Origin: a plasmid
DNA: 64,000 nucleotides
Sequence record: NZ_CP044080.1
Reading direction: 5' to 3' (one strand)
Below the pieces are notes generated by a model that saw nothing but the letters and a program-made list of their open reading frames with translations, was not told the origin of the DNA and did no database searches. Positions 1 through 64,000 of the stretch are shown here, piece by piece. The position numbers and the translations under genes were made by a program. The first letter of the stretch is position 1. Every line of letters starts with the position of its first letter.

Positions 1-411
1 TTTTTCAGCGCACCGATGTTCGGCGTCTTTTCAGGCGGTATCCGCTCGACCTCTGGCAGATCCTTGTAGAGTCGGTTCTCAAATCGGCCGGTCTTTGCAT
101 AATGCAGAAGGGGAGAAATCCCCGCCGCGCGCACATCGGCATTGTACTTCAAGTAGGCGAACGGGGAAAAGTCCGGATTTGGCCGGAAACCACTGCTCTC
201 GCCATAAACCGCGTAATGCCTGAGCGGGAACTTCTTGAACAGAGGATGAATATGGGGATAAGCGCCAAGGTAATATGTCTTGTCGAACAGATTTTCCGCC
301 TTCGCGGCGCGGATCAGGGCCTTCTCCGAACTGCGAAGATTGAAGATCCGGAGAAATCTGAAAGCCCGTTGAGTGGTGGAAGCGGTTTGCTGGACCGAAC
401 TCTTATACATT
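1..411 (-). CDS. hypothetical protein, 3' end outside window (start ATG at 411); probably polysaccharide-modifying, co-oriented with the downstream sulfotransferase
   Basis: The minus-strand frame reads without stops from 411 past position 1 (…NLFDKTYYLGAYPHIHPLFKKFPLRHYAVYGESSGFRPNPDFSPFAYLKYNADVRAAG…). The plus-strand ORF 102..491 is its low-complexity antisense shadow. Not in the ORF track because no stop falls inside the window. Confidence 0.4.
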
Positions 412-426
412 CTTGCAGTCCTGACT

Positions 427-1443
427 TCAAATTTTGTCGACAAGGCGGCGCGACAGTTGGACCCAGTACGCCGGAGTCAGTGAATCTCTGAAGACCACGT
501 TATTTTCCTTCGGAAAAGCGCCGATTTCCACTCCACCACTCCTATCCTGGAACTGCCTGTTCAGGGGGCCGAATACATCTTTGAGCCGTTGATATTCGTC
601 CTTGGTGAAGATGGTTGTTTTCATCCCGTCCTTGCCAATGTCGTCCAGCGCAACCCTTGCTGTTTCCAGAAGCCATGACTTGAACGGCCTGCCTCCAAGG
701 ACATGCGCCACAACCCATGTTCCCAGCGGATCGGGAGAGACGTTGCTGTTTCCGGCAGGCAGGTCTTTCAGCGCACCGGCAAACTGGGGTAAGCCACATT
801 CCGTCATCATGCGGCCGATGATGCCGTGACTTTCGCGCGCCTCGCGCTCGTATGAGAAAAAGGAAATTTCTTCTGGCGAGAAGGCAGTTTCCAGATAGTC
901 TTTCAGATCGTTGTAATCCAGAAACAAGCCCGTGGCCATCTTGGAGGAAGCCGCGCCTTCAAAGAAGTTTCCCCAATGAATATTCACGCCGCTCTTGACG
1001 ACCTGCAGATATATGGATTGCAGGAATGAAATCTGGTTCCGCAGAAAGCAGACGACCTTTACTTCGTCAAAGTCAGACAGCATGTCTCGCAGTTTTCGCA
1101 TGTCGACCCGCGAATTCGGGTTTCCGCGCGAGAGTTCCTCGGTGCTGATCAGAACCGTGCGATCCGATTTCGCGTGGTCCCTTGCCAGCTTGGCCCATGC
1201 CGCTTGCGCGGTGGTGTCCAGATGGTAGGCTTCGGGCAGCTTTATCCAGTCCATTACCAAACCGTGCTGCCCACTCGCCTTTCCTATTTCCGGGAAGACA
1301 AGACCTTTTTCGGAAAGAAAACTCCTGTTCAATGCAAAGGTGTCTTGGATCGTCGTTGTGCCGGTTTTATGGGTACCGATATGCAGGATCACCTTGGACA
1401 TTGCAGCTCTTGTTTTCTTGTGGCGTTTTGGGGCTCTTATCAT
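427..1443 (-). CDS. sulfotransferase family protein
   Basis: N-terminal PAPS-binding 5'-PSB-like motif HIGTHKTGTT; GC clearly lower than the rest of the window. Confidence 0.55.
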   Translation of the reverse strand: MIRAPKRHKKTRAAMSKVILHIGTHKTGTTTIQDTFALNRSFLSEKGLVFPEIGKASGQHGLVMDWIKLPEAYHLDTTAQAAWAKLARDHAKSDRTVLISTEELSRGNPNSRVDMRKLRDMLSDFDEVKVVCFLRNQISFLQSIYLQVVKSGVNIHWGNFFEGAASSKMATGLFLDYNDLKDYLETAFSPEEISFFSYEREARESHGIIGRMMTECGLPQFAGALKDLPAGNSNVSPDPLGTWVVAHVLGGRPFKSWLLETARVALDDIGKDGMKTTIFTKDEYQRLKDVFGPLNRQFQDRSGGVEIGAFPKENNVVFRDSLTPAYWVQLSRRLVDKI

Positions 1444-1819
1444 GCGGGGACGGCGCTACACAACTGCGGTTCTGGCGCGCCAGATGGCGGCCGGCTGCAA
1501 CCCGCCCGGGCTTGACCGGAGCGTGAGTGCAAAGCTTTGTAATCAAGCTTCTGACAATGACGGATTCCCAAATTTTCCTTTAAACCCATAGTTGAAGCTT
1601 GAGGGCTGCGTGCAATGAAAAGCCTGCTGGATCAGCCTCTCACTTGGCCCGGAAGGCCGCGCCGCGTCAGCGGCGGCCTGTCGGGACCGGGGGTTGCCGT
1701 TGCAATGACCACGTTCACATAGTTGTGGACGTCATTTCTGGCCCGGCGGATCGGGCGGCGTGAACGGTGTCCTGGTTCAGCAAACGACATGGCGGACGAT
1801 CCCTCCATGCAGCCCAGAC

Positions 1820-1860
1820 AAACGCGCAGAAAGCAAAGGCTGGCCCCGAAAGGCCAGCCT
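1820..1860 (-). terminator. rho-independent terminator downstream of the terC-family gene
   Basis: Perfect 9-bp stem AGGCTGGCC/GGCCAGCCT (1837-1845 / 1852-1860) with loop CCGAAA, followed on the minus-strand transcript by UUGCUUUCUGCGCGUUU. Confidence 0.45.
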
Positions 1861-1891
1861 GCAGCACCCGCGATCAAATCGGAACGAACGA

Positions 1892-2536
1892 TCAATGCGC
1901 CATGCAGAGCGCGGGAAGGATGCCGGCGCAGGCGACTTCTTCGCTGCCTTCATAGATCATGCGCAGCGCGACGAACAGGATCACGGCAAGGCCGATCCAG
2001 GCGATGAAGCGATACTTGTTCAGCACCCGCGCGATCAGCGTGGCGGCCGCCCCCATCAGCACGACCGAGATGAGCAGCCCGATCACCAGCACGCCCACAT
2101 GTTCGCGCGCCGCACCGGCCACCGCCAGGACGTTGTCGAGCGACATCGACACATCCGCGATGATGATCTGGATCATCGCCTGCCAGAAGCCCTTCTTGGG
2201 CGCGCGCTCGGCGTCGGACAAGGCGTCGTCGGCGTTGTTATGTTCGCGGATCTCGCGATACATCTTCCAGCAGACCCACAGCAGCAGGATCCCGCCGGCC
2301 AGTGTCAGGCCGACGATGGCCAGCAGTTGCACGGCGATCAGAGCGAACAGGATGCGCAGGACGACGGCGCCGCCGATGCCCCAGAAGATGACGCGGCGGC
2401 GGATCGACGGATCGACCCCCGCGGCCGCCATGCCGACGACGACGGCATTGTCGCCAGCCAGGACGACGTCGATGAAGAGCACTTGCAGCAAGGCATAGAA
2501 CTCTGCGGCCATAAAGGATTCGGTCAAGGCGAGCAC
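1892..2536 (-). CDS. TerC/YjbE family integral membrane protein
   Basis: Repeated DNxxxxxxA motifs (VLAGDNAVVVGMAAAG, SMSLDNVLAVAGAA) and multiple TM helices typical of the TerC/Alx family. GTG start at 2536; an alternative ATG lies at 2512. Confidence 0.7.
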   Translation of the reverse strand: MLALTESFMAAEFYALLQVLFIDVVLAGDNAVVVGMAAAGVDPSIRRRVIFWGIGGAVVLRILFALIAVQLLAIVGLTLAGGILLLWVCWKMYREIREHNNADDALSDAERAPKKGFWQAMIQIIIADVSMSLDNVLAVAGAAREHVGVLVIGLLISVVLMGAAATLIARVLNKYRFIAWIGLAVILFVALRMIYEGSEEVACAGILPALCMAH

Positions 2537-2766
2537 CCGTCGTTATCAAGGACAAGACATCCGCAGACTGAGCCTGCTGCGCACACCCTGTCGAGCGATT
2601 TCCTGCGACGGGGCGCCGCACCTGCCGACCAGCGCGGGAACGTGGCGGGGATGAGCCAAGATCCCGTGAAGGTCAAGGTCCGCCGTGCGCGTCAGCCGGA
2701 ATGGGACGCGCGGCCGTCCGCCGAATCGGGGCGGCAACTGCCCCCTGCTGACAGCAAGGGCCGCGC

Positions 2767-3321
2767 TCAGGACGCGAAACCCAGCCAGCCCTCCAAGGCC
2801 TCCCAGCTTTGATCCATGGGCCATGCCGCGGTATGGGGAATGGCGATATGGCCGTAACGGAACGAGATCTGGCGTTCCGCCGCCTTTTCATCGTGGTCCA
2901 GGTCGGCCAGCAGCAGGGCGGAGGCCAGCCCGGTACGGTCCGCCCCCGACAGGCAGTGGATCAGGACCGGCTTGGGCACGGAGCGCATCAACGCGACCAG
3001 GGCGGCCGCGTGGTCGCGGTCCAGTTGCCGCCCGGCCGACATGCCGAAGTCGCGGTGCATGATGCCAAGCGCGCGCGAGGCGGCGATCTCGGCGTCGTAC
3101 CAGGCCGCGCCGTCGTGGCGCCCGCGCAGGTTGATGACGCTGCGGATGCCGTGGTCCGCGACCCATCGCGCCAGATCGTCGGCACTGGGCTGGGCGGAGC
3201 GATAGGCGATGCCTTCGACCACCGTGTGAAAGTTTCCGCGCAGTTGCAGGGTGGCGAGATATCCCCCCGGCAGGGCAAGGCAGGCGAAGGCGGCAAGGAC
3301 AAGGCGAAGAAGGGTTTTCAT
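2767..3321 (-). CDS. secreted dual-specificity/tyrosine protein phosphatase (CX5R family)
   Basis: N-terminal signal peptide MKTLLRLVLAAFACLA; catalytic P-loop IHCLSGADRTG (HCxxGxxRT). I trimmed the start to the ATG at 3321. Confidence 0.7.
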   Translation of the reverse strand: MKTLLRLVLAAFACLALPGGYLATLQLRGNFHTVVEGIAYRSAQPSADDLARWVADHGIRSVINLRGRHDGAAWYDAEIAASRALGIMHRDFGMSAGRQLDRDHAAALVALMRSVPKPVLIHCLSGADRTGLASALLLADLDHDEKAAERQISFRYGHIAIPHTAAWPMDQSWEALEGWLGFAS

Positions 3322-3452
3322 GGGCAACCGTGGCAGTGGATCTGCCCACCCGTCGCGCCCCAACCTGACGCCAACCTGAGCATTGGCGGAAGGCGTGCAG
3401 TCTCTAAGCCTCGGCCCGGGGGCCGGTGCGGATAATGGTAACCAAGGATGAT

Positions 3453-3476
3453 GCATCGCGGGACCGGTCCGCGATG
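3453..3476 (-). terminator. hairpin downstream of the response-regulator gene (putative terminator of the HK-RR operon)
   Basis: Perfect inverted repeat GCATCGCGG-accggt-CCGCGATGC (9-bp GC-rich stem), 40 nt past the RR stop codon. Confidence 0.4.
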
Positions 3477-3518
3477 CGGATGGTCAGCACAGGTCCATAC
3501 GCCCGGGTCGTGCGCCGG

Positions 3519-4160
3519 TCAAAGCCCCAGGTCGCGCGCTTTCAGGGCGGCCTCGACGCGGTTTCGGACCTGCAGCTTTTGTAGGATATTGGTCATGTAG
3601 TGCTTGATGGTCTTTTCCTGCAGATCCAGTTCGCGCGCGACCTCCTTGTTGCTGAGGCCGGTGGCGACCAGCCGCAGGATGGCGGCCTCGCGCTGGGTCA
3701 GGTCCTCGCTGGCAGCCTGCATGCCTTGGGCCGGGCGCGCCTGCATCGCCGCCAGAACCCGCGCGGCCAGCGAAGGCGAGACATAGGATGCGCCGCCTGC
3801 CACGCTTTGCAGAACCTCGACCAAGTGCGGGGCGGACACGCCCTTCAGCACATAGCCCCGCGCGCCCGCCTTCAGCGCGGCCATCAGGTCGTCGTCGGAT
3901 TCCGACACCGTCAGCATCACGATCGCCACAGCCGGAAAGCGCCGCGCGATTTCCGCTGCTGCGTTCAGCCCCGATCCGGGCATCGAGATGTCCAGCAGCG
4001 CCAGGTCGGGCAGGTGCGTTTCGACCGCCGCGACCGCTTCGGCGGCGGTGCCGACCTGCGCCAGCACGTCGAAACGGCCGTGTTCCTGCAAGGACAGCAC
4101 CACGCCGCCGCGCAGCAGCGGGTGGTCGTCGGCGACAATGATCTGGATCCGGTCGGTCAT
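3519..4160 (-). CDS. two-component response regulator, NarL/FixJ (LuxR-type HTH) family
   Basis: REC domain (IIVADDHPLLRGG…LLDISMPG) followed by a C-terminal LuxR HTH (LTQREAAILRLVATGLSNKEVARELDLQEKTIKHYMTNILQKL). ATGA overlap with the upstream kinase gene. Confidence 0.85.
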   Translation of the reverse strand: MTDRIQIIVADDHPLLRGGVVLSLQEHGRFDVLAQVGTAAEAVAAVETHLPDLALLDISMPGSGLNAAAEIARRFPAVAIVMLTVSESDDDLMAALKAGARGYVLKGVSAPHLVEVLQSVAGGASYVSPSLAARVLAAMQARPAQGMQAASEDLTQREAAILRLVATGLSNKEVARELDLQEKTIKHYMTNILQKLQVRNRVEAALKARDLGL

Positions 4161-5575
4161 GCAAAGGCCTCGGCGGCAAGGGTGATGGTCAGGCGGATGC
4201 CCTGCCCGGGGGCGGTGCGGATGTCGAATTCGCCGCCGATGCTTTCGACCCGTTCGCGCAGGCCGGGCAAGCCAAGGCCCTGCCCGTTCAGCGCGGCGGG
4301 GTCAAAGCCCGGGCCCTTGTCTTCGATCGCGACCTGCAAGCGCCCGTCGGCGGTCAGTTCGCAGGACATGGTGACGGGCGCGCCCGGGGCATGGCGCCAT
4401 GCGTTCATCAGGGCCTCCTGGGTAAAGCGATAGGCGCAGATCAGGATGGGGTGCGGTGCGGCGCGGTCAAGGCGAATGTCGCCCGAAAACCGCCGCTGGA
4501 CCGCGCTGCCGGTGCGGCGTTCGTGCGCGCCGATGGCCATGTCCAGCGTATCGGCCACGCTGCGCCCTTCCAGCGCGGGCAGCGTCAGGCCCCGGCACAG
4601 GTCGCGCACATCGACCATCGCCTCGTCCAGCGACGCGCGCAGGTCGCGCGCCTCGGGGCATCGGGCGCGACGCCGGCCCGGCACATCAGTGCATCCAAGC
4701 CGCAGCGAGGTCAGCGCCTGCGCCTGCGCGGGGCCGTCATGCAGTTCCGCGCTGATGCGGCGCATATAGCGTTCGTTCGTCTCGCTGACCCCGCGCGAGG
4801 CGGCCTGCACCCGTTCCCGCAAGGCCTTGTTCTGGCCCGAGACGCGCGCCAGTTCCGCGATGCGCCCAGTCAGTTCGCGGTTCTGCGCGTCGATGGTGCG
4901 GCTGCCCGCGCGCACGATCCCGAACAGTGCGGCAAAGGTCAGCGCCATGACCGATGCGACCGCTATCCAGGCGCGGGCGTGGGCCGCGCGCAGGTCGGCC
5001 CGCAGTTCAGAGGCTTCCAGATAGAACTCGGCGACCGCGATGACCTTGCCGGTGACGATCGAATGGATGGGATTATAGACCTCCAGCAGCGGCACGCCGG
5101 TCATGCGCTCGCGCAGGTTCTCGTCGTCGTCCAGGTCGTCGAACGAGGCGCTGAGTTCGCCCGCCCAAGCGCGCCGCAGCTTGTCGCCGGGTTCGAGCAT
5201 CTTGCCGATCAGGTCGGCATCGCTGCTGAAGGCGATCAGCCCGCCCTGGCGCCAGATCTTGGCGGACAGGATGCGCTCGGACAGGGGCGGTTCGTCCAGC
5301 AGGGCGCGCATCCGGTCGATGCTGGCGGGCGACAGAGTGCGGCTGTCAGCCAGTTCCTGCGACATCGGTGCGACGAAGCTTTCCATATAGACGGTGCTGG
5401 ACAGGGCCGCGTTACGCACCACGCTGTTTTCGATGCTGTCGCTGACCAGGCTGCCCACGACCAGCATGCCCGGCAAGGTGACCAGGCTGCCCGCCAAGGC
5501 AAAGCGGTGGTGCAGGGGCATTGCCGCCATGCGCCGGCGCCAGGCCGCCAGTCGCGTTTCGGATTTGGCCGTCAT
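4157..5575 (-). CDS. sensor histidine kinase, HisKA_3 (NarX-like) type
   Basis: Two TM segments flank a periplasmic domain; H-box ISAELHDGPAQ typical of HisKA_3; HATPase_c motifs (GQGLGLPGLRERVESIGGEF). I placed the start at the ATG at 5575; the track ORF extends further 5'. Confidence 0.75.
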   Translation of the reverse strand: MTAKSETRLAAWRRRMAAMPLHHRFALAGSLVTLPGMLVVGSLVSDSIENSVVRNAALSSTVYMESFVAPMSQELADSRTLSPASIDRMRALLDEPPLSERILSAKIWRQGGLIAFSSDADLIGKMLEPGDKLRRAWAGELSASFDDLDDDENLRERMTGVPLLEVYNPIHSIVTGKVIAVAEFYLEASELRADLRAAHARAWIAVASVMALTFAALFGIVRAGSRTIDAQNRELTGRIAELARVSGQNKALRERVQAASRGVSETNERYMRRISAELHDGPAQAQALTSLRLGCTDVPGRRRARCPEARDLRASLDEAMVDVRDLCRGLTLPALEGRSVADTLDMAIGAHERRTGSAVQRRFSGDIRLDRAAPHPILICAYRFTQEALMNAWRHAPGAPVTMSCELTADGRLQVAIEDKGPGFDPAALNGQGLGLPGLRERVESIGGEFDIRTAPGQGIRLTITLAAEAFA

Positions 5576-6022
5576 GCTGTCATCCCGATTTGGGCGGATT
5601 GTTGCTGAACAAGCCGCCGCCGCCAAGGCCGGAACGGAGTTTCGGACCTTGGTCCGAGGCGCTGTCGGACCCCCGGGGCAAGGGCCGCGCCCTTCAGGCC
5701 CGATGCCCCGCCGCAAGGGTCGGGCCGGGCTGGAGCAACGGCAGGACAGGGTGTCAGATGATCCTGCCCGAGCCAAAGACGCCCGCAACCCGGAGGAGAT
5801 CATCATGAAGACCCTGACCTGCCTGCCCTTGATCGCCGCACTGTCGCTACCGGCTTCGCGCCCGGCATCGCCGCCGCCGCGCTCTCGCCCGCCGACACCC
5901 GGCCCGCGGCGACCGCGGTGGCACCGAAACCCATCTTACTGGCCCGCCATGGCCACCGCGGCGGGAAGGGCCGGGGTCGGGGCCGCGATGACGGCCCGCG
6001 CCACGGGTGATCGGAGGGGGCC

Positions 6023-6574
6023 ATGAAAACGCTGACGACGCTTGCCGCGCTGGCACTGTCCGCCACCTCGGCCTTCGCCCAACCCGCGATGGTCGCCAAG
6101 ACCGACAAGGGTGAGGTGCTGGTCGATGGCCGGGGCATGTCGCTTTACACCTTCGACAAGGACAGCGACGGGAAATCGGTTTGCGAGGGCAAATGCGCCG
6201 CGAACTGGCCGCCGCTGGCCGCCAAGGCCGGCGACACGCCCCAGGGCGGCTTCGCGCCCATCTCCCGGCCCGACGGCTCAGCCCAATGGAGCTACAAGGG
6301 ACAGCCGCTTTATGGCTGGGTCAAGGACCACAGGCCCGGCGATGTGACGGGCGACGGGGTGAACGGGGTCTGGCATCTCGCCCGCCCTGAACCGCAAAGG
6401 CCGGCCCGTTCCGGAAAATGGACAGGCCTTTGCGTCAGACCGCAATGCCGGCAAGGGGCAGCCTCGGATCCAAAGCACATGATGCAGGGGGAATTTCCAG
6501 CCGAGCGGCAGAACTCGGAAACACAATACAGGGCCGCTCGGCTGATGGGCTTATCTAGCGGAATGTTGACGTGA
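6023..6574 (+). CDS. secreted COG4315-like repeat protein (two GxxLYxF/Y-X4-D-like repeats) with an unusual ~60-aa C-terminal extension
   Basis: Signal peptide MKTLTTLAALALSATSAFA; repeats GRGMSLYTFDKDSDGKSVCEGKCAANWPP and GQPLYGWVKDHRPGDVTGDGVNGVWHLARP; strong SD GGAGGGGG. Confidence 0.65.
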   Translation: MKTLTTLAALALSATSAFAQPAMVAKTDKGEVLVDGRGMSLYTFDKDSDGKSVCEGKCAANWPPLAAKAGDTPQGGFAPISRPDGSAQWSYKGQPLYGWVKDHRPGDVTGDGVNGVWHLARPEPQRPARSGKWTGLCVRPQCRQGAASDPKHMMQGEFPAERQNSETQYRAARLMGLSSGMLT

Positions 6575-6693
6575 ACGGCAACTTGTCCTTTTGGTCAGTT
6601 CGTCGCCTTCGCGGGTTGGACGCAGCCTTGCGCGATCCCGGGACGAACGCCTCTCAGCCCTTGTCCGCTGTCGCTTGGCGCTGCGTCTTCCCC

Positions 6694-9057
6694 TCATTCC
6701 AGCGCATAGGCGATGAAATAATCCCCGATCGGCGTCTCCATGAAGTCATGGCCTCCTGCGTTGATGACCAGGAACTGCCGGCCCCCCGCCTCATAGACCA
6801 TGGGCCCGGCCTGGCCGCCGGCGGGCAGCACGTCCTGCCACAGGACCTTGCCGCTGCGGATGTCGATGGCGCGGATCAGGTCGTCGGTGGCGGCGGCGAC
6901 AAAGACCAGCCCGCTTGCGGTCACGACCGAGCCGCCGTTGTTCGGCGTCCCGATGTCAAAGGGCAGCATCGAGGGCAGGCCGAAGGGTCCGTTGCGGCGC
7001 GCCGTGCCCAACGGCCGGTCCCACAGGACCTGGCGCGTCCGCAGGTCGATCGCCGTGATCCCGCCATAGGGCGGCTGGGTACACAGCACGCCGGTCAGCG
7101 GCGCGCGCCAGCCCGGGTTCAGTCGGATGGCCCAGGGGGTGTCGCCCTGGGGGTTGATGTTCTCGGGCGTTTCCTGCCCCGGCTCCAGCTGGTCGATGGG
7201 CGCGGCCCCCAGGGCGTCGGCCTTTTCGCGCGGTATCAGCTGGTTGCGATTGGCGGTGATGTTGTAGTTCGCGACCATGATGCCGCGCGCCGGATCGACC
7301 GCAACCCCGCCCCAGTCCGAGCCGCCGTTGTAGCCCGGGAACTGGATCCAGGGGCGCTCGGCCGAGGGCGGCGTATACATGCCGCGATAGTCCGAGCGGC
7401 GGAACTCGATGCGGCACCAAAGCTGGTCCAGGGGCGTCGTGCCCCACATGTGGCGCTCTTGCAGGTCGGGCTTCAGCACATTCGGGAAATCGGTGACGAA
7501 GGGTTGGGTCGGGGACAGGCGGTCCGGCTCGACCCCGCCCTGGGGAACCGGGCGCTCCTCGGTTTCGACCAGCAGGGCGCCGGTGCGGCGGTCGAAGATC
7601 CAGAACATGCCCTGCTTCGTCGGCAGGATCAGCGCCGGCACTGGCCCGTCCTGGGTCGGAAAATCGACCAGCGTCCCTTGGGAGCCCAGGTCATAGTCCC
7701 AGACGTCATAATGCACGGTCTGGTAATGCCAGACCACATCGCCGGTCGTCACGTCCAGCGCCACCAGCGCGGTGGAATAGGTGTTCTCGGCCTCGGACCG
7801 CAGGCTGCCCCAGTAGTCCACCGCCGAATTGCCCAGGGGCAGATAGACCTGTCCCAGCGCGTCGTCGCCCGAGGCGATGGTCCAGATATTCGGCGTGCCG
7901 CGGGTATAGGTCTCGCCCTCGGGCGGCAGGCCCTTTTCTCCGGGCCGGCCCATGTCCCAGGCCCAAAGCAGCGCCCCGCTTTGCACGTCATAGCCACGCA
8001 CCACGCCCGAGGGCGCGTCGCGGCGCTGGTTGTCGCGCACCTGGGAATGGACGACCGCGACATTGCGCACCACCGTCGGCGGAGAGGTCGGCGCGTACCA
8101 GCCGGGCACGGTATGCCCGATGCCCTGGGTCAGATCGACGCTGCCCCCCTGGCCGAAATCGGCGCAGGGCTGGCCGGTGCGGACGTCCAGCGCGATCAGC
8201 CGCGCATCCAGCGTGTTCATCAGGACCCGCTGGGCGCAGACGCCATCGGCCTGGGGCGCCGCGTGATAGGCGAGCCCCCGGCAGGTGGCGTTATAGGGGA
8301 TGGCGTCGGTCGAGACCTGCGGATCATGGCGCCAGTTCTCGCGCCCGGTGGCGGCATCCAGGGCGATGACCTTGTTCATCGCCGAGCAGATCAGCAGCTG
8401 GTCGCCGATCTTCAGCGGCGTGTTCTGGTTGGAAAAGCGCTCGTCCCCGGCAGGCATGTCGCCGGTGCGGAAGGTCCAGACCGGCCTGAGGCCCGCGACA
8501 TTCTCGGGGGTGATCTGGCTCAGGGTGGAATAGCGCCGCGCCTGGTGCGTGCCGCCATAGGCGGGCCAATCCGCCCCGGCGTCCGGTGCCGATTGCGGGG
8601 CAAGGGGCTCGGGTTCGACCGCCGCAACGGCGTCGCCGCGCCCGCCGGCAAGATAGGCAAGCGCACCTCCGCCCAGCAGCGCCAGAGCGATCCCCGCAAG
8701 CCACGTTCCGCGCCGGCGCAAGCCCGGCGCGGCCAGGATCACCAGCACCAGGACGACCGTCGGCGCGACCAGCCGGGGCACCTGCGCCCAGCCGTTCAAC
8801 CCCGCCTCCCACAGGGCCCAAAGGACCGTCGCCCCATAGACCAGCAGATAGACCCACAGCGCGCCGCCCCGTCCCCGGAACAGCAGCCAGGCCGTGACGA
8901 TCAGCCCGATCCCCGCCGGCAAATAGTACCATGAGCCTCCAAGCAGGATCAGCCACAGCCCGCCCGCGGCAATGGCCGCGCCGAACACCCCGATCAGCGC
9001 CGCGACAAAGGCCTGCCACCAGAACCATGATCCTCTTGCAACCTGTCCTTGCGGCAT
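6694..9057 (-). CDS. gcd: membrane-bound PQQ-dependent glucose dehydrogenase (quinoprotein Gcd)
   Basis: Five N-terminal TM helices followed by a PQQ beta-propeller carrying the family-typical W/DxxD motifs (DAATGRENW, DVTTGDVVWHYQTVHYDVWDYD, DIRSGKVLW); 787 aa, the typical Gcd length. Confidence 0.9.
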   Translation of the reverse strand: MPQGQVARGSWFWWQAFVAALIGVFGAAIAAGGLWLILLGGSWYYLPAGIGLIVTAWLLFRGRGGALWVYLLVYGATVLWALWEAGLNGWAQVPRLVAPTVVLVLVILAAPGLRRRGTWLAGIALALLGGGALAYLAGGRGDAVAAVEPEPLAPQSAPDAGADWPAYGGTHQARRYSTLSQITPENVAGLRPVWTFRTGDMPAGDERFSNQNTPLKIGDQLLICSAMNKVIALDAATGRENWRHDPQVSTDAIPYNATCRGLAYHAAPQADGVCAQRVLMNTLDARLIALDVRTGQPCADFGQGGSVDLTQGIGHTVPGWYAPTSPPTVVRNVAVVHSQVRDNQRRDAPSGVVRGYDVQSGALLWAWDMGRPGEKGLPPEGETYTRGTPNIWTIASGDDALGQVYLPLGNSAVDYWGSLRSEAENTYSTALVALDVTTGDVVWHYQTVHYDVWDYDLGSQGTLVDFPTQDGPVPALILPTKQGMFWIFDRRTGALLVETEERPVPQGGVEPDRLSPTQPFVTDFPNVLKPDLQERHMWGTTPLDQLWCRIEFRRSDYRGMYTPPSAERPWIQFPGYNGGSDWGGVAVDPARGIMVANYNITANRNQLIPREKADALGAAPIDQLEPGQETPENINPQGDTPWAIRLNPGWRAPLTGVLCTQPPYGGITAIDLRTRQVLWDRPLGTARRNGPFGLPSMLPFDIGTPNNGGSVVTASGLVFVAAATDDLIRAIDIRSGKVLWQDVLPAGGQAGPMVYEAGGRQFLVINAGGHDFMETPIGDYFIAYALE

Positions 9058-9212
9058 CGGCTTTCCTTTCGCGATTTCGGTGGCTGTTCCATCGGAACAG
9101 CCCCTGGCCGGGATGGTTCCGACCGAACGTCATTCCTTAGCCTGTCGCAGGGCCCGCGCATGGAACCATCCGCCCCCGCAAGTCATTCATCCCCCAGAAC
9201 AAAGGGCGGACC

Positions 9213-9920
9213 ATGCAGCAAGGCCAGATAACGTATTGCGGTCCCGCGCCGCTGCCGGGGGAACTCTGGACGGCGTGGAACGGCGATCCGTGGCTGATCG
9301 CGGCGCTGGTCCTGGCGGCGCTGGCGGGCTGGCGGGTGCCGTCGCGGGCGGCATGGCTCGCGGGCGTGGCGGTGCTGGCGGTCGCCTTCATCTCTCCGCT
9401 TTGCGCCTTGGCCAGCGCGCTTTTTTCGGCCCGGGTGCTGCACCATGTCCTGATCGTCGCCGTCGCGGCGCCCTTGCTGGCCCGGGGCGCGGGCTGGCAG
9501 GCGCGGGCCGGGGGCGCCGCCTTCCTGGCCCATCTGGGCGCCGTCTGGCTGTGGCATCTGCCCCAGCCCTATGCGGCGGCGCTGGCCTCGGTCCCGGTCT
9601 ATTGGCTGATGGAGATCACGTTGCTGGCCAGCGCCCTGTGGCTGTGGTCCGCGATGCTGCATGCCGCGCGCGCGGGCCAGGCGGTGGCGCTGGCCCTGGG
9701 AACGCTGCTGCAGATGGGCATGCTGGGCGCGCTTCTGACCTTTGCCCGCCGCCCGCTGTATGAGGCGCATTTCGCCACCACCCAGCCCTTCGGCCTGACC
9801 GCGCTGGCCGACCAGCAGCTTGCCGGCCTGATGATGTGGGTGCCGGCGGCGCTGCCTTATCTGGGGCTCGCGCTCTGGCGCCTGACGGGGCATCTGCTGC
9901 CCGCCGGCGAGCGCGCATGA
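9213..9920 (+). CDS. ctaG: cytochrome c oxidase assembly factor CtaG (Caa3_CtaG family) membrane protein
   Basis: Polytopic membrane protein with Caa3_CtaG-like W-rich helices (VWLWHLPQPY, LWLWSAMLHAA), sitting next to coxB/coxA. Confidence 0.65.
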   Translation: MQQGQITYCGPAPLPGELWTAWNGDPWLIAALVLAALAGWRVPSRAAWLAGVAVLAVAFISPLCALASALFSARVLHHVLIVAVAAPLLARGAGWQARAGGAAFLAHLGAVWLWHLPQPYAAALASVPVYWLMEITLLASALWLWSAMLHAARAGQAVALALGTLLQMGMLGALLTFARRPLYEAHFATTQPFGLTALADQQLAGLMMWVPAALPYLGLALWRLTGHLLPAGERA

Positions 9921-10414
9921 TCGAGATCCTCAAGGCCCTGCACATCGCCGCCATTGCCGGATGGAGCGCGGGCCTGCTGTGCCTGCCGTCGCTTTACGTC
10001 CAGCGTTGCCACGTCGGCAGCCGGGACGAACTGCACCGCCTGCAGGCACTGGTCCGCTTTGCCTATATCAACCTGGTCTCGCCCCTGGCCTTCGTCGCCG
10101 TCGCCAGCGGCACGGCGCTGATCTTCGCCCGCTCGGTCGTGGCGCCCTGGTTCGCGCTCAAGCTGGCGCTGGTGCTGGGCATGAGCTTTCTGCACGTCCT
10201 GACCGGCCTTGTGGTGATCCGCCTGTTCCGCGAGGGCGAGCGTTACCCCACCTGGCGCTTCGTGCTGGCCACACTGGTCGCGGCGGCGCTGGTCCTGGGC
10301 ATCCTGTGGCTGGTGCTGGCCAAGCCCGCCCTGCCCCCGGCACCGGCCGCGTTCTTTCGGCCCGGCGCGCTGCAGGATCTGCTGGCCCCCCTCAATCCTT
10401 GGGCGACACCATGA
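9917..10414 (+). CDS. small integral membrane protein of unknown function in the oxidase cluster
   Basis: ATGA-coupled to ctaG (start MIEILKALHIAA); four predicted TM helices; no recognisable catalytic motif. Confidence 0.5.
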   Translation: MIEILKALHIAAIAGWSAGLLCLPSLYVQRCHVGSRDELHRLQALVRFAYINLVSPLAFVAVASGTALIFARSVVAPWFALKLALVLGMSFLHVLTGLVVIRLFREGERYPTWRFVLATLVAAALVLGILWLVLAKPALPPAPAAFFRPGALQDLLAPLNPWATP

Positions 10415-10955
10415 GGCCGATGCCGTGATCGAAGATCAGCTTGCCGCCATGCCAGCCCGCGATGGCCGTCGTCAGCACCCCCACGACCGACAGGGCCAGC
10501 CCCTGGGGCAGCACCGCCTGCGGATCGGCCAGCCGCAGGCCCCAGTTCGCTCCCGCGATGGCGACCAGGGTCATGCCGGCGATGCCATGGGCCCAGCTGG
10601 CCGCGCGCGCCCGGATGCCGGGCACGGCCAGCAGCTCGACCGTGCCGACCACCGCCGCCCCCGCCCCGGCCACGAAGGTTCCGCCCGAGGACCACAGCCC
10701 CACCCGCAGCCAGAACGGATCGCCCCCCCACCAATAGATCAGGTCGACCCCCAGGGTGCAGATCATCAGCGCGATGGGGAAATGCACGGCCATGGCGTGC
10801 AGCGGATGGCCGGCGACCGCGATGGCCGAGTCGGTGGACTTTTCCTCGACCTTGGCGATCACCGGGTTTTCGTCGCTGCCATGGGTCTCGTCCGCGATGT
10901 CGCCAAGGGTGCTCCCGCGTTCCTCGTCGGTGTTCCCGGTCGTCTCGCGGCTCAT
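10392..10955 (-). CDS. DUF2231-like membrane protein
   Basis: Acidic N-terminus followed by three TM helices (AVHFPIALMICTLGVDLIYWW…). Real start is the ATG at 10955 with SD AAGGGGG; the longer track ORF is a high-GC extension. Confidence 0.55.
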   Translation of the reverse strand: MSRETTGNTDEERGSTLGDIADETHGSDENPVIAKVEEKSTDSAIAVAGHPLHAMAVHFPIALMICTLGVDLIYWWGGDPFWLRVGLWSSGGTFVAGAGAAVVGTVELLAVPGIRARAASWAHGIAGMTLVAIAGANWGLRLADPQAVLPQGLALSVVGVLTTAIAGWHGGKLIFDHGIGLMVSPKD

Positions 10956-11006
10956 GGCGGCCCCCTTGTTGGCAGATGCGTTCCCCTGACAAGGCCGGGC
11001 CGGGCG

Positions 11007-11660
11007 TTGGGGTTCCTTGGGCTGCTGCTGGCCCCGAACCTTGCGGGCGCGGCCGACCTGTCTGTGCTGGCCCCCGCAGGCCCCGCGGCACGGGGCATCG
11101 CGACGCTCTGGTGGTGGATGTTCTGGGGCGCGGCGGCAATCTTTGCCGGGGTGATGGCGCTGTTCCTGCTGCTGCTGTCCCGCCCCGAGGCGCTGCGCCG
11201 CACCAGCCCGCGCCTGTGGCTGCTGGGCGGCGGTGTGGTCTTTCCGTTGCCCGTCGTCACCGTGCTGACCCTTGCCGCGCTGGTCCAGGGCGGCACCCTG
11301 CTGGGCGACAGCCTGACCGGCGCCACCCCCCTGCGCATCGAGGCCGAGGCCCGCATGTGGGAATGGCGCTTCCGCTATCCCGACACCGACATGCCCGAGA
11401 CGGTGAACCGCCTGCACCTGCCCGTCGGCCGCGATGTCGAGATCCGGGTGACCAGCCTCGACGTCATCCACAGCTTCTGGATTCCGCGCCTGGGCGGCAA
11501 GATCGACGCCATTCCGGGCCATGACAACCGCATCCTGCTGCATGCCGACCAGGCGGGGGAATTCGGCGGCGTCTGTTCGGAATACTGCGGCATCGGCCAT
11601 GCCGAGATGCTGTTCACCGCCCAGGCGCATGACGCATGGCCGGCGGACCTGCCCCAATGA
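11007..11660 (+). CDS. coxB: cytochrome c oxidase subunit II (short form, CuA centre)
   Basis: CuA ligand motifs HSFWIPRLGGKID and CSEYCGIGHAEM; signal-like N-terminus and two TM helices. Start is uncertain (TTG at 11007 proposed). No C-terminal cytochrome c domain. Confidence 0.65.
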   Translation: MGFLGLLLAPNLAGAADLSVLAPAGPAARGIATLWWWMFWGAAAIFAGVMALFLLLLSRPEALRRTSPRLWLLGGGVVFPLPVVTVLTLAALVQGGTLLGDSLTGATPLRIEAEARMWEWRFRYPDTDMPETVNRLHLPVGRDVEIRVTSLDVIHSFWIPRLGGKIDAIPGHDNRILLHADQAGEFGGVCSEYCGIGHAEMLFTAQAHDAWPADLPQ

Positions 11661-14095
11661 CGGAACGCCCCATGACCCCTGCGCCGCCACCCCTGTCCCC
11701 CATCCGCCGCCACAAGCAGCTGGAACGCATCTGGGCGACGGCGCCCGGCTGGGGGCGACTGGCGGCGGTGAACCATACCGTGATCGGTCGGCGCTTCATG
11801 GCGGTGGCGCTGGTCTTTTTCACCATCGGCGGGCTTCTGGCGATGCTTCTGCGCACGCAGCTTGCCTCGCGCGCCAGCCCCTTCATGGAGCCGGGGACCT
11901 ATGCGCAGGTCTTTACCATGCACGGGACGGTGATGATGTTCCTGTTCGCCATCCCGTTCTTCGAGGGGCTGGCGATGTATTTGCTGCCAAAGATGCTGGG
12001 CACCCGCGACATGGCCTTTCCGCGGCTCTCGGCCTATGGCTTCTGGTGTTACCTGTTCGGCGGCCTCATCCTGATCGCGGCCCTGCTTCTGGGCGTCGCG
12101 CCCGACGCGGGCTGGTTCATGTACACGCCGCTGTCCTCGGGCACCTACAGCCCCGGGATCAACGCGGATGTCTGGCTGCTGGGCATCACCTTCGTCGAGA
12201 TCTCGGCCCTGTCCGCCGCCATCGAGCTGATCGTGACCATCCTCAAGTCCCGCGCCGCGGGCATGTCGCTGGACCGGATGCCGATCCTGGCCTGGGCGAT
12301 GCTGGTCGTGGGCGGCATGATGCTGCTGGGCTTTCCGCCGCTGATCCTGGGCTCGATCCTGCTCGAGGTCGAACGCGCCTTCGGCCTGCCCTTCTTCGAC
12401 CCGACGCGCGGGGGCGATCCGCTGCTGTGGCAGCACCTGTTCTGGCTGTTCGGCCACCCCGAGGTCTATATCATCTTCCTGCCCGCCGCCGGGGTGCTCT
12501 CGACCGTCATCCCGGTGTTCTCGGCCCCACCGGGGGCACGCCAGCCGCTGGTTGGATACCGGGCGGTGGTGGCCGCGATGGTGGCCACGGGCTTTCTGTC
12601 CTTCGGCCTGTGGGTGCACCACATGTTCGCCACCGGCATCCCGCATCTGGGACTGGCAGTGTTCTCGATCGCCAGCGCCCTGATCGCCGTGCCGACGGCG
12701 GTGCAGCTTTTCGCCTGGCTTGCGACCATGGCGGCGGGGCGGCCGCGCTTTTCCATTCCGATGCTGCATGTCGGCGGCTTCATGGCCGTCTTTGTCTGCG
12801 GCGGGCTGACCGGGGTGATGCTGGCCATGGTGCCCTTCGATCTGCAGGCGCACGATACCCATTTCGTGGTCGCGCATCTGCATTACGTCCTGATCGGAGG
12901 CTTCGTCTTTCCGATGATGGCCGCAGCCTATTACTGGCTGCCGCACCTCAGCGGCCGCCAGCCCATCTGGCACCTGTCCCATGCCGCCTTCTGGACCGTC
13001 TTTGCCGGAATCAACATCACATTCCTGGGGATGCACCTGACCGGGCTCTGGGGCATGACGCGGCGGCTTGACCGCTATACCGACCCGGGGTGGGAGGTGC
13101 TGAACTTCATCTCGTCGATGGGCGGCTTCGTCACCACCATCGGTTTCGCGCTGGTGGCGCTGGACCTGATCCTGCTGGCGCGCTTCGGCCGCCCCTTCCG
13201 CCGCGATCCCTGGGGCGCGGGGACGCTGGAATGGGCGATGCCAACGCCGCCGCCCTCCTATGCCTTCGCCGCGGTGCCCGTGCTGGGGCCGAACGGCGCG
13301 CTGCCCTCGGGCCGGGCACTGGCGGCCGGCCAGGGCCTGCTGGCCCAGCCGCGCGGCGAGATGGAGATCCTGGGCGTCGACCCGCTGTCCGGGGCACCGC
13401 GCCAGATCATCATCCTGCCGAAGCCCACCTTCCTGCCGCTCTGGACCGCGCTCGCGACCGGGGGGTTCTTCCTGTGCCTGCTTTTCAAGATCTACGCTCT
13501 TGCGCCGCTGATGGTGCTGGCGGTGACGGCGCTGTTCCTGCGGTGGACCCGGACCACGCCCGCGCCCGCGACGCTGGACGCGGGCGGCGGGCTGATGCTG
13601 CCGAACCACGTCGCCAGCGGCGATGCCCCCTCGCTTTGGGCCATGCGGCTGGCGATCGCGGCGGATGCGACGGCCTTTGCCTCGCTGGTCTTCGGGGCGG
13701 CCTTCCTGGCGCTGTCCGCCCCCGGCTGGCCGCCGCCCGCATGGCCCCAGCCGGGCTGGCCGGCGCTGCTGCCGGGCGCGCTTGCCCTGCTGGTCCTTCT
13801 TCTGCCGGCCGAGCGCGTGGCGATCCCCGCCCAGGCCCTGATCCTGGCGCTGTTCGCCTGGGTGCTGTGGCAGACCACCGGCACGACCCGGCACGCCGCG
13901 CCGGCGGCGCTGGCGGCGGTCTGGGCCTATGCCGCGATCCATGCGGGCCTGGGCCTGGTCCTTGCCGGCTGGGCCAGCCGCGTGCCCCCGGACCAGCGCC
14001 ACCTGTCCCGCCTCTGGCAACGCTACGCCGCGCTTCTGACCCTGGCGGCGGCGGGTTTTCCCACGGCGCTGCGCCTGCTGGCCGAGGTCGCCTGA
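11657..14095 (+). CDS. coxA: cytochrome c oxidase subunit I fused to a subunit III-like C-terminal domain
   Basis: Heme-copper oxidase subunit I signatures (WFFGHPEVY-like LFWLFGHPEVYIIFLPAAG, HHMF, HDTHFVVAHLHYV) in an 819-aa protein whose C-terminal ~250 aa form additional TM helices. ATGA overlap with coxB. Confidence 0.8.
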   Translation: MTERPMTPAPPPLSPIRRHKQLERIWATAPGWGRLAAVNHTVIGRRFMAVALVFFTIGGLLAMLLRTQLASRASPFMEPGTYAQVFTMHGTVMMFLFAIPFFEGLAMYLLPKMLGTRDMAFPRLSAYGFWCYLFGGLILIAALLLGVAPDAGWFMYTPLSSGTYSPGINADVWLLGITFVEISALSAAIELIVTILKSRAAGMSLDRMPILAWAMLVVGGMMLLGFPPLILGSILLEVERAFGLPFFDPTRGGDPLLWQHLFWLFGHPEVYIIFLPAAGVLSTVIPVFSAPPGARQPLVGYRAVVAAMVATGFLSFGLWVHHMFATGIPHLGLAVFSIASALIAVPTAVQLFAWLATMAAGRPRFSIPMLHVGGFMAVFVCGGLTGVMLAMVPFDLQAHDTHFVVAHLHYVLIGGFVFPMMAAAYYWLPHLSGRQPIWHLSHAAFWTVFAGINITFLGMHLTGLWGMTRRLDRYTDPGWEVLNFISSMGGFVTTIGFALVALDLILLARFGRPFRRDPWGAGTLEWAMPTPPPSYAFAAVPVLGPNGALPSGRALAAGQGLLAQPRGEMEILGVDPLSGAPRQIIILPKPTFLPLWTALATGGFFLCLLFKIYALAPLMVLAVTALFLRWTRTTPAPATLDAGGGLMLPNHVASGDAPSLWAMRLAIAADATAFASLVFGAAFLALSAPGWPPPAWPQPGWPALLPGALALLVLLLPAERVAIPAQALILALFAWVLWQTTGTTRHAAPAALAAVWAYAAIHAGLGLVLAGWASRVPPDQRHLSRLWQRYAALLTLAAAGFPTALRLLAEVA

Positions 14096-14112
14096 CGCCG
14101 GCCATGGAAAAA

Positions 14113-14138
14113 GGGGCGCGACCCGCCGGCCGCGCCCC
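14113..14138. terminator. bidirectional rho-independent terminator between coxA and katG
   Basis: GGGGCGCG-acccgccggc-CGCGCCCC (8-bp GC stem), flanked by an A-run on one side and a T-rich stretch on the other. Confidence 0.55.
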
Positions 14139-14161
14139 CTTGTTCGTCACCGCACCCTGCC

Positions 14162-16521
<2,360 letters not shown>

Positions 16522-17460
16522 ATGATGAACATTACCCTCAGGCAGTTGCGCTATTTCGATGCGCTGGCGCGGCACGGCCATTTCGGACGCGCCGCCGACG
16601 ACTGCGCGATTTCCCAGCCGGCCCTGTCCATGCAGATCAAGGAGCTTGAGGAATCCGTCGGCGTACCCCTGTTCGAACGCGGCGGCCGCCGGCTGCGGAT
16701 GACGGCCTTTGGCGAGCTTTTCGCCGAACGCGCCCGCGACATCCTGCGCGGCATGGACGAATTGCACGACCTGGCCCGGACCGCGCGCGTCCACCTGACG
16801 GGGCGGCTGCGCATCGGCATCATTCCGACCATCGCCCCCTATCTGCTGCCCGGGATCATCGCCAAGCTGACGGCGCGCTTCCCCTATCTGGAACTCGGCC
16901 TGCGCGAGGCGGTGACGACCCGCCTGCTGGACGAACTGCGCGAGGGGCAGCTTGACGCGGTGATCCTGGCGCTGCCCATCTCGGACCCGGGCCTGACCGA
17001 AGTGCCGCTGTTTGCCGAACGCTTCGTCCTGGTGCGCCCCGACAGCGACCGCGACAAGCCGGTTCCCAGTCGCGACAAGCTGCACGAGATGCGGCTTTTG
17101 CTGCTTGAGGAGGGGCACTGCTTTCGCGATCAGGCGCTGTCCTTTTGCAACATGCGCCCGGCCCGCCCGCGCGAACTGCTGGACGGCAGTTCGCTGTCCA
17201 CGCTGGTCCAGATGGTCGGCGCGGGCATCGGCGTGACCCTGATCCCGGAAATGGCGGTTCCGGTCGAAACCCATTCGGCCCCGGTGTCGGTCGCCCGCTT
17301 CCCCGATCCCCAGCCCGCGCGGACCATCGGGCTGATCTGGCGCAAGACGAACCCGTTGGCCGGACGGCTGGCGGAACTGGCCGAGGTGGTGCGCGAGGCG
17401 GCCGAGGCGCAGGGCCTGGCGGCGCGCGGTCCCGTCCGGGACCCGGCGGACACGCCCTAG
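16522..17460 (+). CDS. oxyR: LysR-family hydrogen peroxide sensor/regulator OxyR
   Basis: LysR N-terminal HTH; redox-cysteine region LLLEEGHCFRDQALSFC matches OxyR C199/C208; divergent from katG. Confidence 0.9.
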   Translation: MMNITLRQLRYFDALARHGHFGRAADDCAISQPALSMQIKELEESVGVPLFERGGRRLRMTAFGELFAERARDILRGMDELHDLARTARVHLTGRLRIGIIPTIAPYLLPGIIAKLTARFPYLELGLREAVTTRLLDELREGQLDAVILALPISDPGLTEVPLFAERFVLVRPDSDRDKPVPSRDKLHEMRLLLLEEGHCFRDQALSFCNMRPARPRELLDGSSLSTLVQMVGAGIGVTLIPEMAVPVETHSAPVSVARFPDPQPARTIGLIWRKTNPLAGRLAELAEVVREAAEAQGLAARGPVRDPADTP

Positions 17461-18182
17461 CGGGCCAGCCAGCCCCCGTCCACGTTCAGGACCGCGCCGT
17501 TGACATAATCCGAGGCGGGGGCCGCCAGATAGACGGCGCTTTGACCGATATCCTCGGGCCGGCCCCAGCGGCCGGCGGGGATGCGGTCGAGGATGGCGCG
17601 CGACCGATCCGGGTCGGCGCGCAGGGCCTCGGTGTTGTTCGTCTCGATATAGCCGGGGGCGATGGCGTTCACGTTCAGCCCCTTTGCGGCCCATTCGTTG
17701 GCCAGCAGCTTGGTCAGCCCGGCCACGCCATGCTTGCTGGCGGTATAGGACGGCACCCGGATGCCGCCCTGGAACGACAGAAGGCTGGCGATGTTGACGA
17801 TCTTGCCACGCCCGCGCGGGATCGCAGCGCGGGCGAAGGCCTGGCAGGTGAAGAACACCGCCTTCAGGTTCACGTCCATCACCGCGTCCCAGTCGGCCTC
17901 GGTGAAATCCACCGCATCGTCGCGGCGGATGATGCCGGCGTTGTTGACCAGGATGTCGATGCGTTCGGCGGCAAAGACATCCCGCGCCGCCATCGGGTCG
18001 CTGAAATCCAGCCGCAAGCCGCGCCCGGACCCCATCAGCGCCAGCGTCTGATCGCAGTCGCGGCGGCCTGCGGCGATGACCTCGGCGCCGGCCTGGGCCA
18101 TGGCGACGGCGATGGCCTGGCCGATCCCGGTGTTCGCGCCCGTGACCAGCGCCACCTGCCCCTGCAGCGAAAACGGGTTCAT
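17457..18182 (-). CDS. kduD: 2-dehydro-3-deoxy-D-gluconate 5-dehydrogenase (SDR)
   Basis: SDR motifs (TGANTGIGQA, catalytic YxxxK in YTASKHGVAGLTK); adjacent to kduI. Confidence 0.8.
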   Translation of the reverse strand: MNPFSLQGQVALVTGANTGIGQAIAVAMAQAGAEVIAAGRRDCDQTLALMGSGRGLRLDFSDPMAARDVFAAERIDILVNNAGIIRRDDAVDFTEADWDAVMDVNLKAVFFTCQAFARAAIPRGRGKIVNIASLLSFQGGIRVPSYTASKHGVAGLTKLLANEWAAKGLNVNAIAPGYIETNNTEALRADPDRSRAILDRIPAGRWGRPEDIGQSAVYLAAPASDYVNGAVLNVDGGWLAR

Positions 18183-19003
18183 CGCAGATCCTCCGGCTGG
18201 ACGAAGTCCATGTCCGTGTAATCCACGTTGTCGCCCGCCATCGCCCAGATGAAGGTATAGCCGCCGATCCCCGCCCCCGCATGGATCGACCAGGGCGGAG
18301 AGATCACCGCCTGTTCATTGGCGACGAAGACGTGGCGCGTCTCCTGCGGCTCGCCCATCAGGTGCAGGACGCGGGCCTGCGGCTCCATGCCGTGGTAAAG
18401 ATAGGCCTCCATCCGCCGGTCGTGGACATGGGCCGGCATGGTGTTCCAGACCGACCCATCCTCAAGCGTGGTATAGCCCAGGACCAGCTGGCAGCTTTCC
18501 ATGACCAGCGGATGGATGAACTGGCGGATCGTGCGCTTGTTCGAGGTCTCGACCGCGCCGGTCTTCATCTCCTTGGCATCGGCCACGGTCACCAGCCGCG
18601 CGGGCAGCGCCCGATGCGCCGGGCAGGAGGTGATGTAGAACCGCCCCTGCCCCGAGAACGTCACCGGCCCCGCGCCCATGCCCAGGTAAAGCACGTCGCC
18701 CTGCGCCATGTCCCAGCCCTGTCCCCCGGCCTCGACCCGGCCGGGGCCGCCGATGTTGACGACGCCCATCTCGCGCCGCTCCAGGAAGGTGGCGGTCTTC
18801 GTCTCGGCGATCCGATCCAGCACCAGGGCCGCGCCGTCCGGCACCGCGGCCCCGACGACGAAACGGTCGTAATGGGTATAGACCAGCCGGATCTCGCCGG
18901 GGGCAAAGATGCCCTCGGCCAGGAAATGGCGGCGCAGGGCGGCGGTGTCCATCGCGCGGGCATGATCGGGATGGACCGCCTGGCGGGTTTCGACATGGAT
19001 CAT
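18179..19003 (-). CDS. kduI: 5-dehydro-4-deoxy-D-glucuronate isomerase
   Basis: KduI family (two cupin domains, ~275 aa); start trimmed to MIHVETRQ (ATG at 19003). Confidence 0.85.
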   Translation of the reverse strand: MIHVETRQAVHPDHARAMDTAALRRHFLAEGIFAPGEIRLVYTHYDRFVVGAAVPDGAALVLDRIAETKTATFLERREMGVVNIGGPGRVEAGGQGWDMAQGDVLYLGMGAGPVTFSGQGRFYITSCPAHRALPARLVTVADAKEMKTGAVETSNKRTIRQFIHPLVMESCQLVLGYTTLEDGSVWNTMPAHVHDRRMEAYLYHGMEPQARVLHLMGEPQETRHVFVANEQAVISPPWSIHAGAGIGGYTFIWAMAGDNVDYTDMDFVQPEDLR

Positions 19004-19014
19004 CTTGGGGCCTT

Positions 19015-19296
19015 TCACAGGAAATCGTCGCGGCGGGGCGTGAAGCTGTCGATCAGCGTCCCGGCCTCCAGGCATTCGCAGCCATGTTCGGCGCCCGAGA
19101 GGATGACGAACGCATCCCCCGGGCCCACCTCAAGGCTGCGGCCGTCCACCGAAAAGCGGTAGCGCCCGGATTGCACATAGGTCGATTGCACATGCGGGTG
19201 GCTGTGCAGATCGCCCCGGTCGCCGGTCCGGAAATCAAAGCGGACGACCATCAGGTCTGGCGCGTGGGCCAGCACGGTGCGGACAGGCGCGCTCAT
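19015..19296 (-). CDS. kdgF: small cupin protein, KdgF-like (uronate metabolism)
   Basis: 93-aa cupin with metal motifs HSHPHVQ…GAEHG. ATGA-coupled to dctM inside a kdu/uxa cluster, which is the usual KdgF context. Confidence 0.55.
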   Translation of the reverse strand: MSAPVRTVLAHAPDLMVVRFDFRTGDRGDLHSHPHVQSTYVQSGRYRFSVDGRSLEVGPGDAFVILSGAEHGCECLEAGTLIDSFTPRRDDFL

Positions 19297-20573
19297 CGGA
19301 ACACCCCCGGCAGCCACAGCGACAGGGCGGGGATATAGGTCACCATCAGCAGCACGACCAGCCCGGCGGCATAGAACGGCCAGACGCTGCGCATCGCCTC
19401 CCAGATCGAGATGCGGGCGACGGCGGCGGCGACGAACTGCACCGGACCCAGCGGCGGAGTGTTCAGCCCGATCCCCAGATTCAGGATCATGATGACGCCG
19501 AAATGCACCGGATCGACGCCGAAGGCGCTGACGACGGGCAGGAAGATCGGCGTGGTGATGATGATCAGCGGGCTCATGTCCATGAAGGTGCCCAGGACCA
19601 GTAGCACGATGTTGATCATCAGCAGGATCACGAAGGGATTGTCCGAAACCGACTGCATCCAGTTCAGCGAGATCTGCGCGACGTGCAGATAGGCCATCAG
19701 CCAGCCGAAGGCCCCGGCCATGCCGATGATCAGCAGGACCATGGCGGTGGTGCGCACCGCCTGCTGGGTGGCGTGGACGAAATCGCGCCAGGACATGCTG
19801 CGATAGACCAGCGCCGTGACAAGCAGCGCATAGACCACCGCCACGCAGGAGCTTTCCGTCGCCGTGAACATGCCCGAACGCACGCCGCCGAAGATGATGG
19901 CGATCAGCAGCATCCCGGGCAGCGATTGCAGCAGGTAATAGCCGACGCGGCCGAAACCCGGAAACGGCTCGGTCGGATAGCCGCGCTTGCGGGCGACCAG
20001 CCAGGCGGTGATCGACAGCGCCAGCGCCAGCAGCAGGCCCGGGATGATCCCCGCCGTGAACAGGTCGGCAATCGAGATCCGCCCCCCGCCCGAGATCGAA
20101 TAGATGATCATATTGTGGCTGGGCGGCAGCAGCAGCGCGATCAGCGCCGCCATCGATGTCACGTTGACCGCGTAATCGGCGCCATAGCCGCGCGCCTTCA
20201 TCTGCGGGATCATGATGCCGCCGACCGCCGCCGCCTCGGCCACGGCGGATCCCGAAATGCCGCCGAACAGGGTTGATGCGGCGATGTTGACCTGCCCCAG
20301 CCCGCCCCGGACATGCCCGATCAGCGAGCCGGCAAAGGCCACGATCTTGGCCGCGATGCCTCCGCGCACCATCAGGTCGCCCGCGAAGATGAAGAAGGGG
20401 ATCGCCATCAGCGTAAAGACCGAGATCCCGGCCGACACGCGCTGGAACACCACCAGGGGCGGCAGGCCCAGCCAGGCCACGGTCGCGAGGCTCGAGATGC
20501 CGAGGCAAAAGGCGATCGGCGTGCCGATCAGCATGAGCGCGGTGAAGACGCCGAACAGGATCAGGTATTCCAT
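19293..20573 (-). CDS. dctM: TRAP transporter large permease
   Basis: 426 aa, 12+ TM helices, DctM family. Confidence 0.9.
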   Translation of the reverse strand: MEYLILFGVFTALMLIGTPIAFCLGISSLATVAWLGLPPLVVFQRVSAGISVFTLMAIPFFIFAGDLMVRGGIAAKIVAFAGSLIGHVRGGLGQVNIAASTLFGGISGSAVAEAAAVGGIMIPQMKARGYGADYAVNVTSMAALIALLLPPSHNMIIYSISGGGRISIADLFTAGIIPGLLLALALSITAWLVARKRGYPTEPFPGFGRVGYYLLQSLPGMLLIAIIFGGVRSGMFTATESSCVAVVYALLVTALVYRSMSWRDFVHATQQAVRTTAMVLLIIGMAGAFGWLMAYLHVAQISLNWMQSVSDNPFVILLMINIVLLVLGTFMDMSPLIIITTPIFLPVVSAFGVDPVHFGVIMILNLGIGLNTPPLGPVQFVAAAVARISIWEAMRSVWPFYAAGLVVLLMVTYIPALSLWLPGVFR

Positions 20574-20576
20574 GGT

Positions 20577-21113
20577 TCAGGCCTCGCTCATCAGGACGTC
20601 TTCGGCGTCGGGGGCTTCGTCGGCGCGCGCCCGCCCGGTCAGCCTGTTCAGGACATGTTCGGTGATGAACAGGGTGATCAGCACGCCGCCCACGAACAGC
20701 GGCATGTAGCCGAAGCCCCCGGGCAGGCGGATCACCGGCAGGGTCGTGCCCCAGGTCCTGGACATCAGCTGCCAGCCATAGACCGTCATGCCGACGCCAA
20801 AGACCAGCACGGCCAAGTCCGAGCCGAGGCGCAGCCATTTTCCCGCCCCCTCGGGCAGGAAATGCAGCAGCACGTCGAAGCCCATGTGGAAATTCTCGTG
20901 CACGCCGACGGCCGAACCCAGGAAGATGAACCAGCTCATCAACAGGATGGCGGTGGGCTCGACCCACAGCAGGCTGTGGTTCAGCACATAGCGCGCAAAG
21001 ACCTGCGCAAAGACGATGACGGTCATGGCGATCAGCCCGGACCCGGCCAGCCACAGGCTGGCGCGGGACAGCAGGCGGTTCAGCCGGGACAATGCGGCAA
21101 TGCTGCGACGCAT
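20577..21113 (-). CDS. dctQ: TRAP transporter small permease
   Basis: 178 aa, four TM helices, DctQ family; 3 nt upstream of dctM. Confidence 0.85.
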   Translation of the reverse strand: MRRSIAALSRLNRLLSRASLWLAGSGLIAMTVIVFAQVFARYVLNHSLLWVEPTAILLMSWFIFLGSAVGVHENFHMGFDVLLHFLPEGAGKWLRLGSDLAVLVFGVGMTVYGWQLMSRTWGTTLPVIRLPGGFGYMPLFVGGVLITLFITEHVLNRLTGRARADEAPDAEDVLMSEA

Positions 21114-21177
21114 GGCGGCGCCCCCTCCTTTTGTCTCAAGGAACCAAGGCCCGCGGACGATGCCGCGGGCCGGGCGA

Positions 21178-22161
21178 TCACTGGGTTTCCTGGATGCGCT
21201 TGACCAGGTCGCGCGCCTCGGGGGTGGTCACGTATTTCTCATAGACCGGGGCCATCGCCTCGATGAAGGCGGTCTTGTCCACGTCCTTGATGATTTCCGC
21301 GCCGGCGGCGGCAACCTTGTCCTCGCTGGCCTTTTCCTGCTCCGCCCAGAGCCTGCGTTGCAGCGTGGCCGAGTTCTGCGCCGCTTCGCGCATGATGGCC
21401 TGATCCTCGGGGGAAAGCTTCTCCCAGCTGGTCTTGGCCACGGCGACCAGCTCGGGCACCATCAGGTGCTGGTCCAGCGTGAAATACTTGGCGACCTCGG
21501 CGTGACCCGAGCTGTCGTAGCTGGGAAAGTTGTTTTCCGCCCCGTCGATCACGCCGGTCTGGATCGAGGAATAGACCTCGCCATAGGGCATTGGCGTCGC
21601 CGTGGCGCCAAGCGCCGTCATCATGTCCACGAAAACGTCGTTCTGCATGACGCGGAACTTCAGGCCCTTGAGGTCCTCGACCGTCTTGATCGGCTTCTTG
21701 GCGTTGTAGAAGCTGCGCGCGCCGCCGTCGTAATAGGCCAGCGGCACCAGCCCGTGCTCCTCGAAGCCCTTGGCGATTTCCTGCCCGATGGGGCCGTCCA
21801 TCACCTTGTGCAGGTGCTCGTCGGATTTGTACAGATAGGGCAGCGACACCGTCTGCGTAATCGGCACGATATCGTTGAACGACCCGAAGCTGGCGCGGAT
21901 CATGTCGATCACGCCGAACTGGGTCTGTTCGATGGTGTCCTTTTCCTCGCCCAGCTGGGACGACGGAAAGACCTCGATGCAGATGCGACCCTGGGTCTTT
22001 TCCTTGACCTCGGCTGCCATCGCCTTGACGCCCTCGACGGTCGGATAGCCGTCGGGGTGGGTGTCCGAGGACCGCAGCGTGATTTCGCATTCCGCGCTGG
22101 CGGCACCGGCCAGCGCGGCGGTGGCCAGCAGGGCGGCAAGGGTGGTCTTCAGCACTCTCAT
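21178..22161 (-). CDS. dctP: TRAP transporter substrate-binding protein (likely uronate-binding)
   Basis: Signal peptide followed by the DctP-family fold; strong SD GGGGAGGA. Confidence 0.9.
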
Positions 22162-22182
22162 TTCATCCTCCCCGATGAAAGT

Positions 22183-23583
22183 TCAAAGGTTATAGGCCCT
22201 CTTGACGAGGCCGTAGGTGAGTTCGTGGGCCAGTTCGGGCGCCTCGTCCGCGTCCAGCCGGCCAGTGGCGACCAGCGTGGCGAGAAAGGCGCAGTCCACC
22301 CGCCGCGCCACGTCATGGCGCGCCGGAATCGAGCAGAAGGCGCGGGTGTCGTCGTTGAAGCCGACGGTGTTGTAGAAGCCCGCCGTCTCGGTCGTCATCT
22401 CGCGGAACCGGCGCATGCCCTCGGGGCTGTCGTAAAACCACCAGGGCGGCCCCAGCCGCAGGCAGGGATAGACCCCGGCCAGCGGCGCCAGTTCGCGGGC
22501 ATAGGATGTCTCGTCCAGCGTGAACAGGATCACGGTCAGGTCGGGCCGCATGCCCACCGCGTTCAGCAGCGGGCGCAGCGCCGCGACGTAATCGGTGGGG
22601 CCCGGGATGTCGAAGCCCTTGTCGCGGCCGAACATCGCCATGACCGGGTCCGAATGGTTGCGCCGCGCGCCGGGATGGATCTGCAGGACCAGCCCGTCCT
22701 CCAGGCTCATCCGCGCCATCTCGGTCAGCATCTGGCCGCGAAACGCGTCCGCTTCGCCAGGCGAGCAGGCACCGCGCAAGGCCTTCTGGAACAGCGCCGC
22801 CGCCTCGGCCTGCGGCAGGTCTTCGGTCCGGGCGCTGGGGTGGCCGTGGTCGCTGGAGGTCGCGCCGAACTCTTTGAAATACGCCCGCCGCGCCCGATGC
22901 CCGTCCAGATAGCCCGCCCAGGTCGCGGTGTCGAACCCGGTCTGCTGGCCCATCAGGGCGACGTTCCCGGCAAAGCCCGCCATCTCGGGGTCGATCACCC
23001 CGTCGGGGCGATAGGCCGTCACCACCCGGCCCCGCCAGCCGCTGTCGCGGATCATCCGGTGCCAGCGCAGGTCGTCGGTGGCGGGTTCGGTGGTGGCGAT
23101 GACCTCGATGTTGAAGCGTTCGTAAAGCGCCCGGGGCCGGAACTCGGGCCGCGACAGGCAGTCGGCGATGTGGTCGTAATACCAGTCCGCCGTATCCGGC
23201 CCCAGCCGGCGGTCGATGCCGAAGACGTGGTGAAAGCTGTGGTCCAGCCACAACCGCGAGGGCGTCCCCCGCAGCAGGTGGTAATGCCGCGCGAACAGGC
23301 GCCAGATCCTGCGCCCGTCCGTCTCGGACGGCCCGCCGTCGGCGCGCGGCACGCCCAGATCCGCCAGCGCCACGCCCTGCGAACACAGCATCCGAAAGAC
23401 ATAATGATCCGGCGTCACGAACAGCTGCGCGGGGTCGGGAAACGGCTGGTCCTCGGCGAACCAGCGCGGGTCGGTGTGGCCGTGCGGGCTGACGATCGGC
23501 AGGTCGCGGACGCCGTCGTAAAGGCCCCGCGCCAGATCGCGCAGGGCAGGTTCGACGGGAAACAGCCGGTCCTGGTCCAACAT
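22183..23583 (-). CDS. uxaC: glucuronate isomerase
   Basis: 466 aa UxaC family (SPHGHTDP, DHGHPSA motifs). Confidence 0.9.
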   Translation of the reverse strand: MLDQDRLFPVEPALRDLARGLYDGVRDLPIVSPHGHTDPRWFAEDQPFPDPAQLFVTPDHYVFRMLCSQGVALADLGVPRADGGPSETDGRRIWRLFARHYHLLRGTPSRLWLDHSFHHVFGIDRRLGPDTADWYYDHIADCLSRPEFRPRALYERFNIEVIATTEPATDDLRWHRMIRDSGWRGRVVTAYRPDGVIDPEMAGFAGNVALMGQQTGFDTATWAGYLDGHRARRAYFKEFGATSSDHGHPSARTEDLPQAEAAALFQKALRGACSPGEADAFRGQMLTEMARMSLEDGLVLQIHPGARRNHSDPVMAMFGRDKGFDIPGPTDYVAALRPLLNAVGMRPDLTVILFTLDETSYARELAPLAGVYPCLRLGPPWWFYDSPEGMRRFREMTTETAGFYNTVGFNDDTRAFCSIPARHDVARRVDCAFLATLVATGRLDADEAPELAHELTYGLVKRAYNL

Positions 23584-23668
23584 GCGTCGCCCCTCCCCGA
23601 ATCGCGCTTGTCACGTTGCTGATGATCTAATATGCTAGATTACTAGCTTGTCAACGCAAAGGTGAACC
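23584..23668. promoter_or_regulatory. divergent promoter/operator region between uxaC and the GntR regulator
   Basis: Contains CTTGTCACG … CTTGTCAACG half-sites and the inverted repeat ATCTAatatgcTAGAT; GntR/FadR-type regulators bind TnGTnnnACnA-like sites. Confidence 0.4.
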
Positions 23669-24364
23669 ATGATCCCGACCCCCGCGATTTTGCCGACGCT
23701 TGACGATGCCCGCCCGCCCAGCATCACCGATCAGGTCTATGAGGCGCTTTACGACCGGGTGGTGAACCTGACCCTGCCACCCGGCGCCCGCCTGTCCGAG
23801 GCCGAGGTCGCGGCCCAGATGGGCGTGTCGCGCCAGCCGGTGCGCGACGCCTTCTATCGCCTGTCGCAGATGGGATTCGTGCTGATCCGGCCGCAGCGCG
23901 CCACCACGGTCACGCCGATTTCCGAACAGGCGGTGCTGCAGGCCTATTTCATCCGCTGCGCGCTTGAGGAACGCTGCCTGCGCCACGCCACCCACCGTCT
24001 GTCGGACCAGCACCTGGACGCGCTGGATGCGCTGATCGCGCGCCAGGACCAGGCGGTTCGGGCCGATGACCGCAGCCTGTTCCACGCGCTGGACGACCAG
24101 TTCCACCACGACATCTGCCATTATGCGGGGCTGGGCTTCGTCTGGGCCCTGGTCAAGGAAAACAAGGGCCACATGGACCGCGCCCGGTTCCTCAGCCTCA
24201 GCTATAACGGGGCCAGCGCGGTGCGCGAGCATCGCCAGATCCTGCTGGCGCTGCGCCAGCGTGACAGCGATGCGGCCGTGGCCGCGATCCGCCACCACCT
24301 GGCCCAGATCGAGGGGATCATCGCCCGCGTCCGCCAGGAGCGGCCGGGCCTGTTCGGCGAATAG
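23669..24364 (+). CDS. GntR/FadR-family transcriptional regulator (hexuronate locus)
   Basis: N-terminal GntR wHTH (SEAEVAAQMGVSRQPVRDAFYRL) plus an FCD domain. Confidence 0.85.
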   Translation: MIPTPAILPTLDDARPPSITDQVYEALYDRVVNLTLPPGARLSEAEVAAQMGVSRQPVRDAFYRLSQMGFVLIRPQRATTVTPISEQAVLQAYFIRCALEERCLRHATHRLSDQHLDALDALIARQDQAVRADDRSLFHALDDQFHHDICHYAGLGFVWALVKENKGHMDRARFLSLSYNGASAVREHRQILLALRQRDSDAAVAAIRHHLAQIEGIIARVRQERPGLFGE

Positions 24365-24448
24365 CCGGGTTTGAAAGCAAGCGGCGGAGTGCGGACACCC
24401 CAGGTTCGCGCCATAATGGCGGGGCGAACCAGCGAAAGGGCCGGACCG

Positions 24449-25495
24449 ATGCCGCAGACCACCGCACTTGACCCCCGCTGGCAGGCCGTGCTGGACCGCA
24501 GCCCGGCGGCGGATTTCGTCTTTGCCGTCCGCACCACCGGCATCTATTGCCGCCCGTCCTGTCCGGCACGCCGGCCTCGGCCCGAAAACGTCAGCTTCCA
24601 CGCCAATGCGGCCGAGGCCGAGGCACAGGGCTATCGCCCCTGCCTGCGCTGCCATCCGACAGGGATCGCGCCCGCGCAGGCCAATGCCGATCTGGTGGCG
24701 GCGGCCTGCCGCATCCTCGACAGCGCCGATCCGGTCCCGACCCTGCCCGAACTGGCCCGCCGCATCGGGCTGAGCCCGTCGCATCTGCACCGGCAGTTCC
24801 GCGCCGCAACCGGCCTGACGCCGGCCGGCTGGGCCAGGGCCGCGCGCGCCCGGCGGCTGCGGGCCGGCCTGGGCGACGGGGCTTCGGTCACCCAGGCCAT
24901 GCATCAGGCGGGCTATGGATCGTCCAGCCGGTTCTATGAGCGCGCGGACGAGGTGCTGGGCATGGCCCCCCGCGCCTATCGCGACGGCGGACGCGGAATG
25001 GTGATCCGCCATGCGCTGGACCGCTGCTCGCTGGGGCTGGTTCTGGTCGCCCAAAGCAAACGCGGCATCTGCGCCATTGCCCTGGGGGACGATCCACAGG
25101 CGCTGGTCCGTGACCTGCAGGCGCGCTTTCCCCAGGCTACCCTGATCGCCGAGGACGCAGCCCTGGCCGCCGTCCTGGGCCAGGTGGTCGCCCTGATCGA
25201 AGCGCCGGGCGCGGGCCTGGACCTGCCGCTGGACCTGCGCGGCACCGGATTCCAGCAGCGCGTCTGGCAGGCGCTGCGCGGCATTCGTCCGGGGCAGACG
25301 GTCAGCTATGCCGAGCTCGCCCGCCGGATCGGCGCACCGGGGTCGGCCCGGGCGGTGGCCGGGGCCTGCGCGGCGAACCCCGTGGCGGTCGCCGTGCCCT
25401 GCCACCGCGTCCTGCGCGGCGACGGCAGCCTGTCGGGCTATCGCTGGGGCGTGACGCGCAAGCGTGCGCTGCTGGATCGCGAATCCCAGGATTAG
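24449..25495 (+). CDS. ada: bifunctional Ada: AraC-type activator fused to O6-methylguanine-DNA methyltransferase
   Basis: N-terminal Cys4 methylphosphotriester zinc domain (CRPSCPARRP…CLRCHP), AraC HTH, and C-terminal Ogt active site VPCHRV. Confidence 0.8.
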   Translation: MPQTTALDPRWQAVLDRSPAADFVFAVRTTGIYCRPSCPARRPRPENVSFHANAAEAEAQGYRPCLRCHPTGIAPAQANADLVAAACRILDSADPVPTLPELARRIGLSPSHLHRQFRAATGLTPAGWARAARARRLRAGLGDGASVTQAMHQAGYGSSSRFYERADEVLGMAPRAYRDGGRGMVIRHALDRCSLGLVLVAQSKRGICAIALGDDPQALVRDLQARFPQATLIAEDAALAAVLGQVVALIEAPGAGLDLPLDLRGTGFQQRVWQALRGIRPGQTVSYAELARRIGAPGSARAVAGACAANPVAVAVPCHRVLRGDGSLSGYRWGVTRKRALLDRESQD

Positions 25496-25513
25496 ACTTG
25501 CAGATACAGTATA

Positions 25514-26329
25514 TTAATAAGACTTCCCAGATTTCCTCGAGGTTCGAAAATACTGCGAGCCTGCGGCGGCCTCGGCCAATTCCGCCGCCGCGGCCTGAAG
25601 CAGAGGGGCCAGGTCCCGCATCCGCGCCGGTGTCAGGCGCACGGCAGGCCCCGCGATCGACAGGCACCCCAGCGCGGCACCCCCGTCCGGCGGACACAGT
25701 GGAACTGCCATCGCCGCCATGCCGGGGATATAGCTGTCCACGGCCAGCGCGTAGCCGCGGTCCCGCGCCTCGGCCAGCACCTGGGGCAGGCCGGTCAGGG
25801 AAACGGGCGCCGCCCCGGGACGCGCCTCTTGCCCGGTTTCGTCCCGTTGCTGGGCGGCGGCCAGCGCCAGGGCGCGGTCGTCGTCCAGGCTGGAGAGCCA
25901 GGCCAGCCCGCTGGCGGAACTCGCCAGCCCCGCCACCACGCCCTGCTCCTGCCCGGGATCATAGCGCAGCCCGCCCCTGGCCCCCTGCGCCACCGCGACC
26001 CAGACCAGCGTGTCGCCATCGGCCACCGACAGCCGCACCAGCTCGCCGGTGTCGGCGGCCAGCCGGTCCAGCACCGGCTGAGCGACGTCGGTGATCCCGG
26101 CCCGGCCCAGAAAGCCCAGGCCCATCGCAGGCAGCTTGATGGTCAGCCTGTAGTCGCCCTGCGCCTGGACCTGCCGGACATAGCCCAGCCGCGCCAGTTC
26201 CCGCAGCAGGCGGTGCACGCCGCTGGCCGGCTGGCCCAGCCGTCCGGCAAGGGTCGACACCGACAACCCTTCGGGGTGCCGGGCCAGCAAGGCGATGACG
26301 GCAAGGGATTTCTCCAGAAGGCTGCTCAT
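25514..26329 (-). CDS. IclR-family transcriptional regulator
   Basis: IclR HTH (LSVSTLAGRLGQPASGVHRLLRELARLGYV) plus effector domain; start MSSLLEKS at 26329. The C-terminal 16 aa are encoded by an atypically AT-rich stretch. Confidence 0.8.
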   Translation of the reverse strand: MSSLLEKSLAVIALLARHPEGLSVSTLAGRLGQPASGVHRLLRELARLGYVRQVQAQGDYRLTIKLPAMGLGFLGRAGITDVAQPVLDRLAADTGELVRLSVADGDTLVWVAVAQGARGGLRYDPGQEQGVVAGLASSASGLAWLSSLDDDRALALAAAQQRDETGQEARPGAAPVSLTGLPQVLAEARDRGYALAVDSYIPGMAAMAVPLCPPDGGAALGCLSIAGPAVRLTPARMRDLAPLLQAAAAELAEAAAGSQYFRTSRKSGKSY

Positions 26330-26401
26330 GGTCCGGGCTCCGTGACGGCACACCCAGATGCCGCGACGAGGGACCAAAGGTCAACAGCGACGGACCCTGC
26401 C

Positions 26402-28756
26402 TTACTTCGGCACCGGCTGCGCGGTCGTCGCCGAATTCTCCTCGGTCTCGCTTTCCTCGGGATGCTCGGCCGCGTCCTCGCCGGTGATCAGGGCGGCCAC
26501 GTCGTCGGCCATGTCGCGCAGCAACTCCATCTCTTCCTCCTCGAGCGCGCGGGGCTGGGTGTCGAGCAGGCACAGAGCCCCCAGCACCAACCCGTCGGCC
26601 GTGCGCAGCGGCGCGCCGGCATAGAACCGGGTGCGCCACATGGTGATCGCGGGCAGATCGGCAAAGCGCGGGTCGCGGCGCGTGTCCTTGATGACCAGCG
26701 TGCTGTCGGTCGAAATGACATGGTCGCAGACCGCGTCCTCGCGCGGCAGGGTGATCATGTTGGTGCCGTCCTGGGTCACCTCTCCCGGCAGCTCCATGCT
26801 TTGGCCGATGATGAATTCATGGTCGGCATCGATGGCGGTGATGACGGCGAATTCGACGTCGAAGACCTCGGCGGCGCGGGCGGCAAGGGCATCCAGTTCC
26901 TCGCGCGCGTGGCCGTCCAGCACATTCGTGGCCTCGAGCGCGGCCACGCGTTCGGCGTCGTTTTCCGGGCGCGGCGCGGTCTGGCGTTCGCGGGCAAGGT
27001 CGGGGGTCAGCATCTGTTCGATGCGCTGCACCGCCTCGGACATCGAGGCCACGACGGCATCGGCCCCCCATTCGCGTGCCTTGTCGTTCCCGGTCAGGTC
27101 GTCCGGCGCGTTCCACAATGCCAGCACGATCTTCACCTCGGGCCAGCGGTTGCGCAGCCGGCGGCAGAAGGATCGCGCCGACAGCATCGGCTCGCGGCTG
27201 AAATAGCTCAGGCAGACCAGTTCGACCCCCTCGAGATCCAGCTTGTCCACATAGCGCGCGGTCAGCACGCCGGCCGGGCGCTGGCTGGCCGCGATGCCGC
27301 CAAAGGCCAGGGCATGGACCATCATCTCGCAGGCGACGTTGTCGATTTCCCACTTGCCGCCGATGCAGGCCACGCGCGGCGGGCCCTGGGGCGGATCGGG
27401 CGGGGTGTAATCCTCGCGCAGGTCGTCCAGCAGCACGTCCATGCCGTTGACCACGCGCAGCCGATGTTCGGCCCGCGCCTGGGTCAGGAAGTCGACGCTG
27501 GCCTGGCGCAGCACCTCGATGCCGTGGCTGTCATAGAATTCGATCACCGAACTGTCGTCGATGGCTTCGCTGGCGATCTCGATCGCTTCCTGAGGATCGT
27601 CCGCGATCAGCCGCTGGTAGATGCGCGTCGGCACGTCCAGGACCGGGGTCGAGCCGAGCAGCGTGTCCAGAAACTGCAACTGCGGCAGGTTGCGCCCGAT
27701 GACCAGCAGGCAGACGGTCAGGGGCGTGGACAGGATCAGCCCCACCGGACCCCAGAGCGCGGTCCAGAAGGTCGCGGCCGCGATCAGCGACAGGGCTGAA
27801 AGACCCGTCGAGGTGCCGTAAAGCACGGGCTCGACGATATTGCTGCTGATAAGTTCCAGGATGACGACCAATGCCAGGGTCAGCAGGACCATGTTCCAGC
27901 CCGGATCGACCGCAAAGGCCAGCGCCAGCGGAAAGACCGCCGACAGGACCGGCCCGACATAGGGGATGAAGCGCATGACCGCGGCCAGCGTCCCCCACAG
28001 GATCCAGCCCGGCACGCCGATCAGCCACAGGCCCGCAGCCATCGGGATGGCATAGGTCACGTTCACGACCAGCTGCATCAGCAGATATTTCGAGATGCGG
28101 CTGCCCGCCTCTTCCATGGCATCGGTCGAGCGGTGCAGGTTGCCGCCCAGCATGCGGATCAGCCGGTCGCGCAGGTCGCCCCGGTCGAGCAGCGCCAGAA
28201 ACACAAAGACCAGCACAATGCCCGCGGTGGCCACCGGCGCCAGCACCGGGACCAGCCAGGCCACCGCCGTGCGGAACGGGCTTTCGGGCTGGGCCACGAC
28301 CTGCACGCGTTCGGCGGGCAGGCTTTCCTCGTTCTGGGCAATGGCCTTCTCGACCTCTTCCTGGACGGTCGTGACCATCTGCCAGGCGCCGTCGAAGATG
28401 CCCGGGCCGCGCATCGAATCGCCCAAGGCATCGATCTTGTCGCGCACCGTGCTTTGATAGGTCGGCAGCTGCACCGCCAGCAGCCTGACCTGGGACCCGA
28501 CCAGAACGCCAAGCCCCAGGATCACCGTCACGACCGTCGCCATGACGACGATCACGGACAGGACCCGGGGCAGGCCGCGCCGGCACAGCCAGACGACCAG
28601 CGGGCTCAGCGCAAAGCTGATGAGGAAGGCGATGGCCAGCGGGATCAGGACGTCCTGGCCCAGGTAAAGACCCGACAGGATGGCGGCCGCCGTGACGAAC
28701 CACGCGGCCAGCCGGACGATATCGGGCTGCGGCCCCGGCGTAACCGGACTTTCCAT
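26402..28756 (-). CDS. AI-2E (PerM/UPF0118) family transporter fused to a cytoplasmic Rossmann-like (B12-binding-like) domain and a C-terminal GAF domain
   Basis: N-terminal ~350 aa with 8 TM helices and the AI-2E-like signature. The middle segment RVACIGGKWEIDNVACEMMVHALAFGG…VKIVLALW has a flavodoxin/B12-binding-like strand-helix pattern but no DxHxxG. The C-terminus is GAF-like (VFDVEFAVITAIDADHEFIIGQSMELPG…LLDTQPR). Confidence 0.7.
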   Translation of the reverse strand: MESPVTPGPQPDIVRLAAWFVTAAAILSGLYLGQDVLIPLAIAFLISFALSPLVVWLCRRGLPRVLSVIVVMATVVTVILGLGVLVGSQVRLLAVQLPTYQSTVRDKIDALGDSMRGPGIFDGAWQMVTTVQEEVEKAIAQNEESLPAERVQVVAQPESPFRTAVAWLVPVLAPVATAGIVLVFVFLALLDRGDLRDRLIRMLGGNLHRSTDAMEEAGSRISKYLLMQLVVNVTYAIPMAAGLWLIGVPGWILWGTLAAVMRFIPYVGPVLSAVFPLALAFAVDPGWNMVLLTLALVVILELISSNIVEPVLYGTSTGLSALSLIAAATFWTALWGPVGLILSTPLTVCLLVIGRNLPQLQFLDTLLGSTPVLDVPTRIYQRLIADDPQEAIEIASEAIDDSSVIEFYDSHGIEVLRQASVDFLTQARAEHRLRVVNGMDVLLDDLREDYTPPDPPQGPPRVACIGGKWEIDNVACEMMVHALAFGGIAASQRPAGVLTARYVDKLDLEGVELVCLSYFSREPMLSARSFCRRLRNRWPEVKIVLALWNAPDDLTGNDKAREWGADAVVASMSEAVQRIEQMLTPDLARERQTAPRPENDAERVAALEATNVLDGHAREELDALAARAAEVFDVEFAVITAIDADHEFIIGQSMELPGEVTQDGTNMITLPREDAVCDHVISTDSTLVIKDTRRDPRFADLPAITMWRTRFYAGAPLRTADGLVLGALCLLDTQPRALEEEEMELLRDMADDVAALITGEDAAEHPEESETEENSATTAQPVPK

Positions 28757-28837
28757 CACGTTCCCCCTGACACGCGATCCGGCCTTGGCGCCGCACGGCA
28801 AGGGAACGCGGCGCGGCGGGGGCGGTTCCGGGGGAAC

Positions 28838-29980
28838 CTAGCCCCAGCGCCAGTCGCCCGCGCCCAGGGCCGGGGCGGCGCGGGCCGTGTCCAGCGTGCT
28901 GCGCGAGAACAGGATCGGCGTGCGCAGGCCCGCGATGCCTTCGGGCGCGATGCGCAGGCCGCGGGCGGCGATCTGCGGATCGGCCAGACCTTCGGCCACG
29001 TCGTTGACGGGTCCGACCGGCACCCCGGCCGCGTCCAGCGCGGCGATCAGCGCGGCTCGGGTCATCCGGCCCGTGGCCTGGGCCAGCAGCGGCACCAGCG
29101 CCGCGCGATTGGCGACGCGGGCGGGGTTCGTGGCGTAATCGGGGTCCTGCGCCAGCCCGTCCAGCCCCAACACCCGGCAGAGCGCCGCGAATTGCCGGTC
29201 GTTGCCGCAGGCGATGATCGCGTGCCCGTCGGCGGTGGGAAACAGCTGATAGGGGACGATATTGGGATGCGCATTGCCCAGCCGGTGCGGCACCGTCCCG
29301 CCCAGCAGATAGTTCGTCGCCTGGTTCGCCAGCACCGCCGTGCCGCAATCCAGCAGCGACAGGTCCAGGTGCTGGCCGCGGCCCGAACGCGCACGCTCGG
29401 CCAGCGCTGCCTGCACGGCGATGGTGCCGTAAAGCCCGGTGAAGATGTCGATCCAGGCCACGCCGACCTTCTGCGGCTCGCCGGACGGGTCGCCGGTCAG
29501 GTCCATGATGCCGCACATGCCCTGGATCAGGAAATCGTATCCGGGCTGGCTGGCGCGCGGCCCGTCCTGGCCGAAGCCCGTGATCGAGGCGTAGACCAGC
29601 CCCGGATTGTCCGCCGCCAGCGTCGGATAGTCCAGCCCGAAGCGGGCCAGCCCCCCGACCTTGAAATTCTCGATCACCACATCCGCGTCGCCGACCAACG
29701 CGCGCAGCCGTGCCAGATCCTTGGCATCGTTGAAATCGCAGGTGACCGAGGTCTTGCCCCGATTGGCCGCGTGGAAATAGGCGGCGACGCGCTCGGCCGT
29801 GCCGTCTGGCCGGGGCCGGTCGATGAAGGGCGGGCCCCAGCGGCGGGTGTCGTCGCCCTCGGGCGCCTCGACCTTGATGACCTGGGCGCCAAGGTCGGCC
29901 AGGGTCTGGCCGATCCAGGGCCCGGCCAGGATGCGGGCCAGTTCGACCACCCGCAGCCCCTTCAGCGGCGGCTCAGCCAA
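28838..29980 (-). CDS. CoA-transferase family III (CaiB/BaiF) protein
   Basis: CaiB/BaiF family motifs ([14 protein letters not shown]…, active-site Asp region [20 protein letters not shown]). Confidence 0.85.
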
Positions 29981-31172
29981 AGGCCTGGTGCCCGGTCTGC
30001 GCGCGGCCCAGGATCAGGGCGTGCACGTCATGGGTTCCTTCGTAGGTGTTCACCGTCTCCAGGTTCTGGGCGTGGCGCATGACGTGGTATTCGATGGAGA
30101 TCCCGTTGCCGCCGTGCATGTCGCGGGCCATGCGGGCGATCTCCAGCGCCTTGCCGCAGTTGTTGCGCTTGACGATGGAAATCATCTCGGGCGCGAAGCG
30201 CCCTTCGTCCAGCAGCCGCCCGACGCGGAGGGAGGCTTGCAGGCCAAGCGCGATTTCGGTCTGCATGTCGGCCAGTTTCTTCTGGAACAGCTGTGTCGCG
30301 GCCAGCGGGCGGCCGAACTGCTGGCGGTCCAGCCCGTATTGGCGGGCGCGGAACCAGCAATCCTCGGCCGCGCCCATCGCGCCCCAGCTGATGCCATAGC
30401 GCGCGCGGTTCAGGCAGCCAAAGGGACCGCCCATGCCCTCGACGCCAGGCAGGATCGCATCCTCGGGGAGTTCGACATCCTCCATCACGATCCCACCCGT
30501 GACCGAGGCGCGCAGGCTCAGCTTGCCCTCGATCCTGGGGGCGCTGAGGCCGGGCGTGCCCTTGTCCAGCACAAAGCCGCGGACCTTGCCGCCATGCGCG
30601 TCCGATTTTGCCCAGACCACGAATACATCGGCGATGGGGGCGTTGGTGATCCAGGTCTTGGTGCCCGACAGCACATAACCGCCATCGACCTTGCGGGCCC
30701 GCGTCCGCATCCCGGCCGGGTCGGAGCCGGCATCTGGCTCGGTCAGGCCGAAACAGCCGATCCATTCGCCGCTGGCCAGCCGGGGCAGATAGCGGCGCTT
30801 CTGCGCCTCGCTCCCATAGGCTTCGATCGGGAACATCACCAGCGACGACTGGACCGAGGCCATGCTGCGATACCCGCTGTCGATGCGTTCGATTTCGCGC
30901 GCGACCAGCCCGTAGGCCACATAGGACGCGCCCGCGCCGCCATGTTCGTCGGCCACGGTGACGCCCAGCAGCCCCGCCTGTCCCATTTCGGGAAAGATCG
31001 CGGGGTCGGTCGTTTCGTGCAGATAGGCGTCCTTGATGCGCGGGGCCAGCCGCTCGGCGGCAAAGGCGGCCGCGCTGTCGCGGATCATCCGCTCTTCCTC
31101 GGTCAGCTGATCCTCAAGCAGAAACGGGTCGGCCCATGAAAACGGCGCGCCCTTGTATGATCCGGTCGCCAT
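29973..31172 (-). CDS. gcdH: glutaryl-CoA dehydrogenase (acyl-CoA dehydrogenase family)
   Basis: ACAD fold with GcdH-like sequence ([14 protein letters not shown], catalytic Glu region [15 protein letters not shown]); overlaps the CoA-transferase gene by 8 nt. Confidence 0.85.
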
Positions 31173-31270
31173 CGCGGCCTCCCTTCCTGTCCTGTGCTCG
31201 GGTCATGCAATACCAGCTTTCCCTTGCCCCGAAAAAGCGGATAATCCGCATGACTTGATGCATAGGATGC

Positions 31271-32173
31271 ATGAACATGCGGCAACGGCGCTACCTGCCG
31301 GGCCTTGGCCTGCTGACGGCCTTCGACGCGGTGATGCGCACCGGATCGGTGACGCGGGCGGCCCAGGACCTGGCGCTGACGCAAAGCACGGTCAGCCGTC
31401 TGGTCCAGACGCTCGAGGCACAGTTGGGCCAGCCCCTGTTCCTTCGCCGCCGCAAGCGCCTGCACCCGACCGAGGCCGCGCTGCGCTATCATCGCGACAT
31501 CGCGGCGGCGCTGGACAGTATCCAGCGCGCGACCATGGCGCTGGTCGCCAATCCCGACGGCGGGACGCTGGATCTGGCCGTCCTGCCGACCTTCGGCACG
31601 CGCTGGCTGGCGCCGCGGCTGCCCGATTTCCTGTCGGCCAATCCGGGCGTCACGGTGAACCTGACGACCCGCTTCACCCGCTTCGACTTTGCCACGGAAC
31701 GCTTTGACGCGATGATCTATTATGGCAGCGACGACTGGCCGGGGGCGGCGCATCTGAAACTGTTCGACGAACGCCTGACGGCCTGCGCCAGCCCCGCGCT
31801 GCTGATGGCCCATCCCGTCGCGGGCCCCGCCGACCTGCACGGCATGGTGCTGCTGCAACTCGCGACCCGGTCCGATGCCTGGGCGGCCTGGTTCCGGGGA
31901 CAAGGGGCGGCGCCCCCCGCCCGGATCGACGGGATGGTGATGGACCAGTTTTCCATGATGGTGCAGGCGGCGATCTCGGGGCTGGGGGTGGCGTTGCTGC
32001 CCGACTATCTGGCGCGCCCCGAGATCGCCGAGGGGCGGCTTGTCCCGATCCTGCGGCCCGGCGTCGCGGGACCCGGCGCCTATTGGCTGGCGTGGCCCGA
32101 AGACCGGGCCGAGGGAAAACCTCTGCAGGCCTTCCGCGGCTGGCTGGGGCGCAGCATCGCTGCCGCGCCCTGA
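31271..32173 (+). CDS. LysR-family transcriptional regulator (GcvA-like), divergent from gcdH
   Basis: LysR HTH (LTAFDAVMRTGSVTRAAQDLALTQSTVSRLV) plus substrate-binding domain. Confidence 0.85.
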   Translation: MNMRQRRYLPGLGLLTAFDAVMRTGSVTRAAQDLALTQSTVSRLVQTLEAQLGQPLFLRRRKRLHPTEAALRYHRDIAAALDSIQRATMALVANPDGGTLDLAVLPTFGTRWLAPRLPDFLSANPGVTVNLTTRFTRFDFATERFDAMIYYGSDDWPGAAHLKLFDERLTACASPALLMAHPVAGPADLHGMVLLQLATRSDAWAAWFRGQGAAPPARIDGMVMDQFSMMVQAAISGLGVALLPDYLARPEIAEGRLVPILRPGVAGPGAYWLAWPEDRAEGKPLQAFRGWLGRSIAAAP

Positions 32174-32177
32174 GCCG

Positions 32178-33560
32178 TCAGTTCAGCCCCACGCCCCCGG
32201 CCGAGGCCGCGCTGAGCGCGATGAAGTTCAGCGCCTGCTGGCGCACCGCGTCGGCCAGTTCCTGCCGCGCCGACAGCAGGGTGCGCTCGGCATCCAGCAC
32301 CGGGAAGAAGCCGGCCTCGCCCAGTTCATAGGAGGTCTGGGTCAGGCTGACGGATTCGCTGGCATTGCTGACCAGCCGGCTTTGCGCATCGACGGCGCGG
32401 GCATCGCGGTTATAGCCGGCCAGGGCGTTCTCGACCTCTTCCACCGCCTTCAGCACCGACGCCTGCCAGGCCAGCCGCGCCTGTTCGGCCCTTGCCTGGG
32501 CCGCGGACAGCCGGGCCTGGTTGGCGCCGCCGGAAAACAGCGGCACCGAAAGCTGCGGGCCAAAGCCCCAGGTCTTGGCGCTGCCGCCGCCCGAGATGTT
32601 GATGGGGGTGACAGTCCCCGACAGCGTCAGCTTGGGATAGAAGGCGGCGCGCGCCTCGCCCACGGCGGCGACGGCGGCGGCCAGGTTCGCCTCGGCCACG
32701 CGGACGTCGGGGCGGGCGCGGACCACATCGGCCGGGACGCCGACGCTGGCGCGATAGCGGGCGCGGGGCTGACCCCCGCCGCGCCGCAGCTGGGCGGCGA
32801 TGTCGGCGCTGCGCCCGGCGGTCAGCGTCGCCAGCCGGTTGATGGCCTGATCGCGCCCGACTTCCAGCGCAGGCAACGCGGCCTCGGCCTGGGTGACGAG
32901 CTGTTCGGCCTGCAGCACCTCGATGCGCGACACGCTGCCCAGCACGTCCTGTTCGCGGGTCAGGGCCAGGGTGCGCCTGCGGCTTTCCAGGCTTTGCCGG
33001 GTCAGGGCCAGGGCCTCCTGGTAATAGCGCGCGTCGACATAGGCCGAGGCGATGGCGCTGGCAACCGTCAGCCGCGCCACTTCGGCCGAGGAATAGGCCG
33101 CGTCCAGCTGCGCCGCCGCCCCTTGCCGCGCCGCGCGGTTCTGGCCGAAGATGTCGATCAGCCAGGACACGCCCAGCGTGGCCGAGGTGGTGTCGGAAAC
33201 GATGCCGGTGCCTTCGCTGTCGCCCCGGTTCGCGGCGCCCGAAACGGTCGCCTGCGGCAGGTCGTTCGCACCGACCAGCCGGGCGTTGGCCTGCGCCTCG
33301 CGGATCACCGAGACGGCGGTCTGCACGTCCAGGTTCCGCTTCAGCCCGGCGGCGATCAGCCCGTCCAGCCGGCTGTCGCGGAAGGCCGCCCACCAGATGT
33401 TGCTGCCGGCGCGGCGGGCGGGGCTGTCGGCGGCGAAGCGTTCGGGCAGATCGGCCTTGGGCGCGGTCAGGCCGCCCCCGCCCGGCGCGCAGGCCGCCAG
33501 CGCAAGCGTCGAGGCCATGGCGCCCAGCATCATGCGGCGCGAAAGGGTATGTTGTCTCAT
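32178..33560 (-). CDS. RND efflux outer-membrane factor lipoprotein (NodT/OprM family)
   Basis: Lipobox LALAAC and two OEP repeats; start trimmed to MRQHTLSRRMM at 33560. Confidence 0.85.
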   Translation of the reverse strand: MRQHTLSRRMMLGAMASTLALAACAPGGGGLTAPKADLPERFAADSPARRAGSNIWWAAFRDSRLDGLIAAGLKRNLDVQTAVSVIREAQANARLVGANDLPQATVSGAANRGDSEGTGIVSDTTSATLGVSWLIDIFGQNRAARQGAAAQLDAAYSSAEVARLTVASAIASAYVDARYYQEALALTRQSLESRRRTLALTREQDVLGSVSRIEVLQAEQLVTQAEAALPALEVGRDQAINRLATLTAGRSADIAAQLRRGGGQPRARYRASVGVPADVVRARPDVRVAEANLAAAVAAVGEARAAFYPKLTLSGTVTPINISGGGSAKTWGFGPQLSVPLFSGGANQARLSAAQARAEQARLAWQASVLKAVEEVENALAGYNRDARAVDAQSRLVSNASESVSLTQTSYELGEAGFFPVLDAERTLLSARQELADAVRQQALNFIALSAASAGGVGLN

Positions 33561-33618
33561 GTCAGGTCTCGGATGGAGTGAGGGGGCGCGCAGGCCCGAA
33601 GGCCCGCGCGAAGGCCGG

Positions 33619-36600
33619 TCATTCGGCCGGCTGGGGACCCGCCGCGCGGCCGCGCGCCCGGCTGAACAGGCCCAGCACAAAGACGAAGAACACCGGCACG
33701 AAGAAGATCGCCAGAACGGTGGCCGCGACCATGCCGCCGATGACCCCGGTGCCGATGGCGTTCTGGCTGGCGGCCGAGGGACCGGTGGCAATGGCCAGCG
33801 GCACCACGCCCAGCGTGAAGGCCAGCGAAGTCATCAGGATCGGGCGGAAGCGCAGCTTCGCGGCCGTCACCGCCGCCTCGATCAGGCTTTGGCCCTGTTC
33901 GCGCAGGTCCTTGGCGAATTCGACGATCAGGATGGCGTTCTTGGCCGACAGCCCAATGATCGCGATCAGCCCCACCTTGAAGTAGATGTCGTTCGGCATG
34001 TCGCGCAGCAGGACGGCGACCACGCAGCCTAGGACGCCCAACGGCACCACCAGCATCACCGACAAGGGGATCGACCAGCTTTCGTAAAGCCCCGACAGCA
34101 GCAGGAAGACGAACAGGATGCTCATGGCATAAAGCAGCGTCGCCTGCGACCCGGCCTGGATCTCCTCGAGGGACTGGCCGGTCCATTCATAGCCGAAGCC
34201 CTGCGGCAGCTGCTCGGCCAGGCGCTCCATCTCGGCCATGGCGGCCCCGGAGCTGTAGCCCGGCGCGGCGTTGCCGGCGATGCGGATCGACGGATAGCCG
34301 TTATAGCCCACCACCTGCGACGGCCCCTGTTCCCAGGTCACGCTGGCAAAGGACGAAAAGGGCACCATGCCGCCGTTCGTGTTGCGCACGGTCAGGGCCA
34401 GGATGTCCTCGGTGCTCATGCGGGCATTGTCGTCGGCCTGGACCATGACGCGCTGCATCTTGCCGGCGTTGGGGAAGTCGTTGACATAGGCCGAGCCCAG
34501 GTACTGCGAGATCGTGGCCGAGATGTCGGCGAAGGTCACGCCGAAGGCATTGGCCTTTTCCCGGTCGATGGTGACGAAGACCTGCGCGGCCGAAGGCAGC
34601 CCCTCGATCCGCAGGCCGGTGACGATGCCGCCCTTCTGGGCCTCGGCCATGATCTGCCCTGCGGCGGCCAGCAGCGCCTCTTGCCCCTGCCCGCCGCGGT
34701 CCTGCAGGCGGAAGCTGAAGCCCCCCGTGGTGCCGAAGCCGGGGATCGGCGGCGGGGACAGCGCGAAGGCCTGCGCGTCCTGATAGCCGAAAAGCTGCAT
34801 GTTCGCCGCCATCGCGATGTCCTCGGCGCTGCGCTCGCGCTCGCCCCAGTCCTTGAAGGTGGTGAAGATCAGCCCCGCGTTCGGCCCCTGCCCCGAAAAG
34901 CTGAAGCCCCGGATCGAGACGGTGTTTTCCACCTCGGGCATGGCTGCATACATCTCGGTCGCGGCAGCCAGCACCTGGTCGGTGCGGTTCGAGCTGGCGG
35001 CAGGCGGCGTCTGCACGTCCGTGATGATGAAGCCCTGGTCCTCGTTCGGCAGGAAGCTGGTGGGCAGGCGCAGGAAGCCGAAGGCCGTGGCCCCGACCAG
35101 CACCAGATAGAACGCCATCATCACCAGCCGCCGCCGCGTCACCAACGACACGGACTGGCCATAGCGCGCGGTCAGGCGGTCGAAGTTGCGGTTGAACCAG
35201 CCAAAGAAGCCGCGCCGTTCGTGATGGCCCTTGATCGGCTTGAGGAAGGTCGCGCAGAGCGCCGGGGTCAGCGTCAGCGCCAGGAAGGCCGAGAACAGGA
35301 TCGCCGTGACCATGGTCAGCGCGAACTGGCGATAGATGATCCCGGACGAGCCCGGGAAGAACGCCATCGGCACGAACACCGCCGCCAGCACCAGCGTGAT
35401 GCCGACGATGGCGCCGGAAATCTGTCCCATGGCCTTTTGCGTGGCTTCCTTGGGCGGCAGCCCTTCGGTCGCCATGATGCGCTCGACGTTCTCGATCACC
35501 ACGATGGCGTCATCGACCAGGATGCCGATGGCCAGCACCATGGCGAACATGGTCAGCACGTTGATCGAGAACCCCGCCACCAGCATGACGGCGACGGTGC
35601 CGGCCAGCGCGATGGGCACCACGATGGTCGGAATGATCGTATAGCGGAAGTTCTGCAGGAACAGGAACATCACCGCAAAGACCAGCACCATCGCCTCGAC
35701 CAGGGTGTGCAGCACCTTTTCAATCGAGGCCTCGACGAAGGGCGTGGTGTCGTAGGGGATCTGGTAGCTCACACCCTGCGGAAAGAACTGGGACAGTTCC
35801 TCCATCTTGGCATGCACCGCCTCGGAGGTGTTCAGCGCGTTGCCGGTGGTCGACAGCTGGATGCCCATCGCCGCCGCCGGCTTGCCGTTGATGCGCGAGC
35901 CGAAGCTGTAGGTTTCGGCCCCGATCTCGATGCGGGCCACGTCGCGCAGCAGGACGGCCGATCCGTCCGGGTTGGCGCGCAGCACGATCTTGCCGAACTC
36001 CTCGGGGTCGGAAAGCTGTCCCTTGATCAGCACGTTCGCGGTCAGTTGCTGGCCCACGGGGTTCGGGTCCGCGCCGACCTTGCCGGCGGACACCTGGGCG
36101 TTCTGCGCCCGCACCGCCGCCACCACATCGGCGCTGGACAGGTTCAGGCCGGTCATCTTGGCCGGGTCGATCCAGATGCGCAACGCCCGTTCGGGGGCAA
36201 AGACCTGCGCCCGGCCCACGCCCTCGATCCGGCGGATTTCGCCCGCGACGTTGCGGTTGATGTAATCCCCCAGCGCGATGTCGTTCAGCGACCCGTCGTC
36301 CGAGGTCAGCGCGACCATCATCAGAAAGCCCGAACCGGCCTCCTCGACCAGCACGCCCTGGTCCACCACGCTTTGCGGCAGCAGCGGTTCGACCCGCGCG
36401 ACGGCGTTCTGCACATCGACCTGGGCGCGCGCGACGTCGGTTCCGGGCTCGAAGGTCGCGGTGATCGACATGGCGCCGGAACTGTCCGAGACGGATTCGT
36501 AATAGGCGAGCCCCTCGACACCGTTCAGCTCATCCTCGATGGGCTGGGCGACGGACTGGTTGATCTCGCCCGGCGCGGCGCCGGTGTAGCTGGTCGAGAT

Positions 36601-36732
36601 GGTGATCTGCGGCCAGGCGACCTGCGGATACTGCGCCACCGGAATGCTGGGCAGCGAGATCAGCCCCGCAATGACGATGAAGATCGAGATCACCCAGGCC
36701 AGGACCGGGCGGGTGATGAAGAATTGTGCCAT
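33619..36732 (-). CDS. RND multidrug efflux permease (AcrB/MexB family)
   Basis: 1037 aa, 12 TM helices and two large periplasmic loops; canonical HAE1 family. Confidence 0.95.
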   Translation of the reverse strand: MAQFFITRPVLAWVISIFIVIAGLISLPSIPVAQYPQVAWPQITISTSYTGAAPGEINQSVAQPIEDELNGVEGLAYYESVSDSSGAMSITATFEPGTDVARAQVDVQNAVARVEPLLPQSVVDQGVLVEEAGSGFLMMVALTSDDGSLNDIALGDYINRNVAGEIRRIEGVGRAQVFAPERALRIWIDPAKMTGLNLSSADVVAAVRAQNAQVSAGKVGADPNPVGQQLTANVLIKGQLSDPEEFGKIVLRANPDGSAVLLRDVARIEIGAETYSFGSRINGKPAAAMGIQLSTTGNALNTSEAVHAKMEELSQFFPQGVSYQIPYDTTPFVEASIEKVLHTLVEAMVLVFAVMFLFLQNFRYTIIPTIVVPIALAGTVAVMLVAGFSINVLTMFAMVLAIGILVDDAIVVIENVERIMATEGLPPKEATQKAMGQISGAIVGITLVLAAVFVPMAFFPGSSGIIYRQFALTMVTAILFSAFLALTLTPALCATFLKPIKGHHERRGFFGWFNRNFDRLTARYGQSVSLVTRRRLVMMAFYLVLVGATAFGFLRLPTSFLPNEDQGFIITDVQTPPAASSNRTDQVLAAATEMYAAMPEVENTVSIRGFSFSGQGPNAGLIFTTFKDWGERERSAEDIAMAANMQLFGYQDAQAFALSPPPIPGFGTTGGFSFRLQDRGGQGQEALLAAAGQIMAEAQKGGIVTGLRIEGLPSAAQVFVTIDREKANAFGVTFADISATISQYLGSAYVNDFPNAGKMQRVMVQADDNARMSTEDILALTVRNTNGGMVPFSSFASVTWEQGPSQVVGYNGYPSIRIAGNAAPGYSSGAAMAEMERLAEQLPQGFGYEWTGQSLEEIQAGSQATLLYAMSILFVFLLLSGLYESWSIPLSVMLVVPLGVLGCVVAVLLRDMPNDIYFKVGLIAIIGLSAKNAILIVEFAKDLREQGQSLIEAAVTAAKLRFRPILMTSLAFTLGVVPLAIATGPSAASQNAIGTGVIGGMVAATVLAIFFVPVFFVFVLGLFSRARGRAAGPQPAE

Positions 36733-36735
36733 GTT

Positions 36736-37911
36736 TTAGCCCCGCGCTTCCTGCACCGCCGGGGCGGTCTCGGCCTCGGCCTTCTCGCCGGCCGCCTCGA
36801 CGGGCTGGGGCACCACCTTGGCGTCGGGGTAAAGCTTCTGCGCGCCGGCGACGACGACCTTGTCGCCCGGCTCGAGGCCGCTTTCGACCAGCCAGCGGTT
36901 GCCGGTGGTCTGGCCCAGCGTCACGTCGCGGCGCTCGACCGTGTCGGCATCCTTCAGCGCATAGACATAGGCCTGGCCCGACTGGTCGCGCTGCACCGCC
37001 ATTTGCGGGATGGTCAGGGCGTTTTCGCGCACCGCCTGTTCGACGCGGGCGCGAACGTAAAGCCCGGGCAGCAACACGTCGTCGGGGTTCGGGAATTCCG
37101 CCCGCAGCGTGATCTGCCCGGTCGTGCTGTCGACGCTGGCTTCCGAGAACAGCAGCCGGCCCGGATGGGGATATTCGCTGCCGTCGTCGAAGATCAACTG
37201 GACCCGCGCCTCGTTCTCGCTGGCCATCACCAGACGGCCGGCGTCGCGCGCCCGGCGCAGCGCGAACAGTTCCGAAGCCGATTGCGTCACGTCCACATAG
37301 ACCGGATCCAGTTGCTGGATGGTCGCCATCACGTCGGACTGGGCATTGACCAGCGCCCCCTCGGTCACCAGGGCGCGGCCGACCACGCCCGAGATCGGCG
37401 CGGTGACGTCGGTATAGCCCAGGTTCAACTCGGCCTCTTGCAGGGCGGCGCGGGCGATGGCCACGTCCGCCTCGGCCTGGGCCAGGGTGGTGGTGGCGTT
37501 TTCCAGATCGACGCCCGCGGTCACGCGGCGTTCGCGCAGCGCTTCGGCCCGGGCCATCTGGTCCCTGGCGTTGTCGCGCGTGGCCTCGGCCCGGGCGAGC
37601 GTGGCCTGGGCGCTGGTGACGCGGACCGCAAAGGGCGCCGGGTCGATCTTGTAAAGAACCGCGCCTTCCTCGATGCGGCTGCCCTGTTCGAAGACGCGGC
37701 TGACCACGATGCCGCCCACGCGCGGACGCACCTCGGCGGTGCGGGTGGCGGCGACCCGGCCCGGCAGTTCGTTCACGATGGGCAGCGCCTCGGGGGTCAT
37801 GGTCTGGACGCTGACCACGGGCGGGGGAAGCTCTTGCGCCAGGGCCGGGGGCGCCAGCAGGAAAAGGGCGGCCAGCCAGGCGATGCGGCCTGGAAATCTA
37901 TCGGAATGCAT
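36736..37911 (-). CDS. RND efflux periplasmic adaptor (AcrA/MexA membrane-fusion protein)
   Basis: Signal/lipoprotein N-terminus with biotinyl-lipoyl and beta-barrel MFP domains; 3 nt upstream of the RND pump. Confidence 0.9.
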   Translation of the reverse strand: MHSDRFPGRIAWLAALFLLAPPALAQELPPPVVSVQTMTPEALPIVNELPGRVAATRTAEVRPRVGGIVVSRVFEQGSRIEEGAVLYKIDPAPFAVRVTSAQATLARAEATRDNARDQMARAEALRERRVTAGVDLENATTTLAQAEADVAIARAALQEAELNLGYTDVTAPISGVVGRALVTEGALVNAQSDVMATIQQLDPVYVDVTQSASELFALRRARDAGRLVMASENEARVQLIFDDGSEYPHPGRLLFSEASVDSTTGQITLRAEFPNPDDVLLPGLYVRARVEQAVRENALTIPQMAVQRDQSGQAYVYALKDADTVERRDVTLGQTTGNRWLVESGLEPGDKVVVAGAQKLYPDAKVVPQPVEAAGEKAEAETAPAVQEARG

Positions 37912-37921
37912 GGTCTGTCTT

Positions 37922-38506
37922 TCAGTCTGAGGAGGGCTTTTCGGTCAGGTCGGCGCCGGGATCGCGTTCCGCGAGCGCCATCAGGTCATCCAGGATTTCG
38001 TTGCGGGTCACCTCGTCGAAGCGGTGAAAGCCGAAACATTCGACGAACATCATGCCGTGCAGCGTCAGCAGGACGCGCAGCATCTGGCGCGGCTCGGCGG
38101 CCTCGGCGGCGATGCGCCTGGCGTCGGCGGACAGGGCCTGCTGCATGATCTCGCGGCATTCGGCATTCTCGCCCATGCTGGCGCTGATCAGCATCGTGAT
38201 GGCGATGTCGTCGTCGGTGGGCGCGGTGCGGAATTCGTCGATCAGAGCCCGCAGGAAGGCGTTGGATTGGCCCTGGCGGCGGTTCAGCGCGTCCTCGACC
38301 CGGTCGTGGAACTGCGCGATCTGCGAGCGCGTGAATTCGGCCAGCAGGCCGGCCTTGCCCTGGCAGTCATAAACCACGCTGGACTTGCTGACGCCCGCCT
38401 CCTTGGCGACGGCGTCGATGGACAGGCCGCTGACGCCGGCAAGGCGGGCGACCGCGTCGACGGCCCGCATCAGTTCGTCGCGATCGATGCTGCGCTTGCG
38501 TCCCAC
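37922..38506 (-). CDS. TetR/AcrR-family repressor of the efflux operon
   Basis: N-terminal TetR HTH (LMRAVDAVARLAGVSGLSIDAVAKEAGVSKSSVVY); first gene of the co-oriented efflux operon; GTG start. Confidence 0.85.
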   Translation of the reverse strand: MGRKRSIDRDELMRAVDAVARLAGVSGLSIDAVAKEAGVSKSSVVYDCQGKAGLLAEFTRSQIAQFHDRVEDALNRRQGQSNAFLRALIDEFRTAPTDDDIAITMLISASMGENAECREIMQQALSADARRIAAEAAEPRQMLRVLLTLHGMMFVECFGFHRFDEVTRNEILDDLMALAERDPGADLTEKPSSD

Positions 38507-38524
38507 GGTCTGCCTCGATTATTT

Positions 38525-38539
38525 CCGTACGATCGTTCG
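38525..38539. promoter_or_regulatory. putative TetR operator
   Basis: Near-perfect palindrome GTACGATCGTTC (core ACGATCGT) lying 20 nt upstream of the TetR start. Confidence 0.35.
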
Positions 38540-38595
38540 TAAATAAATCGCTGCGGCGCGTCAACCCGCCCCGGCGACTTGCCCAGGCCCCCGCG

Positions 38596-39327
38596 ATGCG
38601 TCACAGTTCCCTCGCAAGGGGTCAGGGGGAAGGCGTGCAGGACTGGCTGGACGAAAAGCTGCCGATCAGCCGCAAGAACGCGGCCGAGGTCGTGTTCGAG
38701 GACCTGCGCCGTGCCATCCTGTCGGGCCGCATTCCCGTGGGCAGCCGCCTGCCGTCCGAGGAAAAGCTCGGCCGCAGCTACGGCGTCAGCCGCCCCATCA
38801 TCCGCGAGGCGATGCGGTCGCTGCAGACGCTGGGCCTGACCCGCGCGCGGTCGGGCAGCGGCAGCTTTGTCATCTCGGACCGGCAGCAGGCGGACCTGGC
38901 CTTCGGCGACGTGACCGCGCGCGACCTGATCGAGGCACGCCCCCATATCGAGATTCCCGCCGCCGGCCTTGCCGCGCTGCGCCGCACCCCGGAACAGCTT
39001 TCCCGCCTGCTTGCGCTGTGCGACCAGATGGAGCGGCAGGTCGCCAGCCTGACCTGGGTCGGGCTCGATTCCGAGTTCCACGGGCTGATCGCCCAGGCGG
39101 GGCAGAACGCCCTGTTCGCCCGGATCGTCGCCGAATCGCGCGATGCGCTGCAAAAGCAGTCCGAACTGGTGAACATGATGGCCGACCGCCGCATGGCCTC
39201 GAACGCCGAGCATCGCCTGATCGCCGCCGCCATCGCCGACGGGGACGAAGCCGCGGCCCAGGACGCGATGCAGCGCCACCTGGACCGCGTGGCCCGGGCG
39301 GTCGCGGGCATCACCGGCGGGGCCTGA
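38596..39327 (+). CDS. GntR/FadR-family (FCD) transcriptional regulator
   Basis: GntR wHTH (SEEKLGRSYGVSRPIIREAMRSLQTLGL) plus FCD domain; immediately upstream of the MotAB-like operon. Confidence 0.75.
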   Translation: MRHSSLARGQGEGVQDWLDEKLPISRKNAAEVVFEDLRRAILSGRIPVGSRLPSEEKLGRSYGVSRPIIREAMRSLQTLGLTRARSGSGSFVISDRQQADLAFGDVTARDLIEARPHIEIPAAGLAALRRTPEQLSRLLALCDQMERQVASLTWVGLDSEFHGLIAQAGQNALFARIVAESRDALQKQSELVNMMADRRMASNAEHRLIAAAIADGDEAAAQDAMQRHLDRVARAVAGITGGA

Positions 39328-39530
39328 GCCCTGAGGCCCCGGCCCGACCTCTCGGGCATGTGAGACGCGCCGGACTTTCAACTTCCGCCCATTCCCCGCA
39401 TTCTGCCAGGCTCTTAACCGATTATCCCCCGAGCGTTGGACGTCGGGTGAACGAATTTGTTAACTTGCGGCGGCCCGCCGTCCCCGGACATTAGGGCCCC
39501 TGACCACCACGCCCGATTCGAAGGAAACCC

Positions 39531-40943
39531 ATGCTAGAGCGCCTGAAGGCCATGTTCCGGTCGGACGATGTGATCTCGACCCTGTCGGTTTTCCCCGAGA
39601 TCGACGAGGAAAAGATCCAGCGCGAGCTGGCGCTTGAATCCCAGGGCCGCGACCGGGGGGCCCGCAACCAGCCCGAGCCTTCCGCGCAGGAGCCCGACCA
39701 TATCGAGACCGCGATCATCACCCGGATCGAGGCGCTGCGCCGCACCGGGCTGGAGAACTACGAACAGTATCGCCGCGTCTACAACGAACGCCTGGCCCGC
39801 GCGGGCGACGCCAAGAAAGAGGTCGAGATCGTCGCGGGCCGCGCGCGCAACGAATTCGGCGCCTCGGTCCAGGGATGGAAGACGACGATGACGCCGACCA
39901 TCGAGCGGCTGAACGAAACCTATACCTATCGCCGCCATTTCCGCGACCGGCACCGGCTGATCCGCCCCGCCCGCCAGTTCGAGGGCTGGGTCAAGTTCGC
40001 CGCGCTGGCGGTCATCTACATCGTCATCGAATCGGCGATGAACAGCTTCATGTTCTCGCGCGGGAACGAATCCGGGCTGCTGGGCGGGCTGCTGACCGCC
40101 TTCATCTTTTCGGCGCTGAACGTTCTGGTCAGCATCCTGATGGGCTATTTCGCGCGATATGTGAACCACACCAACCTGCTGAAAAAGCTGTTCGGCCTGC
40201 TGGTGATCCTGGCCTGGATCGGGTTCGCGGTCGCGCTGAACCTGATGATTGCCCATTTCCGCGACCTGATCGACGCCGGCGCGACATGGGAGGCCGCGTT
40301 GCGCCAGGCGGTCCCGAACCTGACCGCCGGCCCCGTGGCGCTGACCGGCATGGACAGCTGGATCCTGGTGGGGATCGGCGGCTTCATCTCGACCCTCGCC
40401 TTTCTCAAGGGCTGGACCGCCGAGGACCCGTTCCCCGGCTATTCCCAAGTCGAAGGCGAATTGGCCCGCGCCCGCCGCCGGCACGAGATCGACATGACCC
40501 GCGCGCTGGACGAGCTGACCGACCGCCGCGACGAAGCGATCGAGGAGCTGCGCGACGCCGATCGCCAGGTCCGCGACGGCATCACCGAGGCCATCGATGC
40601 GCTGTTCGGCCAAAGTGCCCTGAACGCGCATCTGGAAACCTTCCTGGAACAGTGTGACCTGAAGTTGGCGCATCTGCTGGCGGTCTATCGCGACGCGAAC
40701 CGCAATGCCCGGACCGAACCTGCGCCCCCCAGCTTTGCCCGCGTCCACCGCTTTGCCGCCTTCACCCCCGCCCGGATCGAGGACGGGCGCAAGACCAATG
40801 CCGAGGCCGAGGCCGCCAAGGTCACCGAGACCGTCGATGCCGCCATCGCCGACATCTTTGCGCAGTTCGAAAACGCCCGCCGCGAGTTTCGCCTGCCCGA
40901 AGAAATCCAGCGCGGCGACCACCTGGCGGCGGGGCGGGCCTGA
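39531..40943 (+). CDS. uncharacterised 4-TM membrane protein with N- and C-terminal cytoplasmic coiled-coil domains (gene 1 of the MotAB-like operon)
   Basis: 470 aa. Charged N-terminal ~150 aa; four hydrophobic helices (VKFAALAVIYIVIESAMNSFMF, LLGGLLTAFIFSALNVLVSILMGYF, LFGLLVILAWIGFAVALNLMIAHF, WILVGIGGFISTLAFLKGW); Arg/Glu/Asp-rich heptad-like C-terminus. Good SD GAAGGAAA. I recognise no known catalytic motif. Confidence 0.7.
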   Translation: MLERLKAMFRSDDVISTLSVFPEIDEEKIQRELALESQGRDRGARNQPEPSAQEPDHIETAIITRIEALRRTGLENYEQYRRVYNERLARAGDAKKEVEIVAGRARNEFGASVQGWKTTMTPTIERLNETYTYRRHFRDRHRLIRPARQFEGWVKFAALAVIYIVIESAMNSFMFSRGNESGLLGGLLTAFIFSALNVLVSILMGYFARYVNHTNLLKKLFGLLVILAWIGFAVALNLMIAHFRDLIDAGATWEAALRQAVPNLTAGPVALTGMDSWILVGIGGFISTLAFLKGWTAEDPFPGYSQVEGELARARRRHEIDMTRALDELTDRRDEAIEELRDADRQVRDGITEAIDALFGQSALNAHLETFLEQCDLKLAHLLAVYRDANRNARTEPAPPSFARVHRFAAFTPARIEDGRKTNAEAEAAKVTETVDAAIADIFAQFENARREFRLPEEIQRGDHLAAGRA

Positions 40944-41776
40944 TGGCGGCGCGGTCCAGACGCCGCCGCCACAGCCGCGGCCGGGGCCATGGCGGCGGCC
41001 TCAAGACCGCGGGCATCGTGATCCTGGCCGTGCTGCTGTCGGCCGGCATGGGCGCCGCCGCCTGGTGGCACAGCCGCCAGCAGCGCGCCGCGGCCATCGA
41101 CCAGACCACGCTTTGCCCCACGGCCACCGGCCCCGTCGGCATGACGGCGATCCTGCTGGACCTGACCGACGCCCTGTCGCCCGCGCAGAAATCCCAGCTT
41201 CTGGGCTATCTGGAACAAGAGATCGACGATGCGCCGCAGGGAACCCAGTTTACCCTGGGGGTGGTCAGCGCCGACCCGGACCAATGGGGCGCGACGCCGC
41301 CGCTCTGCAAGCCGCAGGACGTCAGCACCGCCAGCGCCCTGACCCAGAACCCGGGCCTGATCGCAAAGCGCTATCGCGACCGCTTCCTGCAGCCCCTGCA
41401 GGACAACATCGCCCGGATGACGGCGGCCAGCGGCGCCAAGCAGTCCCCCATCATGGAATCCCTGCAGGCGCTGATCGCGGACACGCCGGGCTTTGTCACC
41501 TATGACGGGCCGCGCCGGGTCCTGCTGGTGTCGGACCTGCTGCAACACAGCGACGCGCTCAGCTTCTATCGCGGGAACGACTGGCAAAGCTTCGTGAAAT
41601 CCCCCGCCTATCAGCGGCTGGGGGCGACGCTCGGCGATGCCGAGATCCGCATCTTCCAAGTGCCGCGCCCGCTGGAGGGCGTCGACGACCCCGCCGTGCT
41701 GGAGGATTTCTGGGCGCGCTATTTCGACGTCCAGGGCGCGCATCTGCCGGTGCTGAAACGCCTGGGGGACCTTTAG
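40943..41776 (+). CDS. membrane-anchored vWA-like alpha/beta domain protein (gene 2 of the MotAB-like operon)
   Basis: Arg-rich N-terminus and one TM helix (IVILAVLLSAGMGAAAWW). The soluble domain has an alternating strand-helix pattern with AILLDLTDALS (degenerate DxSxS MIDAS position) and RVLLVSDLLQHSD (vWA beta4 TDG-like). TGATG overlap with gene 1. Confidence 0.65.
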   Translation: MAARSRRRRHSRGRGHGGGLKTAGIVILAVLLSAGMGAAAWWHSRQQRAAAIDQTTLCPTATGPVGMTAILLDLTDALSPAQKSQLLGYLEQEIDDAPQGTQFTLGVVSADPDQWGATPPLCKPQDVSTASALTQNPGLIAKRYRDRFLQPLQDNIARMTAASGAKQSPIMESLQALIADTPGFVTYDGPRRVLLVSDLLQHSDALSFYRGNDWQSFVKSPAYQRLGATLGDAEIRIFQVPRPLEGVDDPAVLEDFWARYFDVQGAHLPVLKRLGDL

Positions 41777-42802
41777 GTGGCGCGCGGCGATCCCGACCGG
41801 CTGCATGGCCGGGGCCCCCGGGCGATGCTGGACAGCCTGCCGCTGGCCCTGGCCTTTCTGGTGGGCACCATCGGCGGCGTGGCGCTGAAACTGGCCGAGG
41901 CGCCGGCGCTGCTGACCGCGGGCTTTGCCGCGGCCGTGCTGGTCGCCTATGCGCTGTTCAGCTATGCCGCGACCCGGTTGCGGCTGGACACGGAAACCAT
42001 CGGCGACAACTGCTATTACCTCGGCTTCCTGTTCACGCTGACCAGCCTGGCCGTGACGCTGTATTTCGTGGTCGAGGCCGCGCCGGAGACGCGCGCCGAC
42101 CTGATCCCGCAGGTGATCTCGGGCTTCGGGGTGGCGCTATCGTCCACCATCGTGGGGGTGTTCCTGCGGGTGCTGATGATGCAGCTGCGCGTCGATCTGG
42201 ACCTGCGCGAACGCCGCACGAGGATCGAGCTGGACGAGGCCGCCCGGCGCTTCCGGTCCGAACTGGGCGTCAGCCTGGGCCGGGTCAAGAACTTCTCGAC
42301 CGAAAGCCTGCAACACGCCTCCGAGCGCGAGGACAGGATGCGCGAGGCGATGGACCGGCTGATGGCCCAGATGCAGGCCGAACTGCTGAAATCGGCCGCC
42401 GACTTCGGCCCGGCGCTGCGCGACGCCATGCGCGCCCAGACCGATCAGGTCATGGCCGACGTGACCGAGGCGGTGCGCGAAAGCTCGACCGCCGCCTGCG
42501 AGGCGATCCGCCAGGCCATGACCGAACTGGCGCAGGTCGCGCAGGCCTTCAGCCGCGACCAGGCCGGGGCGGCGCAGGCCGTGGCGCAAAGCGTGGACAG
42601 CCTGAAAGCCAGCGCCGAGGCCCTGGCCCTGGGCACGGAACAAAGCCTTGCCCGGCTGAACGCCGCCGCGACCGGCGGGGCGGACTGGGCCGAAAGCCTC
42701 GGCGCCCGGATCGAGGCCGAGACCGAGGCTCTGGGCGCCGCCCTGTCGAACGCCGCCCGCCGCCTGGACCAGGTCGCGCCCCAAGGCTCGGGCGATGCCT
42801 AG
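41777..42802 (+). CDS. MotA/TolQ/ExbB-family proton-channel protein with a ~190-aa C-terminal coiled-coil tail (gene 3)
   Basis: TM helices including YYLGFLFTLTSLAVTLYFVV and ISGFGVALSSTIVGVFLRVLMM, resembling the conserved ExbB/MotA TM3-TM4 (LGLLGTVxGM / ALxTTxxGL). Ala/Glu/Arg-rich coiled-coil tail. GTG start directly after the gene 2 stop (TAGGTG), preceded by GGGGGA. Confidence 0.7.
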   Translation: MARGDPDRLHGRGPRAMLDSLPLALAFLVGTIGGVALKLAEAPALLTAGFAAAVLVAYALFSYAATRLRLDTETIGDNCYYLGFLFTLTSLAVTLYFVVEAAPETRADLIPQVISGFGVALSSTIVGVFLRVLMMQLRVDLDLRERRTRIELDEAARRFRSELGVSLGRVKNFSTESLQHASEREDRMREAMDRLMAQMQAELLKSAADFGPALRDAMRAQTDQVMADVTEAVRESSTAACEAIRQAMTELAQVAQAFSRDQAGAAQAVAQSVDSLKASAEALALGTEQSLARLNAAATGGADWAESLGARIEAETEALGAALSNAARRLDQVAPQGSGDA

Positions 42803-43835
42803 GATCGCGCCCCGCCCCGGCGGCAGCCGCGACTACAAGCGCGGCGCGATCATGGGCCTGACCGTGGCCGAGGCCTTCATCCTGCTGGCCTTCTGCCTGC
42901 TTCTGCTGTTCACCTGGTGGCAGGTGGAAACCGAGAAACGCTCGATCACCGTGGCCGAACGCATCGGCGAACTGACCGAGCAGCAAAAGCAGGATCTGGT
43001 CGCCGGCCTGTCCGACGGCACCTTCGACCTGGCCCGCACGCTGCGCGAGGCGGGCATCGTCGGCGGAGAACGGGCCTTGGCCGAAACCAGCCAATACAGC
43101 CGCTTCATGCGCGAGGAAGATCTGAAGCGCCTGATGCAGGCCACGGTGGAGCTGTCCCCCGACACCCGCCTGACCCTGGCCGACGCGGTCGAGGTCACGC
43201 CCGAAGCCGAGCTGCGCGATGCCTTGCGGAAACTGGCCGCGCGCGAGGACAGCGTCGAACAGGCCAGCCGCCGCCTGGCCGAGGCGGCCGCGACCCAGGA
43301 CCGCGCCGTCGCCATGCTGGACCGCGCCCTTGGCCAGGACATCCGCGCGGCCGGCGGGCAGATCGACGGGAACGGCACGATCACCCTGCCCCAGAACGTC
43401 CTGTTCGACCCCGGCAGCGACCGCATTCGCAACCTGCCCTTCCTGCGCGACTTCTGCACCGCCTGGATCGGCACGCTGCGCGATTCGGGACTGGACATCG
43501 CGAACCTCAAGATCGAGGGCCATGCCTCGAGCGAGGGGCGGCCGGGCGAGACGCCCGAGCAGGCCTATCTGTCGAACCTGGACCTGTCGCAGCGCCGTGC
43601 GCAGAACGCGCTGACGACCTGCCTGAACGGCATCCGCGACCCCCGGACGCTGGCCTGGGCGCGCGAACACCTGTCGGCGGCGGGCTATTCCTCGGCCCGG
43701 CCGGTGGTGCAGGCCGACGGCAGCGAGGACCGCGAAAAATCCCGCCGCGTGATGTTTGCCATGGACGTGGACCGCGAGGCGCTGATCGACGGCATCCGCG
43801 AGGACCTGACAAGCACCCCGCCCGCCTTGCCCTAA
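42795..43835 (+). CDS. MotB/OmpA-family peptidoglycan-binding protein (gene 4)
   Basis: N-terminal TM LTVAEAFILLAFCLLLLFTWW, a long linker, and a C-terminal OmpA-like domain (ITLPQNVLFDPGSDRIRN…LKIEGHASSEG…NLDLSQRRAQNALTTCL…AAGYSSARPV). 8-nt overlap with gene 3. Confidence 0.75.
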   Translation: MPRIAPRPGGSRDYKRGAIMGLTVAEAFILLAFCLLLLFTWWQVETEKRSITVAERIGELTEQQKQDLVAGLSDGTFDLARTLREAGIVGGERALAETSQYSRFMREEDLKRLMQATVELSPDTRLTLADAVEVTPEAELRDALRKLAAREDSVEQASRRLAEAAATQDRAVAMLDRALGQDIRAAGGQIDGNGTITLPQNVLFDPGSDRIRNLPFLRDFCTAWIGTLRDSGLDIANLKIEGHASSEGRPGETPEQAYLSNLDLSQRRAQNALTTCLNGIRDPRTLAWAREHLSAAGYSSARPVVQADGSEDREKSRRVMFAMDVDREALIDGIREDLTSTPPALP

Positions 43836-43887
43836 CCCGCGCGGGTCATGCTGCACATGCAGAAACTTTTTCACCGCAAGATTACAC

Positions 43888-44745
43888 TTGCTCATGCAGC
43901 AGGTGTGGGCTTACACTTTGCCTGTCCTGCAATGCCGACCTGTGCAGGATCCGCGCAACTCGGGGGGAGCGTTGAGCGATTTCGTGCGTCAGGACAGGAT
44001 TGTGGCCCTGCTGGATGAGCGACCTTTCGCATCGGTGCGCGATCTGCAAAAGCTGATCGGCGTGTCGGGCGCCACCATCCGCCGCGACATCGAAAAGCTG
44101 AACGACGCCGGACGGGCCCGCAAGGTCTATGGCGGGGTCGCGGCGATCGAACGCGGCACGCGCACGGCCGCGCTGCCTTTCGTGGAAAACCGCGACATCG
44201 CAGTCGCCGCCAAGCGGGCCATCGCGCGCGAGGCCGAGCGGCTGGTCCAGGACGGCACCGCCATCATGATCCACGGCGGATCGACCTGCTTTCACTTCGG
44301 CTGTCGCATCGCACATCGCAACCTGCGCGTCTTCACGAACTCGATGCCGCTGGCCGCCTACCTGTCGGAATACGGCACCTGCCTTCTGACCGTGGGCGGG
44401 GGCGACCTGCATCGCGATCCAGGCATCCTTTATGATGTGTCGGACCACCTGTCGCGCTTCTATGCGGCGCAGTTCTTTGTCGGCGCGCTGGGGGTCAGCG
44501 ACCAGGGCATTCTGGAACAGCACCCGCTGCTGGTGCGCCTGGCCGACGAGATGAGCCGGACCGCCTCCGAGGTGATCCTGCTGGCCGACAGCCGCAAGTT
44601 CAGCGTCCGCCCCCCGACCGTCGCCCTGCCCTTTTCCCGCATCAGCCGCGTCGTCACCGACGACGGCCTCAGCGACGCCCATGCCCGGATGCTGGAGCGG
44701 GCGGGCGTCGAGGTCATCGTCGCCCAGATCGAGAGGGAACCATGA
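43888..44745 (+). CDS. DeoR-family transcriptional regulator (sugar operon)
   Basis: DeoR HTH ([28 protein letters not shown]) plus C-terminal sugar-binding domain. The real start is probably the TTG at 43972, preceded by GGGGGGAG. Confidence 0.8.
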
Positions 44746-46289
44746 GCCCGTCACCCATCCTTGAGATGCGCAACATCTCCAAGACCTTCGGGCCGGTGCG
44801 CGCGCTGCGCGACGTCAGCCTGACGGTCTATCGCGGCGAACTGCATGCCCTGATGGGCGAGAACGGCGCCGGCAAGTCGACGCTGATGAAGATCCTGTCG
44901 GGCGCCTATATCGCCGATCCCGGCGGCAGCATCACCATCGAGGGAAAGCCCCAGGCCGAGGCGCGCGGCGCCGTCGCCGTGATCTATCAGGAACTGTCGC
45001 TGGCCCCGAACCTGACCGTGGCCGAGAACATGTTCCTGGGGCGCGAGATCGCGACGCGCGGCGTCGTGGACCGCGCCGGCACCCGCGAATGCGCCCAGCC
45101 GATCCTGGACCGGCTGGGGGTCAGCTTCGACGCGCGCACCTTGGTGGGCACCCTGTCGCTGGGCGAACGCCAGATGGTGGAAATCGCCCGCGCCCTGACC
45201 ACCGACGCCCGGCTGATCGTGATGGACGAGCCTACGACCTCGCTGTCGGCGCGCGAAACCGAGCGCCTGTTCGAAGTCATCGCCCGGCTGAAGTCCGAAG
45301 GCATCGCGATCATCTACATCAGCCACCGCATGGAGGAGGTCTATGCCTTGGCCGACCGCTGCTCGGTCCTGCGCGACGGGGTCTATATCGGCACGTTGGA
45401 CCGCGACGAGCTTTCGGCGGCGCGGCTGGTGCAGATGATGGTCGGCCGCGACCTGGACAGTTTCTACAAAAAGGAACACATCGCCTCGCCCGACCATTCC
45501 GGCACGCCGCTGATGCGGGTGCGCGACATGGCGGACGGCAGGCTGGTCAAGCCCTGCTCGTTCGACCTGTACCGGGGCGAGGTGCTGGGCATCGCGGGGC
45601 TGGTCGGCTCGGGCCGGACAGAGCTGGCGCGGCTGATCTATGGCGCCGATCCGCGCGTCAGCGGCACGGTGGAGCTGGACGGCAAGCCCGTCGCCACCAC
45701 GGACCCGCGCACCAGCCTGGCAAGCGGCATCGCCTATCTGACCGAGGACCGCGCCAAGCTGGGCCTGTTCCTGGACATGTCCATATCCGACAACGTGAAC
45801 GTGGGCGTGATCCAGCGCGACGCGGGCACCGGGGGACTGCTGAACTTCGCCGCCGCCGCACGGCGGGCGGGCGATGCGATCAAGGCGCTGGCGGTCAAGG
45901 CGCCCTCGGCCAAGATGCCGGTCGGCGGCCTGTCGGGCGGCAACCAGCAGAAGGTGCTGATCGCGCGGCTTCTGGAAACCGGCCCCCGCGTCGTCATCCT
46001 GGACGAACCCACGCGCGGCGTGGACGTGGGCGCGAAATCCGAAATCTACAAGCTGATCGACGGACTGGCCCGGCGCGGCGTCGGCGTCATCGTCATATCC
46101 AGCGAACTGGCCGAGATCATCGGCACCTGCGACCGCGTGCTGGCCATGCGCGAGGGCCATATCGCGGGCGAGGTCGCATCATACCCCGGCCAGCCGATCA
46201 GCCAGGAAGCCATCATGGAACTGTCGACCGGCACCGCGGCCGGCGCGACGACTGGAACGGCGGCCGAACCCGCCACGGAAGGAGCGTGA
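44742..46289 (+). CDS. sugar ABC transporter ATP-binding protein (tandem NBDs, RbsA-like)
   Basis: Two Walker A sites (GENGAGKST; [10 protein letters not shown]) and two LSGGxQQ signatures; ATGA overlap with the DeoR gene. Confidence 0.9.
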
Positions 46290-46290
46290 A

Positions 46291-47265
46291 ATGACCGACC
46301 AGACCAGCCCCGCCGCCCGCCAGCGCCTGCGCACCATGATGAGCGTGGTGGGCATGTTGCCCGTGCTGATCCTGCTTGCCGTGATTTTCGAGGTCATGAG
46401 CGGCCGGTTCATGTCGGTCAACAACCTGTCGAACGTCATGCAGCAGGCCTCGATCAACATCGTCCTGGCCTCGGGGATGACCTTCGTGATCCTGACCGGG
46501 GGGATCGACCTGTCGGTGGGCTCGATCCTGGCCACCTCGGCGATGGTCGCGGTCATCGTCTCGCTGATCCCCGAGGTCGGCTGGCTGGGCGTCCCGGCGG
46601 CGATGGGGGTGGGACTGGCCTGCGGGCTTGCGAACGGCATCCTGATATCGGCGTTGAAGCTGCCGCCCTTCATCGTGACGCTGGGGTCGCTGACCGCCGT
46701 CCGGGGCATAGCCCGGCTTCTGGGCAACGACACCACCGTCTTCAACCCCGACCTGCCCTTCGACGTGATCGGCAACGGCAGCCTGTTCGGCATCCCCTGG
46801 CTTGCGATCATCGCCTTCGTGGTGGTGCTGGCCTCCTGGTTCGTCCTGAAACGCACCGTGCTTGGCACCTGGATCTATGCCACCGGCGGCAACCCCGAGG
46901 CGGCGCGCCTGACCGGCATCAAGGTGCCGGTGGTGCTGCTGTTCGTCTATGGCATCTCGGGCCTGTTCGCGGGCCTGGGCGGCGCGATGGCGGCGGCGCG
47001 GCTTTACGCGGCGAACGGGCTGCAACTGGGCCAGGCCTATGAACTGGACGCCATCGCCGCGGTGATCCTGGGCGGCACCAGTTTCGTCGGCGGCATCGGC
47101 TCGATCTGGGGAACGCTCGTGGGCGCGCTCATCATCGCGGTGCTGTCGAACGGGCTGATCCTGATCGGGGTCAGCGACATCTGGCAATATATCGTCAAGG
47201 GCCTCGTCATCATCGCGGCCGTGGCGCTGGACCGCTATCGCCAGAAGGGCGGCGCGCGGACCTGA
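46291..47265 (+). CDS. sugar ABC transporter permease (RbsC-like)
   Basis: 324 aa, ~10 TM helices, BPD_transp_2 family; SD AAGGAG. Confidence 0.9.
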   Translation: MTDQTSPAARQRLRTMMSVVGMLPVLILLAVIFEVMSGRFMSVNNLSNVMQQASINIVLASGMTFVILTGGIDLSVGSILATSAMVAVIVSLIPEVGWLGVPAAMGVGLACGLANGILISALKLPPFIVTLGSLTAVRGIARLLGNDTTVFNPDLPFDVIGNGSLFGIPWLAIIAFVVVLASWFVLKRTVLGTWIYATGGNPEAARLTGIKVPVVLLFVYGISGLFAGLGGAMAAARLYAANGLQLGQAYELDAIAAVILGGTSFVGGIGSIWGTLVGALIIAVLSNGLILIGVSDIWQYIVKGLVIIAAVALDRYRQKGGART

Positions 47266-47301
47266 ACCCTTTCACAACGCATATAACGGGAGGAAAACCA
47301 C

Positions 47302-48240
47302 ATGCGTTTCACGAAAACCCTGGCCTCGGCGCTTGCCCTGGCGGCGGTCTCGGCGGTGCCGGTCGCGGCCAAGGACCTCAACAGCGTCGGCATCTCGGTC
47401 GGGCTTCTGGGCAACCCCTTCTTCGTCGCCACCATCAAGGGGATCGAGGATGCGGCCAAGAAGATCAACCCGAACGTCAAGGTCACCTCGGTTTCGGCCG
47501 ACTACGACCTGAACAAGCAGGTCAGCCAGATCGACAGCTTCGTCGCGGCGGGCGTGGACATCATCATGCTGAACGCCGTCGACGCCCAGGCCATCGGCCC
47601 GGCCGTCAAGCGCGCGACCGACGCCGGCGTGATCGTCGCGGCCTTTGACGTGTCGGCCCCCGGCGCGACCGTCACCGTGATGACGAACAACGTCCAGGCC
47701 GGCGAAAAGGCCTGCGCCTATCTGGCCGAGAAGCTGGGCGGCAAGGGCGACATCGTCATCGTGAACGGCCCCTCGTCGTCCTCGATCCTGGACCGGGTCA
47801 AGGGCTGCAAGGACGAGCTGGCCAAGCACCCCGACATGAAGATCCTGTCCGACGACCAGAACGCTCAGGGCTCGCGCGATGGCGGGCTGAACGTGGGCCA
47901 GACCCTGCTGACCCGCTTCGACAAGATCGACGGGGTGTTCGCGATCAACGACCCGACCGCCATCGGCTTTTCGCTGGCGGCCAAGCAGGCCAACCGCAAC
48001 GAATTCATCATCACCGCGGTCGACGGCGCCCCCGACATCGAGAACGAGCTGAAATCCGGCGATGGGCTGATCAAGGCCTCGGCCTCGCAGGACCCCTACA
48101 CCATGGCGGGCCAGGCGCTGGAAATGGGCTATCAGGCGCTGCAGGGAACCGTGCCCGACCCCGACACCGTCCTGCTGGAGCCCGAGTTGATCACCCATGA
48201 CAACATCGGCGAATACAAGGGCTGGACCTCGCCCCGCTAA
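47302..48240 (+). CDS. sugar ABC transporter periplasmic binding protein (RbsB-like)
   Basis: Signal peptide followed by a periplasmic binding protein type I fold; SD GGGAGGAAAA. Confidence 0.9.
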   Translation: MRFTKTLASALALAAVSAVPVAAKDLNSVGISVGLLGNPFFVATIKGIEDAAKKINPNVKVTSVSADYDLNKQVSQIDSFVAAGVDIIMLNAVDAQAIGPAVKRATDAGVIVAAFDVSAPGATVTVMTNNVQAGEKACAYLAEKLGGKGDIVIVNGPSSSSILDRVKGCKDELAKHPDMKILSDDQNAQGSRDGGLNVGQTLLTRFDKIDGVFAINDPTAIGFSLAAKQANRNEFIITAVDGAPDIENELKSGDGLIKASASQDPYTMAGQALEMGYQALQGTVPDPDTVLLEPELITHDNIGEYKGWTSPR

Positions 48241-48297
48241 GGACCAACGGGCCGTGCGGCGCGCGCCGCGCGGCCCTTTCCCAAAGGAACCCGACCC

Positions 48298-48993
48298 ATG
48301 ACCGACGACGAGCTGCGCCGCGCCGTCCTTGACGCCAATCTGGACACCGTGCACCACGGGCTAGTGATCTCGACCTTCGGCAACGCCAGCGGCATCGACC
48401 GCAATGCCGGCCGCATCCTGATCAAGCCCAGCGGCGTGGCCTATGACCGCCTGACCCCGGCCGACATGGTGCCCTGCGACCTGGATGGCCGCAGCCTGGA
48501 CAACCGGCTGCGCCCCTCCTCGGACCTGGCGACCCATGCGGTGCTGTATCGGGCTTTCGCGGACATCGGCGGCGTGGTCCATACCCATTCGACCTATGCG
48601 ACCATCATGGCCCAGTCCCACCGGCCGGTCCCCTGCCTGGGCACCACCCATGCCGATTACTTCCACGGCACGATCCCGGTGACGCGCGACCTGACGGCCG
48701 AGGAGATCGCCCAGGATTACGTCGGCAACACCGGCGCCGTCATCGTGGAAACCTTTGCTGACCTCGACCCGCTGGCGATCCCCGCTGTCCTGGTTGCGGG
48801 CCATGGCCCCTTCACCTGGGGCCGCACCCCGGCCGAGGCCGTCCACAACGCCCTGATCCTGGAGCAGGTCGCGAAAATGGCGTGGCATGCCATGGTCTTG
48901 AACCCGGATCCTCAACCGATTTCGCAGGCGCTTCTGGACCGCCACTTCCTGCGCAAGCACGGTGCGCAGGCCACTTACGGACAGGATGGCTAG
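48298..48993 (+). CDS. class II aldolase/epimerase family protein (L-ribulose-5-phosphate 4-epimerase-like)
   Basis: AraD/FucA family Zn-binding motifs (VVHTHSTYAT, HGPFTWG). Confidence 0.8.
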   Translation: MTDDELRRAVLDANLDTVHHGLVISTFGNASGIDRNAGRILIKPSGVAYDRLTPADMVPCDLDGRSLDNRLRPSSDLATHAVLYRAFADIGGVVHTHSTYATIMAQSHRPVPCLGTTHADYFHGTIPVTRDLTAEEIAQDYVGNTGAVIVETFADLDPLAIPAVLVAGHGPFTWGRTPAEAVHNALILEQVAKMAWHAMVLNPDPQPISQALLDRHFLRKHGAQATYGQDG

Positions 48994-48994
48994 G

Positions 48995-50572
48995 ATGATC
49001 GTCGCAGGCGTCGATTTCGGCACGCTCAGCGTGCGCGTCACCCTGATGGATTGCGATGACGGCGCGACGCTGGGCGGCGCGGTCGCGTCCTATCCGCTGA
49101 AACGCAGCGCCGCCGATCCGCTGCTGGGCGCGCAGTCCCACGACGACCAGATGGATGCCCTGGCCCGCGCCATGCGCGAGGCGGTGGCCAAGGCGGGCAT
49201 CCGGGGCGAGGCGGTGGCGGCGCTGGCCTGCGACACCACCGGATCAAGCGTCGTGATGGTCGACCGGGACCTGCGCCCGCTGGCCGACTATTACCTGTGG
49301 TGCGACCACCGCGCCCATCGCGAGGCCGAGGAGATCACCGCCCTTGGCCGCGCCGAGGGGCTCGAGGCGCTGAAATGGTGCGGCGGGACCTATTCGCACG
49401 AATGGGGCTATGCCAAGGTCCTGCATTTCCTGCGCCACAACCCGGACCTGCGGGACCGCTTCGCCACCGCGCTGGAACATTGCGACATGGTGGCGGCGAC
49501 GCTGTGCGGCATCCGCGATCCGGCCGATCTGGCGCGCAGCATCTGCGCGGCCGGGCACAAGTGGATGTATGGCGCCGCCTGGGGTGGGCTGCCGCCGCAG
49601 GATTTCCTGAGCCGCGTCGATCCGCTGCTTGACGGGATCAACGAACGGCTTGCCGGCCGCTTCCTGACCTCGGATGCCGTCGCGGGGCACCTGTCGCCGG
49701 AATGGGCCGAACGACTGGGCCTCGCGCCCGGCATTCCGGTGCCCGTGGGCGCCTTTGACGCGCATTGGGACGCGGTGGGCGCGGGCGCGCGGCCCGGCGA
49801 CATCGTGAACGTGGTCGGCACCTCGACCTGCATCATCGCCATGGGGCCACAGGGCTTTCCGCCCGTGCCCGGCCTTTGCGGCGTGGTGCCAGGCAGCGTC
49901 CTGCCCGGCTGGACCGGGATCGAGGCCGGCCAGTCCGCCACCGGCGACGTCTTCGACGCCATCGCCCGGCGCGCCGGCCGCGACGTGGCGGCGCTATGTG
50001 CCGAGGTCGCCCACCTGCCCCCCGGCGGCAGCGGGCTGATGCGGTTGAACTGGGACAATGGCGACCGCACGGTGCTGGTGCGCCCGGACCTGGGCGCGGT
50101 CACGCTGGGCTGGGACCTGAACCACACCGCCGCGGACGAGATGCACGCCGCGATCGAGGGCATGGCCATGCATGTCCGCATCATCACCGAGCGCATCGAG
50201 CAGGGCGGGATGGAAACCGCCCGTATCGTCAACGCCGGCGGCATCCCGCAGCGCAACGACCTGCTGAACCAGGTCTATGCCGATGTGCTGGGGCGCGAAG
50301 TGCATGTCCCCGCCCAGTCCCCCGTGGGCACCGGCTCGTGCATCTTTGCCGCGATGGCGGCGGGGGCCTTCGACACGTTCCAGGTGGCGCAGCAGGTCCT
50401 GTGCCCGCCCACCCGGGTGTTTTTCCCGCGTGGCGGCTATGACGCTCTGAACGCCCTGTTCCGCGACCTTTACTTCGGCTTGGGCGAAGGGCGGCCGCTG
50501 GACCTGGCGGGGGTTCTGCCGCAGCTGCGGGCCTTTCGCCTGCAAGGCGCCGGGGCGCGCGGCCATGACTAG
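48995..50572 (+). CDS. FGGY-family carbohydrate kinase (ribulokinase-like)
   Basis: FGGY N- and C-terminal domains (GVDFGTLSVRV…; GGIPQRNDLLNQVYADVLG); start ATG at 48995 after SD AGGATGG. Confidence 0.8.
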   Translation: MIVAGVDFGTLSVRVTLMDCDDGATLGGAVASYPLKRSAADPLLGAQSHDDQMDALARAMREAVAKAGIRGEAVAALACDTTGSSVVMVDRDLRPLADYYLWCDHRAHREAEEITALGRAEGLEALKWCGGTYSHEWGYAKVLHFLRHNPDLRDRFATALEHCDMVAATLCGIRDPADLARSICAAGHKWMYGAAWGGLPPQDFLSRVDPLLDGINERLAGRFLTSDAVAGHLSPEWAERLGLAPGIPVPVGAFDAHWDAVGAGARPGDIVNVVGTSTCIIAMGPQGFPPVPGLCGVVPGSVLPGWTGIEAGQSATGDVFDAIARRAGRDVAALCAEVAHLPPGGSGLMRLNWDNGDRTVLVRPDLGAVTLGWDLNHTAADEMHAAIEGMAMHVRIITERIEQGGMETARIVNAGGIPQRNDLLNQVYADVLGREVHVPAQSPVGTGSCIFAAMAAGAFDTFQVAQQVLCPPTRVFFPRGGYDALNALFRDLYFGLGEGRPLDLAGVLPQLRAFRLQGAGARGHD

Positions 50573-50588
50573 CGCGTCTTGCGCCCTG

Positions 50589-51377
50589 CTACTTGACCGC
50601 CAGCCCGGCGGTCAGCCCACCGTCGATGCCATAGTCGGCGCCGGTGATGAAGCCCGCGCGGTCCGAGCACAGGAAGGCCACCAGTTCGGCCACCTCCTCG
50701 GGCTCGCCAATCCGCCCCAGGGGATGGGCCGCGCCGAAGCGGGCAAAGACCTCGTCCTGCGGCAGTTCGGCGCCCAGCTTGCGCGCCGCCAACTCCAGGA
50801 TCGGCGTGCGGACCGACCCGGGCGAGACCGAGTTTACCCGCACCCCGGCCGCCGCATGGTCCAGCGCCATCGCGCGGGTCAGCGCATGGATCGCCCCCTT
50901 GCTTGCGACATAGGCCGCGACGCCCTGCTGGCAGGCGTGACCCTGGGCCGAGGACAGGTTGACGATGGCGCCGCCGCCCCGCCGCGCCATTTCCGGGATG
51001 CCGAAGCGGCCGGTCAGCACGATGCCACCCACGTTGACCGCCATGCAGCGCGTGAAATCGTCCCAGTCCGTGTCCAGCACCGTGCCGTAAGGGTGGACCG
51101 CCGCCGCGTTCACGATGATGTCGAGCCCGCCGAACAGGTCGACCGCCTCGGCCACCGCGGCCTCGACCGAGGTGTCGTCGGCCACGTCCAGCGCCAGCGC
51201 CGTGATCGACAGGCCCTGCGCGACCGCCATGGCCGCAAGCTCCTGGTTGGCGGCGATGTCGATGCCGCCGGCCAGCACTTCGGCCCCGCCCTGCGCCAGC
51301 CGGATCGCGCTGGCCCGCCCGATCCCCGTGGTCCCCGTCACCAGCGCGACCTTGCCCGCAAATTCACGCTCTGCCAT
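50589..51377 (-). CDS. SDR-family oxidoreductase
   Basis: TGTTGIGRA cofactor motif, catalytic YxxxK (YVASKGAIHALTR). Confidence 0.85.
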   Translation of the reverse strand: MAEREFAGKVALVTGTTGIGRASAIRLAQGGAEVLAGGIDIAANQELAAMAVAQGLSITALALDVADDTSVEAAVAEAVDLFGGLDIIVNAAAVHPYGTVLDTDWDDFTRCMAVNVGGIVLTGRFGIPEMARRGGGAIVNLSSAQGHACQQGVAAYVASKGAIHALTRAMALDHAAAGVRVNSVSPGSVRTPILELAARKLGAELPQDEVFARFGAAHPLGRIGEPEEVAELVAFLCSDRAGFITGADYGIDGGLTAGLAVK

Positions 51378-51472
51378 CCGCCCGTCTCCCTGTCCTGCCC
51401 GGCAATCCTATCGGTTTCGCGCGGGAATTGAAGGGGGCGGCCAATACCCTCCAAAGCCATGGAAAGCACTTC

Positions 51473-52259
51473 ATGAAACGCTCGGAAGTCAATGATATCC
51501 TTCGCCAAGGCCAGGCCTTCATCCAGTCCTTCGGCTGGCATCTGCCGCCCTTTGCCGACTGGACGCCCGACCAGTTCCGCGCGCGCGCCGATCAGGCGCA
51601 AGCCATCCTGTCGGCCGGTCTGGGCTGGGACCTGACCGATTTCGGACAGGGCGACTATGCGCGCACCGGGCTTTTCCTGTTCACGGCGCGCAATGGATCC
51701 GCGGCCGACCTGCAGGCCGGGCGCGGCATGTGCTATGCCGAAAAGATTCGGACAGGGCGACTATGCGCGCACCGGGCTTTTCCTGTTCACGGCGCGCAAT
51801 GGATCCGCGGCCGACCTGCAGGCCGGGCGCGGCATGTGCTATGCCGAAAAGATCATGTGGGTGCGCGATGGCCAGGTGACCCCCATGCACCGCCACATCG
51901 TCAAGGCCGAGGACATCATCAACCGCGGCGGCGGCGATCTGGTGCTGAAGGTCCACGGCGCGCAAGCCGACGGCACGGTCTGCCGCGACCGGCCCGTGAC
52001 GGTGGCCTGCGACGGCCTGCCCCGGCAGATCGGGCCCGACCAGCACCTGCGGCTGAAGCCCGGCGAAAGCGTCACCCTGCTGCCCGGCGTCTGGCACAGC
52101 TTCTGGGCCGAGGCGGGCGACGCGCTGGTGGGCGAGGTCTCGACCGTGAACGACGATATGACCGACAATGTCTTCGAGGCCCCTGTCGGCCGCTTCGCCC
52201 GCATCGACGAGGACGAAGCGCCCTGGCGGCTGCTGGTGTCGGACTATGGGGGATTCTGA
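51473..52259 (+). pseudogene. D-lyxose/D-mannose-family sugar isomerase (cupin) disrupted by a 106-bp tandem duplication (frameshift)
   Basis: The N-terminal part (MKRSEVNDILRQGQAFIQSFGWHLPPFADW…GMCYAEKI) is in one frame. After the second repeat copy the conserved remainder (MWVRDGQVTPMHRH…WHSFWAE…) continues in the +1 frame. Removing one 106-bp copy restores a single ~226-aa ORF. Confidence 0.6.
51642..51853. repeat. perfect direct tandem duplication, 2 x 106 bp (51642-51747 and 51748-51853)
   Basis: Identical 106-nt units TCGGACAGGGCGACTATGCGCGCACCGGGC…TGCTATGCCGAAAAGAT read directly from the sequence. Confidence 0.85.
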
Positions 52260-52328
52260 CGGGTTCCGCCTTGCGCGACTGGCGGTCTTGTTGGATAACG
52301 CCCGCAAGCAAGAACAGAGGTTCCCGCC

Positions 52329-52640
52329 ATGCGAGTCCGTATCTACAAGCCTGCGCGCAACGCGATGCAATCCGGCATCGCCCGCACCAAGCTTTGGGTG
52401 CTTGAATTTCCGGCAGACGATTCGCGCGAGATCGACCCGCTGATGGGCTGGACCAGCAGCGACGACACACAAAGCCAGGTCCGCCTGCGGTTCGAGACGC
52501 GCAAGCAGGCCGAGGACTATGCCCGCGAGAAGGGCCTGGAGTTCGAGGTAATCGAGCCCCACTCTCGCGCCCCGAACGTCCGTCCCCGCGGCTACGGCGA
52601 AAACTTCGCCCCCGACCGCCGCGCGCCCTGGACGCACTAA
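52329..52640 (+). CDS. ETC complex I subunit conserved-region protein (NDUFS4/18-kDa homologue)
   Basis: Matches the alphaproteobacterial NDUFS4-like family ([13 protein letters not shown]…[37 protein letters not shown]). Confidence 0.8.
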
Positions 52641-53131
52641 CAGGCGCAGGCAGGCTGGGCCAAGCGGCCCGGCCGGGATCGGGCGCAGGCTGTTGCGCCG
52701 TTGAGCTCCCCTCGGGGGTGGGCATCCCGCCCCTGTCCGACGTTGCAGGCCCGGTTTGATGGCATGGCATGGCCTGCGAAGGCCGGCACCGATACCCGTG
52801 CCTTCACGCCGATGAAGACTTCTCGCCTGTCATTCCGATGCCGAACTGATCCGCTGCCGGACATGGGACCGCCCTGGCTGGGGCGATGCCCAGTCGCGCC
52901 CAGCGTCGTCGCCTAATACGCCAATCACGCGCCGAACATGGGCTCGAGACCTGCAAAATTCGCGCAGCCCTCGCCAATACACCCAGCAAATCCAAGATAA
53001 GTATCTGTTCTTTATAGAAATAAATCAGGGCTGTCCCGACGCCAAAGATGTAGACAGATAATCCTATCTATCCGTATAGTTTTGACAGTTGCCTCTCCAA
53101 AACCAATGCAACGTCAACAACAGGGATTTCC

Positions 53132-54343
53132 ATGATCAACCGTCGTCGCTTCCTGACCACCTCGACGCTCGCCGCGGCATCGCTGGCCGCGCCGGGCCTC
53201 GTGACCCGCGCCCTGGCCGCTGGCGAGGCGCTGAAGATCGGCGTGCCGGTGCCGATCTCGGGTGCCTTTGCGGCCAATGGCAAATTCGCCACGATCGGCG
53301 CTGCCCTGGCCGCGGAAGAGGTCGCAGCCGCGCATGGCGTGCAGGTCTCGACCCTGGACCTGGATACCGAGGGCAAGCCCGCCACCGCCGTGCGCAAGGT
53401 GCAGGATGCCTTGGCACAGGACGGGATCAAGCTGTTCGCGGGCGGCATCCTCTCGTCGGAATCGCTGGCCATGGGCAAGGAGATCGGGCGCGGCGGCGGC
53501 GCCTTCATGACCACCGCCGGCGCGGACGAGATCACCGGCGTCGATTGCAACAAGGCCACCTTCCGCTGGTCGGTGCCGACCTTCGGCGCCATCAACCAGA
53601 CCGTGCGGCCGATCATCGACGCGCTGCCCGACGCCAAGAAATGGTATACGATCACGCCGCAATATGTCTTTGGCGACGGGCTCTTGAACGCCGCCAAGGC
53701 GGTCTTTGCCGAAAAGGGCATCGACCATGTCGGCAACAGCTATCATTCGCTGACCGACAAGGAATTCTCGGGCTATCTGACCAATGCCATCGCGGCGCAG
53801 CCCGATGTGCTGCTGCTGCTGAACTTCGGCGCCCAAAGCTCGGACACGCTGCGGCAGGCGGTCAGCTTCGGCCTGAAGCAGCGCATGACCATCGTGGTCG
53901 CCTGGGCCTCGGGGCTCGAGCAGTTCGAGGCGCTGGGGCCGGACATCTGCGAGGGCGTCTATTTCGGGGCGCAATACTGGCACGGGGCGGATTCGCCGCT
54001 GAACCGCGAACTGGTCGCCAAGGTCCAGGAAAAGCACGGCTTCAACCCGAACTATTCCTTTGCCGGCAGCTACATCATCAGCAAGCTGCTGCTTGAAGGC
54101 GCGGTCAAGGCCGGCTCGCCCGAGGGACCGGGGGTCGCCAAGGCGCTGCAAGGGCTGAAATACGCGGGCCTGACCGGCGAAGAGGAAATCCGTGCCGCCG
54201 ACCACCAGGTCATCAAGGATTACTACCTGCTGAAGGGCAAGGCCAAGGCCGACATGGCCGACAAGGACGATTACGCCGAAATCGTCAGCTCGGGCAAATC
54301 GTTCCTGTCGCCCGAGGAAGCCGGCTGCAAGATGCCCGCCTGA
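53132..54343 (+). CDS. ABC transporter substrate-binding protein, LivK/amide-urea (type I PBP) family, Tat signal
   Basis: Twin-arginine signal NRRRFLTTSTLAAASLAA; PBP type I fold. Confidence 0.85.
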   Translation: MINRRRFLTTSTLAAASLAAPGLVTRALAAGEALKIGVPVPISGAFAANGKFATIGAALAAEEVAAAHGVQVSTLDLDTEGKPATAVRKVQDALAQDGIKLFAGGILSSESLAMGKEIGRGGGAFMTTAGADEITGVDCNKATFRWSVPTFGAINQTVRPIIDALPDAKKWYTITPQYVFGDGLLNAAKAVFAEKGIDHVGNSYHSLTDKEFSGYLTNAIAAQPDVLLLLNFGAQSSDTLRQAVSFGLKQRMTIVVAWASGLEQFEALGPDICEGVYFGAQYWHGADSPLNRELVAKVQEKHGFNPNYSFAGSYIISKLLLEGAVKAGSPEGPGVAKALQGLKYAGLTGEEEIRAADHQVIKDYYLLKGKAKADMADKDDYAEIVSSGKSFLSPEEAGCKMPA

Positions 54344-54411
54344 TCCCCGCCCCGCGCGCGCCCCGCGCGGCCCATGCCGTGCGGGGACCTTCCGGTTTCA
54401 GGGAGAGTCCC

Positions 54412-55266
54412 GTGATCTACCTTTTCCAGGTTCTGAACGGCATCGGTCTGGGGATGCTGTATTTTCTGCTGGCCGTCGGGCTTAGCATCATCTTTGGCCT
54501 GCTGCAGTTCGTGAACTTTGCCCATGGCGCGTTCTATCTGCTGGGCGCCTATCTGACCTATGACCTGACCACGCGCGGCTTCAGCTTCTGGCTGGCAATG
54601 CCGCTGGCCACGCTGATCGTCGCCGCCATCGCCGCGCTGATCGAGGCGCTGCTGCTGCATCGCATCTACAAGCTGCCGCATACCTTCCACATCCTGGTCA
54701 CCGTGGGCCTTGCCTTGGCGATCCAGGAGCTGGTGATCATCGCCTGGGGACCGCTGGGCGGTTCGGTGCCCGCGCCCGAAGGGCTGCAGGGCGTGGTGAT
54801 CCTGGGCGATTTCATCTATCCGCAATACCGCCTATTCACCATCGGCTTCACCGCCGTCCTGGCCGGGCTGCTTTGGTGGCTGCTGGAGGGGACGCGGCTG
54901 GGCGCCATCGTGCGCGGCGGCTCGGAATCGGCGTCGAACATGGCGCTGCTGGGCTACAACACCATGCGCATCAACACCGTCGTCTTCGGCTTCGGCGCCG
55001 GTCTTGCAGGCCTTGCCGGGGCGCTTGCGGCGCCGATCCGGGGGGTCGAGCCCTTCATGGGGGCCGAGGCGCTGTCGATCGCCTTCGTCGTCGTCGTGAT
55101 CGGCGGCATGGGCAGCTATACCGGCGCGCTGGTCGCCGGACTGCTGGTCGGCGTCGTGCAAAGCCTGATGGCCACGATCTGGCCCGAGGGCGCGCGCCTG
55201 ATGATCTATGTCGGCATGGCCATGGTCATCGCGCTGATGCCGCGCGGCCTTTTGGGGAGGGCATGA
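54412..55266 (+). CDS. branched-chain amino acid-type ABC permease (LivH family)
   Basis: LivH-like TM protein; GTG start with SD AGGGAGAG 5 nt upstream. Confidence 0.8.
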   Translation: MIYLFQVLNGIGLGMLYFLLAVGLSIIFGLLQFVNFAHGAFYLLGAYLTYDLTTRGFSFWLAMPLATLIVAAIAALIEALLLHRIYKLPHTFHILVTVGLALAIQELVIIAWGPLGGSVPAPEGLQGVVILGDFIYPQYRLFTIGFTAVLAGLLWWLLEGTRLGAIVRGGSESASNMALLGYNTMRINTVVFGFGAGLAGLAGALAAPIRGVEPFMGAEALSIAFVVVVIGGMGSYTGALVAGLLVGVVQSLMATIWPEGARLMIYVGMAMVIALMPRGLLGRA

Positions 55267-56231
55267 GCATGAACCCGCTGGACAAACCCGTCGCGCAGAT
55301 GGCGCTGGCCCTTGCCACCGCGCTGATCCTGCCGCTGTTCCTGAAATCGGGCATCCTCGCGACCGAGATCCTGATCTTTGCCATGGTGGTCGCGGCCTGC
55401 AACCTGCTTCTGGGCTATACCGGCCTTCTGTCCTTCGGTCAGGGCATCTTCTTCGGCATCGGCACCTATGTCGCGGGGATCTGCCTGACGCGCTGGCAGG
55501 TGCCGGTTCCGGTCGTGCTGGCGGGCGCTGCCCTGCTGGGCGCGCTGACGGCGACCCTGGTCGGCTGGCTGTCGATCCGGCGGCAGGGGGTCTATTTCGT
55601 CATGCTGACGCTGGCCTTCTCGCAGCTTTTCTACTTCCTCGCCTATACGTTCTCGGGCCTGACCGGGGGCGACAACGGGCTGCTTGGCGTGCCACGCCCC
55701 AGCATCGGCGGGGCCGAGCTGAACGCGCCTTGGTCCTACTACACCTATGTCGCGATCTGCTTCCTGGCGGTCTTTGCGCTGCTCATCATGGTCACGCAAT
55801 CGACCTTCGGCCGCACGCTGCTGGCGATCCGCGAGAACGAGGGCCGCGCCGCCGCCATCGGCTTTCCGACCCGCATCTTCAAGATCGAGGCCTTCGCCAT
55901 CTCGGGCGCGGTCACCGCCCTTGGCGGGGCGCTGCATGCCATGCTGATCGGCGTCGCGCCGCTGTCGAACATCGAATACCACACCAGCGAGCTGATCCTG
56001 ATCATGACCATCATCGGCGGCAGCTCCAGCCTGTTCGGCTCGGTGCTGGGGGCGGGGTTCTACCTGCTGCTGGCCGATGCGCTGTCGGCGATCTGGCCGC
56101 GCTGGCTGCTGTTGCTGGGGCTGGTTCTGGTCGCGGTGGCACTGTTCCTGCAACGCGGCCTTTGGGGCCTGGTCGAGCGCGGCTATGACCTTGTGGCGCG
56201 CCGCGGCAAGACCCCGGCGAAGGAGCATTGA
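55263..56231 (+). CDS. branched-chain amino acid-type ABC permease (LivM family)
   Basis: ATGA-coupled to the preceding permease; start MSMNPLDKP. Confidence 0.8.
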   Translation: MSMNPLDKPVAQMALALATALILPLFLKSGILATEILIFAMVVAACNLLLGYTGLLSFGQGIFFGIGTYVAGICLTRWQVPVPVVLAGAALLGALTATLVGWLSIRRQGVYFVMLTLAFSQLFYFLAYTFSGLTGGDNGLLGVPRPSIGGAELNAPWSYYTYVAICFLAVFALLIMVTQSTFGRTLLAIRENEGRAAAIGFPTRIFKIEAFAISGAVTALGGALHAMLIGVAPLSNIEYHTSELILIMTIIGGSSSLFGSVLGAGFYLLLADALSAIWPRWLLLLGLVLVAVALFLQRGLWGLVERGYDLVARRGKTPAKEH

Positions 56232-56232
56232 G

Positions 56233-57000
56233 ATGACCGACATCGTATTGCAGACCAAAGGGCTGGGCGTCAAATACGGCAACTTCCATGCCCTGGCCGA
56301 GGTGGACCTGCAGATCCGCCGCAACTCGGTCCATTCGGTGATCGGGCCGAACGGCGCCGGCAAGACCACGCTGTTTCACGCGCTGACCGGGCGGGCGCAG
56401 GCGTCCTCGGGCCGGATCGAGCTGGACGGGCGCGACATCACTGGCACCTCGGACGACGACCGGGTGCGGTTGGGGATCGCGCGGTCCTTTCAGGTGACAA
56501 GCCTGTTCCCGAACCTCGCGCTGCGCGAGAACCTGCGGCTGGCCGCGCAGGGCCGCACGCCCTGGCAGGCGCTGGCGCCTTGGCGGCGGGCGGAATCGAA
56601 CGCCCAGGCGCTGGCCATCGCCGACGAGGTGATCCAGCGGCTCGAGCTGTCCCGCGTGGCCGACCGGCTGGCGGGCGAGCTGTCGCATGGCCAGCAGCGC
56701 CGGCTGGAAGTCGGCATGGCGATGGCCGCCCGCCCCCGGGTGATCCTGCTGGACGAGCCGACCTCGGGCATGGGCATCGACGATATCGAGGCGATGAAGC
56801 AGCTGATCCGCGACCTTGGCCGCGACCACACGGTGCTGTTCATCGAACACAACATGGGCATCGTCATGAACATCTCGGACATGGTCACGGTGATGCGGCT
56901 GGGCCGCAAGCTGGTCGAGGGGCCGCCCGCGCAGGTCCGCGACGACCCCGAGGTGCGGCGCGCCTATCTGGGCAACATGATCACGGGGGACATCGCATGA
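56233..57000 (+). CDS. ABC transporter ATP-binding protein (LivG family)
   Basis: Walker A GPNGAGKTT, signature LSHGQQRRLE. Confidence 0.85.
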   Translation: MTDIVLQTKGLGVKYGNFHALAEVDLQIRRNSVHSVIGPNGAGKTTLFHALTGRAQASSGRIELDGRDITGTSDDDRVRLGIARSFQVTSLFPNLALRENLRLAAQGRTPWQALAPWRRAESNAQALAIADEVIQRLELSRVADRLAGELSHGQQRRLEVGMAMAARPRVILLDEPTSGMGIDDIEAMKQLIRDLGRDHTVLFIEHNMGIVMNISDMVTVMRLGRKLVEGPPAQVRDDPEVRRAYLGNMITGDIA

Positions 57001-57701
57001 CCGCCGCGCTGCAACTGACGGATCTGCACGCCTATTACGGCAAAAGCCACATCCTGCAAGGCGTCAGCCTGACCGTGGGCGCGGGCGAGATCGTGACCCT
57101 GCTGGGCCGCAACGGTGCCGGCAAAAGCACCACGCTGAAGACCGCCGTGGGCCTGATCGCACCGCCCCAGGGCCGGGTCGAACTATGCGGGCGCGACGTG
57201 ACCGGGCAACCGGCCTATCGCATCGCCTCGGCCGGGCTGTCGCTGGTGCCCGAGGATCGCGGCATCTTCCAGCTGCTGACGGTCGAGGAGAACCTGCGCA
57301 TCGCCCAGCGGCGCGGCTCGCCTTGGGGGCTGTCCGACATCTATCGCATCTTTCCGCGCCTGCAAGAGCGGCGCAGGAACGGCGGCGGTCAGCTTTCCGG
57401 GGGCGAACAGCAGATGCTGTCGATCGCGCGCGCGCTGCTGAATGGGCCCAAGGTGCTGATGCTGGACGAGCCGGTCGAGGGGCTGGCCCCGATCATCGTC
57501 GAGGAGATCGTGGCCCAGGTCCGGCTGATCCGCGACGAAGGCGTGCCGATCCTGCTGGTCGAGCAGAACCTGGCCGTGTGCAGCCAACTGGCCGACCGGC
57601 ATTACATCCTGGAGCTTGGCCGCATCGTGCACGAGGCCAGCGCCCAGGAATTCCGCAACGCCCCCGAGGTCATCGACCGCTATCTGGGCGTCAAGGCTTA
57701 A
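56997..57701 (+). CDS. ABC transporter ATP-binding protein (LivF family)
   Basis: Walker A GRNGAGKST, signature LSGGEQQMLS; ATGA overlap with the preceding gene. Confidence 0.85.
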   Translation: MTAALQLTDLHAYYGKSHILQGVSLTVGAGEIVTLLGRNGAGKSTTLKTAVGLIAPPQGRVELCGRDVTGQPAYRIASAGLSLVPEDRGIFQLLTVEENLRIAQRRGSPWGLSDIYRIFPRLQERRRNGGGQLSGGEQQMLSIARALLNGPKVLMLDEPVEGLAPIIVEEIVAQVRLIRDEGVPILLVEQNLAVCSQLADRHYILELGRIVHEASAQEFRNAPEVIDRYLGVKA

Positions 57702-57710
57702 GGAACCCCA

Positions 57711-58970
57711 ATGTCAAACCTGAACATCGACGCCGAGCGGCTGTGGGACAGCCTGATGCAAACGGCGGAAATCGGCGGCACGCCGGATGGCGGCATCGCG
57801 CGGCTGACGTTGTCGGATGACGACCGGCGGGTGCGCGACTGGCTGGCGCAGCAATGCGCCGCGCTGGGGATGACGTTGCAGGTGGACGAGGTCGGCAACA
57901 TGTTCGCGACCCGCCCCGGGCGGCGCGCCGACCTGCCCGCCATCGCGATGGGCAGCCACCTGGACACCCAGCCCACCGGCGGCAAGTTCGACGGCGTGCT
58001 GGGGGTGCTGGGCGGGCTCGAGGTGCTGTGCACGCTGGACGCCGCCGGCTACCAGACCGAGGCGCCCCTGATGCTGGTCAACTGGACGAATGAGGAAGGC
58101 TCGCGCTTTTCGCCCGCGATGCTGGGCTCGGGCGTCTGGGCGGGGGTTTACAGCCGCGACCATGCCGACGCCCGGCTGGACGCGACGGGCGACAGCTTTG
58201 GCGCCAGCCTGGACCGCATCGGCTGGCGCGGGCCGCTGAAGGCCGGCGCGATCCGCTTTGGCGCGATGTTCGAATTGCACATCGAGCAAGGCCCGATCCT
58301 TGAGGACGAGGGCGCCCAGATCGGCGTCGTGCAGGGCATCCAGGGCATGCGCTGGTTCGACCTCGTACTGACCGGAACGGCGGCACATACCGGCTCGACC
58401 CCGATGGGGATGCGGCGCAATGCGCTGCTGGGCATGGCGCAGGTGATCGCGGGCATCGACCGCATCGCCAAGGCGCATGACGGCGCCGTGGGCACTATCG
58501 GCTATCTCGACATCAGCCCCAATTCGCACAACGTGATCCCTGGCGAGGTGCGGGCGACCATCGACCTGCGCCACCCCTCGGACGCGGTGCTGGACGTGAT
58601 AGAGGCCGAGGTCGCGGCGCTGGCGGCCGAGACAGCCGCAGGCGCAGGGCTGGACCAGCGCCTGGTGCCGATCTCGCGCACGGCGGCGGTGGCCTTCGAT
58701 GCGGATTGCATCGCCTCGGTCCGGGCGGGGGCGCAGGCGGCGGGCTTTTCGACACGCGACATCATTTCGGGCGCGGGCCACGACGCAGCCCATGCGGCGG
58801 CGGTCGCGCCAACGACGATGATCTTTGTCCCCTGTGCCGGCGGGCTGTCCCACAACCCGGCGGAATCGACGGAACCGGCCGAATGCGCCGCCGGCGCGCA
58901 GGTCCTGCTGGAGGCCGTGCTGGACTATGACCGCCGCATGGCCGAGGCCCGGTCGGAGGCAACCGCATGA
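57711..58970 (+). CDS. M20-family Zn-dependent amidohydrolase (allantoate amidohydrolase / N-carbamoyl-L-amino-acid hydrolase type)
   Basis: M20 metal-ligand motifs (AMGSHLDTQPTGGKFDG; NWTNEEGSRF) and AmaB/AllC-like length. Confidence 0.8.
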   Translation: MSNLNIDAERLWDSLMQTAEIGGTPDGGIARLTLSDDDRRVRDWLAQQCAALGMTLQVDEVGNMFATRPGRRADLPAIAMGSHLDTQPTGGKFDGVLGVLGGLEVLCTLDAAGYQTEAPLMLVNWTNEEGSRFSPAMLGSGVWAGVYSRDHADARLDATGDSFGASLDRIGWRGPLKAGAIRFGAMFELHIEQGPILEDEGAQIGVVQGIQGMRWFDLVLTGTAAHTGSTPMGMRRNALLGMAQVIAGIDRIAKAHDGAVGTIGYLDISPNSHNVIPGEVRATIDLRHPSDAVLDVIEAEVAALAAETAAGAGLDQRLVPISRTAAVAFDADCIASVRAGAQAAGFSTRDIISGAGHDAAHAAAVAPTTMIFVPCAGGLSHNPAESTEPAECAAGAQVLLEAVLDYDRRMAEARSEATA

Positions 58971-60451
58971 CCCGCCTGGTGCTGGCGCGGCTGAACCACG
59001 AAACGAACAGCTTTTCCCCAGTGCCGACCCCGCTGGCCGCCTTTGCCCCGAAATGGGGCGAGGACGCACTGGCAGCGGCGGATGGCTATTCCGCCGCCGT
59101 GGGCGCCTTTCACGCATTCGCCCGCCACATCGGCGCGCAGGTCGAGGTGCCGCTGATCGCCCATGCCATGCCCTCGGGTCCGGTCGAGGATGACGCGTTC
59201 GAGGCGATGGCGGCCGCCATCCTCGTGGCGGTCGAAAAGGGCTGCGACGGCATCCTGCTGGACCTGCACGGCGCGATGGTCACCCGCAGCCATGACGATG
59301 GCGAGGGCGAGCTTCTGCGCCGCATCCGCGCCGCCGCGCCCGGCGTCCCCATCGGCGTGGCTCTGGACCTGCACGGCAATATCACCCAGGCGATGCTGGA
59401 CCATTGCGACGTGATCGTGGGCTTCAAGACCTATCCGCATGTGGACATGGTCGAGACGGGCGATCATGTCGTGCGCCTGTTCCAGCCCTTGCTCGCCGGC
59501 GCACCGCGCCCGGCGATGGCGCTTTGCCATCCGCCGATGCTGGCGGCGACGCTGTGCATGAACACGACGACCGATTGCGCCATGACCGACCTGATCGCGC
59601 AGGCCCGCGCGGCCGAGGCGCGGCCGGGCGTGCAGGCGGTGACGGTGTTCGGCGGCTTCCCGATCTCAGACCTGGCGGAAACCGGGCTTTCCATCGTCGC
59701 CGTCGCCGATACTCCGGCGCTGGCTGCCGAGGTTGCGGCGGAACTAGGACGCGAGGCGTGGCGGCGGCGCGCGGATTATGTCTATCACGAAGAACCCCTG
59801 CCCCAGTCCATCGCCCGCGCCTCTGGCCTTGCGGGCGGCGGCAGGCCGGTGCTGCTGCTGGATCACGGCGACAATTGCATGTCGGGCGGATCCTGCGACG
59901 TGATGGACGTTCTTGAAGAGCTGCTGCAGGCGGGCGAGACCGGCGTCATGGTCGGCCCGATCGCCGACCCCGAGACGGTAGCGCAGCTGTTCGCGGCGGG
60001 CCAAGGCGCCAAGGTCGAAATCGCGCTTGGCAACAAGACCCCGGCCAAGGGCCTGCCCGCGCCGCACCCGCCCCTGAGCCTGACCGGGCGCGTCACGGCG
60101 CTGTCGGACGGGCGCTATCGCGTCGCCGGGCCGATCTATCACGGACAGCGGCTGTCGATGGGCCGGACCGCCGCCTTTGACACCGGCGCCGCGCGCATCG
60201 TCATCTGCGAGGAACCGCATGAGCCGCTTGACCTAGGCTGCTTTGCCTGCGTCGGGCTGGATGCCCGGCAGGCGCGATTCCTGCACCTGAAATCGCGCAT
60301 GTATTGCCGCCCGGTGTTCGAGCCCCTGGCGGCGGCGGTGTTGGAATGTGCAAGCTCGGGGGTGACCGCCTCGGATTACGGGTTGTTCGCTTTCCAAAAG
60401 CTGGCCCGCCCCATATATCCGCTGGACCCTGGAACCGGCTGGAAAGGCTGA
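58967..60451 (+). CDS. M81-family metallopeptidase (microcystinase MlrC-like, DUF1485/DUF1486)
   Basis: N-terminal LNHETNSFSP motif and overall MlrC-like architecture. Confidence 0.75.
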   Translation: MTRLVLARLNHETNSFSPVPTPLAAFAPKWGEDALAAADGYSAAVGAFHAFARHIGAQVEVPLIAHAMPSGPVEDDAFEAMAAAILVAVEKGCDGILLDLHGAMVTRSHDDGEGELLRRIRAAAPGVPIGVALDLHGNITQAMLDHCDVIVGFKTYPHVDMVETGDHVVRLFQPLLAGAPRPAMALCHPPMLAATLCMNTTTDCAMTDLIAQARAAEARPGVQAVTVFGGFPISDLAETGLSIVAVADTPALAAEVAAELGREAWRRRADYVYHEEPLPQSIARASGLAGGGRPVLLLDHGDNCMSGGSCDVMDVLEELLQAGETGVMVGPIADPETVAQLFAAGQGAKVEIALGNKTPAKGLPAPHPPLSLTGRVTALSDGRYRVAGPIYHGQRLSMGRTAAFDTGAARIVICEEPHEPLDLGCFACVGLDARQARFLHLKSRMYCRPVFEPLAAAVLECASSGVTASDYGLFAFQKLARPIYPLDPGTGWKG

Positions 60452-60460
60452 CTCACGCGA

Positions 60461-61231
60461 ATGGATCGGGACATGCCGGCGGGCCGCGAACGCAAGCTGA
60501 CCCGGATCAAGCTGTCGGACCAGATCGCCGAGGACCTGCGCCGCCGCATCGCCCGCGACGGGCTGCGCCCCGGCGACCGCCTGCCGCACGAGCGCGCGCT
60601 GATCGAGCATTACGGCTGCTCCAAGGGGACCATGCGCGAGGCGCTGAAAGCGCTGGAAGTCGAGGGGCTGGTGCGGATGCTGTCAGGGCCCAACGGCGGA
60701 CCCGAGATCCAGCACGCCTCGATCGACATCGTGACCCAGCAGCTGCGACAATACCTGCATTTCCAGAAGCTGGACTTCGCCCATGTCTACGCGCTGCGCC
60801 AGTCGCTCGAGGTGGCGCTGGCGCGCAACGTAACCGGCCGGCTGAGCCCGGGCCAGATGGACCGGCTGGCGGAAAACATCCGCATCTGCGAGACGGCCAA
60901 TGCCGCCCGCGACCGCGCCGTGGTCCGCAGCGCCGAGACCGAGTTCCACGACATCCTCTGCGAGGCGTCGGACAACGTGATCCTGGTCTTCATGTGCCGT
61001 TTCCTGAACAGCATGCTGCGCGACCTGGTCAGCTATCGCAGCGACAGCATGCGCGAGCACGAGCATTTCGGCGAGGCGAATATCGAAAGCCACAAGCAAC
61101 TGCTGGCCGCCTTCTGGGCCGGCGACGCCGAGGCCGCGGGCAAGATCATGCACGACCATATGTGCTGCGCCGAAGGCTACATGCGACGGCTGGACGCCTC
61201 GTTCCGCTCAGACCTGCTGAGCCGGTTCTGA
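60461..61231 (+). CDS. GntR/FadR-family (FCD) transcriptional regulator
   Basis: GntR wHTH (ERALIEHYGCSKGTMREALKALEVEGLV) plus FCD domain. Confidence 0.85.
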   Translation: MDRDMPAGRERKLTRIKLSDQIAEDLRRRIARDGLRPGDRLPHERALIEHYGCSKGTMREALKALEVEGLVRMLSGPNGGPEIQHASIDIVTQQLRQYLHFQKLDFAHVYALRQSLEVALARNVTGRLSPGQMDRLAENIRICETANAARDRAVVRSAETEFHDILCEASDNVILVFMCRFLNSMLRDLVSYRSDSMREHEHFGEANIESHKQLLAAFWAGDAEAAGKIMHDHMCCAEGYMRRLDASFRSDLLSRF

Positions 61232-61752
61232 CGGTCGCCGGGCGGTGGGGCAGCCTGGGTCATCCCCGCCACAGGTCCACCGAGGCGGGCACAGCCGCCA
61301 TGACTTCGGCCAGCACCGAGACGGCCAGCTGCCGCGGATTGCGGGTCGAACGGATCATGCCGATGGGGCCGCGCAGCCGGCTGCTCAGTCTTGTCGCCAC
61401 AGGTTCCGCTCTACGCCGTTTCGCGGTAGGGCGATCCGTCGCCCACCCTGCATCGCTTCATCGCCATCATCCGCGAAGAGGTCGGCGAGAGCGCGCCGAT
61501 GGCCCTGGCGAACTGAGGTCATGTTTTGTCCTTTGGCCGATGGCTGATTGATGTCATGCGCGTTAATGCGCAGCAGCCTAAGCTGGCCCCGCAAACCCGC
61601 CGAAATGTCGCCATCCGTGATCTTGGCACTTTCTCGGTTGCCGCGAGTTACAACCTCAGGTTCAGATCGTCAGGGTCGCGAACCATGTGAGATGAACGAT
61701 TGCACGACAGGTTGCTTGCGACTTTCATGAGCTTCCGCGGGAGGCGGATCCA

Positions 61753-62964
61753 ATGTCCTTTGCATCTGCATATGAACGCTATTTCGTCGGTCTGGTGAAC
61801 CAGGCCCGTCAGGCCGAGGGGCACTCGGCTTTGCGCATCGACAAAAGGCTGAACGACTCGTCCGAGGGCCACAGCCGCTGGATGCTGCAGGCCGACGTCT
61901 TCTCGCATACCGGCCAGGGTGGCTCATCCTCGCGCGAGCGGATCGAGGCGGCGGGCTTTCCGCTGGTCGGCGACTGGCACACCGCCGAAAACATCGCCTA
62001 TGTCGGCATCTCGGGCGAGGGTGACCTGAAGGACGAGATCCGGGCCCTGCACCGGATGCTGCTGGAAAGCCCCGGCCACTATGCCAATATCATGGGCGAC
62101 AGCGCCTATATCGGCATCGGTCTTGAAGTTGGCTATCTTCGTGTCAACGGCCAGAACCATCGGGTCCTGATGGCGACGCAGAACTTCGGCGACACCGATG
62201 GCCAGTTGCGCATCGATACCGGGACCTTCACCAAGGTCCCGGACCCCGGTTCCAGCCTGACTATGTCCACCCGGGCCCAATGGCTGCAGGACTTTGACGG
62301 CAATGTCTTTGTAACCCCTGGCCCATCGCAGGCGACGGTCCGGAACGACGACTATCGCCTGACGGCACGCAATGACGTGGCCTGGGCGGCCGCGGGCAAT
62401 GACTGGATGGATGGAGGGGCGGGAAATGATCGCCTGGCAGGCGGGGCGGGAAATGACCGCCTGATCGGCGGGCTGGGCTTTGACACCCTTCAGGGCGGCG
62501 CCGGGAAAGACACGCTGCAGGGCGATTATGGCAATGACAACCTGGGCGGAAACGAAGGGAACGACCAGCTGCGGGGCGGTGCGGGCGAGGACCTTCTGGC
62601 GGGCCATGCCGGAAACGACTGGCTGATCGGCAATGAAGGGCGCGACACGCTTTATGGCGGTGACGGCAATGACACCCTGCAGGGCGGGCCGGGTAACGAC
62701 ATGCTGATCGGAGGACCGGGCGCGGACGTGTTCATCTTTCGCGCGGGCCAAGGCGCCGACACGATCAGCGGCTATCAGCGCGGTGTCGACCGCCTGCTGA
62801 TCGGCGATGCGCTGCTGGATGACAACCCTGCTGCATTCATCCGGGACCACATGTCAAAAACCGCCACAGGGGTGGTCCTTGACTTTGGCAACGCCGGGCG
62901 CATCGTCGTCAACGGGCCGAACCTGACAGTGGCGGGCGTGGCGGACGACATCTTCTCGATCTGA
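61753..62964 (+). CDS. secreted CAP (SCP/PR-1-like) domain protein with C-terminal RTX calcium-binding repeats (probable T1SS substrate)
   Basis: N-terminal CAP-like region (…HSRWMLQADVFSHTGQ…GHYANIMG…), then ≥8 tandem GGxGxDxL nonapeptides (GGAGNDRLAGGAGNDRLIGGLGFDTLQGGAGKDTLQGDYGNDNLGGNEGNDQL…); SD GGGAGG. Confidence 0.75.
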   Translation: MSFASAYERYFVGLVNQARQAEGHSALRIDKRLNDSSEGHSRWMLQADVFSHTGQGGSSSRERIEAAGFPLVGDWHTAENIAYVGISGEGDLKDEIRALHRMLLESPGHYANIMGDSAYIGIGLEVGYLRVNGQNHRVLMATQNFGDTDGQLRIDTGTFTKVPDPGSSLTMSTRAQWLQDFDGNVFVTPGPSQATVRNDDYRLTARNDVAWAAAGNDWMDGGAGNDRLAGGAGNDRLIGGLGFDTLQGGAGKDTLQGDYGNDNLGGNEGNDQLRGGAGEDLLAGHAGNDWLIGNEGRDTLYGGDGNDTLQGGPGNDMLIGGPGADVFIFRAGQGADTISGYQRGVDRLLIGDALLDDNPAAFIRDHMSKTATGVVLDFGNAGRIVVNGPNLTVAGVADDIFSI

Positions 62965-63144
62965 GGCGCGACCGCCAGAGCCTGGCCGGGAGCTGGAGGA
63001 CCGAACCTGGATGTTTCGACTGCCCTCGGCCGCACCAGACCAAGGCGCGCGCGGTGTGTTTCTGACCGACCCCCGGCACGAGCCGTTGCGCTGTTGATTT
63101 CCACCGAGACGTGATCCGGTTCGGGCGATAATTTCCATTGAGAG

Positions 63145-63319
63145 TTGACCCATGTGACCCTTCCCCCAACGCGGCGAGCGACGGGGGGCCAAGGAGTGAT
63201 CCACATGGGACTTTTGAATGTCATCCGCCGAATGGCGCTGCGAGAGAAGCTTCCGATCCGCGAGATTGCTCGCCGGACTGGTCTGTCGCGCAACACCATC
63301 AAGAAGTATCTTAACGCTG
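63145..63319 (+). mobile_element. istA: remnant 5' end of an IS21-family element (truncated istA N-terminus)
   Basis: The ORF encodes MGLLNVIRRMALREKLPIREIARRTGLSRNTIKKYL, the IstA N-terminal HTH, and stops after 67 codons where the IS3-family end begins. Confidence 0.45.
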
Positions 63320-63360
63320 TGAACTGCCCCGGGTTTACCGGAGAGTAGAGCACTCAAAGG

Positions 63361-63702
63361 ATGAGCCCTATGACGAAGCAAAGATTCACCCCCGCCTATC
63401 CGGCCGAACTGCGCGAACGCGGTGTTCGGCTTTTCCGCGAGAACCGCGGCGACTACGCCAGCGACAGTGCGGCCTACAAGGCGATCGCGCCGAAGCTTGG
63501 CTGCTCTCCCGACAGTCTGCGCGTCTGGTGCCAGCAGGCGGAGCGTGACCGCGGAGAGCGCGGCGGGCTGACGAGCGCGGAGAAGGACCGGATCAAGGAA
63601 CTGGAACGCGAGGTGCGGGAGCTTCGCACCGCCAATGAGATCCTGAAGAAGGCCAGCGCATATTTCGCTGCGGCGGAGCTCGACCGCCCGTTCCGCAAAT
63701 GA
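63361..63702 (+). CDS. IS3-family transposase OrfA (HTH + leucine zipper)
   Basis: MTKQRFTPAYPAELRERGVRLFRE…LGCSPDSLRVWCQQAE…KELEREVRELRTANEILKKASAYFAAAELD is canonical IS3 OrfA. Confidence 0.8.
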   Translation: MSPMTKQRFTPAYPAELRERGVRLFRENRGDYASDSAAYKAIAPKLGCSPDSLRVWCQQAERDRGERGGLTSAEKDRIKELEREVRELRTANEILKKASAYFAAAELDRPFRK

Positions 63703-64000
63703 TCGCGTTTCTCGACGATCACCGTGGCGTCTTTGGTGTCGGGCCGATCTGCCGGGTTCTGGGGATCGCACCATCGACGTTCTACAGTTTCAAGGCTGTG
63801 GAGCGTGATCCCACCCTGGCATCGGATCGGGCCAGGCAGGACCAGAAGGACATGACTGCCATCAAGCAGATATTCGACGGCAGCAGAGGCCGATATGGCG
63901 CGCGTAAGGTTTGGCACCAGTTGCGCCGCGAAGGGTGCGACATCGCCCGTTGCACAGTGGAGCGGCTGATGAAGGTCATGGGGTTGCAAGGCGTTGTGCG
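63699..64000 (+). CDS. IS3-family transposase OrfB (integrase catalytic subunit), partial, -1 frame relative to orfA
   Basis: MIAFLDDHRGVFGVGPICRVLGIAPSTFY…DQKDMTAIKQIFDGSRGRYGARKVWHQLRREG matches the IS3 OrfB N-terminus; the ATG overlaps the orfA stop (AAATGA). Confidence 0.7.
   Translation, partial: MIAFLDDHRGVFGVGPICRVLGIAPSTFYSFKAVERDPTLASDRARQDQKDMTAIKQIFDGSRGRYGARKVWHQLRREGCDIARCTVERLMKVMGLQGVV

Follow-up and report, generated by a model that had tools for sequence, protein, structure and literature searches.

Published Zorya types combine a ZorAB core with soluble cytoplasmic partners that are recruited by the ZorA tail (PMC11946911, PMC11890865), and the transmembrane (TM) helix of ZorB carries an essential, universally conserved Asp, Asp26 (PMC11946911). 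The nearest known system to the locus described here is Zorya type II (ZorA2-ZorB2-ZorE), exemplified by E. coli plasmid pQnrS1_005237 and S. kujiense ZorAB (PDB 8VVI). For vWA proteins that are tethered to the inner membrane beside 5:2 motors, a role as force transducers has been proposed (PMC12204202).

We analyzed a 64,000-nt stretch (the window) of Paracoccus yeei megaplasmid NZ_CP044080.1, in which a four-gene operon occupies positions 39328-43835 of the + strand. The ORF list of the window contains the four genes, here called g1 to g4, all on the + strand and where an earlier sequence-only reading had placed them:

39328..39530, + strand: leader, 203 bp from the stop of a GntR-family regulator (39327) to the g1 ATG
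39531..40943, + strand: g1, 470 aa, orphan inner-membrane protein
39987..40415, + strand: g1 transmembrane core, residues 153-295, which holds the invariant polar residues
40943..41776, + strand: g2, 277 aa, single-pass membrane protein with a vWA-fold domain
41777..42802, + strand: g3, 341 aa, GTG start, ZorA-like channel subunit
42795..43835, + strand: g4, 346 aa, ZorB-like anchor
42870-42872, + strand: codon of g4 Glu26, an invariant TM residue

The genes meet at cTGATGg (g1/g2), TAGGTG (g2/g3) and ATGCCTAG (g3/g4, an overlap of 8 nt), and the tight coupling behind a ~200-bp leader that the reading had described was borne out in full. Neither a sigma-70 consensus promoter or terminator nor an Rfam match (E ≤ 1) was found in the leader. 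On the near-identical P. yeei plasmid pYEE1, RefSeq calls the same four genes, as three hypothetical proteins and an OmpA family protein. The reading had also called for a survey of gene neighborhoods, and this survey recovered the order g1-g2-g3-g4, on the same strand, in no fewer than 57 species, the majority of them Rhodobacterales. Because the same families recur in this arrangement in so many genomes, the four-gene set lies far beyond chance; the cassette is inherited as a whole. No conserved fifth gene was found among 80 loci, and ZorC, ZorD, ZorE, ZorF and ZorG were also absent.

Together, HMM, hhalign and tblastn comparisons placed g3 and g4 nearest to type II ZorA and ZorB, upholding the earlier proposal of a Zorya-like stator pair. 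For g4, PADLOC ZorB2 and ZorB1 matched with E-values of 5.4e-25 and 3.3e-24, respectively, and NCBIfam ZorB2 with 1.6e-17 (64 bits against an equivalog cut-off of 400 bits). Its best PDB match was 8vvi_A, the S. kujiense type II ZorB (PMC11890865); hhalign aligned the g4 family with E. coli ZorB2 across the peptidoglycan-binding domain (99.8%, E = 2e-29), and identity to ZorB2 by tblastn was 30%. The Pfam OmpA model also matched (E = 1.3e-5), in agreement with the earlier description of g4 as a MotB/OmpA peptidoglycan anchor. Like ZorB, g4 has a single TM helix with its N-terminus inside and a periplasmic OmpA-like domain: a basic cytoplasmic N-terminus and the TM helix are followed by a helical periplasmic linker of ~130 aa and the peptidoglycan-binding domain (residues ~195-330). 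Judged by these matches, g4 is a ZorB homolog. G17, M20, G21, T23, A25, E26 and C221 are invariant in its family, and C276 is nearly so. At the position of the essential ZorB Asp, which g4 lacks, stands Glu26, invariant in 57 of 57 homologs; this equivalence was set by manual alignment of ZorB2 N-termini (SMSDLMAGLMM and PLADLMTGLMM versus TVAEAFILLAF). Since an acidic residue is kept there, the chemistry may be conserved.

The g3 protein of the window matched PADLOC ZorA2 with an E-value of 1.5e-6, and this model detected 27 of 28 family members (best E = 5.7e-11), with 14 detected by ZorA3 and 9 by ZorA1. The assignment depends on these PADLOC models because Pfam MotA_ExbB missed the window protein and found only 1 of the 28 members; the ZorA score was below the NCBIfam cut-off (15 versus 190 bits) and also below the Pfam curated cut-off. 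Four hydrophobic segments (residues ~22-135) precede a cytoplasmic helical tail of ~200 aa, which varies in length within the family and contains repeats. The channel helices aligned with those of E. coli ZorA2 as LGFLFTLTSL to LGILGTFIGI and as ISGFGVALSSTIVGVF to LLGGLKTAFITSIVGMF. With a MotA/ExbB-superfamily channel and a long helical tail, as in ZorA, g3 is by its sequence a ZorA homolog of the MotA/ExbB/TolQ superfamily. The earlier description of a MotA-like channel with a coiled-coil tail thus agrees with the ZorA models and the tail, but not with the silent Pfam MotA_ExbB model.

Flagellar MotAB, Tol-Pal and Ton were rejected: the locus has no cognate partner genes, and the best HMM matches are to Zor, not Mot, Tol or Exb. 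In P. yeei, where the plasmid is chromid-like, the locus is flanked by RND efflux, TetR, GntR, DeoR and sugar ABC genes and does not lie in a defense island, in line with the sequence-only reading, which had excluded these three systems and placed the locus between efflux and sugar-catabolism genes.

As in Zorya type II, the A gene directly precedes the B gene and is translationally coupled to it, and the g3 tail is short, comparable to that of the 378-aa S. kujiense ZorA (PMC11890865). Unlike type II, the cassette contains no ZorE or HNH gene, and its membrane partners lie upstream, whereas type II has a soluble effector downstream. Compared with ZorA2, g3 has four hydrophobic segments instead of three, the extra one being N-terminal; compared with the 235-aa ZorB2, g4 adds the helical linker and replaces the essential Asp by a Glu that is invariant in the family. 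Types I and III share the ZorAB-type core, and the g3 family matches ZorA1 and ZorA3, as g4 matches ZorB1. [quoted passage not shown] Neither g1 nor g2 matched a ZorC, ZorD, ZorE, ZorF or ZorG model, nor DUF3348 (ZorF) or DUF2894 (ZorG), and the claim that they fall outside ZorC/ZorD and ZorE stands. In contrast to the soluble partners of the published types, both are integral membrane proteins, and the locus is a candidate new Zorya type in which all partners would be membrane-bound.

PADLOC, Pfam, NCBIfam and PHROG families gave no match to g1 or g2, and the Pfam VWA HMM did not detect g2, consistent with a pair that is not part of a known system. In an AF2 model of g1 (pLDDT 85), a long helix (57-140) precedes four TM helices (153-176, 183-211, 216-248 and 274-295), and long helices (304-393 and 419-469) follow them, which matches the predicted layout of four TM helices between coiled coils. 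By topology, the N-terminal helix and the C-terminal helices would be cytoplasmic. Foldseek returned no PDB match at E < 1e-3. A search of 1.84 billion proteins found ~3,300 representatives of the g1 family at 50% identity (3,320 at E ≤ 1e-3), none annotated, and all 119 clusters of homologs were labeled 'hypothetical'. The polar TM residues E167, N171, N197 and N237 are invariant, as is the motif AHFRD at 241-245. TM2 (GLLGGLLTAFIFS) resembles an E. coli ZorA2 channel helix (LLGGLKTAFITS), only marginally more than shuffled sequences do. In Hyphomonas, a g1-g2 pair without the rest of the cassette adjoins transport genes, and g1-g2 may therefore have a motor-independent role.

An Arg-rich cytoplasmic N-terminus, one TM helix (residues ~19-49) and a Rossmann-like alpha/beta domain of vWA fold close to the membrane (residues ~57-277) make g2 the single-pass vWA-like protein that had been proposed. 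Strand beta-1 is followed by an invariant D73-x-T75-D76, in which the third MIDAS Ser (DxSxS) is replaced by Ala or Pro, and S168 and D198 are invariant at later positions expected for MIDAS; judged by these residues, the MIDAS-like region would be a modified site. Because g2 and g4 both have Arg/Lys-rich N-termini ahead of their single TM helix and a conserved Cys pair in the soluble domain, these domains are read as periplasmic; the ZorB peptidoglycan-binding domain likewise has disulfides (PMC11946911). The g2 vWA domain, as well as the g4 linker and peptidoglycan-binding domain, would thus lie in the periplasm. In its single pass, predicted periplasmic vWA domain and position beside a MotA/TolQ-superfamily motor gene, g2 resembles the vWA force transducers (PMC12204202). 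Unlike them, it has neither an SHLS/His TM helix with a long disordered linker nor a transpore Asp helix: the vWA domain comes right after the TM helix, and the TM region is poorly conserved, with no invariant residue and no conserved His, Ser or Asp. The adjacent motor also differs in being ZorAB-like with its own B subunit, and the extra 4-TM protein g1 is obligatory.

Many relatives carry a nuclease, either joined to the ZorB-like protein or as a neighboring gene. A Pfam scan of 57 g4 homologs found OmpA in 50, SNase in 16 and GmrSD_C in 6; at the same 57 loci, local HMMs found fused SNase in 17, fused GmrSD_C in 6 and, at further loci, adjacent stand-alone SNase ORFs (three strong and two weak). 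The fusion occurs in ~40% of relatives and a fused or adjacent gene in about half, while no nuclease is recognizable in the other members, about half of the total, among them every member of the Jannaschia clade. Fused nucleases of both kinds were always C-terminal to the OmpA domain and are predicted to be periplasmic because they follow the peptidoglycan-binding domain, unlike the cytoplasmic arrangement of type II. Across the g1 tree the nuclease was repeatedly gained, lost and split off. This turnover, together with two unrelated nuclease folds at one site, is what characterizes a modular effector of a conflict system. The sequence-only reading had proposed a non-canonical effector module, and the partners are indeed not Zor proteins; however, the clearest effector-like element of the family is not g1 or g2 but this nuclease domain (SNase or GmrSD_C/His-Me), which is predicted to be periplasmic.

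The cassette is distributed sporadically (~200 of 185,579 species genomes). It occurs chiefly in Rhodobacterales and other Alphaproteobacteria, but also in some Gammaproteobacteria (Vreelandella, Halioglobus), and was not found on viral contigs. Flanks of relatives often contain transposases, integrases and known defense genes (BREX, type I R-M, Cas9, Cas10, Cas2, AbiEii). Among the nearest neighbors (127 ORFs at 38 loci), raw counts of mobile elements were four rve, three Phage_integrase and several DDE transposases, and the defense genes were BrxL, PglZ, type I MTase and S subunit, Cas9 and HEC-05. Single cassettes were flanked by IS110 and IS21 with SNIPE/T5orf172, inserted together with an IS between pheST and rplT-rpmI, preceded directly by a phage-type integrase and followed by Cas2, accompanied by AbiEii and an AAA ATPase, or followed by Cas10. 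The defense-island context about which the reading had asked was therefore absent in P. yeei but present in several other genomes. Jannaschia loci show genus-level synteny of housekeeping appearance (ScpB, CheR/CheB neighbors), and Hyphomonas loci are likewise syntenic with housekeeping genes at the genus level.

We infer a defense function for the cassette and give an even chance to the following reading: a four-gene membrane system, self-contained and spread by horizontal transfer, has been built on a divergent type-II-like Zorya stator, and its likeliest role is envelope defense against incoming foreign DNA. On the side of defense are the ZorAB homology, the conserved unit, the nuclease association, the mobile and defense neighbors, the periplasmic placement and purifying selection. 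On the other side are the nuclease-less P. yeei cassette among efflux and sugar-catabolism genes, the absence of a nuclease in about half of the family, the housekeeping-like Jannaschia synteny, g1-g2 alone in Hyphomonas, and g3 ZorA scores below curated cut-offs. Phage DNA is normally shielded by its injection channel while it crosses the periplasm, which counts against access by a periplasmic nuclease.

A non-immune envelope machine is a distinctly less probable explanation. Here a PMF-driven stator would be coupled through the vWA and 4-TM proteins to a housekeeping or adaptive task of the envelope, for instance sensing of envelope stress, tethering of peptidoglycan or the outer membrane, or scavenging of extracellular or periplasmic DNA for nutrients. 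SNase-type nucleases are commonly secreted for nutrient scavenging, and the metabolic and efflux context in P. yeei, where the cassette is stable across strains, and the Jannaschia and Hyphomonas synteny also favor this explanation, as does the analogy of vWA force transducers next to TolQR-like 5:2 motors (PMC12204202). Against it, g2 lacks the SHLS/His motif, transpore Asp and long linker of those proteins, the nearest relatives of g3 and g4 are Zorya rather than Tol, Ton or Mot, the distribution is sporadic, many loci have IS, integrase or defense neighbors, and exchange between SNase and GmrSD_C is typical of conflict systems.

It is improbable that the cassette is instead a gatekeeper of periplasm-exposed DNA (the cargo of gene-transfer agents, GTA, or transforming DNA that ComEC has yet to import) that limits or regulates horizontal uptake in Rhodobacterales. 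The periplasmic side on which the nuclease is placed, the alphaproteobacterial center of the family and the absence from viral contigs would fit, but this case is purely circumstantial, some Gammaproteobacteria also carry the cassette, and half of the systems are nuclease-less.

In P. yeei, the cassette no longer has a nuclease domain. Its g4 stops ~30 aa past the OmpA domain, local HMMs found no SNase or GmrSD match anywhere in the 64-kb window, and in the tree P. yeei is nested in a clade with fused or adjacent SNase, in which the sister species P. litorisediminis and P. methylarcula have SNase fusions. These observations, together with the weakest constraint of the cassette in g4 (pN/pS 0.44, based on only 9 substitutions), would suit an effector-less remnant that is immune-dead or kept for a secondary function, a slightly poorer candidate than the gatekeeper. 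However, the cassette was present in 4 of 4 P. yeei plasmids found, each of its four ORFs is intact in four strains, and pN/pS between strains was 0.12 for the cassette and 0.06-0.12 for g1-g3, on which purifying selection is strong; the cassette as a whole is under purifying selection, maintained and not decaying. Nuclease-less versions are also probably functional because they are common and phylogenetically scattered. An antagonism or export device that delivers the nuclease to competitors under stator power is very improbable: variable C-terminal nucleases on a conserved N-terminal scaffold resemble polymorphic toxins and SiiAB-type stators power secretion (PMC12204202), but neither an immunity gene downstream nor any other fifth ORF is conserved, the flanks hold no secretion-system genes, half of the systems, the window copy included, lack a toxin domain, and the nuclease is predicted to be tethered to a peptidoglycan-bound inner-membrane protein.

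By homology to ZorAB, five g3 subunits would surround two g4 TM helices. With the g4 OmpA-like domain bound to peptidoglycan, ion flow via g4 Glu26 and the polar g3 residues T87/T89 and S123/T124 would rotate g3 and its cytoplasmic tail. By topology, the periplasm would contain the vWA domain of g2, the linker and peptidoglycan-binding domain of g4 and the nuclease of relatives, and the g1 helices and g3 tail would be cytoplasmic. More speculatively, a g1-g2 complex may be the obligate motor partner in place of soluble ZorC, ZorD or ZorE, and perturbation of the envelope by a DNA-delivery machine may switch the motor on. At the inner membrane, the active system might then stop or misroute DNA that is being translocated, and a tethered periplasmic nuclease, where present, might destroy exposed DNA while the chromosome is spared by sitting in another compartment. 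Phage superinfection exclusion offers a conceptual analogy only: the T4 inner-membrane proteins Imm and Sp hinder DNA entry, and misrouted DNA is degraded in the periplasm by endonuclease I. Unlike these proteins, to which it has no sequence or structural kinship, the cassette is cellular, not phage-borne, and has a putative ion-driven stator. Because its nuclease is lost, the P. yeei system would rely on an output of g1 and g2 (entry block or membrane depolarization) or on a nuclease in trans. What is new here is a conserved four-gene unit that includes two membrane proteins not described before, together with a nuclease that many relatives carry on the predicted periplasmic end of the ZorB-like protein.

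Four open reading frames occupy the plus strand of the window region 39328-43835, as the sequence-only reading had claimed, and their junctions (TGATG, TAGGTG and an 8-nt overlap, ATGCCTAG, in this order) match its wording exactly. The genes are as follows.

39531-40943, plus strand: g1, ORF of 470 aa, the orphan 4-TM protein
40943-41776, plus strand: g2, ORF of 277 aa, the single-pass membrane vWA-fold protein
41777-42802, plus strand: g3, ORF of 341 aa with a GTG start, the ZorA-like channel
42795-43835, plus strand: g4, ORF of 346 aa, the ZorB-like anchor

A 203-bp leader, situated downstream of a GntR-family gene, precedes g1; it gave no Rfam match and contained no consensus promoter or terminator. 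In P. yeei the cassette is flanked upstream by RND efflux, TetR and GntR genes and downstream by DeoR and sugar ABC genes. A genome scan showed that the window belongs to a megaplasmid of Paracoccus yeei and that NZ_CP038055.1 (pYEE46822P13) is 100% identical to it. The cassette was also present on three further P. yeei plasmids (97.6-98.6% identity, same gene coordinates), where it is annotated as three hypothetical proteins and an OmpA family protein. Elsewhere in the window, the segment 1-2000 has a GC content of 55%, compared with about 68% in the remainder. Its counterpart in P. yeei plasmids encodes sulfotransferase and GH99-like genes, and in two strains it is located or oriented differently; horizontal acquisition of a surface-polysaccharide segment is the probable explanation.

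The clearest of the four proteins was g4, which matched the PADLOC models ZorB2 (5.4e-25) and ZorB1 (3.3e-24); its match to NCBIfam ZorB2 (1.6e-17) was far under the equivalog cut-off. The best match among solved structures was 8vvi_A, the type II ZorB of Sulfuricurvum kujiense (PMC11890865), and a profile of 57 g4 homologues aligned with E. coli ZorB2 at an hhalign probability of 99.8% (E 2e-29). When 72,556 plasmids were searched by tblastn, the nearest relatives outside the family were E. coli ZorB2 and a compact Zorya of type II carried by a Psychrobacter plasmid. The latter system (locus L088, positions 342-2979 of the 7,461-bp plasmid pA17BP1 of Psychrobacter sp.) is type-II-like and fills about a third of a mobilizable plasmid; its genes encode a 363-aa ZorA-like protein, a 223-aa OmpA/ZorB protein and an HNH protein, annotated merely as hypothetical, OmpA family and HNH. 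At the acidic position of stator B-subunits, g4 has Glu26 (codon 42870-42872), and Glu was found in 57 of 57 homologues, at a site where MotB, ExbD, TolR and ZorB are described as universally having Asp. This Asp-to-Glu change is of independent interest for the mechanics of 5:2 motors and could affect ion coupling whatever the function of the system.

No significant Pfam match was obtained for g3, which matched PADLOC ZorA2 at 1.5e-6. Among 28 members of its family, 27 matched ZorA2 (best 5.7e-11), 14 ZorA3 and 9 ZorA1, and Pfam MotA_ExbB recognised only one. The conserved core spans residues ~20-185 and contains IGDNCYYLGFLFTLTSL and ISGFGVALSSTIVGVFLRV, which align with the channel-lining helices LGILGTFIGI and LLGGLKTAFITSIVGMF of E. 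coli ZorA2. The tail is helical, varies in length (g3 homologues range from 308 to 656 aa across loci) and has internal repeats in some members. Profile matches of the g3 family to the PDB, ZorA chains included, were discounted as evidence for the channel domain because the coiled-coil tail alone produced them and apolipoproteins matched alongside.

When one genome per species was scanned with a degenerate pattern, 200 species had a g1 relative; 80 loci were kept. By tblastn, about 58 loci had g1-g2-g3-g4 in this order and on a single strand, mainly in Rhodobacterales and also in Rhodospirillales, Hyphomonadaceae and a few Gammaproteobacteria. In an all-against-all clustering of each ORF of at least 90 aa, the only recurrent families were g1 to g4 (76, 74, 62 and 57 loci, respectively), the remaining recurrent clusters being antisense shadows or genus-level synteny, indicating that there is no conserved fifth gene. 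None of ZorC, D, E, F and G was conserved at these loci. The ZorA2 and ZorB2 matches and the conserved unit support the earlier proposal of a Zorya-like stator pair with non-canonical membrane partners, and we consider it very probable that a divergent ZorAB pair and two new, obligate partners make up this conserved unit. In Hyphomonas, g1-g2 occurred alone beside TonB-receptor and FecCD genes, which argues that g1-g2 is a separable sub-module. These divergent pairs without adjacent ZorAB-like genes (Hyphomonas/Hyphomonadaceae loci L069-L080, about 7430-9900) have two paralogous ORFs of ~315 aa upstream, and TonB-dependent receptor and FecCD transport genes adjoin them. In a Geminicoccaceae MAG (locus L065), a 385-aa protein (11363-12517) follows the g3 homologue and is itself followed by a Cas10/Cmr2 gene; it had no OmpA or other Pfam match and may represent another variant of the B-subunit or anchor.

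The most telling feature of the family is a nuclease that is absent from the window copy. In neighbourhood look-ups, a g4 homologue of Oceanicola (588 aa) carried an SNase domain, and in P. rhizosphaerae g4 was followed by a separate gene for SNase. A Pfam scan of 57 g4 homologues detected OmpA in 50, SNase in 16 and GmrSD_C in 6, with the nuclease C-terminal to the OmpA domain in each case examined. Local HMMs identified 17 fused SNase and 6 fused GmrSD_C domains, as well as adjacent stand-alone SNase ORFs (three strong and two weak), and gave zero SNase or GmrSD_C matches across the window. In the g1 tree, one sub-clade had GmrSD_C in place of SNase, close relatives alternated between fused and split forms, and nuclease-less forms were scattered and predominated in the Jannaschia clade. 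The P. rhizosphaerae locus (L081), with its separate downstream SNase gene at 14988-15578, and the g4 of its close relative P. aerius (L005) form a natural fission/fusion pair. Because P. yeei lay within an SNase-bearing clade and its sister taxa were SNase-fused, the window's g4 has, most parsimoniously, lost its nuclease domain. Compared with strain CCUG 32053, pN/pS was 0.06 for g1, 0.06 for g2, 0.12 for g3 and 0.12 for the four genes overall; the value of 0.44 for g4 rested on only 9 substitutions. These values indicate that the cassette is maintained in P. yeei despite the absence of the nuclease.

Neither g1 nor g2 had a significant match in Pfam, NCBIfam, PADLOC or PHROGs. In g2, an Arg-rich N-terminus precedes a single TM helix, which leads directly into the vWA domain. 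Its invariant residues comprise a modified MIDAS-like motif (D73xT75D76), C58, C122, S168PIME, S197D198 and the C-terminal LGDL. The conservation of C58 and C122 suggests a periplasmic disulfide, and the LGDL-COOH end (window 41762-41773), invariant in 34 of 34 aligned homologues, suggests a C-terminal docking peptide. The nearest concept is that of the inner-membrane-tethered vWA 'force transducers' proposed beside TolQR-like motors (PMC12204202); unlike these, g2 lacks the SHLS/His motif, the transpore Asp and the linker.

The g1 model (pLDDT 85) was all-helical, consisting of an 84-residue helix, four TM helices and then helices of 90 and 50 residues; Foldseek against the PDB returned generic coiled coils only, all at E>1e-3. 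Polar residues within the TM helices (E167, N171, N197 and N237) and an AHFRD motif were invariant. An exhaustive profile search found 3,320 family representatives at 50% identity with E<=1e-3, 1,564 of them with E<=1e-30; no member was named, and the names of divergent representatives were uninformative. PADLOC models applied to 22 family members gave only coiled-coil-type matches (LeoBC) and two weak ZorA matches at ~1e-3. TM2 of g1 (window 40077-40160, residues ~183-210; GLLGGLLTAFIFS, GLLGGLLTAFIFSALNV) resembles the channel helix of E. coli ZorA2 (LLGGLKTAFITS, VLLGGLKTAFITSIVGM), with 50% identity over 28 aa. Given this likeness, g1-g2 might be a cryptic stator-like A/B pair in its own right, the second of the operon, which would then be a double motor with the tandem order A-B-A-B. 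The motif score of TM2 against ZorA2 TM3 (24.0) exceeded the shuffle maximum (20.4) marginally, in a test that was underpowered, as the genuine g3 scored 21.3 against 21.0. When profiles of the TM regions alone were compared, the score equalled those of reversed controls, and g1 was rejected as a paralogue of g3. The length of the g3 tail did not co-vary with that of the g1 helices (rho -0.11); a correlation between the g1 C-terminal segment and g4 linker length (rho 0.60) ignored kinship and was not used as evidence.

Several loci placed the cassette near mobile elements and defence genes: between IS110 and IS21 with SNIPE/T5orf172 in one; with a tyrosine integrase directly before it and Cas2 after it in another; and, in two others, near AbiEii and an AAA ATPase or before Cas10. 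In a Rhodobacter MAG (L083, 7516-15560), the cassette and a DDE transposase lay between pheS-pheT and rplT-rpmI, which are normally one conserved cluster, making this a clean example of the cassette inserting as mobile DNA. The 127 nearest flanking ORFs of 38 loci included rve (four), Phage_integrase (three), several DDE, IS66 and IS110 transposases, and the unambiguous defence genes BrxL (E=0), PglZ, a type I MTase with S subunit, Cas9 and HEC-05. No g1 relative was found among 2.9 million viral contigs, indicating that the cassette is not phage cargo. Outside P. yeei, these neighbourhoods are suggestive of mobile accessory DNA with defence neighbours.

The three published Zorya types each pair ZorAB with soluble cytoplasmic partners (PMC11946911, PMC11890865), and in the model drawn from types I and II the ZorA tail recruits soluble nucleases in the cytoplasm to the site of phage entry. 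In contrast, the partner genes here lie upstream and encode two integral membrane proteins, g3 contains four hydrophobic segments rather than three, g4 has an extra helical linker of ~130 aa, and the nuclease, if present, is predicted at the periplasmic end of the ZorB-like protein. Literature searches on Zorya IV, ZorAB with vWA, a periplasmic ZorB nuclease and MotA with vWA and OmpA yielded no description of this architecture. The operon is a candidate fourth Zorya architecture of putative function. From the basic N-termini, the positive-inside rule, the invariant Cys pairs of g2 and g4, and ZorB homology, we infer that the vWA domain and the linker and peptidoglycan-binding domain of g4 are periplasmic, and that the g1 helices and g3 tail are cytoplasmic. 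By homology, g3 and g4 would form a 5:2 ion-driven unit anchored to peptidoglycan.

We regard a role in defence as an even prospect, and the details of how it might work as considerably more doubtful. A DNA-delivery machine would perturb the envelope and be sensed by the motor; the motor and the g1-g2 membrane complex would block or misroute the entering DNA; and the periplasmic nuclease, where present, would destroy exposed DNA, the chromosome being spared because it occupies a different compartment. For the P. yeei version, the effector would be g1/g2 or a nuclease provided in trans. It is unlikely, if conceivable, that this is the first Zorya-type machine with a periplasmic output, in which a PMF-driven ZorAB-like motor, an obligate vWA/4-TM complex and a nuclease intercept periplasmic DNA. 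In Rhodobacterales, the intercepted DNA might, besides that of phages, be GTA cargo or transforming DNA.

The family retains a ZorAB-like sensor and motor and departs from Zorya in its membrane partners, the side of the nuclease and the stator Glu. If it is a defence system, Zorya would gain a fourth architecture, and self and non-self could be told apart purely by compartment, the nuclease never meeting the chromosome. Versions with fused SNase, with fused GmrSD, with a split arrangement or with no nuclease could then be compared, as pairs provided by nature, to work out what the motor signals to. Two protein families, a large one that lacks annotation (about 3,300 representatives at 50% identity) and one of membrane-tethered vWA proteins, would also acquire a role.

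Follow-up and report, generated by a model that had tools for sequence, protein, structure and literature searches.

The window analysed here, a stretch of 64,000 nucleotides from a 267.6-kb Paracoccus yeei plasmid (judging by accession series, probably of strain FDAARGOS_643), carries a cluster of pentose and pentitol genes next to an isomerase gene with a perfect internal duplication. All features lie on the plus strand unless otherwise stated. The cluster is headed by a gene for a DeoR/GlpR-family regulator (43972–44745), followed by an intact Rbs-type sugar ABC transporter (44742–48240) composed of an ATPase (44742–46289), a permease (46291–47265), and a binding protein (47302–48240). Further downstream are intact genes for the L-ribulose-5-phosphate 4-epimerase AraD (48298–48993), whose allele is nearly strain-specific and served as a lineage marker, and for a ribulokinase of the FGGY family (48995–50572), which scores 486.5 bits against NF003154 (cutoff 428) in agreement with the TT13 annotation. 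An intact gene for an SDR-family oxidoreductase (50589–51377, minus strand) is divergent from the isomerase gene, and the intergenic region between them (51378–51472) presumably holds the promoters of both. A scan for sigma-70 promoters and terminators returned nothing above chance and detected no promoter at 51378–51472. The disrupted gene itself (51473–52259) starts at ATG 51473 and encodes a 226-aa cupin isomerase of the D-lyxose/D-mannose family once the extra 106 nt are removed. Directly downstream is an NDUFS4-like 'ETC complex I subunit' gene (52329–52640). The assignment of the isomerase gene to the pentose/pentitol cluster, proposed earlier from the letters of the window, holds within Paracoccus, where synteny is conserved in three species, and fails in the other 77 related loci examined.

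Structure of the duplication and the disrupted gene

Tandem Repeats Finder describes 51641–51853 as one tandem array with a period of 106, 2.0 copies, 100% matches, no indels, and a score of 426. In a direct comparison the identical run is 107 nt long (51641–51747 equals 51747–51853), corresponding to two 106-nt units and one ambiguous T, and the bases flanking this run differ (T versus A before it, T versus C after it). The two identical units reported by the sequence-only reading at 51642–51747 and 51748–51853 are confirmed, and that phasing is equivalent to 51641–51746 and 51747–51852 as used here. Copy 1 (51641–51746) covers codons 57–92 and begins in phase 0, and the identical copy 2 (51747–51852) was found in no other P. 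yeei sequence examined. The copies meet at a novel junction, GAAAAGA/TTCGGAC, between positions 51746 and 51747. The unit begins with a T and is also followed by one, and this single shared T (51853) is the sole microhomology at the breakpoints. The repeat is not a product of chance, because it is unique in the 64-kb window, where the runner-up scores only 86 and is imperfect; it is a perfect head-to-tail direct duplication of coding sequence that is otherwise unique. A 28-nt GC-rich quasi-palindrome (51699–51726, inverted repeat I2) lies within the unit and is separated from the right breakpoint by 21 nt, and the DNA fold of 51690–51750 has an energy of −16.5 kcal/mol (z = −2.1).

The open reading frame 51428–52405 is present as first described, and so is the frameshift within it. 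As 106 is not divisible by 3, the frame beginning at ATG 51473 runs through native residues 1–92 (51473–51748; 100% by tblastn, Pfam positions 1–93 of 222) and then into an out-of-frame tail of 218 residues (51749–52405) rich in Arg, Pro, Gly, and Ala, while residues 57–226 are read in another frame. In an AF2 model, residues 1–92 account for four helices, beta-1, beta-2, and part of beta-3. The shifted frame enters the NDUFS4-like gene and stops after overlapping its first 77 nt. Removal of one unit yields 681 nt and exactly 226 aa, in line with the intact reading frame of about this length that had been predicted, and the repaired protein is 100% identical to protein P0001 and to the gene of P. 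yeei CCUG 46822.

The second frame contains a 200-aa ORF (51657–52259), which opens with 30 out-of-frame residues and continues with native residues 57–226. GenBank presents it as an isomerase (QEU07087.1), and the RefSeq version (WP_397294203.1) has 188 aa and starts at 51693. This ORF matches Pfam PF07385 at positions 57–222 of 222 only, and since the frame shifts after codon 92, no single uninterrupted ORF carries the whole domain. The duplicated gene is a pseudogene of the PF07385 family that is wrongly annotated as a 200- or 188-aa protein; GenBank and RefSeq both show a truncated "isomerase" at its site, and the frameshift was missed by public annotation. The frameshifted products of 325 and 310 aa had no match in the protein collection searched, and the 200-aa product had none in the contig index searched.

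Membership in the cupin D-lyxose/D-mannose family, as originally proposed, is borne out by the repaired ORF, which matches PF07385 (Lyx_isomer) over positions 1–222 of 222 with 324.6 bits (curated cutoff 20.8); in the window the same match is split across two frames. It also aligns with the D-lyxose isomerase of E. coli O157 (3KMH) over residues 1–224 (E = 2.8e-60). The top NCBIfam match is D-lyxose/D-mannose isomerase (NF051472), whose 256.5 bits fall below the equivalog cutoff of 350. The family is therefore safe, but a preference for D-lyxose, D-mannose, or L-ribose is not established by this score. H104, H106, K109, E111, and H173, all downstream of residue 92, are invariant among 41 homologues. 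The manganese ligands of the Thermofilum enzyme TsLI are H75, H77, E88, and H143, accompanied by K86 (PMC8378251). H104, H106, E111, and H173 correspond to these ligands and K109 to K86, and on this assignment, taken from the Thermofilum paper, the repaired protein has the His, His, Glu, and His of a cupin metal site together with a catalytic Lys. D-lyxose was metabolised by all seven P. yeei strains in API 50 CH, CCUG 46822 included (PMC11578231), and CCUG 46822 is the one of the seven in which we confirmed an intact gene. No mention of the lyxose gene was found in the comparative study of P. yeei or in its supplementary files.

The duplication in sequencing data and in related strains

One explanation for the repeat is that the strain is truly single-copy and that the second 106-nt unit was made by the long-read assembler or polisher. 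The perfect identity of the two copies and their occurrence in only one deposited assembly fit this explanation, as does the absence of the junction 43-mer from JGI metagenome contigs in an exact search, which is nevertheless uninformative because the allele is private. However, the Logan contigs from SRR8991243 and SRR8991244 (k = 31, k-mers seen at least twice, all 31-mers distinct; PMC12424806) are 100.000% identical to the window and have their ends inside the array, two of them starting at 51824 (L089, L090) and one ending at 51670 (L108). These ends are the (k−1)-mer boundaries where the paths from upstream to unit, from unit to unit, and from unit to downstream merge or split, and they give read-level support for the junction. 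Breaks at 51670 and 51824 are expected only if the reads contained the junction k-mers two or more times and graph cleaning did not remove them. Moreover, Logan contigs of six other runs pass the site unbroken, both boundary 30-mers are found nowhere else in the window, and there are no error-type indels against TT13 locally, nor homopolymer-type frameshifts over 15 kb. An assembly artefact, one of the alternatives raised at the outset, is largely excluded by these k = 31 assemblies, which were made independently from two read sets and break at both repeat boundaries, and we leave it next to no credence.

The two runs probably underlie the deposited assembly. The test is thus independent of the assembler, whereas the DNA preparation is probably the same, and laboratory passage could be the source of the duplication. 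The de Bruijn graph behind the contigs is identical for a pure and a mixed population, and two copies are not separated from more by it. Within this scope, the sequenced DNA itself contains the junction, beyond one assembly, and small tandem duplications can be validated without read access from the positions at which public k = 31 Logan contigs terminate.

Every other P. yeei copy examined has one unit; four of these copies are on complete plasmids and about 20 on contigs from assemblies or metagenomes. Intact single-copy orthologues of 226 aa were found, as had been anticipated. CCUG 46822 (L001) is one such case. In PLSDB, three other P. yeei plasmids (TT13, FDAARGOS_252, and CCUG 32053) matched over 845–846 bp of the 951-bp query and likewise have a single unit and an intact gene. 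Single-copy contigs include L087, L088, L091–L093, L097–L100, and L102–L107, and at least ten distinct 226-aa alleles occur on roughly 100 contigs, none with the duplication. The wild-type allele is also present in close relatives: the nearest (L088, ERR1009409) has one copy, and over 17,432 nt only 2 SNPs set it apart from the window. A duplication private to one strain and absent from so close a relative supports the very recent mutational event that had been suggested.

The piN/piS of the isomerase gene is 0.11, similar to that of neighbour genes, which indicates ordinary purifying selection; a pseudogene decaying for long across the species was rejected on the same ground. A second null allele, in which Gln14 is replaced by a stop codon, occurs in other P. 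yeei samples in at least five haplotypes and is annotated as proteins of 210 or 141 aa. The 141-aa gene calls were considered as contigs broken at the repeat, and this was rejected since they are single-copy genes with an amber codon at Gln14.

Probable origin, inactivation, and reversal

Taken together, it is very likely that the locus holds a real, recent, strain-private 106-bp tandem duplication of illegitimate origin, and that the resulting allele is null or severely crippled, a one-off event that is reversible and not an evolved switch. The illegitimate, unprogrammed origin follows from breakpoints that share only 1 nt of homology. Most likely, a replication template switch or a misjoining between sister strands, essentially free of homology, would have produced the second unit. 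Possibly, and this is speculative, the quasi-palindrome at 51699–51726 formed a polymerase-stalling hairpin with a role in this step. Slippage mediated by GAT was rejected, as it predicts a 107-nt unit and GATTTCGG in copy 2, whereas the array shows GATTCGG and a period of 106. A mobile-element origin was also rejected: the neighbouring 8.9-kb segment, which varies between strains, codes for transporters and hydrolases, and no integrase or transposase was detected.

Translation from the native start would give residues 1–92 followed by 218 nonsense residues, and the catalytic part (H104, H106, E111, H173, and K109) would no longer be translated from the native start codon. With all four metal ligands out of frame, the gene is a fresh pseudogene, and from its reading frames we infer that enzyme activity is lost, leaving a null or severely crippled allele. 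The remaining pentose/pentitol cluster is intact.

It might be argued that the gene is not dead and that the 200-aa ORF, alone or with an N-terminal fragment that overlaps it in residues 57–92, is an active isomerase. This ORF keeps 170 native residues (Pfam positions 57–222) with all catalytic residues including the metal ligands, and is annotated as a protein by NCBI; its ATG is preceded, at a distance of 5 nt, by a weak AGGG motif resembling a Shine-Dalgarno sequence. However, it is without the four N-terminal helices and strand beta-1 of the AF2 model, and eleven family-invariant residues are missing (M1, R3, S4, N7, P25, P26, G51, W52, D53, T55, and D56). The N-terminal region aligns with the solved E. 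coli enzyme from residue 1, and even the short archaeal enzymes have N-terminal helices before the barrel (PMC8378251). The ORF also lacks a promoter of its own and a strong ribosome-binding site, and it begins with the 30-residue nonsense leader. Residual activity is thus highly improbable, and we retain the reading of a null or severely crippled allele.

A pair of perfect 106-bp direct repeats would be well suited to slippage or template switching without RecA, and also to unequal sister exchange. One copy should therefore be lost precisely, with return to the wild type, often enough to be selected readily. In plasmid assays in E. coli, deletion between 101-bp tandem repeats does not depend on RecA, and about 8% of uup radD cells carried the deletion, 96-fold above wild type (PMC7145654). 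The expected reversion, and its rate, are extrapolated from these multicopy plasmids. The strain is predicted to be D-lyxose-negative or slow, and to give revertants that have lost exactly 106 bp.

The sequence-only reading had also offered a phase-variable on/off switch. In the form considered here, this would be a programmed or selected ON/OFF control of pentose catabolism, of the contingency type, in which the 106-nt unit is gained and lost. In its favour, perfect tandem repeats about 100 bp long are frequently deleted (PMC7145654), an analogous duplication and reversion turns pneumococcal cap3A OFF and ON (Waite et al. 2001, summarised in PMC11163986), and the independent Gln14 stop allele circulates in P. 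yeei. However, the breakpoints had no pre-existing repeat or useful homology, only 1 nt, and for this reason the forward duplication step cannot be frequent or site-specific. Neither the 24 other P. yeei sequences nor the approximately 100 contigs encoding 226-aa alleles contain a duplication, and the gene evolves under a constraint similar to that of its neighbours. Across strains, no hypermutable tract or site-specific element was found, the segment being unique in the 24 other alleles, and the two states do not recur by one mechanism: the duplication is in one strain and the other null is a point nonsense mutation. A programmed device is not supported, given that no other allele shows a repeat tract or flanking homology and that the mutation comes from one strain only, and we regard it as very unlikely.

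A further proposal is that loss of the isomerase gene may sometimes be favoured, since a second independent null allele circulates. If loss were repeatedly favoured in human-associated or wastewater P. yeei, the duplication would be a reversible OFF state, an unprogrammed metabolic switch on a chromid-like replicon. The lineage could then shut down and later regain isomerisation of D-lyxose, L-ribose, or D-mannose, a switch that is unprogrammed but functionally real. We consider this proposal unlikely, and the one-off reversible allele remains the preferred reading.

Comparison with known systems

The duplication is an ordinary type of mutation and reveals no new kind of system. Its value is that of a clean natural case of homology-free short tandem duplication, captured before reversion or divergence, with a near-isogenic single-copy relative for comparison. 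At the protein level, the closest counterpart considered is the D-lyxose isomerase of E. coli O157:H7 (Z5688; PDB 3KMH/3MPB), with which the repaired protein shares an end-to-end alignment and the cupin His-His-Glu-His metal site; unlike it, the gene in the window is split by the frameshift and scores below the NCBIfam equivalog cutoff.

As a silenced gene, it resembles the cryptic phnE of E. coli K-12, which reportedly carries an extra 8-bp repeat unit, as Makino et al. are said to have described in 1991. phnE is silenced by an extra tandem copy that shifts the frame, and exact loss of this copy under selection reactivates it. Both are catabolic or transport genes silenced by a frame-shifting extra copy. 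However, phnE slips within a pre-existing 8-bp repeat tract, with both directions frequent, whereas the 106-nt unit was previously unique sequence, and for that reason only the reverse step should be frequent here.

The 101-bp tetA repeats of pSTL57 (PMC7145654) are likewise perfect direct repeats in tandem, about 100 bp long, that create a null allele, and exact deletion there restores function independently of RecA. That construct is artificial and was carried on a multicopy plasmid in E. coli, and a low-copy Paracoccus replicon of 268 kb may show other rates. Finally, spontaneous intragenic tandem duplications occur in cap3A of the pneumococcal type 3 capsule locus (Waite et al. 2001, summarised in PMC11163986). 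According to that summary, a head-to-tail duplication of part of the ORF turns the gene off and its loss restores the ON state, as would be the case for the isomerase gene. By the same summary, the OFF variants of cap3A are recurrent, are treated as phase variation, and affect a phenotype under selection, whereas the P. yeei allele is one duplication, in one strain, of a catabolic gene.

Structure of the duplication and its effect on the isomerase gene

The segment 51641..51853 forms one array with a period of 106, 2.0 copies, 100% matches, no indels, and a score of 426 (Tandem Repeats Finder). Base-by-base comparison identified a 107-nt identical run (51641..51747 and 51747..51853), with differing bases both before it (T at 51640 versus A at 51746) and after it (T at 51748 versus C at 51854). 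The array thus consists of two 106-nt units and one ambiguous T, and the units proposed in the sequence-only reading (51642-51747 and 51748-51853) represent one valid phasing. No comparable tandem repeat was found within the 64-kb window, where the runner-up is imperfect and scores 86. Imperfect 27-nt tandem repeats (2.1-2.6 copies, 78-86% matches) were also observed at 62392-62472, inside the gene for a CAP-domain/haemolysin-type calcium-binding protein (61753-62964).

The interrupted gene starts with the ATG at 51473, and removal of one unit yields the intact 226-aa ORF that had been expected from a frameshift. On profile and alignment evidence, membership of this repaired ORF in the D-lyxose/D-mannose isomerase family is certain, as initially named: Pfam PF07385 (D-lyxose isomerase) is matched end to end (324.6 bits, model positions 1-222/222), and residues 1-224 align with the E. 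coli O157 enzyme of known structure (3KMH/3MPB; E = 2.8e-60). The top NCBIfam match is also D-lyxose/D-mannose isomerase, but its 256.5 bits fall below the equivalog cutoff of 350, which leaves the preferred sugar uncertain.

In the window, the frame of the start codon encodes residues 1-92 followed by 218 out-of-frame residues up to 52405, while residues 57-226 sit in another frame; the unit itself spans residues 57-92. An AlphaFold model of the repaired protein (41 homologues used, mean pLDDT 92.7) places four helices at residues 3-48 and the first strand at 51-55, followed by the remaining cupin barrel. In the Thermofilum enzyme, Mn is bound by H75, H77, E88, and H143, and K86 is the catalytic lysine (PMC8378251). 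The respective counterparts H104, H106, E111, H173, and K109 are invariant in the alignment with 41 homologues, and all five fall 3' of the frameshift. Judging from these reading frames, the duplication allele is most likely a frameshift null allele.

A 200-aa ORF at 51657..52259 retains PF07385 positions 57-222. Its product is most likely inactive: the alignment and the model show that all four N-terminal helices are gone, as are strand beta-1 and eleven residues invariant in the family, and its ribosome-binding motif is only weak. This ORF is exactly GenBank QEU07087.1, which comes from a Paracoccus yeei plasmid of 267,632 bp and is labelled D-lyxose/D-mannose family sugar isomerase; the RefSeq version is WP_397294203.1 (188 aa). 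By its accession series, the plasmid may belong to strain FDAARGOS_643 (NZ_CP044078-82, PMC11578231). Both databases treat the C-terminal ORF with its out-of-frame leader as a normal isomerase and carry no frameshifted-pseudogene flag. The isomerase locus is mis-annotated in public records.

Support in sequencing runs and age of the event

An assembly artefact had also been considered as the source of the second unit. Logan provides a separate de Bruijn-graph assembly for each SRA run from 31-mers seen at least 2 times, and each 31-mer occurs once in the output (PMC12424806), so that no tandem duplication is possible inside one contig. If the reads hold the copy-to-copy junction, an upstream contig is expected to end at 51670 (first 30-mer of the unit) and a downstream contig to start at 51824 (last 30-mer of the repeated run). 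Contigs L089 (SRR8991243, 11,298 nt) and L090 (SRR8991244, 6,914 nt), both 100.000% identical to the window, start at 51824, and L108 (SRR8991244, 6,099 nt, 100% identical; the same contig is reported in two samples) ends at 51670. Both boundary 30-mers are confined to the two unit copies within the window, and Logan contigs of ERR1009409, ERR14790979, SRR31513758, SRR31923987, ERR5083242, and SRR23704197 cross the site unbroken. Moreover, ~15 kb of the window compared with strain TT13 contained no error-type indels in coding sequence. Taken together, these observations make an artefact of the assembler or polisher very unlikely. SRR8991243 and SRR8991244 probably supplied the reads for the deposited assembly; as evidence they are independent of the assembler but not of the DNA preparation.

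All other P. yeei sequences obtained carry one unit only, and at least 10 distinct 226-aa alleles were found on about a hundred contigs, as anticipated for orthologues of a disrupted gene. The repaired protein is encoded with 100% identity by plasmid pYEE46822P13 of strain CCUG 46822 (DNA 98.3% identical over 8.3 kb), the plasmids of TT13, FDAARGOS_252, and CCUG 32053 give matches of 845-846 bp for a 951-bp query, and ~20 more isolate or metagenome contigs each have one unit. Logan contig L088 (run ERR1009409) is the closest relative: across 17,432 nt, two SNPs separate it from the window, both of them within araD, and its isomerase gene is single-copy and intact. Since this relative and all other P. 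yeei sequences obtained are single-copy, the duplication is, as judged from the sequences compared, private and very young, in line with the very recent event first suggested. L088, L089, and L108, which derive from different runs and near-identical strains, begin or end close to 45572-45584 and 63121, which suggests that these sequences are repeated elsewhere in the genome.

Metabolic context and other variable loci

The isomerase gene closes a cluster comprising a DeoR regulator, an Rbs-type ABC transporter, AraD, ribulokinase, and a divergent SDR oxidoreductase, and all other cluster genes are intact in the window. Its proposed membership in a pentose/pentitol cluster stands for P. yeei, P. 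limosus, and P. laeviglucosivorans, where the linkage is kept (in the last, immediately 3' of the ribulokinase gene), but does not extend to the remaining 77 related loci. D-lyxose isomerases that have been characterised also convert L-ribose to L-ribulose and back (PMC8378251). It is reasonable to assume that the isomerase would supply aldopentose, and the SDR pentitol, to the kinase/epimerase route; the duplication would then abolish the aldose branch alone. D-lyxose is metabolised by 7/7 P. yeei strains (PMC11578231), among which an intact isomerase gene is confirmed for CCUG 46822 only.

We also identified CAG to TAG at codon 14 (Gln14 stop; window equivalent 51512-51514) in six single-unit P. 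yeei contigs (L081-L085 and L101) from isolates and metagenomes, representing at least 5 haplotypes. From its sequence, this is a second inactivating allele, independent of the duplication; NCBI annotates it as 210 aa from an ATC start (WP_314187349.1) or as 141 aa. Rare missense changes occur at family-invariant positions, namely G83W (L104) and D193N (L087/L099/L092, close relatives of the window strain), and Y62S is also present (L092); these may be further partly damaged alleles. Across 24 P. yeei sequences, piN/piS of the isomerase gene is 0.11 (neighbours 0.007 to 0.22), indicating that purifying selection on it has been normal in the species and that its null alleles are recent. The null alleles are compatible with occasional dispensability of the gene and do not demonstrate selection for its loss. 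P. yeei genomes contain ~190 pseudogenes on average, 36-49% of them on extrachromosomal replicons (PMC11578231).

Other parts of the window vary as well. Between strains, the ATPase gene of the ABC transporter is indel-rich at its 3' end (46235-46290), giving 515-aa and 509-aa alleles. A segment of ~8.9 kb (52698-61611) encoding a Liv-type ABC transporter (five genes), an M20 peptidase, a DUF1485/MlrC-like protein, and a GntR regulator is present in some strains and missing from others (TT13, CCUG 46822). Strains without it keep ~0.4 kb that still matches the end of the M20 gene at 79% identity, so that a deletion polymorphism is the probable explanation; the segment showed no integrase or transposase. 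A conserved four-gene cluster at 39531-43835, annotated as hypothetical/OmpA only, encodes two proteins without known function (470 and 277 aa), a short ZorA-like MotA/ExbB protein (341 aa; weak match, 25 bits), and a ZorB-like MotB/OmpA protein (346 aa; PADLOC ZorB2, 86 bits). The cluster does not constitute canonical Zorya.

Proposed origin, probable reversibility, and known counterparts

Microhomology at the breakpoints is one nucleotide, and the wild-type sequence has no direct repeats on either side of the unit, which argues for an illegitimate event that did not depend on a repeat tract. A nearby GAT...GAT match was discarded as breakpoint homology, being out of register and yielding a 107-nt unit. 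Such duplications are usually explained by replication template switching or sister-strand misjoining, and either may have operated here. A 28-nt GC-rich quasi-palindrome (fold energy -16.5 kcal/mol, z = -2.1) precedes the right breakpoint by 21 nt and might, speculatively, stall synthesis.

In E. coli, tandem 101-bp repeats disrupting tetA undergo precise, RecA-independent deletion, reaching ~8% of cells in a uup radD background, a 96-fold increase over wild type (PMC7145654). By analogy, loss of one unit should be easy and the mutation is probably reversible; the allele would be a reversible knock-out with a rare forward and a frequent back step.

A phase-variable contingency locus, the on/off switch also proposed, does not hold up, as the isomerase locus lacks a hypermutable tract and the duplication is not recurrent, occurring in one strain only. 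Recurrent, selectable, and reversible loss of isomerase function in host-associated P. yeei appears quite improbable. What is solidly documented is a new example of a familiar mutation type, and the enzyme family it affects is known as well. The closest analogues are the cryptic phnE of E. coli K-12, the engineered tetA repeat assays (PMC7145654), and pneumococcal cap3A, in which spontaneous duplications reportedly turn the capsule off and then revert (summarised in PMC11163986).
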